Part shown: one piece after another, positions 1-64,000 of the stretch | Layout: each line of letters opens with the position of its first letter | How positions within the stretch are numbered: position 1 is the first letter of the stretch | DNA from: Paragordius varius | Taxonomy: Eukaryota; Animalia; Nematomorpha | Length of the DNA: 64,000 nucleotides | Reading direction: 5' to 3' | NCBI GenBank assembly: GCA_964247055.1 | Contig: OZ176054.1 | Span: 10,726,001 to 10,790,000 of the forward strand | Translations under genes and position numbers: made by a program | The notes under the pieces: generated by a model | What the model saw: the letters and a program-made list of their open reading frames with translations, nothing else | The model's database searches: none | What the model was told of the DNA's origin: nothing

Positions 1-1441
1 TCATGTCCCGAATTTAACGCAGACGATACCGTGGATGTGGTAGAGGGAAAGGCAGACGAAAGTTATTTAAACGGAAAACTGGATACCAACAATGACACGG
101 GCTTTTCTTCTAATTCTAATCGAGTATAAACCTATATATTTTATTAATATTCATAATATACTCATATTAAATTATTGATAGTGGAAGAATTATATATTTT
201 TAGGTTTTGTATTTATGACATTAATCTAACACTAAAATACAAACATGCCCTAGTATTCCTCGATACAAAAGATACATTAGGCATGTTTAAACCCAAATAT
301 TGGCATATATATGGAATAGCTAAAATAACGATTTTTATAAGTTGAAAACTAATTAATTTAAAATTAATTAACACAATATTTTGTTGAAAATATTTGTCAA
401 TAGTTGTGCACAAAATTTGGGTTTTATTTAAAAAATACAATTTCTCTGCGGTGTTTCTCTTTTCCCACACCTTTAGTAAACAATGTGCCCATTATAATTT
501 TACTTTATACCATAGTCAGATTATAGTATTATCTCATTCAACAATAAAAACAATATCAGCAACAGCGGCAATAACAATAATAATAATAACAACCTCATAG
601 AAAAGAAGTGTAAAAAGTTTTTTAAAAAGAAATGTAAACCGTTACCATTCAACACTAAACAAAACCATCCTGTCAATGATAGAAATAACGATAATACGTT
701 TGGGACAATCAGTGACAATGACCCCCAAGGTACAATATCAAACAATGGGAACGTCGATAAATCAAATTTTAACATGAAAAGTAGCAAGATGATTAAAATG
801 AAAAAAGGGGGGAAATCTAATTTCTCATCTTTTTTTAATCTAAATTACTTAACCTCGACCAGCAGTAGCAAAAGAAAGTTTTTAATTACCAATAGCAATA
901 ATATAAACGAATCACATCCGGGAAATTATGATGTGTCGGATAAATTAATGGTAAAACCCGTTTCCAGTTTTCTCAATAAGAATGACAACATGGCAGGTAT
1001 AGTATAAACTTTATGGGGCTACCAATATTTATTTTAATTGTGATTCATTAAAAATATGTCGAAAATTGTGATTATAAAATTGTTAAATCGTCTAATAATA
1101 TATACATATATTGTAGAATATAATTTATTTTTGACAATATAATATGGAAATTTATTTTAAAATGCCATATAGAAAAATAAATAAAAATTGCGTACGGTTT
1201 CGGACACTATAAAGGATGTCCGTCCTTAGAAAAATATAAATGGTGCAGTGACAAGGGGTTTAAACTTATTATTTTAATATAGAAGAAAACAACATAAATA
1301 TTTAAAGATAGATAAAGAACAACCATTGTCTCCACACCATTTATATTTTTTAACGCTGAGGACGGATATCCTTTATAGTGTCCGAAACCGTACGCAATTT
1401 TTATTTATTTTTTTATACGACACGTTTTTAAATAAATTTCC

Positions 1442-1481
<40 letters not shown>

Positions 1482-4123
1482 ATTGTTTTATTGTAAGAAT
1501 CAGAATCCAAGGGTACAAACCTAAATCGATGCGTAAGTTTACAACATTTCCCTGAACATGAAAATAGCCTTGAAAGCATAGACTGTGAAAACCCTACAAG
1601 CCCAAACATTCAAAAAGCCAATCCTCCTGACCATTTTAATTCATTTCAAAGCCAATCGTTAAAAAATGTATTGGGTGACAGTGAACCATCCAACATACTC
1701 CAAAGGTTAAATTCTAAGTCGCCTTCACAAGGTAATGTTGTGAGAACGGATGATAGCCCAACCAAATTAAATGCAATCCTTGATGAATATTTTAGCTCCA
1801 TTATAGACCCTTCCAAAAGCAATACTGCAATTAAAATCTCAACACATAATGAAGCTGAAGCAAAGTCAGAAAATACCGGAATGTTTTCAGAACCAAATAA
1901 ATTACCCCTACCATCAGTAGACGTTAATACACAGCTAAATTCATCAATCAACCCTTCAATAACAAGAAATACTGCTAAATCTGATACTAAAATCAACGCT
2001 GAGTTTTTGGATAATCAATCTTTAACATCATCCAACTTAAGTCTAATCGATGATGAGAAAATAAACATGACTGATAAAAATGCAATACCATTGAAAAATT
2101 CCACATTAATTAGGCCCAAGTACACGAGTCGTATTAACATAAGTAAGTAAATTATATATATTAGCTCCCCCGTAACTGCACATTTAAGCACTGTTAGCCC
2201 TTGTCAGACGATTTACCTTATAAGTACTTAATACAAATTAACTTCTTATTCTTTTAAGATAATTAAAAAGGACACTCTAACATGTATATTTTTTGTTTAT
2301 GTTTCCGATAACGAGTAAAATTATAAAAAAATAAATTTACGTTTTACCTTTTCTTTCCATTTTACATGATTTTCATTTAGTGATAGTATTTGTTGAACTG
2401 TGGATATATTTTAGATTTGGATGAAGAAATTTTTGGTGAAAAATATGATTGTAACAACAATAATAATAAAAATAAAGAAAATACGCCATACCATCATTTT
2501 CCAAACAAACTTAAGGATACGCATGTAAATCATGAATTGCTAACCGTGTTTGAAAAACGTCGAAATAAAATTTCTTCCGTCCTTCCCGTGAATCCAAACG
2601 CCCCTCTTGTCAAAACTAACTGTAGAAATGAAAATTTGAGCAATCTTACAGCCTCTGCTGAAATTTTATTGGACTGTAATGAACCCTTAAATAATTTTGA
2701 AAACAGCATAAATCATAATAATGTTGATGTAAAACCACCCATGATTGAAAAGAATAGGATAATCGTTCCCAAACAAGAGCGATTTAGATTAAGGAAAAAT
2801 ATTTATGGATATGGATCTTTGCATCATTTACAACCCAGTGATGTGGAATTATCACACATAACGCCAAACTCGCGAGATGGTATGGTACGTACACAAGAAA
2901 ATAGTAATATTAATAGGACTTATCATGATACCCTGAAACAAAATGCGTATGAAACTCAAACATTGTACCGGCAATCACACCCGCGATTTGCCAAGTACAG
3001 CAAAGAAGAAAATGGGTATCATCAAGTTGATTATCTGCACACAAATTCGATCGATAGGAAGCAATCTGGATCACTAAAAAACAAAGGCCCGCGGAAAGGT
3101 TGGACTCTACCGGAAAACGATGCATTCCATAATCAATCACAGACCACTGATCGTAGATTGAGACATAAATTTAGAAGATATGAAACGACGGACCCAGGCC
3201 AGTATCATCCATTGCACTCAAATGTAGAAGGTCAATTGGATAACGAATGGGATGAAAGGCTGGCATTGCGAAGGCCCTATCAACAAAATAATTGTCAGCC
3301 TGCTGTTTTTAGACCGAAACCACATACCAACATGCCCAAAATGCAATACAATACATATAACACAGGGAAAAATATGGATGAATATATATTACGTGAAAAG
3401 GATGAGCTGAATTTTGTACCGATAAACAGGGAGGATTTTGTCAATGAATCACTTTCGACCATGACTAAAAATATCTCCATTAATCAGAAAATTAATAAAT
3501 GCCGAGGGCCAAAACTATACAATCGTACCCAAATCCAAAGTTATTCTAGGGCGCCTTTGCAACCGAAATTAAACGGTAAGGATTATAGAAACCTGGATGT
3601 CCTTGATGATTCTGATTTAATCCACATGAGCACACCACATTTATCATATCCGGCTAAGCAAAATTTACATCAAAACTTTCACGGTGCTCCTGCTATTTAT
3701 ACAAACAAACGTCGGGCCCCTACAATTAATAATTTAACGACCTCTGACCTTATGTACGATCACCCCTCATTACACACTTTACATTACCCCGTAAACACAA
3801 CGAATTTAATTAGCTATGGTAATAGCGTAGAAAATAATCAATCTCATTCCAACACGGCATATGTGTCGAAAAATACTCCCATGTTTGACGATGAATTGAT
3901 TTTGCAACCCGGGGAACCGATATACATAACTAATCGAAAATATGATAAATTAGGTTGGTGGATGGCAGTGTCTTTGATAAGTGGGGAACGTGGGCTCGTC
4001 CCAAAACAGCATGTATCACAACAAAATGTTTCACACAATACTCATTCAAACACAGCGGATTTTGATATTGGAGACACAGAAAATTGTTACATCTACAGTC
4101 CTCCTCCAAATTTAGTGTACTAA
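1..4123 (+). CDS. 5'-partial Asn/Ser-rich low-complexity protein with C-terminal SH3-like domain
   Basis: Phase-consistent exons: <1-123, 516-996, 1498-2142, 2415-4123 (stop). They join track ORFs 774-1007, 1671-2150 and 2390-4123. The C-terminus DDELILQPGEPIYITNRKYDKLGWWMAVSLISGERGLVPKQHV matches the SH3 pattern (DEL..., GWW, GxxP). Confidence 0.75.
1143..1443. repeat. Foldback/palindromic MITE-like element in intron 2 of the SH3 gene
   Basis: Inverted arms of about 120 bp (1143-1260 vs 1321-1443) around a 60-bp spacer. The core AAAAATTGCGTACGGTTTCGGACACTATAAAGGAT is perfectly inverted. A (TA)n run follows at about 1449-1477. Confidence 0.85.
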
Positions 4124-5394
4124 AATTAATGCAAAGAAATGACAGCAAACTATATTATTTCTCGACAAAAAGAAAGGGAAAAGCGTGCGTCTACCAGTGA
4201 CTTTTTTGTAAATAGTTGATAAAATATGATTATATTATTTAAACAATAGTTATTGTCCTTATTTGATCGTCAATTATTTCAAATTATCATATATTCATCA
4301 TATATTTACCATATAAACCATTTAAAATATTAATTAATAAACTAATTATTTATTTAATCTAATTTCCAAATATAACGTGGATGTAGACACATTTATCTGA
4401 AAAATAAAAAAAACTGTATAATATTAATATCAAAACAATTATTTTTATATTATATTGAAACACACTGAAGTTTGCTAATTTTCTGAACATTTTTTTAATT
4501 AAGGTGGCTAAAGTTTTCCAAAAAATGCAAATATATGTTTTTTTCCTATAATTAAGCGGGATCAAGATTTCGTGAATTCTGATTCGCTTGGTTAATATAC
4601 GGTGGATCCCCCATCCTTACAATGAAGCGATTTTGTAATAAAATTTTTGTTTAAAATTTAATTATTTTTATTTTATTATATAATATATATTTAATTATAT
4701 TCTAAGAATATTATTTTTTGCTAATAAGGGTTGAATAATAGTTTATGGGAAGGTGTATTTAATTTTAAACGATGAAACCTTAAAAATCAAAAGCTTTATC
4801 TATATAAAGTGCTTGATGATCAAAATAAGCTAATTATTATAAGGTTTGTCTATTCAAACTTATCATGAGGGGGGTGTAAAACATAAAAATTTTATATCAA
4901 TTATGTTTAGTCCAGAAACAAATAATTTATTTTTAGGGTAAGTTTGAAGTGTTCGAGGGTGAAATTGAGGTGTGAAGGGTATATAACAAGATGTGAAACC
5001 TTTGAATGTGCTAGGAAGGATTATAGAATTCGAAAATAACAAACGCAATGTTTCTTTTTTGACCAATATAAATAGGACATATAGAGTTTACAATGTTGCT
5101 GGAAACAGCCTGGAACAGACTGTTAATAGAATTATATGAAACCAAATAACCTGGCGAAATATAATAAGAAAGAATCAGGCTCGATTTTAGATCCACAAAG
5201 TGGCATTAAATGTAAAATTGTATGATATTAAAAAGTTGATTTTTAATTTTAAAATAAGCTAACGTTCTATTTGTATACATTAAATAAAAATTATTCAACC
5301 AATTTGATTTATTTTAAAGCTTTAAGAAATTGAATATCAATTTAAATGTAAATATCATGAAATTATATTGTGTTCGTATAGGTTTAAGCGGTTA

Positions 5395-8300
5395 TTAACA
5401 ATGTTCAGTCATTCTCCAGGCATCAAAACACAATCCCTCCCTAAACATATATAATGCAAAGATTAATTATATCGTGATAGACATTTTGCCAAACGTAGTC
5501 TAATAAAATTATTTAAATTATGTTGAAGTTTTTAAACTTGTTACATTGACCGAAAAAATTCGATACCTTTTTAATATTATTTGATGGCTGATAACTTTAG
5601 TTTAAAATAATTTTTCCATTTTATTACATTGTACAACATTAAAAACAGCTGTGTAAAGGAAATCTACCCCTGATAATTAATAAATGTTGAACAGGTCATG
5701 GCTTTATAGTCTCCCTTTTAGAATTTTTAAACTCTGGGCGGCGCAACAAGCAGGTTGGTATTAAAAACGGTGTAAAATAAAGTCTGATGAAAATTAGATA
5801 TGGTTATAGGAGTCATTTTTTAATATTTAAAAACAAAATTTTATAGTCAGTTTATATAATTGTTTTCATAAGTCAAAAAATAAAACATTAAGTATCATCG
5901 CGTATAAAAATCCCATTATAATAATTAAAAAACAGTGAAAAAACTGAAAATCAAAAAAATACTGCATTTCCCTGCAACTTCGTTCTCTAACTTTGTACCC
6001 ATTTACGCATTCAGACCAGAGACTCCAAGGACCCCAAATTTGACTTTGTTTTCTGAGTATGGAAGATTTTGGTTGACATCTTCCTTGATAGCATAACTTA
6101 AATAAGGTTTAAAGAATTAGAAATTTAATTTAAATTTAATCCTATCTATAATAAATACATATTGGACTAAAGACAAAATATTTGTCAATATCCTAATAAT
6201 GACGTAGAAAAATCCTAATCAAGGGAAATTAAAATGTAATGAAGGTATATATTAATATAATATTGAAATATTTATATTATAGTAAAAATTAAAAATATAT
6301 ATTGGTAAAATGGAAAAAATTATTAAAAAATTTTTTAAGAAGGCAAACATGTTTTTAAACTTGAGTTTTAAATGGACATTGTTTTGGGTTGCGAAAGATG
6401 AAACAAAGATATACAGTATGAGTAAGTATACATTGCTAGAAAGTTACCGAATTATACTGCAACAAGAATTATTATTGGCTAATAATAGTATAAATTGAAA
6501 AAAAAACTTGTTGTATATACTATTTGGCGATAATCCATAACTTTCTAGCAATGTATACTTACTCATACTGTAAATTGTTAACACCTTAATTTTATAAGTT
6601 TATGTTAAAAAAATTTTTTCAATTATCAATACTAACTAATTATAATATATATAAATATTAACTCTATTTACATTTTCCCCTCGTAAATTCCATATTTATC
6701 ACCAATTTATATGTCAAGCAAAATTTAGTGAGATCTTTATGACCTTACCTAAAAGTGATTTTAGACAATGGTTATATGCTTAAAACAAACATATGACACT
6801 ATTCTATTAATATGCTAGAAAAACTTGCTTTTTAGATTTATAGCAGAAAATTAACTTTAAAGTCATATAAGTTGCTCAGATTAATTTTATTGATAGATAT
6901 AAATATATTTTACATTGCCATATCGAATTCCAGTCAGCATTGTACGCGTCATATTGAAGTCAAACGATAAACATGGAGTCCCTTCCATAGGTGCCGTATG
7001 TTGATCAACATTTAGATTAATGTTGCCTGATGGGATGGTACAAATTAGATTGGAACAATTCGAATTCTATTTAATAGAATAAAAATCAAATACAATTTAT
7101 TATTATTCTTAAAACTTTAACCAAGGGTGTCCAATACAAATGATTATCAGGGCCGAAGTTTCCTCTTAAAAAATTCAAAAAATATTGATCAAAATTTAAA
7201 AGTTTTAAGGACCAACTTGAAATGTTTAAGGACCAACTTGAAGTGTTAAAGGACACTCTTGAAGTGCAAATGGGATATTTAATAAACTGTTGGGATATTT
7301 CCGCCCTCAGAAAAATCTAAAATTTCAGATTCTTAATAACACTAGTCGACAAATTTGGACATTTTTGAGCACCACCACTCAAACTTTTAAATTATGACTA
7401 ATTTCAGTGTAAAACCGAATGTGAAAAAATATTTGATCCCGCCAATCAGAATTTTGAAATATTATAGGTTTTTCAATTTTTCAAAAACAAGAGAAAATCG
7501 AGAGATAATTAAATATAACTTTATAATAAAATGTTATTATATTAAAAACTTAATATCTATTAAAGCGTTTTAAACTCTATCTTTTGAATATAAATATGTC
7601 ATTTAAATATCAGTGAGAAAAAAATAGTACGGACTTAAACGTAATTTAGTCTTTTTCTTTCAAGTGAATTTTTAATACGTATAAAAAATTTTTAAAAAAA
7701 TACTAAAAAAGGGAATCTATGGTTTAAACCTTCGGCTTTCAGATAAGCTATATTTTTTGTTAGTTTTCGTTCTTTCGAGTACTTATTAGGCTTTTTCTTG
7801 AGTTGGTTCTTACAAAAAATCCTTTATTTATACCTAGTGGATATACTTTATATTTTAAAATTATTGGTTGTTTTGTATTATTAATTTCAGATGGATGTTG
7901 TGAGCCACTTTTGGTAGAATTTACTATTATGGGATTGGACCATTTGTATTTACCTAATCTTTTTATTCAATTTAATTGTAGAATTTATCAAACTTTATTC
8001 TAATTGGTTAATTTGACATGTCAATTTGCCTGGATTTTGCTTGCAAGTCTCTCTTATAGGGCTTTACGATTACTTATTGTTATTTTTGCCATATCTGGCA
8101 TAATTGGATCGCTTGGGGGATATGCAGAGCTTGTGCAGCCGCCCGGATCTATCACACTATACATAAGCTCCTTTAAGATTTTTAATACTTTGGCTCTTAG
8201 CTTGTTTAGTATCTTATTTAATGCCTAGAATTTTGTTATTCATGCATGGAATATTACTTGTATCGACTTGTTCGTTTGAATATTTAAACATATGGACACG

Positions 8301-11300
8301 AGGAATGATTGTTATTTTTAAATTAACAAATTTAAAAATTAAATTTCGGAAAAATCCTATTGGTGGCCTCAATTTTCTTTTTTGTTTTGGCCTTTCCATG
8401 CCATTAGGTATCAGAAAATGCAAAAATAATGGGGTGGTGCAAAACCTTGTTGAGCAGTGTAATTGATTTTATGAGAGAAAAATGCCGCGCTTTAATAATC
8501 ATCTCTTTGATGGATAATTTATCACTAAGAAATAAAACTGAAACCAAATTTTTAAGCTTTACCTGGACATTAATGTAAGATACGGGGTTCCCGGTTTGTA
8601 ATACACATTGCTGATCAAACAAATCGAATCCTGCCAATGGAACAGGACTTGTAGATCCTAAAGGGTCAACCATTGTTTTTAAACATCCACTTGAATTAGA
8701 ACTATTAATATCACAAAATAATTTAAGGGATGGCTATATTTTTTAAGAATAGTGTATAGCAAAACTTTTAGTTTAATAATAATTTGATTTTATGGATCAA
8801 TATAATATATAAAAATAACAGACACTAAAATGATGTCCATGTATTTGTACTAATAAATTATGGTTATGCAATTAATATCTGTTTTAATTTACCAAGGCAT
8901 TACGGGTAATACCCAGAAATATATTAAAAAAATTGTAGTTTTACAGGAGAAAAATGGAATATAATTTTAGATTCGATATAATAGACTGCTTTTTTGATAG
9001 GCTTGTTAGGATATGCTCAGGAACCGCGAAATTCTAAACTGTCAAATCGTTTTTTTCTGGAATTAAACTATTATTGTATTTAAATGCCTAATAACATTAT
9101 CGAAAATTTATGGCCCGATTTATTATACTGGAAATTTTAAAAATTAAAATTTTTAGATATATAGCCATTAATTTTATGTCGTTCGAGGGCAAAAGACTGC
9201 ATCTTTCGAGTAGTAGTTAGTCATTTTAATTAATCTGATTTAAGAAAAACGCTCTCGCGCGGGTTTGTCGCTTCATATGTCAAATATTAACTATCGATGT
9301 AAAACATCTTATTATGCATTTAAATAGAGTTTTCATTCGAATGGTATAATACAATAAAAATATACAAAATTCTTAGGTGGAATCATAATTTTTATTTGAT
9401 TTACTGTGAAAATGATAGCACATATAAGAAAATATAAACTCGAGCAGCAGAAAAATTTGTTGTCTAGTGAAATATAGGAATTTTATTCATTTTCAGGCCA
9501 TAGAAATAGCAAATTTTATGGTCTGTGTGTATGGTTTGTACTTCCAGATGATATATGCAAAATTAGGGGTAACTATCATATAAAATAAAATGCTACAAGC
9601 CAAACACACCAAGCAGCTGATTATAAATATTTTGGGTTATTTAACACTTGGATACAACACACTCATTTTAGTCCTTCGATTCAAATTGGGGTAGTTGGAT
9701 ACCCCAGGCCTGTTTAAAATCAAATCCTTTAAAAAGTATGGAAGGAATCGAAACCATGGCAAAATTTTGCACTTATATAACATTAATAAACCGAAATATA
9801 TAAAAAATTTTATTCAAAAATACTTAATATTACTTATTCTAAGCTAAAACCGAAAGGCAAAAATTTCGTCAACTTGACATGTGTCAAATTGTAAAATTAA
9901 GAAATAATACAAAACAAACCACTTTTTCTATTTCTATCAATGTTAGATGTAATTTACATAAAAAATTAGCTTTAGTTTTACCCTTAAAATTAAATGAAGA
10001 CGATATTTTGCAAAAATTTTGTAAAATAAAAATGGCGTCGAAGTAGTTTGAGATGAAACTTTTTTTTCAAAACAAAATTTTATTAAGATTGTTTGGCATA
10101 TTTGTAAAATTTTTATCAGGATAGAGGCATAAATTTAAATTTGGACTGTTTCCTTCAGTAATTTTTAAAAAATATTAATTTAAATTTAGTCTGGGGTATT
10201 TAGATACCCCAATTTGAATCGAAGTGTTAATATACTCAACATATGTGTAAATCGACTTTCCAAAAAAATTCAGCATAATTTAATTTATTAATTACCAAAG
10301 CTATTTTTTATACAAATTGTAAGAACATATGAGTTTTACTATGTCTATCTTAAAATACTATTTTGAATCCATCCATAGTAAAATTAGAATAAAGTTTTAT
10401 ATTGGGTAAACCGTATTCGTAAACAATTTAATCTTTGGATTATGTAAAATATTGTTAAAAAAGGTACCATCTATAAATATATGGATTCTGTAATGCTTAC
10501 AAAGCAAATTGGAATAGGTCTGAAACCGAACAAGTGCTCCAAATAAGTTTTTCTTTTGGAGTTGATTCAAAATGCATGATTCCTCTCTGTCCTTTTTCAA
10601 AACAATTAGTTGTGGTGGTATCATATTTGACTCCCATTCTAAAAGAAGTTATTTAATGAATATACGGAAATTATAATTTAATGGTCAGTTATGGGACTAA
10701 CCGACTCTAATATAAAATTGTTTAACTATAAGTAAAGAAAATTTATATTTTAATATCAAATATTACGAATAAGCAATTCCTCTGGCAATGTGTAGAGCAG
10801 TTTCAAGATTGAACTCCGAAATTAACATTGCATTGTATGAAGTGCACATATGATTGTAAAGAGCATAGAACGGAACTTTATAGGTGATAAAATATATAAA
10901 TAACTAAATAAGACTATTACACAGGACACACAAAACTTAATAAACATATATTATCATAGATACATCTATCAGGTTTTTTTATTTTTGCTAGGCCTACGAG
11001 TAATGTATGAAATATATTTATTTAATGTTAATTGCTCTATATCGAAAAACCGCAAAATTTGCGCGCAATTATGATCAATAAAATCTTTCAGTGAGAACAA
11101 TACATGTGTAAAACAAAACATTATAAATTTGTTTTTAGATAAGGCCTCTCCCCAAAGTCTGAAAACGCCCATATAAAATGGGCTAGGTATCCTAATTTAA
11201 ATGTAAAAATGCCTACGTTATATTAAATGTATACAAGATGGCATAGCAAACTTTTTAGTTGACACGTATTTAGATTTATCAACTCAGATCAGATATTAAA

Positions 11301-14300
11301 TAAATAAATATAATAATTTGTAAAATATTATGTTTTTTAAAGACAAACAATTCTGTGGATATAAATGTTCAGCATCATAATTATATACAATAAGTTTTTA
11401 TATAATTTTACAGCGTTTTTCTACGGCTACCTTTGGGTCAAAACAGAATGTGGTACGCTTCAACAAAATAAAGTTAATTTTTCAACAAAGTTTTGATATC
11501 ATAATCTAGCAAATATAATAAATGCCACATGGTTTTGGGTGCCCACATTTAATATATAAAAATGTCGTTTTGTTTAATATAGATATATATTTATATTTTG
11601 ATATTAAGCTTTTAGCTTTCAATTTTTTAACATATGTGCGCAAATATTGCGATTATTCGATATGGATCACACTATACCGTACCAAAAAATCCGGATATCT
11701 TTCAGAATATATATATTTCATCACTTTTTTCTGCGATTTTGTGTGCAGTTTTAGGCAAAATGTTTAATAATTTTTTTATATTTCAGTAATTATTTTCAAA
11801 TAATCGCATTATAAAATAAAAAAATACTTACACGGAGTCATGTAAAACGGTTTGCTACAAATATTGATATATTGTAAACAGAAATATTTGAATTAAGATT
11901 GTAATTATGAGAGAATAAGTTTTTGCAATCTAAGGATTTTGGACTGTTAAAGCCATATAAGCCAAATAAGTGCAATAATATTTTATGTTGCCAAACAATG
12001 GATTTTTTTTCATTGTTAATCATAAGTCAAAAATAATGCGCTATAGTATTTGGTCACAATATCTAGGCAAAATTCCTATCAGTTACTCCCAAGAATAAAG
12101 TTGATTTTAAATATGCATTTATTAGTTTTTATGGATTATAAAACAGTGTCCACTTAAAAAAAACCTGTTAAAATATATATTTTCTGATTGGAAAATGGAT
12201 CAAGATCATTGTGGTGTTTTGGCTAAGGCCCTTAAGAATGATTTAATAGGGTTATATACACTTTTGTTGTAAGGGCCCCACATCAGAAAATTGAAAAATT
12301 TTACATTTTCGCAAATAATTTTTTTGCTAGAGCTAAAAGCGAAAAAATATTACTCAAAATATATCATAACATATAAAATGCAAATTAAAATATAAAAAAG
12401 TTTAGTTTTTAAATGTATGCTTCAAAAGCTGCAAATTTTTCCGCTCTTTCTAAAATGGGATAGTTTTATTTAAATTAACCCGAAAATGCCGATATCAAGC
12501 GACGTAACGGATAAATATTGACTAAAATTATTTTTTTAAATGCGTACTAAAATTTAAATTATAAGCAAATTTGTTTGAAATTTATACTATTGTGAAGCAT
12601 GATGGAAACAGTAAATAAAGGCTTTAAAACATTATAAAACCACTTTTTCTATATAATTCGATTATGTTGAACATTTCTATCAGAATTTTGATCAAAATTA
12701 TAATTCTGTAAATTTAATAAAAAATTGTGTTGTTCTACGAAATTTCCTTAAAAGTTTTAAAGCAAACCAACCTTTTAATTAAAATTCTGATAAGTATACC
12801 TTTAATGTCTTAAAGCGTTTTTACACCGTTCCCAAAATGCATCAAAATAGTATGAAGTACGCTTTAACAAATTTTAATAAAAATTAATTTGAGAAAAGTA
12901 TGCATTTTTAGTTTACAAAAATTATAATTTAATATTTATTGCATTGCTTTGAAAGAAAACTAGCTTATAGAAGATCGAAAATTTTGGGAATTTCATACAC
13001 CCCATCTAAAAATTTTAAGAATATTGTTTTGCTTTTCTTATGCATTTTATGATATATTTTAGTGATAATTATTGGAATAAAGCATTAGCTCTTACCCAAA
13101 AATAATTTTCGATATGGAACACTTACCACAAAAATCTAAATAACTTTATTAAATCACTTGAAAACCAAAAGCAACAGAGGCGTAGCATTTCTGGCCCCGG
13201 GTGCATGAATTCGTGAGGGCGTCCCCCTCCCAACCCCTTGCATTTTAAATAAATTATTAAATTTAAACCGTGAGCCGGATGAAATGTGACCCGTCATAAA
13301 TAGAAACGCATGAAAAAAATTATGCTATTCAACCGTCTCCTTTGAAAAGACGGCTTGATTAGCAAATGTATCAGTAATAAGAGAAATAATATTAGTTTCG
13401 CCACCAAAAGTTTAAATATGAATGTTGCATAAAAGCAGTATTCTAACTGCATTCGAATGCCTGGCCCGACTAAAAAAACTTTTATTATGGCTTATTTCCG
13501 AAAAAGAGTGGCAATTCTTAGGTATTGAAAACATCAAAAAAATACCATGAAATTAAATATAAATTTTCACGAAACTGCATCCCTAGACATAAATATAGCA
13601 TATTTTATATATGATTCAGATTGATTTTTTATCGTATTATTATTATTTATGTCTTCTATTGTATGGATATTGTCGAAAAATATCTATGCGCCGTTGTTAA
13701 GCCGAAGGGTTGTTAAATTATAATTATCTAAAATTATTGCGGCCCTGTTGTTGGGTAGATGTGTTGTAAATTATTAGTATCTGAAGGTGATTTGTCGGAT
13801 TACAATTATCTGTATATTGGACCGCTGTTGTTTGCTATCATGATTATAGCATTATGCAAATTTATTGCAACCATTCTCTTATTTTATGTGGTATAATTTT
13901 CTTTTTATATTCGTTTTTTATTTTGAAACCGCTAAGTTTATGCATTCCTGATAATAATAATAATAATAATTTAAACCCATCAAGATTATCAGAGCAAACG
14001 ATTAAAATAAAACTAAAAATATTAAAGCCATAGTATAATAAAAAACGGTATTAAAACCGGAACCGTTTTAGGGTCCGGTTCCAAGTCAGTATTTTGATTT
14101 CGGTCCCTGCTCTATTTTTTAATCAAGAACCTTTATTTCCAAAATGGTTTCACTATATCTTGATCAAAAATCTTGATTTTTCTATTTTTGAGGCAACATA
14201 TAAACAATTTAAATGTTATAATGGCCATGGAAACAAACGGAATTGTTTGACTCGATTAAACTATACTAATTCACTTAGTAATATTGATATATAAGTATTT

Positions 14301-17300
14301 AATGGTCTCATGTCAAAATACTTCAAGCTATGTAGTTCAATTTGTATATTAAAAATACATGGAATAGGTATCATTATAAAAATATAATAATAATTTGATA
14401 TCTCTCTAAAGGATAATGTAATAATGAAAAAAGAAATATTTTAAGAGCATGGCATAATGTATATAGATGGTATACCATGTCCAAAAATGGAAAAGAAAAA
14501 TTAACAATTATTTTGAAATTTATATAATATTAAAGAATTTTAACATAATGGGTCGCATATTGGACAAGCAATATATATAATTTTGAAAGATAATTAAAAT
14601 AAAATTAAATCCTATTATTATATCTGACACTTTGATGATTTACATAAATTACATGAACAACAAACTGTGGACAGGAAGGGTTGGCTGAAATAAAGTGAAG
14701 AGATATAATAAATAAGGAGAAACAGTTGGTTAGATTTAAATATTGATAATGCTGAAGGAGAATTTTGATCATTGAAGGTCTGACCAATAAATGGTATTAT
14801 TAAAATAATAACTTTCAAATTTTTTTTAAATAAAATTAAATTTTTTTAAAATCTGGCGCTCCCTCAACTATGGCACCCAGTTGTCAGTTCCCCTTTCCAC
14901 CACTCTAGCTACGTCACTGAAAACCATGCTAATGCTATTTCCTATCAGAATATATATATTTCATCAGGTTATTTTTTATCCCCCGAATATTTCATCAGGT
15001 TATTTTTTACCCCCCGATTTTGGACGCAGTGTAAAATCTTTTTCATCAGTGCATTGTTGTTAAATGTTTTTCGATAAAACCGGTGGTGCGTGCATCATAT
15101 ATTTCATATATATATAGGAACAAGCTTATGTTACATCTTATTTACCTCGTCGTTTTAACCTCAAATAATATTCTATTTTGTAATAATATTTTTATTTTTT
15201 GCTCGTTTGTGCCTATTAAGAATGCAAATAGACGATACACACAAGACCCAATAATCATTACATCAGTCGCTTAAAAAAATCTCAGTATATTTCATATTGC
15301 ATTAACAATAACATAAAAGTGATAAATATTTTATTATTTTAAATCAGAGGTTAGCACGCGGCCCTCCGAAATATTTCTGCAGCCAAAAAAATTCACATAC
15401 AAAATTTTATGAAATCTATGATTAGCTTAAACAAATTTCTGAATAAACTTTCGAATTTGGGCAATCTAGCAAAACTATTAAACTAAATAGTAGTTCTTCC
15501 ATTCTCTGTTTGAAATTTAATAAAATATTTATAAAGCACATAGATTTTCCGATTGGAACCGCCAGTAGTAAATATACCCGAAATCTTATGTGTTGGACAC
15601 CCCTGTTAATGTTGTAATAATCCCTTTTCACAATATCCATCATATGTGTTAAATAGTAAGTAGATATTAATTATAGAGAAAATATATATCAAACTTTATC
15701 CATAAAATAGATAAATCTGTGTCAAAAAAGAATTTCTCCTTGTATTGAAGGAATCGAACATAGATTTGTTGATAATTTCCCTCAAATGGATCCTATTGCA
15801 AAAAATTGAGATATTTTAACGTTTTCAATAAAAATAACTGATATAAATGAGTAGTATATACAATGTATGATCCTTCATCATATATAACAATGTCTCCAAC
15901 TAAAACTCGTATATTTATACTGATGAGCGGATAATTGAATATTTGGTTCACCTTAAATAAATATATATATGATTTAAACTTTATTCAAAATCTTTATGAC
16001 CTTTTGGGGTGGTTCTACCCAGTGCCAGTATTTATATTTAAAAATATGCTTTTTTAGGCGGTGATATTTTTTAAAAAAATAATATCGTAAAAAACTCATA
16101 TCTTGCCGCCATTTTACTCAATAAATTGATAAGACAAGAGGAAAATAAATGAATATGGTTTAAAAATATTAATAATACAAAAGCTTACTACAATTAACCG
16201 GCCATATTTTTATTTTAATATCAGCTGCTTACTTAATGTTTTGAAGCTAGCCGAATTTACTACTATAAAAGTTGTATTATCTATTAAAATTACAGTTTTA
16301 TTTATCATGCAGGAGGAGAGGGATAGTTATGACTTAACAATTTAGCCGTAGTTTTTTTACTATACTTTAAGCTCTAGGGTAGAAACTACTCCAAAATGTC
16401 ATTACTCACAAAATATAAGTTATAAAGTGTTAAGGTAAATTAATTATCCTATGACACTAAAAATTACAATGAAAAAGTTCTAAATATTTTAATATGAAAT
16501 ATTTATGTTAAATCTTGTCCGACGGACAAGATGCGTAAACTTGGGATAAGATGTAGAAAGCAAAACGTTTAGCCATATTTAAATTTGACATAGGAATGTG
16601 TAAAGTCGTTTCGATATTGTATTCCAAATCGACATGTCTTTTTGTGGGGACGGTCAAGTTAAATATCTTGAAATCTGTTACTAAAATTCGTAAATACATA
16701 AAATATAGTAAAATGAGAGACAAAAACTGGTACAACTAATATAAAATGGACCATAAAATTTTTATCATTAAATATATATATATATAGTGATGTAGTGATG
16801 TAGTACACTTTATGATAAACCACCAATATTTGGAGATTATTAAAATGATATTTCCTTTGTTTTATTCTACAATACCATTATATATTAAAAATTCATAACT
16901 CCAATTTTTCGTTCTAACACAACGATTACATTCAACCGTATATTTATTTATATATAACTAAACGAAAATTATTATAACATAGTTGTCTTTAAAACATGCT
17001 GGAAACCGCACCATATGATTAAAACAAAATTTTATGCGTTTTCCTAGGAAGGCTTAGATTTAGTAAAGCGCCTTTCTTATAGCCCCTGGTTAGTCATTAC
17101 CCGATTTGACTTCTACAATAGATTTAAAGCAATATTCCAGAAAAGTTATAACCCTATTAGAAATCGTCAAATGATACTTCTGTAGATGTGCCCATCATAA
17201 TCAGACAATTAACTATTTTTATAAAATTAATTCACATACTAAATTATACAAACCTGGTATAGGTAATATTTAGATTAGGCGTAAAAATTAGAAATTAAAT

Positions 17301-18015
17301 TAAAAATGTATAGGTTTATTTAAAACAATGTATTAATCTAAATTAATGATTACAAGTAAAGTATTGGGTTAAATTCATATCCGATCTCTCTAATTTAATA
17401 TAATTTTGTAGTGTGGACATCGTATATATGGTTGATGCCAGCTCAAATCTTCCATGCTAAAAAATATAATAATCATTGAGATAAATATCTAATGGCCCAC
17501 ATATAGAGCATTAACAAATTTATAAAATTATACAAATACTATTCTAAGGAGTGGCAAACATATCTTAGTTAATACTAAATGCCATAGAATTACCTTAATG
17601 ATATCATCATACATTTCTAAAACGATTGATACGTTTGATATGGATTTTGTATGATTTTTAACAAACATATCTATATCATCATTATGGATTTCAACATCGA
17701 GATTACCCAGCCATATTTTGACAGTGCCGACATAAAGATGGTTGTTTTGTTCGATAAAAGTTTCTGCTATGTTAACTGCTGTACCATTTGATCCATAGTT
17801 TACGTTTTGGGCCGGATCAAACTGACCACGTAAACTGTTATGATGTCGGAAATTCGGAGTTAGTAAGGACCTGCATTTAGTTACTGTAATGTTTAGTCTC
17901 AATATTTTCCTTATTTCAGTTTGGTTAAATGAAGAATTTGCGATTAATGTTTGATTGATCCACGGATGTAAGATCAGAGAATGGGATTGAACGTTCGTAA
18001 AAAGTGTGTGGATAC
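5395..18015 (-). CDS. ADAMTS/reprolysin (M12B)-like protein: propeptide, metalloprotease-like domain with degenerate zinc site, ADAMTS disintegrin-like/Cys-rich module and one TSP1 repeat
   Basis: Minus-strand exons, all GT-AG and phase-consistent: 18015-17594, 17456-17354, 16680-16541, 15951-15862, 15792-15695, 11854-11832, 10875-10767, 10638-10501, 8701-8563, 7066-6914, 6096-5963, 5440-5395 (stop); about 530 codons with no internal stop. Motifs: LLTPNF (propeptide), TKR/YNIETTL, HMCTS, GIMH (Met-turn), WSTCS, GCL, FDQQC...CSNLIC...EGTPC...LCYQGRC, WGPWSLWSEC...RERSC. Tentative 5' exons are 18399-18363 (hydrophobic PYIACLVFVIEF) and 18304-18251; the ATG was not located. Confidence 0.85.
7205..7273. 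repeat. Solo terminal fragment of the 21-bp-repeat MITE family
   Basis: AAGGACCAACTTGAAATGTTT units ending in GGACACTCTTGAAGTGCAAATGG, matching the right end of the element at 55343-55983. Confidence 0.8.
7340..8459. mobile_element. 1.1-kb non-autonomous DNA transposon with CACTA.../...CAGTG termini and 3-bp TSD (copy A), in an intron of the ADAMTS-like gene
   Basis: Colinear with 56115-57254. Termini are CACTAGTCGACAA... and ...TTGTTGAGCAGTG, with TAA on both flanks. A degenerate minus-strand peptide RSGRLHKL is reminiscent of Tc1-type transposases. Confidence 0.8.
9641..10230 (+). mobile_element. About 590-bp MITE with TTAA flanks (piggyBac-like), copy 1
   Basis: TTAA-CACTTGGAT ... ATCGAAGTG-TTAA termini and subterminal GGGGTA-N-GATACCCC palindromes. 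Homologous to 31556-32112, 46652-47222 and 49740-50298. Confidence 0.85.
13175..14919. mobile_element. Probable old hAT-like non-autonomous element in an ADAMTS-like intron
   Basis: Imperfect TIR: CAGAGGCGTAGC (13175) and GCTACGTCACTG (14908-14919). The flanking 8-mers AAAAGCAA and AAAACCAT match at 6 of 8 positions, consistent with a decayed 8-bp TSD. Confidence 0.5.
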
Positions 18016-20149
18016 CTAAATTTAAATGTTTTTTTTTATTTTTTAACGTAATTTTCAAAATTTTCAATTAATGATCGAGTCTAGAACAGATGGTAAGGTT
18101 TTACAAGACTGTGTCGTTAGTTTTAATTCCGACCTTTGCGATTTCGACACAATTTTAGAATTGAGACTGATAAACAAACGGTTCTCTTTCCTACATTAAA
18201 ATCTATCGGCGATTGTAAGTAAAAATGTATAATGATTAAAATATTTGTACATTTTTGAAGTGATATACGCTTTTGAAGGTTATTCATATCCTTAGTTATG
18301 TAGTCTATGTATGGGTAACATAAAATAAGGTGGATATATTATGTATAGAAATTAATAATTACCAAATTCAATGACAAATACTAAACAAGCAATGTATGGC
18401 TAATATACATTGAGAATCTCCAGCAATCGATCGAATCCATAAAAAACATGATACAATCGGCTTAAAAAACTTGTAAAAGGTTTAAATTCGTTTTTATTTT
18501 GTAAATTTTATAGTAATCAGTTTATGCCCGTTCTGAAATCTATCCAAAAAATGGTTAACAAATATTGTAAGTATTTTGGATTCTGTGCCTTAAGCAAAGA
18601 TGCCTTAAGAACCCGTTAATTTTATTCTAACTAGGACCTGTTTGCTCCATATTGAATGTATTTATTCATATAACTATTATTATGATTACAATAATTAAAT
18701 AACTTGCATTCAAATAAATTTGTATCAAATATTTTATACAAAATTGGCGAATGTTACTTGATTTATATCCAAACACAAATATATTAATATTTGAAGAGGT
18801 TTCGATGAAAATATATCAATAATAATTCTAAATTTATTCAAATTATTTGGTGTCTATTCTAATTACAACGTGAAATTTTCATAACAAGATTAGTAAGCCA
18901 CATAAAAATCTTGCACAATATTTAATTAATAAAGAGATGACGATTTCGGCCAAAAAACTAAGCCTTATCCTGACTAATAGATAAAAGAGAGATTTAATAT
19001 ATGGATCATGGGAAAATCGGTTATAGCTCTAAACTGTAATTGGTTAGAATTAGATTGTTCAGATGTACACCATCTTATGTGATTACCTATATTCATTACG
19101 GGAAACTGATGAGTCTACAATAAAACGCGCCTAATACTATGACACTTAGTAAACCCTGTCTTTGAAATTTGGATATCATAGCCATAAAATGCGTCAGGAG
19201 GTATGATAACTTTTAGTCTGCGATCTCCAGGCCACACAAAACTCGAGCCATCTGATATTCTTAAAATCTGGGTCCGTATATATATTTAAATCCGTATATA
19301 TTGAATCCTATAATTGTCTACGACATTTAATTTTTTGGAGTTTTTTTAAAAATTAAGCCATTTTATGATTCCAAATGAATCTTAAACAGAAATTGTTGAT
19401 TACATGGAAACCTATATAGCCAATTCGATAAAAGTACCTTTTCCACCAAATATAAATATGGAAAAGAATGTGCATTGCCAAACGAATAACATAAGTTTTT
19501 TCTTACTGTATATTATTTTTTTAGTTAAGCAAAGTTATAAGTAAGCAAAGATGAAACTATAAATGAAAGGCAAATTAATTAAAAAATATTAAAATTTAAC
19601 TGGTTAATAAACTCAATTAAAAAGGTGTTTTTATCAAAGAGTCAAAAAGGTTCATTGACGGAACATACATAAATTTACTAAATAAAACAATAATCAATAA
19701 CCGTTATATTTTAAAACTCTTTTTCGAATGATTTTATTAAATTTAAGTGTATGTCATTCATTGAGTTAAATAAAATCGCGCATCATTTTAATATTGCAAA
19801 TGATGGGCAAATAGGACTTATTTTGTTATATCAAGAGCTTCCTAAAAAAGATAAATAAAATATGAAATTAGAATATTGTAAAACTTTGCGGAGTAAAACC
19901 GGTTACTTTTTATATTATTTTAATACAAATTGTTATTTGATGGAAGTCTTGATAGTCTTTAATCTCGAATGTGTGATTCTAAAATGGTATAAATTGTGCC
20001 ATTTGAAAAAAATGTATTGTATTTCATAACTTTCATAATGATGAAACTTATATTTTGTTTATGGGGTATTACACTTGTAAATTTTCAGTGGACGGGCATA
20101 CTCTTTAAGGAAAAAGTCAATAAAGTATATTTTCGGGTCCTCAATCCTA

Positions 20150-20900
20150 TAAAATCCTAGATGATTTGATTTGATTCAAAAATAATTTCCCGTTCTTATG
20201 CCACTAATTTCCATTACTTGCATATTGGGTTTAAGGGGCACATCGGGTAAGCGATGCCAGGTGGCTGAGTTTATGCCTTACTGTGCGACCTCATATATGC
20301 TTCTGAGGATTTGTCGAATACCGTCTTGTTTTTAGTTATCCATATTCTAGCATGAATTTCACATTTGTTACTTGTAGCGTCGCAAAACATTAATTAAATC
20401 CAAATTTATTGTTACATCAGCTGGGCTGATATATAATCGGTTGATATACCTATTGTTGTTTTTTAGCAGCTTCATGTGCCATAATAGCAAGGCCAACTAT
20501 AGTCTCTAATCGTGTGGGACTGTAATGTTAGTGTAAGGTAGTAAGGATATTTTTTTGTGGCTGTCTAAGCCCGATAACGAAGGCTACCGGATAGTTAATT
20601 TAAAAATCAGAATTGGCTTTTTCAATTCTCTTGCCGTTTACATTTCCTAGCATTATATCCTATCACAAAATTACCTGGTGTTTTAATAGCCTGCTAGGTT
20701 ATTTAACGACGTGGTATTGATTGCAAAACATCCCTACAAAAACTATGCTAAAAGGTCCATGAAAAACCAAATGAAAAAATTTTTCTTGTAAAATTACTAA
20801 TGATTGTCATTCGACCACAGGCTTCCAACCAATCAACCAATACATCATGTTCTGTGATATTGAAATAAAGGCATTTTGGCCTAATATTATATCCTAATCC
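20150..20900 (-). mobile_element. Possible decayed hAT transposase C-terminal (dimerisation-domain) relic
   Basis: Relatively GC-rich block with stop-riddled minus-strand translation YLTLTLQ...GLAIMAH, resembling the YLRSTM...GLAL..H pattern of hAT dimerisation domains. Boundaries are approximate. Confidence 0.3.
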
Positions 20901-21808
20901 TTGATAGATCTTGTACGAAACCAATTTAAGCTATGTAATAAAAATAATATTTATCACACCCGGCTTTTTACAAGTTTTGAGTAGTAAAGCGTTTTATAAC
21001 AAATTTTACGATAATTTTTGAAAGCCCATATAAATTATATCTAGTTGTTTTATATTGTATAATAAATACACTATGGTACAAAGTGGTAAAATTTTATAAA
21101 ACTTTAAAATATGCTATATAATTCTGCTTCAAAACATAATTTCAGACAGGGCTCTATTTTTTTAAAAACCTCCACGGTAAATTTTGCTTAAACTGCATTG
21201 TGTGATAAAATACCAAACATTACAATAATTCGTCATTGAACAGATAAAAAATATACTTTGAATTTTTCCTATATTTCAGCTAATATAAAAATGCAAAGAC
21301 TTGATTATATTTTTAAGCTGATTAAAACTGAATTCTTTCCGATTATTAATTTGATCAAATACAGGCGGTATTTATTGGTAAAAATATATTTTTGAATATA
21401 TCCTTTAGTATAATCTTATGGTATATGCTCATTTTTATCTCAAAAATATAATTAAAAAGTAAAGTCAATACCGTTCCTAATTATGTTTGTATGCAAGGGT
21501 CAAATTTTTCATAGTTTGCCATTATTTATACATATTGATTAGTTAATTTTTTTATGTTACTTATTTTTATCCTGTAAAACTTTTTAAAATATTAAATCCT
21601 TGATTTTGCTATATTGTAGTGTTATGCGGTAATTTTATTATTAGATGTAAAACGCATTGGATATCGATTTTCATAATATGAAAATAATCAAATGTTTTCA
21701 TGATCGATATATCAGGTTCAGTAATATATATTTTTTCATCTGGTTATTATTTTTTTATTTTAAAAATTGAAATTTTTATTTATTTATTAATTTTGCTAAT
21801 TTATGATT

Positions 21809-22922
21809 ATGGATTTTAAGACTATATTTTTCAAAATACTATGTGATGAAAATCCTACTATTGAATCCGATGAACTAAGTTTGGCGGGTATTTTTTATTT
21901 TCATTTTTAATAAATGTCTACTAAATATAAATTAGTCGAACGGCAGAAAAAATTAATTTTTCTAAAAAACTAAGGAACTGGTATATATAGTTTGAAAACA
22001 CATTCAATTTTTTCTTCGATTAATTTTACCGTAGTTTTATTCTATTTACACGCGTATACTCAAAACATTTATTTGTATTCAAGTTTGACTTATCTTACAA
22101 CATAGAATTTAGGACTAATGTGCACCATTTCAATTTTTAGGAAGTTTAGGGCGAAATCTTTGGGCAATAAAAAAGTAGTAAATTAAATGGATGATAAGCG
22201 TTTCCACAATATCTTAAAATTTGATTTATATATCTGGGCATATTAGGCATTTGGTGGTTTCTAGGACTGATTTAAAATGAGCCCTTTCATAATCTTGGCA
22301 CTCATGATACGGTGTCATAGGTTGATAATTAAACCGATAAGGGGCTTGGGCCAAAAGAAATTAAAATCTGTTTCGTATTTGATCGACGCATTAAATAACT
22401 AATATCCATTATTTATGGGTCCACACGATTTCATGATTATTGATTTTAAAGTCAATATTTATTTTTTTAATATGTATAGATGAAAATTTGAAGCATCTCG
22501 TGGAAAAATTGGATAACCGTCCGAATGAAGTTAAAAAAATCCTTATACAAAATATGGCATTGAATCCGAACACTGTATACGATTACGATAAAGATATTAT
22601 GATTGAGGAGAAAAATAATCAAAAAAGAATATCTCATGTTTCGATCAAGCTGGCGTCTTTTTACGAAATGGCACACTTAAAAACATCCGTTATATCTTCG
22701 CAATTGAAATCTCTACCGGTTGAATTAAGGTTTTGTTTTGAATATTAATTTTTCTAATAATGTTTAAGTTGAGTATTTTTAGGTCAATATTTAGCAAATA
22801 TATTTAATATTAGGTTGAATGAAAAAGGAAAATCCTTAAGAGCAAAAAATGACATCAATGCAGATACGTTTATAATGCAAGAGTCGCCTATTTTTTGGGC
22901 CCCTAATCTTGATAATGGTAAT

Positions 22923-22967
<45 letters not shown>

Positions 22968-25900
22968 CAAGAATGCTACATTTCTTCTACCGAACGCAAC
23001 ATTTTTACATATTAACCAATACTTTTTCAAGCAAACGCAACACCTTATCAAGCAAACGAAACAATTTTTCATATAAAGTCAACATTTTTTCAATGTCTTT
23101 GATTGAAAAAATGTTGCTTGCTTGGAAATGTGTTGCATTTGGAAAAAGTGCTGCATTTTGAAAAAGTGTTGCGTTTATTTGAAAAAAAATTGGGTGATGA
23201 AAAAATGCTGCGTTTGACTAAAAAATGGACTTTGTGTAATAAGCGGATACATGTTTTAATTGTTTAGGAATAATATCTTATAATTAATGATTTGTGCTCT
23301 TTTTATATATAACATCCTTTTTAGCTCTTAAATACATCATTTATCCAAAATTTATATGATGTGGTTTAACTCAACTTTATCAAGTTAATCATTATCTTTT
23401 TTTTGGTAATGTTTTCCTACATCAGGCATAACATACGATTCATGTTTGTTATATAGTTTTCTTGAATCATTACAATGTTTAATAAGAAAAAAATTTATAA
23501 ATATTTTTACAAAAGTTGGGTAGAACGGCTTTATTAAATTAATATTGCTAATTATATATGACTATCTTAGAATTATAAATTATATTATTATAGCTAATCC
23601 AAAAACATTTTGCGCAAAATGTTCCAAATCCATCCTAAACCCGCAAGATTATTTGGGCGCTACACCAACTATATGGGAGACAGAATACGATGATTTTACA
23701 AAGAACTTATTATTGGTTTGAAAAGATAATTACTAATTTATTGAAAATATTCAGTTATAAAAGATCATAATATATTATTGTGCCGAATTTAGTTTAAATA
23801 GTTTTGAATATTATAAAGGGAATTCCAGCGTTAGAATCCGAAAAAAAGGTAATCATATAAAGAAAAAAATGATTATAAAATCTGTCAGCTGTTTTAAAGA
23901 ATTTTTGATGAAAATATGTTTGTTCAAAATGGCTACATCTTTGGTAAATTGATATTAGTAAATAACAAGGGTGACCAGATTTTTAAATGGACACGAGACA
24001 ACTCTGAACGGAACGGGGGTTTACTATATAAAATTTCGTATAAAAATTAATATCGTAATATTTTTTTATTTTCAAAATAATTACAATTTATAAGTATAAA
24101 GAATCTAATATATTTTGTTCCTTAATATATTTTATTGAGTGAATTCATTTGAGCACGTTGTTATCATTTTATGAAATATTATAGAAATCTTTACAAGAAT
24201 TAGTTAAATTATATTCGTCACATAAAATGGCTTTCGGAGTTTCAATAATAAATTTAGATTTTTCTGATGTCCACACTTGCTCTAGAATAATACAATCAGC
24301 GTTAGTTCCAGGTAAAGTTAATGTGACACAATTATTGAAACATTATTTTTAGGATCGTAGTTTTAAAACGATGAAATATATTCTACAATTTGTTTCTGTT
24401 ACTGATGCCTAATGTTTGAGCTTGTCCTTATCAATATTTCTCTAAATGATACTTCATTAAAACGATCATTTTCAGAAATGTTGTTGGGAATTTCTGACAT
24501 ATATCGTCAAATGATTTTATAAACACAAAAGATCACTCCTCTGAATATCAGTCATGTACTCTTTTCTGCACTGATTTTAATATAAAAATTAAATGTCTAA
24601 AATTTACTTTTAAAAAATTGTAGGATGCGCGAAATAGTAACGAATCTGAACTCTCCCGCCAAAAGCGGGACGTCTGGTCACCCTATGAGTTCCCCGTATT
24701 TTAATCTGATAGTTAACGACAAACACACGCACACTTAGTCCAACAAAAACCAGCATATTTTTTTACGTGTGATAATCATTCGTATTTTGGGCCTAATTAT
24801 ATTTTACCGCATGCATTTCATTTGCTATTCCATCAGTGTCATTTTTTTTCTGGTAGAAACGTTTGGTGAACATGCTCTCTTGAACATTTATACATGTTTA
24901 TTTTAGGGTTGTGAATTAATGTGTAAGTAGGCGCTTTCGTTATTAGCAACTGCTAAAACGATTTAAGAGTAATGAATGAACTTAAACTAACGACAATGGT
25001 ATAAGCATTATGTATCTCACAAAAACAATCATTAGGACCAGCAATGGAAAAAAATAATTTCGGTAGATTGTTCCCATAAAATTGGAAAGTGACGTGTAAT
25101 TCTGCTTTGAGGTGGCTTTATTTTGCAAATCCAAAGCGGAAAAAATATGTTTTCTTTGCCTAGTTGTCTAACTACAAGGTCAAATCTTGTCATAATGACC
25201 ATGCTTTGTGTCTCTAAGGATCTGACCGGTATTTCGTATTAGGACCTGGTGAAACCGTTAGCACACAGCACTCTCGCTTATAAATGATTAATATAAACTA
25301 TACAATAATCGAAATATGAACTGAATGCGCCACAATCAAAGGGATTTTGCTACATGGCAATGTCCATCCTCAGAGAAGCCTGTAAAAGACTCTTTATTCC
25401 TTTGATGGGAAAATCTTTCTCAGATCCAATACATCCTAACTAACGATATCTGCTTTATCTTTTCGACGTTGGAAAATGACTTGATAATGCTTGCCGCAAA
25501 AGACTTTTTTCTGACATGTCATTTATATATTAACGGATACCTGAGAAAGGGGCGAAATCGTAAAGTGGTTAATTAGACAACATTTTATATAATGAACAAT
25601 TTATTTTCTTTCAAAATTAGCCGTTACAATACTGCGAATACATTAGGTGTGTATATATATTTAAAACTATATTTTTTTCTTACACCTTTGAGTTTTTTTA
25701 GAATAGTAGGTCCATAAAGTTCAAATATTTTCTGTATTAGAAATGCTGGCCGATCGATATCACCCACACAACAGAATGCATTAACAAATGTGGTTGGGAA
25801 TATTATTGTAGTGAATCCTGCAGAGATCAAAGCTGGAATTTTTATCATTCAGTGGTGTGCCCTCAAGATGAAAAGTCAAATCAAAATGAAGAATTAAAGA

Positions 25901-28316
25901 AAGCCAGAATCAAATTTCATAATATTTGTACCAGCGCATATGGATCGCTTGACAAAAATATTTGGAATGCCATGTATAATCCCCTTATACTCATCAAGAT
26001 TTTATGCAAATCTATGAGGAAACTTGCTGAAAAAATAAATAACCTTTATTCCAATGATTCGCCTGGAACAGATGAAGTTTCTTATGAAACTGAAACATGC
26101 GACGCGACATGGTTAGGATTATATGCGATACATAATCTGCTAGGGTCCTTTTGTGGACCATTATGTAATGAAGAAATTGAAAGGGAAGCGAAATTTCTTG
26201 TGCCTATTAAAACATGTATAGAATGTATACTACAGTTGTCCCCTATCTTTTCTAATAATAGACTAGGGAATCCTTGTACAACAAAATACAAAAATCTAAT
26301 AAGTGATTTTGAATTCGCAGTCCTATATTATAAAGTTGCCAGAAATGTGCAATGTTTTAATTCACCTGAATACAATTCTTCAACCATTATTAGTTTCCGT
26401 AAAAATTTAGCTCGGGCACTTAAAACCATTGATAATGCATCTCTTAATTCGATACAAACCTTGCTAAAGAAATTAAAATTGCTTGGAAACAGTGATGAAG
26501 GATGTATAGAAAACAATATTTTGCCATCCCATTTAAAAGATCAAGCCTTTTGCGGAATATTTCCTTTACACGCTTTACTTAATCATAGTTGTAATCCAAA
26601 TATAGAAGTGCAAGACTTGAAAGTGGTAAACACTGAACTTAAAAATGACAATGGCCATCTTATAACCGGAAGCGATATGGATAAATTCGAAAAAAGGTTA
26701 TTTATTTAGTATAAATATTATTTCTTTTTTTCGATAATGTCGCTTACACGTACTTTTAATTATTATGTGTAAATACTTATAATTTTTTAGATGATTTAAA
26801 ATAAATCTATAATCCTCTGAATTAAACAATATGAAATAATTTAATTTTCAGAAAAAATGCTATCTCTGACTAATCCTAAATTTAAATTAAGGGAAAAGAG
26901 CTATGATCATTTTTATGACAACCCTTCATCTGTCAAAAAATAGTTTTCGTTAACGAAACGTCATTACTCTGACCATATATATCTTGAACATTGCTTATTT
27001 TTTGTTAATTTATAAAATGCCAAAACGCACTAAAATATTTTTTGTCGTAAAAATTAAAAGCCATAGGGTAAAAATATTTCTAATATGACAAATTAATACA
27101 AAATCTATTATTAATAAAAGGAATGATTTGCATTTTAAATCATTTACAACAACTTAAGTCATTTTAATTTCAGTCAGGTGCAAACAACTTGTAAACATTA
27201 ATTGACCACTTTTAATATTAATCTAGAGTTTATGAAATATTTATCATTTCATTAAGTTAAAAGGTCATACACATAAATCAAACCTAAAATTTTAACAAAG
27301 AATGGGAAGGATTTAAATTAAAAATCAAGTAATCTTAAGCAACATCATGTTTCGTAGAATTAGTGTTTTACTATTGTTTTAGACATACTTTAACCAATTA
27401 ATTGGACTAATATTAAACCGTCAAATTATTGTTAAATTTTCTTTAAAATCGTTTTTGGTCATAATTTAAATTTTACAATTTATGATGTAATAAAAACACA
27501 CGATATCATGTACTTTAGGATTTTAATATTTATCTTTTTCAGAATATTTATCGCATATTATTATCTTAAAAGCAAGAAAATATAACTTAAAATATTTTAA
27601 AGGCAATTTTATCATGGCTGGGAGATTTTATACCAAGCTTCTTCCTATAATGTCTTAAAATTTACAAACTTAAAATTTATTTTATAAAATTTTAATCATA
27701 GTGGACTAACAAGATCGTTTGGCATAAATCTCAAAACTACTCGACCAATTAAGCCCGATGAAGAATTATTTATCATGTATATTGATTCAAATTTAGCTGG
27801 TAACTTAAGGAAGGCATGGTTAAGGCGTGCTTATGGATTCGAATGCCTTTGCTCCTTATGTAAAAGGTTTAACATTAGTTGATTTATTTACATAAAATAT
27901 ATATTTTAACCATTTATACGATAAATGATTAAATTAATTATCATAGGCAACATATTAACCATATTCCTTGCAAAAATTGTGGCACAACTGCTCAAAAAAT
28001 CCTTGACTCTTTTCAAACAAACAACACACTATTGGCATCTCAGAACCTAAATGATTTGGAAAAAAATTTAAAAAATTTAGAAGTGGAACCCATAGTTTCA
28101 GAGCAATGCTTTCTCCCATTTAAACAGTGTGGCAAATGCTTGAAAGTATCTTATTGTAGCAAAAAGTGTCAAATAAATGATTGGAAAAATGGACACAAAT
28201 ACATATGCGGTTATGTGACGCCTTTGGAAAACCATGGAATTAGTGTTAATTCTACGCTTAATTCCATTGTGAACAAAAATATTATAAGTAATAGTGATAT
28301 TAAGTTGGCATTATAA
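21809..28316 (+). CDS. SET and MYND domain protein (SMYD-like lysine methyltransferase) with an additional C-terminal MYND finger, about 681 aa
   Basis: Exons 21809-21887 (tentative first), 22480-22729, 22814-22917, 23594-23715, 25741-26696, 27702-27866, 27947-28316 total 2046 nt in frame. Motifs: SET-N KGKSLRAKNDI...ESPI; internal MYND CAKC...CINKC..EYYCSESCRDQSWNFYHSVVC; GIFPLHALLNHSCNPN; EELFIMY; post-SET FECLCSLC; C-terminal CKNC...CGKC..VSYCSKKCQINDWKNGHKYIC. Confidence 0.88.
22976..23228. repeat. Degenerate foldback with inverted arrays of about 20-21-bp units beside a (TA)n tract, in a SMYD intron
   Basis: Left units resemble TTCAAGCAAACGCAACAC and right units resemble GAAAAAGTGTTGCGTTT. 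The element ends in AAAATGG and follows (TA)n at 22925-22964. Confidence 0.6.
23967..24685 (-). mobile_element. hAT (Blackjack-like) deletion derivative in SMYD intron 4
   Basis: TIR AGGGTGACCAGAT ... GTCTGGTCACCCTA. The internal minus-strand relic TLPGTNA...WTSEK resembles the hAT transposase C-terminus. No TSD match was found. Confidence 0.65.
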
Positions 28317-31300
28317 ATCGCCGTATAAAGTTTTTTTAAATGCATTTATATTTAAGCTATCGTTTGGCATGATTATAGACGAAATATATCTTCATTGTAA
28401 ACTCATTCATACTAGATATATTTTATAATTCCAAAGTACGACGAATTGATTGTGTGATTAACTATTTTGTATGTTTGAATAATAAATTTTATTTGGAAAA
28501 GAATAGAGATATTGAATTAATTTTAGGCATATTTCACTCAAGATTGTTTTTGATTATGCGATTTAAAATTGGATTTAAAAAGTATTTAAGGTATTAGGTC
28601 AAAAATATGCTTTTATAACCTTTTAAGCGTATAATTTTTTAATGTAAAAAATTTCACAAACTTTCGCCGTCATTTTTTTCTTTAAAGATTTAATAGCTAA
28701 AATAAGCAAATAATTTATATATCAATTCCAAATAATTAACTGAGTATCCTTTCGATGGTTTATAATGTTCAAATCAGCTGTTTCAATCGTGTTTTAGAAC
28801 TGTTTCAATTAAGACTTAAAGTCGCATAATTAAAAATATAAGCTTTTTTATTATGATAACAATGTTTGGTAATTAAATATAACAAATTTTCAAGTTAAAG
28901 GTTATTTACAAAATATGTAATCTGAAAAATTAAAAAGTTCATGAAGCGATATTAAATGAGCTTGAGTTTTTCCTATTTATATGTTAATTTCACAAATCAA
29001 CAATTTATACTTTATTAACTAATTAAATACTCTTTCTCTCGCCACTCATTTTTAAATCAATACAAAATAATATTTAACCGATATCATAAGGTTATCTATA
29101 TAAATTCGATGACTGATATTTCATTTCCTTTTTTTATATGTAAACGCACTTTGGTGTAATTAGGTGAAATAATGTTTATTATTTTTCTTAATTTGCGGTC
29201 AAAAGTTTGAGATAAGAATTTTTCAATTTGGAATATAATTTCATTAGTTTACGCCCAATTCTAGTTATCGGAAAGCGTAACATATTATTACACTTCATTA
29301 CTTAAGGCAGTGTGCCAATCGTGTGTTGGAACTGTACGTTTTAAAATACTGTAGTAATGTAAGTTATCTAACGCAAAAGACCAATGTGTGATAATTAAAT
29401 TTTATAAATAAAAAAACTATCAAAATAATAGCTCATTTTAAATAGGTATCTATGGTATATATATAACTACCCAAATATGTCATCGCACATAAAAATGAAA
29501 AGTTGTGATAGGGGTGTAAAATAACTAATGTAATTACATATATATCTGATGGAAAAATGCTATCATGATTCGGGTTTTGGCCTTACGAATAATTTGAGAA
29601 AGTTAATTACATATTTGTGTTTCTATTATCAGAAAATGGAAAATCTGCGAATTTTTTTAAATTTTTTTTGATGGATTGCTTCATTCCAAAAAATATCACT
29701 AATATACATTATATACCTATCAAAAACTAATATATAATTTTAAAAAAATTAGATATGGGCTCCAAAGTTCCAAATTTTTACGCTCTTCTAAGGTTGTTTT
29801 CTTGAATAAACACAAAATATCTCGGTTTATAGTTTAAAATATAAATTTTGACAACAAAAAGATTTTAAAAATGCATACATTTACAATCGTTTTCTCTACT
29901 GTAGCATACTTCACACTATTTAAAGGTATACGTTATAAAAATGCTTTCGAAGTGTTTTTATATCTGCGTTTTTTATATTATTTCTTAGCATGCCTTAAAC
30001 TAATATGAAATACGGTTCATAAAACTTTGATAAATTTAATTGAGCATAATTTTTTATTTATTTGTGTAAATTAAGGACAATTAGTCTAAAATCCCGGCAT
30101 TTTTGAGTTTTTGGTAAAACTCCATTTTAGATTAGTGATAAAAATTTTTTTGACTTTTGGAGCCCACACCCAAAAATTAAATTTTTTAAAAAATTTATTT
30201 TGCTTACAGTACCTTATGATACATTTTAAAATATTTTTTGTAAAAAAATCCCAGATTCCACACAAAAAACATATAAACAAGTCGTAGATTTTTCCATTAT
30301 CTGATAAGCACTTGCCGAAAGCGTAAATAATTTTTTTATATCATTCGTAAGAGCCATAACCAATAGCACCATAAAAATACATACATTTTCTCATCATATA
30401 TATACAGGTGTTTTTTGTGGATATTTTGGCATAATTTTTTAATATTTATTTAACAATTTTAGGGTCACAAGCAACTTTTAAAATCGAAGGACTGAAACGA
30501 ATATGAATCCATGTGTTAAGGTAATATTGTATGATCATTTCACTTTTTGTATTTTTTTATCGGCATTTTGTATTATTCACCTAAGAAGGTGTAGTTTATG
30601 ATTTGGAATACCTAAAATACTTTTTGAGATTTTGAATTTTATATCGTTCTGAAATAAACTACCCCAAAAGCTCAAAAGTTAAATTGACAAGGGTTTGCAT
30701 ATATATATATATATATATATAAGGTTTTTATAATCCAAAAATTATATAATTATGTTGATTTATACAGTGAAATATAAATATGGTTTTATAAAAAAATTCG
30801 TTATGGGCCTAGCAGACGAATTTAACATCTGACATAATGAAGCGGATAAAAAATACGAATTTCAAATCCACGTGTTAAGGCTAGAGTTGATGCCAAAAAA
30901 TGCATTCACATCATAGTTATCTCATATATCATGAAAATCTATTGCATAATTAATATATGGATAAGGTAGTTTTTTTATAATTATTAGGTTACTACTTTGG
31001 TTTTATCACATGAACCATATTTCTTCATCTAAAGTTCAAGCATGGCCAAACATAGAACTATATCTTGTGTATAATTATTGGGATTATAGATCACTTGTTC
31101 AAATTAAACAATTGCATAAGTTAAAAACATATTTTGGAAATCAGGTAAAAATATTTAATTTACACAATATTTGTCATTATGGTAAATTTGTGACGCGTTA
31201 ATTTATTAGATTACATTTCACACAATTAATCATGCTGAAATCAATGCTACTGACGATATCCAAAGACATTTTGATATCAAATTAACACCACCAACTTATT

Positions 31301-31555
31301 ATTTAAAGTATGGTTCTTTCCCCTTAATCCGTTACGAAGGTTCCCTTTATTCGCCAAATTTAATCGGATATTTGCAAGCGATTTTAAATCCAATCTCTCT
31401 ATTGCAATCCTATGATGACTACCATTATCTATCAATTTATCAGGTAAAATTAATTTGATATCACTTCCACATATAAATTATTTCAGATAATTTGCTTGAT
31501 CATATTTTCTTAAGCATTTTTATTGTAATCTGCAGTTATTTTAAATTATTTGAAT

Positions 31556-32112
31556 AACCTTTGGATACAACATATTCATTTTAGTCGATTTAAATTGGGG
31601 CAGTCAAATACCCCAGGCCTGTTTAAAATTAAATTTTAAAAAATTATGGGAAATCAAAACCATGGCAAAATTTTGCACTTATATAACATTAATAAACCGA
31701 AATATATAATAAAACCTATTCACAAATACTTGATATGATTTATTTTAAGCTAAAACCGAAAGGTAAAAGTTTAGTCAACGTGACATGTGCGCAACGCTAA
31801 AATTAAAAACAAAAAATAAACCGCTTTTTCCATTTCTATCAATGTTCGATTCTAATTTAAATTAAAAATCTTTAATTTTACCCTTAAAATTAAATGAATA
31901 CGATATTTTGCAAAAATTTTGTTAAATAAAAATGGCGTCGAAGTAGTTTGACATGGAACTTTTTTTTCAAAACAAAATTTTATTTGAATATTTTGGGATA
32001 TTTATATAATTTTTATTAGGATAGAAGCATTAATAAATTAGGACCGTTTCATTTAAAAAATTCTAACTCAAATTTAGTCTGGGGTATTTAGATATACAAT
32101 TCGAAGTGTTAA
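31556..32112 (+). mobile_element. TTAA-flanked MITE, copy 2
   Basis: Colinear with 9641-10230. The right end TTCGAAGTG-TTAA is intact and the left end is degenerate. Confidence 0.8.
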
Positions 32113-32389
32113 TACATTGTTGAATTGGAATTTCGTAATATATATAGATACGCCTTATAACATTTTGAGTAATTATTGGTAAATCCATATTAGGTAATAT
32201 TTAAAAATGTACATTCTCTTGCATTTTAAGCGCAACATTAACAAATGATAAAAATCATTTAATATATTGTTTAAACTGGAATCACTCTTAAAACATTGGG
32301 ACATTTAAATATATGATTAGATGATAATTAAAAAATGTCAATAATTGTCTAATATCCTAAAAATACTGCGTAATGACTTTTATTTACAG

Positions 32390-33653
32390 GCTTTTTGATC
32401 CTTAGTTGTTGATTCGTATACCCCTTCTTGATTTTAAACCCTAAATAGTTGACTGATTCTGCACCTATTATAACTTTTTACCTTGAATCCGGCCAGACCA
32501 GTTAATACGTTACTTAATTTGTTTATGTGTTCAGTTTCTGTTTTTTACAGCCACTCATCGGCTATACAAACACAAGTTTCTGTATTGCCACCAGCAACTG
32601 TTCCATCATCGTTAAAAATAAATGAGTATCGTAGCCAGTTTAAAAATATCCGCTTATATTTACAAAAAACATTTATGCATCGAAATGGTTAATAATATTT
32701 TACATTCCTTTGCCACTAGAATCTGGAGGTATTTTATAGGTCAATTTTTATTTTCGAACTTCGCATCTACTCATCAAAGGCAGGAATCATGTAAAAATCA
32801 TCTTGCAACCCGCTGATTTTAATTTTTTATTTGGTTTAAGGACATTAACCGTAGGTGTGATCCATGTTACAGGTGTAATGTTAGGATTCACCGTTTTAAG
32901 ATGCCTACTTTTATAGCCTCGTCAGCTCCTTTTCTACTTTTGCTCTTAAGGGAAAAGTCACCCTATGACATGGCCATATTTCCGGAGTCGCATTCCCTGC
33001 AATGCGTATTTTTACGAGGTCTTTCTGTGCCATAACTTTTTTAAATATCAAATTTTCCTAAACCTGGTTTAATTCAAGATATTTTATTTCAACCTGTGCC
33101 AGTCTAATGCACAAATATTCCCCATTTTTCGTACTACATTCTTTGTTAGTTTATCAATGTTGAAATCCCATTCATTGGAACTGTGGAATTGTTATACGAC
33201 TTGAACAGAGGACTCGAGCGGAGTCTTGGCTTGCCCAATTGTTGCCATGTCGCAAAGATCATCACACTGACATCTAAACCGGTGTCATAGAGGAATTCTT
33301 TCCCTCGGTTATATTATTATACATAATAACAACGTTGTTTTTTGGCCCATAAATTACCACGTCGACCAAAACTGGGCTGTTTTGACGGACGAATCAAGGA
33401 AAGTGCCTCCTACAGGTTAATCAAGAAGTATAGCAGCTCCTAGCGCAACTAATAACATTCATCTATAGAAAAATACAATGATAGTAACATATTTGAATAT
33501 TATCTCGAGTATATTAATGTATTTGACGCAAAAGATATCCTCGTAACTGAAAACAACCTGGTAACCATTGTTGTTTTGACTTCTGTTTGCCGAGGTAATC
33601 GATTCGGTTTTGTCATTGGGGGTGATCGGACTGTTTGGTTGAGATTCGGCCAT
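32390..33653 (-). pseudogene. Degenerate Ty3/Gypsy gag-protease-RT relic (element A)
   Basis: Minus-strand aspartic protease motif EFLYDTG near 33290, followed by an RT-like region (VLTGL...YLGFKI) at 32400-32800. Many stops and frameshifts. Confidence 0.7.
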
Positions 33654-33699
33654 TAAACATCATCCCTGACAGTGGTTACGTCCTCTATCACTTGTGTTG

Positions 33700-35660
33700 A
33701 TTGTTGTCGCTGGTTTATGATTTGATCGGTGTCTTTTCTCACGAGTTTCTCCCGGTCCTCGTCCCACACCTTGTAAGACAATAACCCTGTAATGTTCGTG
33801 ACTCCGTGTGTGCCAACCTGGACTTTGTTCATTTTTAATCATTGCTGGTTGATCAATCGCAAACTCACGTCGGAGGGCCAGCGCATGTAATAATCTCGCT
33901 CTACTATTTAACCAGGTAAAGGGTATGGGGTGTACGTTTGAATATTAATTGAGACGGGGTTTCATTAGTTGTCGAATGTATGAAGATTTTATGCACCTAT
34001 AGGCTAGTTTTAAAAGCTTCGTGTGTGTGGATATCGCACTTATTTTTTATCGACCTTTAAACCTTTCTACCATCGCATTACTTTTAGGATAGTAGGGGGT
34101 AACTTTAATATACCCCTAGTTTACTTAAGGTTGGCGTAAGTACTCATAGCTGAAATTCGATGCGTCATCGCTAACGATCTCTCTTGCAAAACCAAACCTT
34201 GCAAATGTTTCTTCTACTTTATGGATTATATCCACTGCGGTCGCCTTTTTCAAAATGTACCCTTCTGCCCATTTCGAAGCACTATCAATTATCAACAACC
34301 AATAATAACCGTCTACCGGTCCGGTTATATCAATATGCAAACGCTCCCACACAGCAATATTATGATCCCACTGATAAGTGGAATTCTGAGTGACATTCAG
34401 TCTACTACATTGGCACGATTTTCACTGACTACTGGATTTTACCAGGTCATTTTCTAATTCAGGCCAATAACACGTAAAGGCCATAGCTTTCATGGTCCCT
34501 ACGTTGTTATGACCGCTGTGTAGGTATCTCACCACCTCTTTTTGGAGGGGCTTCGGAATTATAATCCGATCATTTAAACTTAATAAGCCATATTGATATG
34601 CCAACTCGTCTTTACGGTTTACAAACTTTTCTGATTCTGGAGAACTTTAATAGTTGTTTAACGCTTTAATTACTTTTTGTAATATTACATCTAATGCGGT
34701 TTCTGTTCGAATTTCATCTCTGCTTAACCGCACGTTATGACAATTCAATCTCAGATATCTGGCAACCGCATAATCTACATCATAGGCAACGATCTCGTCA
34801 ATCGGCCATATCGATAAATAATCAGCTCTAGAAACCCCTTTTGATGACTTATTTTAAAATCGTATTCATTTATTATATTAATCCATCTTGGTACATTGTT
34901 ATGTATTTCCTTTAAATTTCGATCTCTATTTATTAACTTTACCAAGAGTAAATGGTCATTTAATGGTACAAATTTTCTATTATATACGAAACTATGAAAC
35001 TTTCTTAACGCAAACAATATTGCTTTTAATTCCATCTCGATATGGAATAATTCCGTTCGGCGTTGCTACATTTTTGTGAGGCATACGCGATTGGTACTCT
35101 TTCACTATTAACCTAATGACTTAAAATGCACCTAAATCCTAAATCTGTGCATCCCTTTCTATTATCAATATCCTATTAGGATTATATGATGTTGAAAACA
35201 TTTAACAAATTCTAGCTGGTGCCCAACTTTTCTCATGTTTCTCTCTCCAAGACCAACTCGTATTTTTACTAGTAAATTCATCTAATGGTTCATGAACCTA
35301 AAAAACTACCTAACGATTTTTTATCCAGAGGCCTTTGCATTTATCTAATTGCCCTGATTTTGCTTTTACATGGACTTATACCTGTTTTTTGATATTTCAA
35401 ACCCTAAATAGTTTATTCTGCACATATCACTATTTTATATTGTCTTAATTTGAATCTGGCCTTATCGAGACCACTTAATACGTTATTTAAATTGTTAATG
35501 TGTTCACTTTCCGTCTTACCAGTCACTAGAACCTCATTTAAATACACACAAGTTCCTGGACTATCAGCTAGTATGTGTCGAAATGGTTAATAATTCTTGT
35601 CACTCCTCTGCCACCGGCATCTGGAGGTACGCGTTTTTTAGGTCAAGTTTTGTGTATGTT
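33700..35660 (-). pseudogene. Degenerate Ty3/Gypsy RT-RNaseH-integrase relic (element B)
   Basis: ELKAILFALRKFHSFV...DH (RNase H, 34775-35035); IIIPKPLQKEVVRYLHSGH...YWP (integrase zinc-binding region); WERLHIDITGP...IIDSASKW...IVSD (integrase core, 34125-34352). The RT segment at 35400-35660 is homologous to 32480-32760. Confidence 0.85.
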
Positions 35661-36088
35661 AGACCTTTGCCTATTTTTGACACCATAAAATTTGAAATAT
35701 ATATAATTGAGATTGACTCTGTTTTATTCCCTATTCTTTACTTAAAAATACCGTTTTAGAGTATGATTGTTTTTGTAAAAAAAATTATTTGCCTTTTAGA
35801 CTTTACGTTTAAATTTTTATATAAATAATATACACTGTCTTTTCCCATTTTAGCATTATATGGTGTACTTTGTGAAGCTTGATGATGTAGATTCATATAG
35901 GCAATATTTCTTCCAAGTATTGAAATATTATTCCACAGGTTTAAAATTTGGTTTTTTTACTATATTTTTAATTTTATACACTTTATAAATTGTTTAATGC
36001 AAAAATTTATCGCAATTAAGCGAAAATAAATGAATTTTACATTGATAATATCACACATTATTACATTTTTTAAATAGTGGAATACTGT

Positions 36089-36135
<47 letters not shown>

Positions 36136-38627
36136 TACAAAATATAAAAATTTAAGTATTAAGTTATAACAATTATATTAGATATAATTTTCTTTTGTAT
36201 ATAATCTAATTATAATCAAATATATTTTAAATATTATCCCTTATAAAACTGTCACAAAATTTACCCAAATTTTGAACATTCGTACATCTTTATTATAATT
36301 TTTACATTGTTTTTTCAATGAAAATTAATTATATAAAAGTATATATTATTACTATTGATAATAACATTTTAAAATAATAATTTAGACTCTAAATGATATT
36401 TTTAAGCAAATCAAAAATTAATTTTCAAATACAGTTGGGTATGATCAAGCAAGACCCATGGGGTTTGGTGTTTGTTTTAATGATCGGATCGCCGAACATT
36501 ACCGAACAACCTATGATATCAAGCATATGAAATCGTTTTTAGTACGATCCGATACATATAGATTAGTAGAGGTATGAAAAATAAATTATTTAAGGACAGG
36601 TTGAAAAAAAAGTTTTGCCATATAATAAAATTTGTATTTTTCGAGGTTTTTTTTAATACAATTTGTGCGATTTTAAGGGCCAAAAATTGAGGATTATACC
36701 GTACACAAAAAACCTTTGTAGCAATCTAAAGAATATTACAATAATAAATTTTAAAAAACTAAATTTTGACGGGAAATTTATTAATAATGGTGTGTATTTG
36801 AGGTTTTTTGGACATTTATGGCCATTTTACGACATAATCACAATTTTTATTGGATATTTACGCCAAAGTTTGAATTTTATTTTGATTGTTCAGGATTTCT
36901 CCTCTCCCTTTCCCACAAAAAATCATTTAAGAATATATATTATCCATGTCTATGATAATTCTTATTAAATATTTAACTATTATAAATCTTATTTTTTATA
37001 ATCATTTAACCCAAAATTTTACACCATATTTTTGCACTTTTAATAATAACTAAACGTTACCAAAATACCGTTTAATAAGTTACAAATCATATTTTTTGTA
37101 TTAATTTTTTTTACATATTTATAACAAATTATATTTACACCATATCCTTTTCATATTATAGAAGATATTTGAACCTCCTTGGTATAATGAATATAGTGGA
37201 AGTCTTTATGATTTGAATAAACATGCCGGTCCTACTCATGTAATTTTCCCTTTAGTTAAAAAATTGCATTACATTTATATGGTTTATCAGAGTATACTGT
37301 TTTATAGTTTGAAAAATTGGGCTTAAAAATGACATATGAGCCAATTATTTTGCTAATTACGGTTAAACCATAACCTCTAAAACAGAAGTGTCTAACACAC
37401 GGCCCCCGATATCCATATTAAAATTGATAATTAAACATTTTTTTTGAATAATTCTATTTAATTGGCAAAAACTAGAGAAAATTTAAATATTAAGTTTGCA
37501 ATTTAAATGGTCATTTATTTATTTATTTTAAACGTGAAACATGGGGCGAAACCATTTAAGATGGACATCACCCCTGCTCTAGAGAAAGTTAAAATGGTAA
37601 ATTTTTTACAAATACGCAAATTCGTATTATTGTAATCAATATTTAAATATGTTGTATCAAATAATACTAAATGTTTATAAATTTCGCCCGTTATTATTGC
37701 AGTTGATACTTTATATACCAGTTTTTTGAAAATATAAGTGACTTTTTAAGCAATAACAATATATGACTAAAAAAATTTTACCCCTAAAAAAAGTGTTTTA
37801 CCCAATCAATATTATCATTAATTTTAGAATATATTTTGGAGACCCTTAAATTTGAACAACATTGATTAAAAAAATTATAATGAAAGCGTACATATTTTAG
37901 CCTTAAGCTAACAACTTTGGCTCATTTTACGAAGTTTTACAGAAAATTTTTTAGCACAATTTTGCATATTTTTACTAAGCTTTCTCCTTCCAAGATTTTT
38001 TACTCGTTTAAAATAATAATTTAATGAATAATTTTGCGCATTTGACCTGTTTTTATCGGCTTTTATTTTTATATTTTAATCAAATTTTTCTTCTAGTTGC
38101 TCATTTTTTCTAGTATTTTTTATCACTCTAATTAGATTTTTAATCATTTTTAGGGTATCTCTTATTTTCAATTTCTCTTTATTTTCTATACATATACAAA
38201 AATAATAAAAAAATAAGCCACTTTGTATGATTCTTTTCCAAAAATTTGCAAGACATTTAATGGAAATACATTTATATGTGACATATAAGACAATTGTACG
38301 GTAACGACAAAGGTTTGTTAAATAATATTCGTATAAACTTAGTGAATAATATAGGAAATAAAAATAAATTTATCTAAAACTCTAATTTTCGCACAAAGGT
38401 ATCATCAGGATTTTTAAAATATATTTGAAATGATTTACCATAATCATCATTTGGAAATCCATATTCACGTTGCCGGGTTCAAAACTAGAATTATCAGCTG
38501 TTTAACAAATTTATATTGTTTGTGCGAATAATGGCGGCAATTTCCAAAAAACTAAAGTTTAACATGTACTTTCAAATAGATGGTGTATATATGTAAAGGC
38601 AGGTTTTTATACCTTTGAAATAATTAA

Positions 38628-41600
38628 ATGTTTGTGCATAACATCCCATATTGGCCTCTGCTCTTATTGTTCAGCTACAGAGTAATATAAAAATGACTTA
38701 TATATCATGTATATTTGTATATTAAGAGCATAACCAGTTCCAACGAATTCGATCGGGTTCAGTATGACGGTTACACCAAACCTGAAAATTTCTTAAACAA
38801 TACTTTACCATCTACTACTAATCAATTTAATCATATAACATTATTTCTCATCACAAACATATCACATGCAGACCACATTTCACATTTTGAAAGAAATTTG
38901 GATATAGTAAATTAATTATTTTACCATTTTAATAATAAAAATTTTTTTTTCAGGCGCTTTAATTTATACCCTTACTTTTGGCAGTAGGTCATTTAATAAC
39001 ACAAGTTTTAAATAAGTAATGAACAATTTAACGATTAGATATTATCAAAAATTAAGGCCCTTATATATACCATTTGCACTTCAAGAGTGTCCTTCTTCAA
39101 GTTGGTCCTTGAACATTTCAAGTTGGTCTTCAGGTCCCTTATTAACGATTTTAAATGAGTAATGAACTTAGTTTAAATGATAAGTTAATCCTCTTTATTA
39201 TTTGTCTAAATTAATGCATTTATAAATAGCCGTTTCGATACAACTTAAATATATCTATATAGTTTAGATTATTATACTTCACATATCTCTATGCCAATAC
39301 AACGGTCATGGCCAAAAATTCAAACCTTAGCGATCAAACTAATACTGCAACACATAAGGATTTGAAATCAGAGTCCGTATTTTTCGCACCAATGCTTAAA
39401 CGAATACTGCAACACTCTTCCACGCCTAAATCATCATCGTTTGATGCCCCAAAAGATTCACCTATAGACCTGACTAAAAATGAAAAAATATGTCATGATA
39501 TAAATCACCAATTTATGGAAATGTTTCAATCAACACAACAACATCAAAAACGTATTCCGATCTATGCGAAAGATTATGCACTTGATCGCGCATTTGATGC
39601 TATTTTTGCGTTACCAATACAACAAAATTATGAATTTCAAGAGAATATCACTGCATCTACATCCATACCCACATTTTCTACGGGAAAAACTACCAAAATG
39701 AAAATGAATGATTTTAATTTTTTCCATTTATTCCTTGAAATTTTATATGCCCTTGAACAGGAACATGATGGTGATGATTATAACGCTACGTTTGCCGGAC
39801 ATAGGTCATGGTTAACACCAAAACAAGTGTGTGACAAACATGTCAAATGGTTCCGTAAATCGACACGTCTCACAAAAATGTACCATTGGGACGAATGGAA
39901 AAATCAACTTTTGCCCAACATTTTACACTATGGTCTATACAATCGCCTTAAAATGGTTAATGAAATGTTTTCTTCTCCATTTTCCTTACACATGCATTCT
40001 ATGGAACTAGATGGCAATTTTACTTTTGTTCGTGAATATTTGACACATAGATTACGACACTGGTTTCATACCACTAATAATGTTGAATCAATAGTTGCAA
40101 CAAAAACTTTTTGTAACCATTGGTATCAAACTTTGCTGGCTTTTGAAATATGTAACACCACCTACCCTCAAAAAACAAGACATACGCTCTCCCCTAATAC
40201 CACAGCTCAAAACACTTGGGGAAATTTTAGTGGCCATACGCAGAACGATGCTATATTTGAATCTGATCTCTATCTGAGTTTGGCTAGCCTTTACGATACG
40301 ATTGTTAAGTCATCGACTGCTCTTCAAACACCTAACTCTGATATTCAGTTCAAAATTTTAGATTCCAATTATGTGTTAAATAAGGGATGGTTGGATTATG
40401 GTTTTGGTATCAATGACCTGACAACTAAATTGGGATTAGTTTCCGATGACTTTAGCACTAAGAGGCCTATTGAAACGGCAGCCTTGATATACAATGCAAA
40501 GGTATATGCCTCTTTGCTAATTTGTGATATAATTAGTATCTACTATAAACAATTTATTTTTTAGCGTTAAATTGTTGAATCTTATCAACTATTCTATTTA
40601 GAATCATGCAAAATTTTACTTGGCACCCGAACATTTCAATGCAATAAACTTAAGTAATTCTTAATTTTTATTTTTTAATAAGGATTTGATAAATATTTAG
40701 TTTATTAGACTGTGTGGCAAAAACAGGGGTTAAAAAATAAACGATATAGTACATATCATGTTAGCTAATCTTCTCTAGATCATGAATACGAATAAATTAT
40801 GTGTAAAATATTTAAAAAAATTTTTTGTTTTTATATTTTGGGGTATTCAGAGAAAATTTAAAAAAAGCTAAAATATCTGACCAATATAAATAATTTTTAT
40901 ATGATATATGAATATAATATAATTATCTATCAGCCTTTCTGAAGTGAAAGGTTTTATTATCATATAGCTAGAAGTTAAATTAACCATATGGTTTATCACG
41001 AGTTTTAATAAACGAGGACAATATTAATATCATAGGGTTTTTTGAATAGAAAATTGTTATATATATATATATATATATATATATGGTATAAAATAATTTA
41101 TATCGGTCATTTATTTAACTTTTTTGGAATTTTCACTGAATATCCCAAAATATAAAAATTTTTATCCATAAAAATAATGATATTTAGAGAACATTTGCTA
41201 TCAAGTATAGCACATCGTTTATTATCGACTGCGACACACAGGCTTGATATTTATAATTTTCTATTAAATCATCTTTTACAACATCAAACCCTAATTATAT
41301 GTATATTATGTACATTAATTTGAATTTTTCATCCATTTTTATATGATATTTAGCTAAATTTCTCACCTCATTTACTGAGGGGACCCTATCTCGGGCACTT
41401 TTTTCATTTAGTCCACCCAATACACATTATACTGCATTATCTAATAAATTGCATAGCCCAGGATTTATACAACTCACACCTATTACCGAGTTAAATTCAA
41501 CCCATTTCGAGCCTTACATCAATAATCCTACCAAGGTTTTGGTTTTTTTTTCATATTCTTCCTTAAGAATTAGCATAATTATTTTATTTAATAGGATGTG

Positions 41601-42307
41601 TTTGTCATGTTTTATACGCATTTTTGTGGATTTTGTATCTCCATAGCAAATCTTTACACCCTACTTGCCATGGATTATGCAAAAACGTCGAGTGTTTCAT
41701 TTTCCCGGTAATAAAATTTTTTTTGTTTATTATATCATGATGTTATAAATCTATTTTTTATGCAATATTAGGATTAATTGTGCACGCAATGATTTACCCA
41801 TGAAGCATTTAGTCAAATATTATCCGACTTTGACCTATTACCCGGCTTATAAGTAAAAAAATAATTTTTAATTTTATTTGATCCAAAATTTATATCATTT
41901 TCCAATATGAGAATTCACATATTAAAAAATTATATGCATTTTTACAACATGTTTCCATTTGCATTGTATTTTACAGTAAAAACCAAAGCATACAATTCAG
42001 TTATGACAGGAGCTGGACCATGAGAGAACTTAGAAATTTTGTGGCAACCTGTTTGTCCCGAAATAGAAAACTTATTGTTCAATCTTTGCTGTTACACAAT
42101 ATAACTACCCAACATTGGCGGTATGATGGTCAATCGTCCTTATCTACCTATCTTACTCACTTTTCCCAAAATTATGTGTGGAAACATCCTGAAAAACTTG
42201 TTCTAAATATTAATATTCATAACCAAAATGTTTTACGGCAAAAACGTCGCACACTAATAGCTCAAATTAAAATTATTGGCATGATGTATTACCAAGCCCA
42301 ATTATGA
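38628..42307 (+). CDS. Thioredoxin-domain (PDI family, TXNDC11/EFP1-like) protein with CGFC active site
   Basis: Exons: 38628-38681 (signal-peptide-like, tentative), 38727-38906 (tentative), about 39263-40501, 40602-40653, 41462-41535, 41595-41707, 41772-41852, 41977-42307. The 3' exons splice in frame to ELNSTHFEPYINNPTKDVFVMFYTHFCGFC...RINCARNDLPMKHLVKYYPTLTYYPAYNKNQSIQF, resembling the C-terminal Trx domain of TXNDC11 (WCGFC, NDLPW, PT..FFP). The 5' structure is less certain. Confidence 0.75.
39070..39134. repeat. Solo left terminus of the 21-bp-repeat MITE family
   Basis: TATATA-CCATTTGCACTTCAAGAGTGTCC followed by TTCAAGTTGGTCCTTGAACAT, the same as the element starting at 55343. Confidence 0.8.
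40828..41158. repeat. Inverted repeat (about 70-bp arms) in an intron of the thioredoxin gene
   Basis: TTTTATATTTTGGGGTATTCAG...GACCAATATAAATAATTTT (40828-40897) versus its reverse complement at about 41090-41158. A (TA)n run lies just inside the right arm. Confidence 0.7.
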
Positions 42308-44633
42308 AACTGTAGAATTCGAATGCAAAACTCTTTGCAGAACCCAGATTGGTTTTAAATAATGCAACAATTAATGTGATTTTCTTTGATTAGTAAGCAC
42401 TGTTTGTAGTTTTTTATTGGGCAATTATAGGCGTCTGCATTCCGGTGTGATAATAATTTCTTTAAAAAATTTATAGTATAATTTATCGAATCTACTGTGA
42501 ATATAAAATATATATTTTGATTTTATATATAAATAATAAAAAATATTAAATGAGAAATAAATCAGGGGGTATATTAGTGTTCATATTCATCTTGTTTGTA
42601 TACTATATTATATATTATTTATGCAAATTAATAGGATGGTGTATTTTACTGCTGGAATATACCTGTTATTTTATGTTTAATTATATCTTAATTTGTTCTC
42701 AGTACAAATTTAAAAAATACATTAGTGGTTAACTAACGTTGCCAGTGTTCAAAAACTATATCACTAAAGCTATAATTATCTCCCTAATTATTCACTAACT
42801 CGGATTTCCTAAGAAAATCACTTTTATATTACAATATAAATTTTGAATATATGATGATCCGTCAACGCTGTTTTTTTGTTGAGGTAGGATTTGATTTTGG
42901 ATTTCCATTAAGCTCTAAATTTAGTATCTTCAAATTTTATGTCCAAGAGGTTCTACGTGCCGCATCTTCAAGTTTTATGTCCAGCAAGGTTAGATCTTCT
43001 GAATCAGGTTTTAAAGGGACTTCCTGGTCTCCAGCTTGGAGTGGAAAGATTAAATTATTTGTAAGTCATAATTAGGTAGCCTTAGGAAAGTATGATTTAT
43101 TCATTTAGGCCGTTTGGCTCATGTGGGAATGACGGTCAATTATAAAGATTTTGTTTGGGTTAAATTTATTTTGAAAGCTGTAGAGTTTACCGTTTGCTTG
43201 TTTAATTCAATTAGGTTTAGTGTTGAATTTTAATATTTTGGTGCATTTCTCACTAAACTAGAAGTGTCCAACATGCGGCCCTCAACAACCCTTTATAAAA
43301 AAATGAAAAATATTTTTATAATCGATCTTCGCGGTTTAAGCTACAACCTCACCAGACCGCGTCGTTGTGATCAAAAATATACCGTTTTTACCATTTTTCA
43401 AAATACGATTAAGCAAAATTATTAAAAGAAAACTAGCGTAAATCTCCTTTTATAAAGCCTATAATTACATTAATACAACTAGACAACAAATTTTGTCTTT
43501 TTTAATTGCCATTCTAGTAAATTTAAAATTTATATAATTAAAGTATATAAATAGAATATCTGAAAAAATTGGTCTACCACCTAAGAATTTTATTTTATTA
43601 GAGTTTCAAAAATTTTTGGCCCCGATTTAACATTTAGCTCAAATTTTCAGAATTTAAAGTTTATGGAGCCATGTGTTTTATATGATTTGTTAGAGCGCGA
43701 AAACGTATTTTTCAAATGGTAGTAAACCATTTAAATCAATATGATGTAAAAGTTGGGTTGGTACGCTTAAAATTTCAAACACTTAACTAATGAAAATTCA
43801 CGTAACTAATTTAAAAATCCTATGAATTAATATAATTTTAGAGTTACACTAGTATAAAATTTTAAAGCTGTTAGTTTGCCTTTGTAATAAAAATTATTAT
43901 TAAGATTATTTTATTTATTCGATAATAATATGCATAGTTATAGCTGTAAATTGATTACATAGGGTTGAAATTATCAAAAATACCTTAAACCTTGTTTTTA
44001 GTCCTTTAGATTTTGATAATTATAAGCCAAAAGATAAAAAATAATATGATGATTTTTGAAAAAAACTAAAAAATGGCTGTTTTGAATGGCATAAAAGAAA
44101 TCAAAAATGTTTCAATAAAACTTTGTGTTATCTTTTTTGGGCGTTCATCGCCATTTGAGCCATTTTAGCATTAGTTTTAAAAATATAATAATTAGGAAAA
44201 ACCTCTCGCTTCGCGTGATCGTAATACTGTGCATTTTAGTTTTCATTACTCTTTCGAATGATGTATTACAGATCGGCATCTCGCATATTTTCATAGAAAA
44301 ACATTTTTTAAAATTTTGATAAAGAGGCCGCACAATCAAAAAAATCAAATTATACGAAATTCATATGTGTAATTATAATGTTTATTACAGATTTACTGTT
44401 ATCGGATAATAAATTTTCGAGTGGCAGAAATATTTGTTGTCCACTGTAATTTTTGATGTACAATCAAAAATAAAAATTGGTTTCATAATATTCACCTTCC
44501 TCACGTTATTTAAAGAGAGAAAACTCATATGGGGCGGCTTATAAAGTTTGTCGCTTTCACATCAAAAATTTATAAATAATATTAAACCAAAAAAATTATT
44601 TATATATTGTTCGCTAATTTGCAAATCTTTGAT

Positions 44634-44651
44634 GGGGGGGGGGGGGGGGGG
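44634..44651 (+). other. G18 homopolymer (potential G-quadruplex)
   Basis: 18 consecutive G in a very AT-rich background. Confidence 0.9.
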
Positions 44652-45302
44652 CAGTTACAACAAAAGTGGAAATACTTAAATGATTAGTGGGCGAAACCAA
44701 ACACCATAAAATCCTGACATATTTTTGTATTAAAATACACAATATGAAAATTATACATTGCTCGTTTTTTATTAAATATTGCCAGAAAACATGTACACCG
44801 AAGATAATTATCATTGGCTAATACCAGTAAAAAGCGAAAAAATTACTTTAGGCTAATTATAATGCCTTTATAAGCTTTGGCAATAATTACTGAACTAGCA
44901 ATGTACTTATGCTGTATGTATCATGTATATTTTTTGGCTGCTGATATATTAATTTTATATAGGATATCGAAGTGTTATCATATTTGTGGATATTAGCTAA
45001 TTTACTTAGATGTGGCGTTAAGGTTATAATTATTTTATAACTTCTATTATAAAATTTAATAAAAGTAATTGAATACGTGTCAAATATTAAAGATAGATAT
45101 TTTAATTTTATTTTTTTATTCAGATTATTTAAAAAACCTTCTCACTTTTTTCATTAAAAAGGTTAATAATATAAATTCAAAAAGTTGCTTGATAGAAGGT
45201 TTAACATGAACTGTTTACTGTCAGCATTTTAATGAGTTCAGTTACTCTTACAACATTATAAATATTTTATTATTTTAACAAAATTTTTATTTTGAGCAAT
45301 AA

Positions 45303-45904
45303 ATGTTATTAGAGGTTATTATTGTATTACTCTGTGCTTGTCGCAATTTAATTGACGGTAATCAAATATAAATTTAATGTTTTAGGGCAAACAATCCAAG
45401 TCCATCAGAACGGTAAGTAATATTCCAATAAAATATTTTATTATGCAGTATTAAATATTTTATTGCACACTCAAAATAACTATTCTTTTATTTCGTTAAT
45501 ATAGTGTCCAATGTAATTACTTTTTTTAATTATAATTAGATCAATACGCATTAGGCCATTTTGGAAATGAATCCCATGGTATAACTGGTATTTTGAAAGC
45601 GTTAAACAAACATACATTGATGGTAACCCAATTCTCTTATGATGGGTTAGCTCCACAGGCATATTTCGTTGTGGGAAATAATGATACAGATTTTGCAAAT
45701 GGTTTGAAAATAGATGATAGAGATCGTGCATATGCCACCAATAAAACTTTTAATGGGGACGCAACATTCTACTTTGATTTACCAGAGAGTGCAACGTTAC
45801 CAAATATCCATTGGTTTATAGTTTGGTGTGCTGATGTTTCAAGAAGTTTGTCAACCATATACCTACCTAATATCCCATCATTTTACGAATCTATCCCTGC
45901 TTAG
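45303..45904 (+). CDS. Small secreted single-DM13-domain protein (148 aa)
   Basis: Exons 45303-45357 (signal peptide MLLEVIIVLLCAC), 45386-45412 and 45540-45904, with consistent phases. HGITGILKALNKHTLMVTQFSYDGLAPQAYFVVG...FDLP...WFIVWC matches the DM13 pattern seen in Skeletor/Knickkopf-type proteins. Confidence 0.85.
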
Positions 45905-46651
45905 GGGGTGGAATTCATTAACACACCAAATATTTTTTTATTTCATTTTGGGCAACTGTGAAATTATATTACAATATAACTAGTGGAGGATAATTATATT
46001 AATTGTGATTATTAAAAATATTTTATAAATATATAGAATTGACACATTTTTCGGGTATCTAAAAAATCCAGCTATTTTATTTATATATGAATTTGTCGAA
46101 GATATTCGTATTACTTTTAGGGAATGTGTGTTGTTCCCCTGTTAAAATAGGTTATTTGACAAAAAATAAGGCTTCAATATTTTAAACCATAATTGGAAGT
46201 TTTTATGGATGCTAATTTATTTTATAGAAGTAGCTTAAGATTATAACTGGGGGCACTTTTGAGCAAACCCACTTAAGTTGCTCTTATAGGAAAAATAGAG
46301 TTTATTGAGCAATGTTTCATAAAGTGTCCTTGGCCTCAAACAATCCCTTATCAATACTAGTTTGGAGGCATTTTTGACCCTTGATATAACCTAACACCGT
46401 GTTGATTCACGTTACAAATGTACCCCAAAATTAAAAATCTCATCAATTCCATGACATTCTCCTGCTTCAAAAACAGATATTATAAATGCATTTTATCATT
46501 AAAAACTCTTCTCTTTATATCAATATATTTATAATCGCGTTGGTTTTAACGCAGAATCGCATTCAGATATAATGCATCATGAATGTTAGTCGATTATCGC
46601 TAAACTCCATTTTAGACCAAAATGCAATAATATTTGCATATGGCACTTTTA

Positions 46652-47222
46652 TTAAATTTTCGATTCAAAATAGGGTATCTAAATACCCAGATTAAATTTG
46701 AGTTTGGATTTTTAAAAAACTACTGAAGGAAACGGTCTCAATTTAAATTTATGCTTCTATCCTAATAACAATTATAGAACTATGCCAAAATATCTAAATG
46801 AAATTTTGTTTAGAAAAAAAGTTCCATGTCAAACTACTTCGACGCCATTTTTATTTTGCAAAATATTTGCAAAATATCGTCTTCATTTAATTAGGGTAAA
46901 ATTCTAATTTTTATTAAAATTACATCTAACATTGATAGAAATAGAGAAAGAGGTTTATTTTGTATTATTTATAAATTTTTTTCATACATGTCACATTGAC
47001 GAAATTTTTACCTTTCGGTTTTAAATTAATAAGTAATATTAAGTATTTTTAAATAAAATTTTTTATATATTTCGGTTTATTATTATTATATAAATGCAAG
47101 ATTTTGCCATGGTTTCAATTCCTTCTATATTTTTTAAGGATTTAATTTTAAACAGGCCTGAGGTATTCAACTACCCCAATTTGAATCAAAGGACAAATGA
47201 ACGTGTTGTATCCAAGTGTTAA
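46652..47222 (-). mobile_element. TTAA-flanked MITE, copy 3 (reverse orientation)
   Basis: Reverse complement of 9641-10230, ending in ATCCAAGTG-TTAA at 47222. Confidence 0.8.
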
Positions 47223-47299
47223 AGCAATCCTACCAGGAAGTTATTTAGTACAATTTACATAATTAAAATAATTTAGCATAATACACATATTCTTTGCAT

Positions 47300-48825
47300 T
47301 TTGGTGTTGTTAAGTGCTAAGGTCGATTCCGACTAACTGCAACATTGAAAATATAACTTCTCCATTCACTGCGAATACCGGATCTGGTGTTTAGTTTGGT
47401 CTTTTAGGATGTTATCCATCCAACGAGTTCGTCTTCTCCCTCTTTTACGAGCCCCACTCACTTTTCCCAGCATCAGTAAATTTTCAAGCGATTTGGCTCT
47501 CATAATCTGCACGAAAAAGGAGAGTTTTTGCCGTATTAAGCTGCCTAGAAGTGACATTTCTGGGTTAATTTTATTTAAAATAGTGGTGTTTGAAATTTTG
47601 TCTGTCCATTTTATTTGGAGAAGTTTCCTCCAAACCCATAATTCGAAAGATTTTATTTGACGTTCGTCATATTTTTTCAGTGTCCAGCTTTCCCTCCCAT
47701 ACATGAATGTGGGAAAAACTGTAGCCTTGATTAATCTGATTTTGGTTTTTAGTTTAATGTGATGTGACGTCCAAATCTTGTTATATTTGAATGTGACCGC
47801 TTTTGCGATGGCAATTCTTCGTTTTATTTCTGGCGTAGAGTTGTTCTCATTGTTAATAATGCTACCTAAGTACGTGTAACTGTTTACTGTTTCAATCTGA
47901 TTGCCGTTGAGGATTATTGAATTAGTTTGAGCCGGGTTGATTTGCATAACTTTTGTTTTCTAAAATTGATATTTAATCCAAATTTATTGTATTCAGTTGT
48001 AAACACTTGCAAGGCTTGCGATAATGTGTCTACACTGTCTGCGAATAAGACTGTATCATCCGCGTAGTGAACGGATGTAAGTAGGTTTCCACCTACATTA
48101 ATGCCATAAGTTTCTGGGATGTTGCTTATTATGCATTCGAGGTATGCGTTAAAAAGAATTGGGGATAAAACGCATCCTTGGCGTAGGCCGACTTGTACCT
48201 TACATGAATCAGATATACCGTGAGGTGTAGATACAGCCGTGGAATTTAAGTAAATTGAAAATATGACGTTGATTAGATGTGTTGATCCTCCAAGTTGTTT
48301 TAGAGCTTTTCGTAATTTATTGTGTTGGATGGAATCAAATGCTTTGGAAAAATCGACAAAGCACATATGCAGTTCTTTGTTGAATTCAATGTGTTTCTCT
48401 ATTATCCACCTCATATTACATATCATATCTCGGCATCCTCTACCTTTTAAACCAGCCTGAATCGTGGATATCTCGCGGTCAAGAATGATATTTAGTCGAA
48501 ACTGTATTATTTTAGGAAAACTTTGGACCCTGGTTTATGAGCGCTATGGTGCGATAGTTGTCGCACAGTTCTGGATTACCCTTTATTAAAATAGGAATCA
48601 TAATGGATGTGCACCAATCCTCTGGAACTTTTTCCATCTCAAATATGGCTTGAAATAATTTGGTAAGTATATCGATTGGGATTATTTTATTTTTTCAGTA
48701 GATGTTGTGCCCCTCTGATTTGCCGGTACTAGAGTGTTTTATCGCGAGTTTCACTTCTTTCATAATAGGTGGTTCTTTTTGTTGAGTAATATCGTTAATA
48801 GTCTGGGGGTTATTTACGTTGTAAT
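47300..48825 (-). mobile_element. 5'-truncated, frameshifted RTE-clade non-LTR retrotransposon
   Basis: RT motifs FVDFSKAFDSI, GLRQGCVLSPILFN, YADD and YTYLGS, plus the RTE C-terminal ESWTL...GRRRTRWMD. The 3' tail AGTCGGAATCGACCTTAGCACTTAACAACA is RTE/BovB-like. Confidence 0.92.
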
Positions 48826-49739
48826 GTGTTTATGCCAGAGTTTGCGAATTTCGTATATATCCTTATATTCGGATTGATTAATATATCAGGATTCTTATGG
48901 TGCTGGGGTTTAGCAGTGATAAAATTTACACCACTTTTGTGGCAGCTGCTTTCTATAAATTTGCCTATACTACGAATTGAATTTTATGGTAAAAAATTAT
49001 TTATTCCAAAAATTATCATTAATATTTATTTAAAACGAACAATATTTTTATAAAGTTTTAGATGTGGGTTACCAAAGTCCAAAATCTTTCTCATCCTCTA
49101 AGTTTTTATATAAACGCAAAAAGCCAATATTTGACGAGAAAAATCTTTTTATAGTAAATTTCAAAAATTTATTTTAATAAAATGCTTACTTTTTTCAAAA
49201 ATTCAATTTTTTGCAAAATTTTGATGAGCCGTTGATCATGGTAAAAACGGTGTAAAAACTCGTTCCATCCATTTTTTCTATGTAATTCGAGGATGGAAAC
49301 ATTTCCCACCTTAGAATTTTAATTAATGCTTCTTTTAAATTAGGGCATATATTCGTAAAAAAAACATAGCTAATATTTTAGATAGACACAAATTATTGAT
49401 CAATAAGGTTATAAAAAATATAATCATCGCATTAAATGTAAAAATATTTTGTAATACTTTAAAGCGGTTTATACCGTTTGCATCATGCTTAATAGCTTGA
49501 ACAATTGCATTCTTTAAGAATGGTATGTATATCATAATCTAGCATTTATATTAAAATTTTTATCTAAAAAGATCGGCGTTTTTGCGTGATTTATGAGAAC
49601 TAGCCCATCTAGAAGGAAATCAAAATTTGAGACTTCCCAGATCTAAAAATGAAAATTTTGTAAAAATTGTTTTGCTTTTTAAATGTATATGACATATTTT
49701 TTATTTTTGAAAGTTGCATTTAGTTTGCGGAGATTTGAT

Positions 49740-50298
49740 TTAACACTTGGATGCAACACATTCATTTTTGTCCTTCAATTCCAATGGGGGTAATTGGATA
49801 CCCCAGGCCTGTTTAAAATTAAAATCTTTAAATATGGAAGGAATCAAAATCATGGCAAAATTTTGAACTTATATAACATTAATAAACCGAAATATATAAA
49901 ATTATATTTAAAAATACTTATTACTTATTTTAATTTAAAACCTAAAGGTAAAAATTTCGTCAATGTGACATGTGTGAAATGGTAAAATATATAAATAATA
50001 CAAAATAAACCTCTTTCACTATTTCTATAACTGTTAGATATAATTTAAACATAAAATTAGCTTTAATTTTTCCCTTATAATTAAATTACGATATTTTACA
50101 AAATTTTGTAAAATAAAAATGGCGTCGAAGTAGATGGAACTTTTTTTAAAAAAAAATTATTTAGATATTTTGGCATATTTATATGATTTTTATTAAGATA
50201 TCATAAATTTAAATTACAGTTTCCTTCGGTAGTTTTTTAAAAAATTTATTTTAAATTTAGTCTAGGGTATTTAGATGCCCCTATTTGTTCGAAGTGTT
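49740..50298 (+). mobile_element. TTAA-flanked MITE, copy 4
   Basis: TTAA-CACTTGGAT ... TTCGAAGTG-TTAG, colinear with copy 1. Confidence 0.85.
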
Positions 50299-50969
50299 AG
50301 CAAAATATGCTCGTCACGCCATTTTATGATATGAACTACCCCAGAAATATAAAGAACATCTCACTCTTTAGGGTCCCCATGATTGCTCCTATTACATTTT
50401 CCTTTCAAAAAATACATATTTCATCAATATATGTATATTCTATACTTTAATGATAAAAATCGGAATAAATCATTTCCCTACTACCAAATTTTTTGGTATA
50501 ATCTCCGTTAATGCTTATGTACCATATAATATATATTTATATATATATCAATGATTATACCGCTAAAAATGAATTATTCCAACTAATTTAACATTATTAT
50601 TGGAAAAAATGGAATTATTTATACATTTAGCCAATGCAGCCATGTCATATTCTATTTGCCTTTCCTTTCGTCCATAAAACGGTTTATTTTGAATATTTTT
50701 CTGCACAATGTTATATCGGTAATATTAAAATGGAACCCATATGACAGGATTTTTATTTAAGTATTTGTGAATATTTTGAAAAACTTTTTAGTGGTTAAAC
50801 CAGATATATTTAAGAAAAAATCTAAAGGTTAAAATTATATTGCCAAAAGGTTTTGTAATCTTAAGCTGCTTTTTTATCCATAATTAATTATAGAAGTAAA
50901 TCAAATTGGGTGTGCCTTTTTTTATTAGTTATTGTAATTTCTATACAAAACTAGCGAGTGGTTGCCAGT

Positions 50970-50995
50970 TACCCCAATTTAAATCGGAGTGTTAA
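50970..50995 (+). repeat. Solo terminus resembling the TTAA MITE, upstream of VPS52
   Basis: TACCCCAATTTAAATCGGAGTGTTAA versus the MITE end TACCCCAATTTGAATCGAAGTGTTAA. Confidence 0.55.
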
Positions 50996-51078
50996 AAAAT
51001 AACATGCAAAAACCCTACTTTTAACTTTTTCATATGTTATTTATAAGCATGAGAACACATTTTTGATTTTTCGCTATC

Positions 51079-53475
51079 ATGCAAAGTTCTGAAAATATAT
51101 CCCGATTTTTGATTGATTTGTCTCTCGAAAGCAAAAAAGATTTGAGAGTTATATTAAAGGATACAAGTGAAAATCTTAAAACAATTGAGGAAGAAGCATT
51201 AGCCGATTACGTGTCCAATGGATTAAATTTTATCCAGTCCTATAAAGATATGAAAGAATGCTGTACCACTTTGGATAATATTAAAGAAGTTGTTGATTCA
51301 TTTCAAGTAAATTTGGAAAAAATATGTCATGAAATCCAAGAACTTCAAACACAGTCCCAAACTATGAAAATTAAACTACGTAATCGCCAAGAATTGAAAT
51401 CTGAATTAAGTCAATTGATTGATGAATTAGTTGTATCAAACGACATCATAAAATCTATTATGGATTCAGATATCACCGAATCAGATTTTCAGGAAAGTTT
51501 GCACGAATTACATCACAAATTATCTTTTTTACAGAAACAAAATTTTGTTTTTGAAGAAGCAAGTGGTGGTGATGATTTACACGCATTTACCCACGTACAA
51601 GAACTCTTGGAAAAACTTAAAACTCGGGCAATACATAAAATAAAAGATTTTTTAATGAAAAAAATCTTGTCCTTTCGGAAACCCATGACAAATTATCATG
51701 TGCCGCAAAGTGTTTTACTCAAATATCGCTTTGTGTATGAATTTCTTCTCAGTCATGATAGATTTACGGCTTTGACTCTTAAAGAAGAGTATGTTGATAC
51801 TTTAAGTAAAATTTTATACGCCTATTTTAAGGAATACTATGACAAGTTACTAAAGTTGGTTTCTACCGATAATATAAACTTCAAAGATTACATCTTTTCC
51901 GATCACCATCAAGGGATGGATACATCACACCAAAGCACAAGTAGTATTCAACAAAGTTTGAGAAAAAGTTTTTTTTCTTCCAATAAAAATTTACAGCAGT
52001 CGGGAAATATTGGTAATTTAGTTCCTTCCGGCAGCAGTAACGCCTTACCTAAAAAAGATGAATCGACAAGCAATTTGAAGAGTTCGACTTCTGAAACATA
52101 CACTCTCGGTTCCCGCATAACTCTACTTTATCCAGGAGAAATTTTGCAGCCTATACTTGTACCACACATTCTAGCCAATGAATTAAATGGGGGCCGTATC
52201 AGATTTGAACAAATGTTTCGAAGTATTAATTATGCCATTCTTGAAAATGCATGTAACGAAGCCATTTTTCTCTCTGATTTCTTCCTTGTTCCCTCAAACA
52301 GTAAACAAGCGCACACCCTTTTTAGTGCTATTTGGGGCCGTGTTTTAAATCAACTTCTGCTTAGGCGACTGGATACACAAATACTCAATTCGGGAGATTT
52401 AATAGGGATATTGTTGTGCTTACGCTTATCACATGAATTCCATGACATTGAAGTTTTACGCGGTTCCACAGTACTAAAACCTTATTGGCAAGCCTGTGTA
52501 GCAACTTTATATGGTCGTTTTTCGAAACTTATGACGATCGCAGTTAAAGATGGAATTAATGAATTAGACCCCTCAAAGCTTTTACCGTATAATGATGTGC
52601 GACGACCTCACATAATCATACGCAAGTTTGCGGAATTAAGTTCTGCCCTATTAAGTATTGTTAATTACAACGTAACACCAGGGGCTAATGAGTTATCCGC
52701 GAATCAATCAAGTAAATTGCCCAATTATAACGTATCATCCTTGTCCTGTGACATCTTTCAAGACATGCCGTGTGGGGAAAGTTTAACACGTTTGTTAAGT
52801 TTAAATATGCGTGAACTTATGCTAAAACTGGCATCAACTTTTTATGCGCGTAAAGAACGCCTTGTTTTCCTCATTAACAATGGGGATTTGGTGAATTCGA
52901 TTGCCCGAGAATCATTTCGAAAAATAAATTTGGCCATGAACTCGGGTAACATCAATTTACCAGTTGGTTCTTCCCATGATGGGACATTCCCTGTTCGTAT
53001 TAACTCTTTTAACAATAACAACAACAACAACATCCTATCCATGTACTGTGAACATTTAAGGGGCGATCTTGCTGGTTGGATCGATGAGTATGCGGATGAA
53101 AGTTTGAAAGCATACTTTGGTAGCATGATTGCTTTGCTTCGTGAACTTGAGTCCTCGGCCGATGATCCGAGTGTTGTATCTGACCGGTTAAGAAGCAATG
53201 CAGGTCTGATAAGATCCATAATTTCTTTTTTCAATAGTGCAGACCGATCGAGGGCCATTGAAGCCATACGTGGCGATGTTATGAACTCCTTCAGTAATTT
53301 CAAAGCGGGTAACAGTGTCTTACAAGTTGTATTATCCAAACTTTTGCAGTACCATCAAAAGTTTTATACGCTTGTTAGCAACCATGCCCAACTTAAAGGC
53401 GTTGAAGGTCGGATTGAATTAATTAATCCTCACAATTTTATGGTTGAAATGAAAAAGTATAAAAGCACATTTTGA
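51079..53475 (+). CDS. VPS52: Vacuolar protein sorting 52 (GARP/EARP tethering subunit), intronless, 798 aa
   Basis: Single ORF with recognisable Vps52 blocks: LQTQSQTMKIKLRNRQ, SFRKPMTNYHVPQSVLLKY, EEYVDTLSK, RFEQMFRS, RRPHIIIRKFAELS, FLINNGDL and C-terminal INPHNFMVEMKKYKSTF. Confidence 0.95.
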   Translation: MQSSENISRFLIDLSLESKKDLRVILKDTSENLKTIEEEALADYVSNGLNFIQSYKDMKECCTTLDNIKEVVDSFQVNLEKICHEIQELQTQSQTMKIKLRNRQELKSELSQLIDELVVSNDIIKSIMDSDITESDFQESLHELHHKLSFLQKQNFVFEEASGGDDLHAFTHVQELLEKLKTRAIHKIKDFLMKKILSFRKPMTNYHVPQSVLLKYRFVYEFLLSHDRFTALTLKEEYVDTLSKILYAYFKEYYDKLLKLVSTDNINFKDYIFSDHHQGMDTSHQSTSSIQQSLRKSFFSSNKNLQQSGNIGNLVPSGSSNALPKKDESTSNLKSSTSETYTLGSRITLLYPGEILQPILVPHILANELNGGRIRFEQMFRSINYAILENACNEAIFLSDFFLVPSNSKQAHTLFSAIWGRVLNQLLLRRLDTQILNSGDLIGILLCLRLSHEFHDIEVLRGSTVLKPYWQACVATLYGRFSKLMTIAVKDGINELDPSKLLPYNDVRRPHIIIRKFAELSSALLSIVNYNVTPGANELSANQSSKLPNYNVSSLSCDIFQDMPCGESLTRLLSLNMRELMLKLASTFYARKERLVFLINNGDLVNSIARESFRKINLAMNSGNINLPVGSSHDGTFPVRINSFNNNNNNNILSMYCEHLRGDLAGWIDEYADESLKAYFGSMIALLRELESSADDPSVVSDRLRSNAGLIRSIISFFNSADRSRAIEAIRGDVMNSFSNFKAGNSVLQVVLSKLLQYHQKFYTLVSNHAQLKGVEGRIELINPHNFMVEMKKYKSTF

Positions 53476-53761
53476 ACAAGTTTATATCATTGCGCACAAT
53501 AGTTATAATGTGATAAGTTGCAAATATTAAATACATTCCCTAATATATTTAATAAACAAATATAATAATTTTTTTATTAACCCATATTTTTTTACTACCA
53601 AACCGGTAATATATTAAATTTTGCTATTTATTATCGATAAAGTTATTTTATTTCCCATCAATTAACAATAGTTATATCATAGGTCAACGTCTTTATTTAC
53701 CTTGATAGACGAGTTTTGTATTTCGTAAAATCTATTTTGTTAATTATTGCTATTTTACATA

Positions 53762-53858
53762 ATGTTAAATGGTATTGTGTTTCTGTTAAGCATTTTACCT
53801 TTGTTTGGCAATCGGAATATAGATGTAGAATTAGTGGATGGTCACGGGAAAATCACAA
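53762..53858 (+). CDS. Tentative signal-peptide first exon, possibly of the downstream EGF-repeat gene
   Basis: ATG-initiated MLNGIVFLLSILPLFG... ending at a phase-1 GT donor, the same phase as the EGF exons. Linkage to them is inferred only. Confidence 0.35.
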
Positions 53859-54630
53859 GTATTTCTTAATATTCCATAGATTGTTTGTTTATTTAAAACT
53901 TTTTTTTAATTTTGATCTTTTTTGGAATAAAAGTATGTGCGATTCATGAAGTTTCATCTTACAAGGCATTATAAATACATTGGCAAAATTATTATTAAAA
54001 AAGTTTTTTTAATTTGTATATATTTAGAAAAAGAAAATAATCTATTAAAAATGTGATCGTATTCAATTTAGGAAATTATCGATATGAATTACTGTTTTTA
54101 AATAATTTTAGTTAGTAATATTATGAATTTTAAATCTTTAAGAATATTTTGGGGGTATTATCTAAACTTGTTATTGCTTGAATTAAATGAAATATTATTA
54201 TTATATGAGTAAGTAATTGTTAGAAGGTTACTAATTTTTGCCAAGACAACAAAGAGCAGTATTATTGGCTTGTAGTTATTTTTTGATTTTTACTATTATT
54301 GGCCGATAATAATTCTCTTTGCTGCATATGCTATTTGGCATTATATACTTACTCATATTTAATATACGAAACAAGCTTTATTTTTACCGTTTTATAAATA
54401 TATACATATACTTCTGAAATAAACAGCTGATTTTTTAACTAATAATGTCAATACAATACAAACATTTAGATAAAATATTGATGTTTCCATAATATATTTT
54501 TATTTCTCAATTTAATGGGGAATTAAATCCAGAATGACAAAGTTTTTTTAAGATATCAATATTTTGAATTTGTTAGCCAACGCATAAAAGCCATGGAGCA
54601 TAACTTAAATTGACCTAATCTCATGAATTG

Positions 54631-54665
<35 letters not shown>

Positions 54666-55342
54666 ATTTCCCAGTCTAAATAAATGTTTCCCAGTCAATC
54701 GAAACATTTTCCCAGTCAATCGAAACGTTTTTCCAGTCAATCGAAACATTTTCCTAGTCAATCGAAACGTTTTCCCAGTCAATAAAAACGATTTCCCAGT
54801 CAATCGAAACGTTTTCCCAGTCAATCGAAACGTTTTCCCAGTCAATAAAAACGGTTTTATATTGATAATAAATATCAAAACAAGATACAAAAATAACTTT
54901 TAACTATTATCAGCTTAATATTAGGATATTATTTTGCAAAATAAACACAATTATTGAATGACAATTTTTCCCATATATTCCACTACACAATCTTTAATGA
55001 CTTATTTTAAAAAGTTGAACTATTACTGTACAAATATACCTGAATAAATCAATCATTGTTTGATTTTATTAAAGAGAAAAATTGAGATCATATATTAAAA
55101 AATGATTTTCATTTATTGTATATGTTATAAAAAGATCACATATAAGGTAAACCGGCTACCGCCTTTACCATATTAGTCATTTTTTCAAAATAATTTCTGC
55201 TATCCTCCGATGTTATAGAGCCCGCTGCCAATTTTATCAGATTCACTAATTCCATATTCGCATTCATATTATTTAATATAATATTTTGTCGGACAAAATT
55301 TTTCATTTTTGAAAATGCCGTTTCGATTGGGTTCAACATATA

Positions 55343-55983
55343 CCATTTGCACTTCAAGAGTGTCCTTTAACACTTCAAGTTGGTCCTTGAACAGTTCAAG
55401 TTGGTCCTTGAACATTTCAAGTTGGTCATTGAACTCTTCAACTTGGTCCTTTGACTTTTTTGTTTTGTTTTTATCTTTTATAAATCAAATCGTAAATAAT
55501 TCATCTATTTTATTGTTTTTAACCTGTTTTCTATAATTCAACATAAATTTTTAATCGATATCAACTTTTAATTTTTGAGAAACCGTATATCTTCATTTAT
55601 TTCTTAAAATAATTTTTATTTATAACATTTTAACACCAAATGAAGAATTATATAAGTTTTCTAGGTTATTAATTAAAATTTTTCGTTAAAAACATTTAAA
55701 AGTCAATAATTTTGTTAAATTAAAAAAAAATATGAAACAAAAAAGTGGTTTTTCAATAAAAAATTTTATTTTTAAATGAATAAATATATAATAAATAAAG
55801 AAAATTAGGTTAATAAATAATAAAATAAAAAAATAAATGCAAAAATTATGGTTAAATAAAAATTTATAAATTTTAAGGACTAACTTGAAGTGTTCAAGGA
55901 CCAACTTGAACTGTTCAAGGACCAACTTGAAATGTTCAAGGACCAACTTGAAGTGTTCAAGGACACTCTTGAAATGCAAATGG
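55343..55983. mobile_element. About 640-bp MITE with CCATTT termini and 21-bp arrays, nested in the transposase
   Basis: CCATTTGCACTTCAAGAGTGTCC ... GGACACTCTTGAAATGCAAATGG, with about 5 TTCAAGTTGGTCCTTGAACAT units per arm, an AT-rich core and TATA on both flanks. Confidence 0.9.
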
Positions 55984-56114
55984 TATATAACTGTACGGGG
56001 ACAAAAAATCAATTTTGTATTTGTATAAATCGGCTCTACCTTTTAATTCATTTTTTTATGAATGCGTGCATTGTCCATAATAAAATGATATTGAATATCG
56101 TCCCGCTTTAAATA

Positions 56115-57254
56115 CACTAGTCGACAAATTTGGACATTTTTAAGCACCACCACTCAAACTTTTTAAATTATGACTAATTTTAGTCTTTTAAAACCGAATT
56201 TGAAAAAAATTTTGATCCCGCCAATCAGAATTTTGAAATTTTATAGGTTTTTTAATTTTTCAAAAACAAGAGAAAATCGAGAGAAAATTAAATATAACTT
56301 TATAATAAAATGTTATTATATTATAAACTTAATATCATTTAATAAAGCGTTTTAAACTATATCTTTTGAATATAAATATGTCATTTAAATATCAGAGAGA
56401 AAAAAATAGTAGGGACTTAAACGTCAAAATTTAGTCTTTTTTTTCAAGTGAATTTTTAACACATATAAAATTTTTTTAAAAAAATACTAAAAAAGGCATT
56501 CTATGGTTTAAACCTTCGGCTTTCAGATAGGCTATATTTTTTTGTTAGATTTGTTCTTTCGAGTACTTATTAGACTTTTTCTCTTGAGTTGGTTCTTATA
56601 TAAAATCCTTTATTTATACCTAGCGGATATACCTTATTTTTTTAAGATTATTGGTTGTTTTGTATTTTGAATTTCAGATGGATGTTGTGTAGCCACTTTT
56701 AGTAGAATTTACTGTTATGGGGTTGGACCATTTGTATTTACCTAATTTATTTTCAATTTAATTGTAGAATTTATCTAACTTTATTTTGTAAACTGGTTAA
56801 TTTGACATGTCAATTTGCCACGATTTTGCTTGCAAGTCTCTCTTTTCGGACTTTACGATTACTTATTGTTATCTTTGCCATATCTGGCATAGTTATAGGA
56901 TCGCTTGGGGGATATGCAGAGCTTGTGCAGCCGTCCATATCTATCACACTATACATAAGCCCCTTTTAGATTTTTAATACTTTGGCTCTTAGCTTGTTTA
57001 GTATCTTATTTAATGCCTAGAATTTGTTATCCATGCATGGCATATTACTTGTATCGACTTGCTTGTATGAATATTTAAAACATATGTTCGCGAGGAATGA
57101 CTGTTATTTTTGAATTAAATACAAATTTAAAAATTAAATTTTGGAAAAATCCTATTGGTGGCCTCAATTTTCTTTTTTGTTTTGGCCTTTCCATGCCATT
57201 AGGTATCAGAAAATGCAAAAATAATGGGGTGGTGCAAAACCTTGTTGAACAGTG
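56115..57254. mobile_element. CACT-terminated 1.1-kb element (copy B), nested in the transposase
   Basis: Homologous to 7340-8459, with ATA on both flanks. Removing it restores the frame ...LCEY-LKRDDIQYHF... Confidence 0.88.
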
Positions 57255-59458
57255 ATATTCACAAAGTCCATCAAAAAAACTTGTAAAGCGTTGGGAATTG
57301 ACTGTTCTTTGGCTTTCTATTTCGTAATAAACCATACCTCTTAATGACAGAGCTCCAAGTGATGTTTCTGCCTTTTACGCTAGGCACCACAATATTGGAT
57401 CTCGTGCCACTTTTGGATCGACCTTGGCTTCTTCTAATATGGTTATTATAACCGCATTCATTCAAATAAATAATATTTATTAGTCATCGGAGAAAGATTG
57501 TGAAAACCATATTGCGTATTTTTAAATCTATTATTTGAGGATCATTCACTTTTCCATTAAGATGATGGGCTAACTTCAAAGTTAAAAGATTTGATTACTC
57601 GGTCTATAGAGGATTTAGATAATTTTATTTTTTTTTTCATCTTCCAAAATTTTTTTTAACTGGTTAATTGTTAATGACGGCTGATAAGTTAGTATATTAT
57701 CTATGAAATGCATAATATCTTCCGTAATTTTTTTGTTTTTAGCGCCTCCACGAGTTAGAATTTCTGAACTATTGTTTTTTATATTTATACATAATTTGAC
57801 GAGCAGTATTATAGTTTGTATCTAAATCCTTTGATACATCCACAGTCCATTCTCCATAAAAAAAACTCGTTTTACTAATCGCTTCCTATCTTGTATATAA
57901 ATAATTTTTTCTTAATTCCTGTTTCTGACATTACTAAAATATTACCAAATAAAATGAACCTTATAGAGATAATATGATGTATGCAAAATAAAAAATTATT
58001 GATATCTCAACGTAAGGTTTTTATCCAATATATTAAAAGCAGACGAGAAAATAATGGTATAATATTTTTAATTACAATATTGCACACCAGATAGTCACAG
58101 AAAAGGTTAACAACTCGATATCTAAAATTTAATCGCTGCATTGTTGACTGGGAAAACGTTTCGCTTGACTGGGAAAATGTTTTGATTGAATTGACTGGGA
58201 AAACGTTTCGATTGACTGGGAAAATGTTTCGATTGACTGGGAAAACGTTTATTTAGAGTGGGAAATGGTATATATATATATATATATAATGTAATACAAA
58301 GGGTCAAATATGTTTTTTATAGTATTTTAATGTATTTGGACAGGAAAACTCTCATTAAATGGAATATATATCATAAAATCTCCTTGAAATTCTTTTGGCG
58401 GGTTATAAAAAAGCCCTAAGTTTTTACAAACTGGCTCCCTATTTTTTTATATGTGATAAACCCGTTTGATACTGGATAATAACGTCTAAAACTTAATTTA
58501 TAGATTACAAAGCTTCTTTTACATTAAAAGTAAATTGTTTTAGTATTTTGCAATTATTTTTCAAAAAGCTTTTATTGATTCCTCTCAATGTATTGAAGAG
58601 TTCTTAACAGAGGAGCCAGTTTGCAAACCCTAAAAATTTTCAAAAATATAAGTTTGGAAGAAGAATGAAAAGGTAATTGAAAAGGGCAAATGATAAATAT
58701 TTGTAGGGTTTTAGTTAATAATTCTCATTAACAAAAATTAGCGAATAACTATAAAATACGATCCGATTTTTCATAAAATTATAAAAGTCGAGGATTAACT
58801 TACTATCTATTTATTTCAAAGCTATAGCCATTTAATTTATATAATAAATTATCTAATAAAAATTTTCGATTTTATTTAATTCATAATATCGTTATCTTCA
58901 TATTTATTTATTTTAAGCTGATAAGTTTTCTTATTAAAAAATATTTAGATACCACTGATTTCTCTGATTTTCGCACCTTGTGTAACATAATCAGCCTGCT
59001 ATAATTTTTATAATTATTTTTAGTTGGAATGAAGCATTTATTCGCCCAAAATTTAAGGATGATGTGCGCAATGCGATTTTTTGTTATAGAGCAATATCAC
59101 AATTTTTTTAAAATGACTGTGAGGCAAAAAACCAGTGTGCCAGAAATATTATTCAGGCTAAAAATTTGACTTGATTACTAAGTGATAAAAATGAAACGCT
59201 ACCTTTTGGCGGGATGAACAAAATGGGGTAATGGCCTGCGGCAAATTTTATATGAATAAAACAACTTTTTTCAAAATAAAATTTTAATAATCAATTAAGG
59301 TTTATTCATAATTTTACTCGGATTTCTCAACACACATATTCTGCATATATTAATTTATCTGGCCTTCTCCCAATATTTTAGCATTATGACTTCATTGGAT
59401 ACACCTAGAAAATATTTGCTTGGATATATTCAATAATAAGCTTATTTATTTGATACAG

Positions 59459-62400
59459 AAGTGTGTGATTGTAATCTATCCAACATAATTAGTTGTTTAC
59501 CGAAATGTATTTGCAAAAATGGATATTATGGGACTCGGTGTCAACTCGGTAAAACTTTATTTAAAACATTTGTCTCTCATGATAATTGGTATTTAATAAA
59601 ACTACATCTATTGACATCATTTTTAGACTGCAATTGCAAAAATAGGTCTACGAGTTGCAATGACCGAGGATACTGTAATTGTTCTCCTGGGTTTTGGGGG
59701 AAATCGTGTCAACATAGTATATTTTTCTACAATATACTTTCCCATGACATAATTTAATTTAATCTTTTAAACAGGTTGAAAAATAATAAACGGCTTGAGC
59801 GCTTAAAATATTATGAATTTCACAATCATCACCAATCTATTAAAATATATAATAGTTGTTCAAAAAATGAGTTTAATCAATTAAATTGCTAAAATCTGCT
59901 TATTTTTTAAGGCGATTACGCGGTTGAGATGGCCCTTGCAATGAAAAAATATGTTAATTATTTTAAGGACAAGTATTTACATATCGTTTATTTTTTTTAT
60001 GTAATTGAGTTATGGTCGAGGACACACAAGGTGACTAAATAATTCATTTAAAACATTATATTACATTTTGAATACTAAGATTATAGAAATGTACAAACAA
60101 TACTCCCAAGTTACCAAATTTTTTTTGCTATTTAGTGGATTTTTTTTATTAAACACACTGTGAGCTTAAGTGCGCTTGAGTTTTCACAATGGGTTAGTTA
60201 TTTATAGTAAAATATAAATCAATCATAATGTAATTATAAAAGTAGTTTTGTAAAATGCACTATTATTTATATTTCCTTAATTTAATGGACCCAAGAAATT
60301 ATTTAAAATATATACAAAAATTATTGAATATATGGTGCTGGCAACTTTACAATTAAATAGCAGTGTCCCTTTTATATCCAAAAAATTAAAAATCATAGCA
60401 TAAAATTTATGGAATTCAGAGATGTATTAATCAAATTGCTGTATATTTATTTACAATTCTTTATTACGTTTTTAGCTAATATTATATGTTTTGCAGTATT
60501 TTAATGAATAGGTGCCTCATAATTTGCTGATTATTATAATTACAGCATACTTTTTCCTTGGGTAAAACTATAAAGAAAAATATTTATATTTTGAACTTAT
60601 CACAGTAATTAAATAAAACATTTTTTCTAAAAAACTGCGCTCCCTATCATCTACATTCATGTTAAAACGAAAAAGTTAAATTATAATCATCCATAACAAA
60701 ATTTAACTTTCTATGTTTTAAAAAATGAAAATGTCCGATAAAAGGTTTAAATTAACTAGGATTTGATTATATATATAAAAATATTTAAAAAGTTATAACA
60801 GTAATTTAAATTGTTGACTTTATTATAATAAAATGTATATTATAAAAAAACATGAGCAATCAATCCCAAAAAAATAAATAAATTATGGAAATATTGCCAA
60901 TTACAATTTTTGCATTATATTTATATATTTGAATCACACGATCTCTTACTTTGATTTCATAGACTAATAATAAAAAATAAATTTCTCCCTCGGACTCATT
61001 GTAGAATCCTATTTTCTTTTTATAAAATTATTTAAACCTACTAATCAATGGATCTTATTTTGCTTCCACTTAAAGGGTTTATTATTATGCAACACTGTGG
61101 ATCAAACAAGATCACAAACTTATAAGATAGATTTGCTATATGCTGCTCTCATCGAAACATTGAAAAGAATCAAATTTTACCTAGTCTCAATATCTTAAAA
61201 ATATATTAATATTATTTAAATGTGGCTATATTTCTAGAAACGGTTCCAAACCGGTTTTAGAGCCAAGCGCTCCCAAGAAAGACTAAAATTTCCGTTGCAG
61301 AAAGATAGCTTAGATTTCCTTCCCTCTATATATATATATAATCAGATAATTAAAATAACTATAGAATGTGAATGTCATCCTGTTTTATCGGAGCGTATAA
61401 CTTGCAACATGTTAGGCCAATGTATATGCGCCTTTGGATACCATGGGAAACGCTGCAATTTAGGCAAAATTCTTGATTTATAATATTTAAAAACATATTT
61501 TCTTTAGCAGGAATATACATATATTAGCTTGCCCATGTTCCCCATATAATTCGCTAACCTTTAAATGCGACACGGATGGCAGGTGCACTTGTAAGCCTGG
61601 TTTTTACGGGGAATCCTGCACAAAAAGTTATGTAATAATTTTGGACAATTTTTCTTTATTATTCTCATATATTTTTAAATATAAATTTTGCATAAATGTA
61701 CGGCTTTTGAATTTTTGACTGCGCCGATGATACAATTATTGGCCTTTTGTAAGCTATATTAATTAAAGGTTTATTTTGTATATTACATATTTTAGAAAAC
61801 GGGCATATGATTATAAAACATCGCATATACACCGCGAATTCAGGGTATATGAAAAATATCCTGATATATATATATATATATTCTGATAGGAAAATGTATC
61901 AGCATTATCATGGTGCTTTTAGTTTTTGCCCTTCCGTGTGATTTTATAACACTTTTGTGGTAGGTGCTCCATATCAGAAAATGGCAAAATTTGCACACAC
62001 TAAATGATTATTTGCGCTATAAAAATTATAAATGTATGCTAAATTTTGATATCAACTAAAAAAGGTTTATTTTTTTCAAAATTTTTATGAAGCGTCAAAT
62101 ATTTACTTAAGACGCTCTAAGATATTATAAAACCACTTTACGCATATGATATGATGCTAGACAATTCTGATGCTTCAAAATTTAATTTTAAGGTTCATGT
62201 GCCTTCAAGTTTTGTGAATGATAATAAAACACAATTCATATTTAACAAAAATTTCAAGCCGAACGAATATTTTATCCAAATATGAAGTTATGGAATCGTT
62301 TAGAATATGCGAATTGGATGATAAGTTTTTATAATATCTTAAAGCGTTTTTATACCGTTTACACCATTCTTAGAAATAGTATATATGCTACAACAAATGT

Positions 62401-62962
62401 TTTCTCAAAATTTTATTTTTAAGCCAGGTGTAAATTTTTAAAACTGTTTTTAGTTGATACCAAATTATGCAGATATTTAAATTTTTTATCGCGCGGTCTC
62501 GGCATTTGTGCGTTTATTTTAACATGACTAGCCCATTTTAGATGAGAATTCGGGTGTTCCGGAGCCCACATTTAAAAAATAATGTTTTGCTTTTATAAGT
62601 GACTATAATATATTTTAGTAATATTTTCGAATAAAGCATTTAGTTTATATCAAAATTTTTTAATAAAATGTGCGGAATTTTCCCCATTTTAAGCACTTAT
62701 ATAAAAGTGTAAATAATACTCCCTTAAATAACTCTTAAGGGTAAAAACCAACAGCACCATGATGATTCTGATACATTTTCATTCAGAATGTATATATTTA
62801 ATCAGTATATATTATTCACAACACTGTTTGCATTCGACTTTCAATACATATTATATTTAGAATGTAAAAAATGCAGCATATGTGGTACAATAGACGCCAA
62901 TTGTGATACCTTTGGTAACTGCCAATGCAAAGTAGGTTACCGAGGAGATCGTTGTCAAATCC
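59459..62962 (+). CDS. Multiple EGF-like (laminin-EGF/MEGF-type) repeat protein, partial
   Basis: Five phase 1-1 exons: 59459-59548, 59627-59716, 61365-61463, 61528-61626, 62861-62962. Each encodes a six-Cys unit C-x1-2-C...C...CxC..G..G..C. The gene ends were not located and it may continue beyond the window. Confidence 0.8.
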
Positions 62963-64000
62963 GTAATTTCTTATATTATCCCAATATCAAAACGATAAAA
63001 ATGAAATATATTGGTCCGATTACGAATATTAAGTTTATTTTTTTTATAAAAATTTAATATTGTAGGGGTCACGGGGAAAATGGTTAGCGTTATTTACCAG
63101 TTTGGACACAATTGTAATCAAACATTTTGAAAAATAAGTACTAATATTTGGTGAATTTATGGCTAAAAGTGGATCTTAGTCCTCGCATTTTAGCCATGTC
63201 CCGCCCGAAAAATAAACAGTCCATTATATAAACAACGCAATAAAATAATAAATTATTATGTACCTTAAAAATTGCTGAACACCTATGCTCCATCAATCAG
63301 CTAATTTAGATTGAAGTTTATGATTATATAAAGAAGTTAATCACTTTTATCTTGTGAAATCGGGAAAACCTACAAGGAAAAGCAATCAAAAATAAATCCC
63401 ACTGATTAATATATTTTTTTTATATGAAGCTAAATAAGGCGGGATATAATAGCAAACAGGACCTATAGAGTTGCGTGTGGAATACCAGAGTTTGAAACTG
63501 CACAATTTTTGAATATTATATGGTCAGCCCTGGTCGGGATGATTGTTTAATTATCTCAAGTCCTGATACCATTTTAGTCCTTTTCTGCAATAAAAAGGGT
63601 GAAAGGGTTTTCATAAGCTTTTTTATTGAAAAAAGTTAAAGCTTGAAAATGTAAAATAACAAAAGAGCTCAAAGGGTTAAAACGTTTCAAATCTTGTTTT
63701 ATTTAAGCAATTATGGTTAATAAAGTTTCAAATATTTTTCACTATGCCTATATATAGCCCACTGTTTGTCGTAAAATTGTTTACTTAATTTTCAACCACA
63801 TAACTGGCGTATCCATAATGGGTGAGGAGCTATATCGAAAAAGTAACTCGACTATATTCACGGCGATCGAAATGATACAAAATGTTATAATATCATTTTT
63901 AGTTTTCTCTTGGCTAAAAGTCGGCATTTTAAATTTATATATACACATATATGTTAGCCTGTCACTGTATTCGAAATCATTCCCTTAATGAATATGATTG

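Follow-up and report, generated by a model that had tools for sequence, protein, structure and literature searches.

Protease domains that have lost catalysis and serve binding only are established among the ADAMs, with ADAM22 and ADAM23 at synapses and ADAM2 in sperm as examples. MIG-17 of C. elegans is short and secreted, and consists of a prodomain, an M12B domain and a disintegrin-like module without a long ancillary region. It is a member of the ADAMTS family (PMC7710118). Catalytically dead M12B domains are well known in ADAMs, where ADAM2, 7, 11, 18, 22, 23, 29 and 32, and C. elegans UNC-71, are non-catalytic and work by binding (PMC11266112). All human ADAMTSs are predicted to be active (PMC4448532). 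The M12B consensus reads HEXXHXBG(N/S)BXHD, and the Met of the Met-turn lies 14-20 residues beyond the third His (PMC4448532). The ADAMTSL proteins and papilin are non-enzymatic secreted relatives of the ADAMTSs that are thought to bind matrix and to modulate ADAMTS activity (PMC4448532).

Within a 64-kb stretch of Paragordius varius DNA (hereafter the window) we analyzed a minus-strand locus that is moderately likely to be a real protein-coding gene under selection, encoding a small, probably secreted ADAMTS-type pseudo-protease. Its predicted layout begins with a candidate signal peptide and a prodomain with a K-R site; next come a reprolysin (M12B)-type domain, a disintegrin-like module and a single thrombospondin type 1 (TSP1) repeat, reduced to 4 Cys. 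This predicted module order, from the prodomain with its basic site to the central TSP1 repeat, is that of the ADAMTSs (for instance ADAMTS4, the minimal human member), and the motif spacing, the Met-turn position and the W-S-x-C-S sequence agree as well (PMC4448532). Unlike the ADAMTSs, the hairworm protein has all three His and the Glu of the zinc site replaced, lacks the Cys-rich and spacer regions found in every described ADAMTS, and is short of approximately six cysteines.

The non-catalytic ADAMs likewise have zinc and/or base residues substituted while keeping the Met-turn, and the Y-D ending of the hairworm motif is shared with ADAM2 (Q-L-L-S-L-S-M-G-I-T-Y-D) and ADAM18 (...G-L-T-Y-D). 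These, however, sit in the membrane and contain true disintegrin and Cys-rich parts, an EGF part and a transmembrane part. The hairworm protein instead combines a TSP1 repeat with an ADAMTS-type module, without ADAM-specific Pfam matches on any exon and with no transmembrane segment seen. The ADAMTSL proteins resemble it in being non-enzymatic and secreted, but consist of the ancillary region only (TSR, Cys-rich, spacer), without a prodomain, a catalytic domain or a disintegrin-like module; the hairworm gene is the reverse, with a dead protease core kept and the ancillary region absent. MIG-17 differs in being an active protease and in carrying a PLAC module in place of the TSP1 repeat. The sequence-only reading had called the locus a candidate for an undescribed system, which is overstated, as dead M12B domains are textbook knowledge for ADAMs (PMC11266112). 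The unusual feature is the presence of such a domain in an ADAMTS-type protein, given that the human ADAMTSs are all predicted to be active (PMC4448532). Our literature search found no paper describing an ADAMTS pseudo-protease, and ADAMTSs are not mentioned in the hairworm genome papers.

The locus was rebuilt independently of the sequence-only reading, using predicted junctions (Table 1). The rebuild gave a chain of 12 in-frame exons, spanning 18015-5395 and comprising approximately 531 codons with no stop. All 11 introns are bounded by GT and AG, and the exon phases are compatible throughout the chain. Intron DNA on the same strand contains one stop per 13 codons, so that the chance of an open frame of this length is approximately 10^-18.

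Table 1. Predicted exons of the ADAMTS-type locus and mobile elements in its introns (window positions).
Feature	Position	Strand	Content or basis
Candidate first exon (ATG)	18287..18176	-	in-phase path enumeration
E1	18015-17594	-	140 codons, presumed N-terminal part of prodomain
E2	17456-17354	-	presumed end of prodomain
E3	16680-16541	-	dibasic P-T-K-R, then start of catalytic-type domain (E-Y-N-I-E-T-T-L...)
E4	15951-15862	-	catalytic-type domain, I-N-I-R-V-L-V-G-D-I-V-I-Y
E5	15792-15695	-	catalytic-type domain; weak donor GTTTGA
E6 (micro-exon)	14684-14644 (or -14653)	-	Q-P-F-L-S-T-V-C-C-S(-C-N-L)
E7	10875-10767	-	ends ...N-L-E-T-A-L-H-I-A-R-G-I-A-Y-S
E8	10638-10501	-	M-G-V-K-Y-D, Met-turn, W-S-T-C-S
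E9	8701-8563	-	last catalytic-type Cys (S-S-G-C-L), start of disintegrin-like (ADAM_CR-type) module
E10	7066-6914	-	disintegrin-like module, N-S-N-C-S-N-L-I-C...E-G-T-P-C
E11	6096-5963	-	end of disintegrin-like module (L-C-Y-Q-G-R-C), then TSP1 repeat (W-G-P-W-S-L-W-S-E-C...)
E12	5440-5395	-	end of 4-Cys TSP1 repeat, stop TAA
Intronic transposon copy	7168..8459		repeat comparison within window and reads
Intronic MITE-like element, ~590 bp	9639..10232		71-nt inverted arms

Because E1 starts in phase 1, at least one additional 5' exon is needed. The candidate first exon joins E1 in phase, with an ambiguous donor (18176, 18149 or 18134), and its peptide (M-N-N-L-Q-K-R-I-S-L-Q-K-C-T-N-I-L-I-I-I-H-F-Y-L) is signal-like, its n-region being basic and its core hydrophobic; the protein is probably secreted, by the reading of this candidate signal exon. 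E1 itself contains many N-x-S/T sites and one Cys. The micro-exon E6 was picked by enumerating 61 candidates and is required because phase 2 must be bridged to phase 1; its acceptor is good, and its donor may be either 14653 (GTAATT) or 14644 (GTAAAT). Two donors in the chain are weak (GTTTAC and GTTTGA), and the intron after E4 is 69 nt long. A stretch at 15094-14972 was considered as the exon with the "F-C-x-W-Q" sequence, but proved repeat-like; the real exon is E5, where Leu takes the place of the cysteine (R-F-L-Q-Y).

Pfam searches were run exon by exon. Three separate exons gave matches that are co-linear in the ADAMTS order, each below its curated cut-off: Reprolysin on E8 (E=0.0015-0.0049, 17.3-19 bits versus a cut-off of 20.8, profile positions 143-187 of 200), ADAMTS_CR_2 on E10 (E=0.029-0.04, 14.8-15.2 bits versus 27.3) and TSP_1 on E11 (E=0.002-0.008). 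These weak matches agree with the earlier assignment of the gene to the ADAMTS type. The other five exons of the catalytic-type domain had no Pfam match. A phmmer search of the PDB with E11 returned the TSRs of BAI1, TSP-1 and C7 at E=0.045-0.17, with W-x-x-W-x-x-W...R-x-R-x-C aligned, which provides weak but consistent support for a central TSP1 repeat; the same search with E8, E9 and E10 was blank.

The propeptide, by contrast with the sequence-only claim that it is retained, is placed by position only: Pep_M12B_propep matched no exon in the exon-wise Pfam search, E1 had no Pfam match at all, and an Atlas feature search with E1 gave only noise (scores <0.8). An AF2 single-sequence model of E1 alone was unusable (pLDDT 30.6). 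The processing site P-T-K-R is present, with its dibasic K-R at 16642-16637, but lacks an Arg at P4; the domain assignment of E3 follows the general ADAMTS pattern.

The cysteine scaffold is retained in part. Most cysteines are present, but in our alignment approximately 6 of the ~22 expected are missing, and by our reading the disintegrin-like module has six of its eight. The losses appear to go in disulfide pairs, namely C1 and C5 of the M domain, C2 and C5 of the disintegrin-like module, and C1 plus one distal Cys of the TSP1 repeat, if the connectivity is, as we presume, that of ADAMTS1. The stop codon (5397-5395) directly follows the TSR, no open reading frames for the ADAMTS ancillary regions (Cys-rich, spacer) lie downstream on the strand of the gene, and the adjoining downstream gene is a converging SH3 gene (2387-4120), all of which bears out the proposal that the protein ends after one TSP1 repeat.

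The exons carry a coding signature. Their GC content is 35.2%, versus 26.2% in the introns, and is distributed over the codon positions as.39/.36/.32, as in bona fide genes of the window. In frame, the codon log-likelihood reaches +107 bits; out of frame it falls to -87 and -170. The score per codon is +0.20, versus a mean of -0.08 in stop-free intronic controls. The open frame and this signature support the maintenance of the locus as a gene, as far as sequence can tell.

Mobile elements were found in the introns, as had been reported. The transposon copy is 92% identical over 7333-8459 to a copy at 56108-57254, has 21-bp arrays at 7168-7282, and occurs in many copies among the reads of a second organism label. 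The MITE-like element has three further copies in the window (83-87% identical) and a contig depth of up to ~28,000. The reading frame of the gene is intact despite these insertions.

It is possible, if somewhat unlikely, that the locus is instead a pseudogene, young and unexpressed. It would have been copied from a hairworm ADAMTS-like gene that was already non-catalytic or divergent, and would have lost its function too recently to have acquired a stop or frameshift. The long introns full of transposons, the two weak donors, the ambiguous micro-exon E6 and a start codon that is a candidate at best would fit such a copy. No RNA was found either: three small read runs, guessed to be RNA, contained no reads on 5300-11000, a result that is uninformative since there is no control gene for comparison. 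E1, the longest exon (140 aa), gave nothing in a homologue search of proteomes, and its one match among 1.84 billion cluster representatives (E=3.7e-4) was to a repetitive bacterial-type protein and is spurious. The only hairworm proteome searched was that of Gordionus sp. m RMFG-2023, in which Vps52 of the window, used as a control, has 47% identity; because Gordionus is so distant, a blank for a fast-evolving secreted protein says nothing on orthologues. Within 10 kb on either side of the Gordionus Vps52 locus there was no ADAMTS-like gene and no other common neighbour. As a second synteny anchor, the zf-MYND-containing ORF at 25741-26706 had no match at E<=1e-10, a threshold that is too strict, and tblastn found no paralogue within the window.

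Against a pseudogene stand the complete absence of stops and frameshifts from the chain, although a stop would result from 5.3% of all single-base substitutions, the GT-AG borders kept in every intron, and the intact exon GC and frame-specific codon bias. A frame of such length would rarely outlast approximately 2-5% neutral divergence, whereas the transposon copies in its introns have diverged by 8-17% from their sisters. Because about one in twenty single-base changes would make a stop, any decay would have to be far more recent than the loss of the active site. Even for a pseudogene, the dead site would have arisen under selection on the frame, and the pseudo-enzyme state would still be real for the lineage.

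At the position of HExxHxxGxxHD, the joined exons E7 and E8 read I-A-R-G-I-A-Y-S-M-G-V-K-Y-D, in which the part from Arg to Asp occupies 10783-10767 and 10638-10620. The first His is changed to Arg (10783-10781), the Glu to Gly (10780-10778), the second His to Tyr (10771-10769) and the third His to Tyr (10625-10623). All four catalytic positions are thus changed, which requires at least 5 base changes in 12, and all four structural positions are conserved. The motif retains its large non-polar residues and its Gly, the Asp after it is present, the Met of the Met-turn (G-I-M-H, 10577-10575) lies 16 residues past the third-His position, within the 14-20 range (PMC4448532), and W-S-T-C-S follows. 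The exon borders (AG|...|GTAATA for E7 and TTTTAG|...|GTAAGC for E8) and the joined reading confirm the replacement of the entire zinc site that the sequence-only reading had described, together with the retained Gly, Asp, Met-turn and W-S-x-C-S. An assembly error is unlikely, because contigs of the second organism label show one difference across 10417-11000, a span that includes the active-site exons; in the E7 region they are near-identical, with that one difference unplaced in 10625-11000, and the record over E8 has none.

Since the junctions are predicted, the exon model could be wrong at the active site, with a true transcript that restores HExxH and encodes an ordinary protease. This is very unlikely. 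E7 and E8 join without a gap to give the M12B pattern over its full 21 residues, the 128-nt intron between them is clean, and read-through of the E7 donor meets a stop at once. HExxHxxG is absent from every frame of the window, and the only HExxH-like string on this strand within the locus, P-H-E-F-M-H-P-G at approximately 13215, has neither M12B context nor a Pfam match; an alternative exon supplying HExxH, which the sequence-only reading had named as a possible refutation, is absent from the locus. Catalysis or metal binding through a non-canonical site (Tyr or other ligands), or by a different chemistry, is less probable still: two Tyr and nearby His (L-H-I-A-R, G-I-M-H) are present and, as a general point, catalytic residues have relocated in some so-called pseudoenzymes (PMC10211241), but the Gly at the general-base position has no side chain. 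No M12B member is known to function without the His triad and the Glu (PMC4448532, PMC11266112).

The protein is therefore, on its sequence, probably a non-enzymatic pseudo-protease. With Arg, Gly and two Tyr at these positions, the M12B-type domain would be unable to bind the catalytic zinc or to activate water, while the residues that shape the fold (the non-polar residues and Gly of the motif, the Asp, the Met-turn and most disulfide pairs) are kept. We infer that the protein may fold like an ADAMTS protease core and act by binding instead of cutting. The remnant of the cleft, the disintegrin-like module and the TSP1 repeat could then serve as a scaffold that binds matrix or substrates, or compete with active ADAMTS paralogues; this binding or decoy role is modelled on the non-catalytic ADAMs and the ADAMTSL proteins.

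A broader reading, which we offer as speculative and rather unlikely, is that the protein belongs to a group of minimised, secreted ADAMTS-type proteins that radiated in hairworms only, made up of the protease core and one 4-Cys TSP1 repeat, in which catalysis was lost repeatedly and disulfides were shed in pairs. Such proteins would be binding factors at the parasite-host interface, with host matrix, haemocytes or protease inhibitors as conceivable targets, and if this is true no family of ADAMTS pseudo-proteases would have been described before them. Coming from the sequence of one gene in one genome, the finding carries modest weight. The ADAMTS branch has been described as uniformly catalytic, and its non-enzymatic ADAMTSL relatives have just lost the protease core altogether. 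If an ADAMTS-type protein is maintained with a core that looks intact but holds no metal, pseudo-proteases can evolve in this branch too, and the protein would offer a natural minimal scaffold for learning which partners the core, the disintegrin-like module and the TSP1 repeat bind when nothing is cut. In a parasite that manipulates the behaviour of insects and has almost no functional genomics, such a secreted family could reasonably be considered for a part in host interaction.

The exon model of the minus-strand ADAMTS-like gene was built by listing the stop-free stretches of that strand, reading their borders base by base and enumerating in-phase AG...GT intervals for missing exons. The resulting chain of exons E1 to E12, numbered 5' to 3', shows GT-AG at all introns, compatible phases and no stop in approximately 531 codons before the terminal TAA. 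Because the gene's own introns carry one stop per 13 codons, the chance of such an open frame is about 10^-18. The sequence-only reading had proposed 12 exons spliced in frame without stops, with which the rebuilt chain agrees, and the borders of E7 and E8 are exactly as claimed. The transposon insertions that it placed in the introns were also found: an element at 56108-57254 recurs at 7333-8459 (1.15 kb, 92% identical), a MITE-like element occupies 9639-10232, and the depth of contigs from organism B (a second organism label compared with the window) rises up to tens of thousands over 6255-6636, 7019-8546 and 9120-10265, the exons being single-copy. The E9-E10 intron copy and its sister (7168-8459; 55338-57254) both include 21-bp subterminal arrays, and organism B contig depth over the MITE-like element is approximately 28,000 at most. 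A stretch at 15040-14950 (minus strand, E5-E6 intron) was rejected as an exon; it is a short direct duplication with a G-rich start followed by 'taaaaaataacctgatgaaatat', and probably a repeat fragment.

Features of the window (positions in nt; E1-E12, exons of the ADAMTS-like gene)
Feature	Position	Strand	Details
E1	18015-17594	-	exon model
E2	17456-17354	-	exon model
E3	16680-16541	-	exon model
E4	15951-15862	-	exon model
E5	15792-15695	-	exon model
E6	14684-14644 (or -14653)	-	exon model
E7	10875-10767	-	exon model
E8	10638-10501	-	exon model
E9	8701-8563	-	exon model
E10	7066-6914	-	exon model
E11	6096-5963	-	exon model
E12	5440-5395	-	exon model; ends at TAA 5397-5395
MITE-like element	9639-10232, 31555-32114, 46650-47223, 49738-50299		~590 bp, 71-nt inverted arms; four copies, 83-87% identical
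MYND zinc-finger	25741-28313	+	two ORFs, 322 and 127 codons
Reverse transcriptase; LTR-type integrase (rve) + RT_RNaseH fragment	47369-48534, 33663-35065	-	retroelement remains; RVT_1 E=2e-25
DM13-domain exon	45536-45901	+	E=9e-18
Vps52	51067-53472	+	single uninterrupted 802-codon ORF; Vps52_CC E=5e-40, Vps52_C E=9e-39
Laminin-type EGF repeats	59440-63054	+	run of short exons; EGF_laminin E=1e-5 and 5e-5

Exon-by-exon searches of Pfam gave three matches, all under their curated cut-offs: Reprolysin, the M12B metalloprotease family, on E8 (E=0.0015-0.0049, profile positions 143-187 of 200), ADAMTS_CR_2 on E10 (E=0.03-0.04) and TSP_1 on E11 (E=0.002-0.008). As profile matches on separate exons in ADAMTS order, they are not attributable to chance. 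Among solved structures, the TSP1 repeats of BAI1, thrombospondin-1 and C7 also match E11 (E=0.045-0.17); the other exons gave no domain or structure-database match in the searches run. By eye, we take E3 to hold a dibasic P-T-K-R site, after which the catalytic-type domain begins, E4 to be the beta-strand block of this domain and E5 presumably the 'F-C-x-W-Q...D-T-x-x-L' block of the ADAMTS pattern.

Since E1 begins in phase 1, a 5' exon is needed; the candidate start is an ATG at 18287, which opens a textbook signal-like N-terminus, and several candidate donors could join it to E1 in phase. The earlier claim that the protein ends after one TSP1 repeat holds: the stop lies directly behind the repeat, no ADAMTS-like sequence is present among the minus-strand ORFs examined downstream of E12, and within approximately 1.3 kb of the 3' end a converging SH3-domain gene starts. 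It follows that the protein has neither a Cys-rich nor a spacer region, both of which are present, to our knowledge, in all described ADAMTSs. As the zinc motif, the second defining feature, is also absent, we term the protein ADAMTS-derived rather than an ADAMTS.

Joined, E7 and E8 read ...N-L-E-T-A-L-H-I-A-R-G-I-A-Y-S-M-G-V-K-Y-D.... Against the published consensus HEXXHXBG(N/S)BXHD (PMC4448532), the four catalytic positions are R, G, Y and Y, and the four structural positions are intact (B=M, G, B=V, D). In E8, the G-I-M-H Met lies 16 residues past the third-His position, within the published spacing of 14-20 (PMC4448532). This confirms the replacement of the His ligands and catalytic Glu with retention of the motif Gly and Asp and the Met-turn, as first read. 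Swapping all four catalytic residues takes at least five base changes in 12 bases.

When the protein is aligned to the ADAMTS pattern, the cysteines it lacks are partners in known disulfide bonds, if the connectivity annotated for ADAMTS1 applies. The catalytic-type domain has Leu for the 'F-C' cysteine and Ala for its partner, the 'S-C-A-I' cysteine; the disintegrin-like module lacks its second and fifth cysteines; and in the TSP1 repeat the first is Trp (alignment to solved TSP1 repeats) and one distal cysteine is gone. If two cysteines were lost at random, they would be partners with p ~0.14 per module and ~0.02 jointly, counting the catalytic-type and disintegrin-like modules only. The pattern is suggestive of loss as disulfide pairs; the literature (PMC4448532; PMC4885070) supports the number of bonds only.

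The gene might be a very young pseudogene, a reading that we regard as unlikely though still a serious contender. Against it, GC content is 35.2% in exons vs 26.2% in introns, and codon-position GC agrees with that of bona fide genes in the window. With a codon model derived from those genes, the exons score +107 bits in frame vs -87 and -170 out of frame (per codon, +0.20 bits vs an average of -0.08 for stop-free intronic controls). A stop would arise from 5.3% of the possible single-base substitutions in the frame, which could thus rarely remain open beyond a few per cent of neutral divergence. The transposon copies in the introns are 8-17% divergent from sister copies in the window, a soft argument as copy divergence is not insertion age. 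Taken together, this indirect evidence favours a maintained gene. Three small read sets, presumed to be RNA and lacking a control gene, showed nothing over 5300-11000. The dead site therefore greatly predates any loss of function that the gene may have suffered and arose with the frame under selection.

That the active site was mis-modelled is very improbable: HExxHxxG is absent from every frame of the 64-kb window, and read-through of the E7 donor runs at once into a stop. The sole HExxH-like string on the minus strand in the locus, considered as an alternative active-site exon, lacks both an M12B context and a Pfam match. Nor is the dead motif likely to be an assembly error, since organism B contigs differ from the window only once in 10417-11000. 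A non-canonical catalytic site is the least probable explanation, with all four catalytic positions replaced.

The window is eukaryotic and AT-rich (26-35% GC) and contains no paralogue of the gene. Its EGF_laminin exons probably form one multi-exon extracellular gene, and a search of 578 word-sharing candidates at E<=1e-10 gave no relative for its MYND ORFs. With E1 as query, two large protein searches returned nothing real, a blank that is uninformative because the sole hairworm proteome there, Gordionus sp. m RMFG-2023, provides the best relative of the window's Vps52 at only 47% identity; a synteny route through the Gordionus Vps52 locus was unsuccessful. The Vps52 match agrees with a hairworm source, one distant from Gordionus. 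The Gordionus orthologue extends across 13 kb and has many introns (10001-22973 of L001, this locus with 10 kb either side); the intronless Vps52 of the window either has lost its introns wholesale or is a retrogene-like copy.

In a non-exhaustive literature search, no account of an ADAMTS-type pseudo-protease came up, nor any mention of a hairworm ADAMTS. For many families, MEROPS includes homologues that are not peptidases. Human ADAMTSs are all predicted to be active (PMC4448532). ADAMs provide well-documented cases of dead M12B domains, in proteins that keep the Met-turn and act by binding (PMC11266112); the hairworm protein likewise retains the Met-turn, and its motif ends in Y-D, as do those of ADAM2 and ADAM18. 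ADAMTSL and papilin are non-enzymatic with the whole protease core gone, whereas the hairworm protein retains the core in dead form.

A maintained gene of this architecture with a dead site would, on the reading towards which we lean, encode a secreted, prodomain-processed, non-catalytic binding protein. It would fold around a metzincin-type core retained without catalysis, and this core, the disintegrin-like module and the TSP1 repeat may together bind matrix components, substrates or partners of active paralogues.
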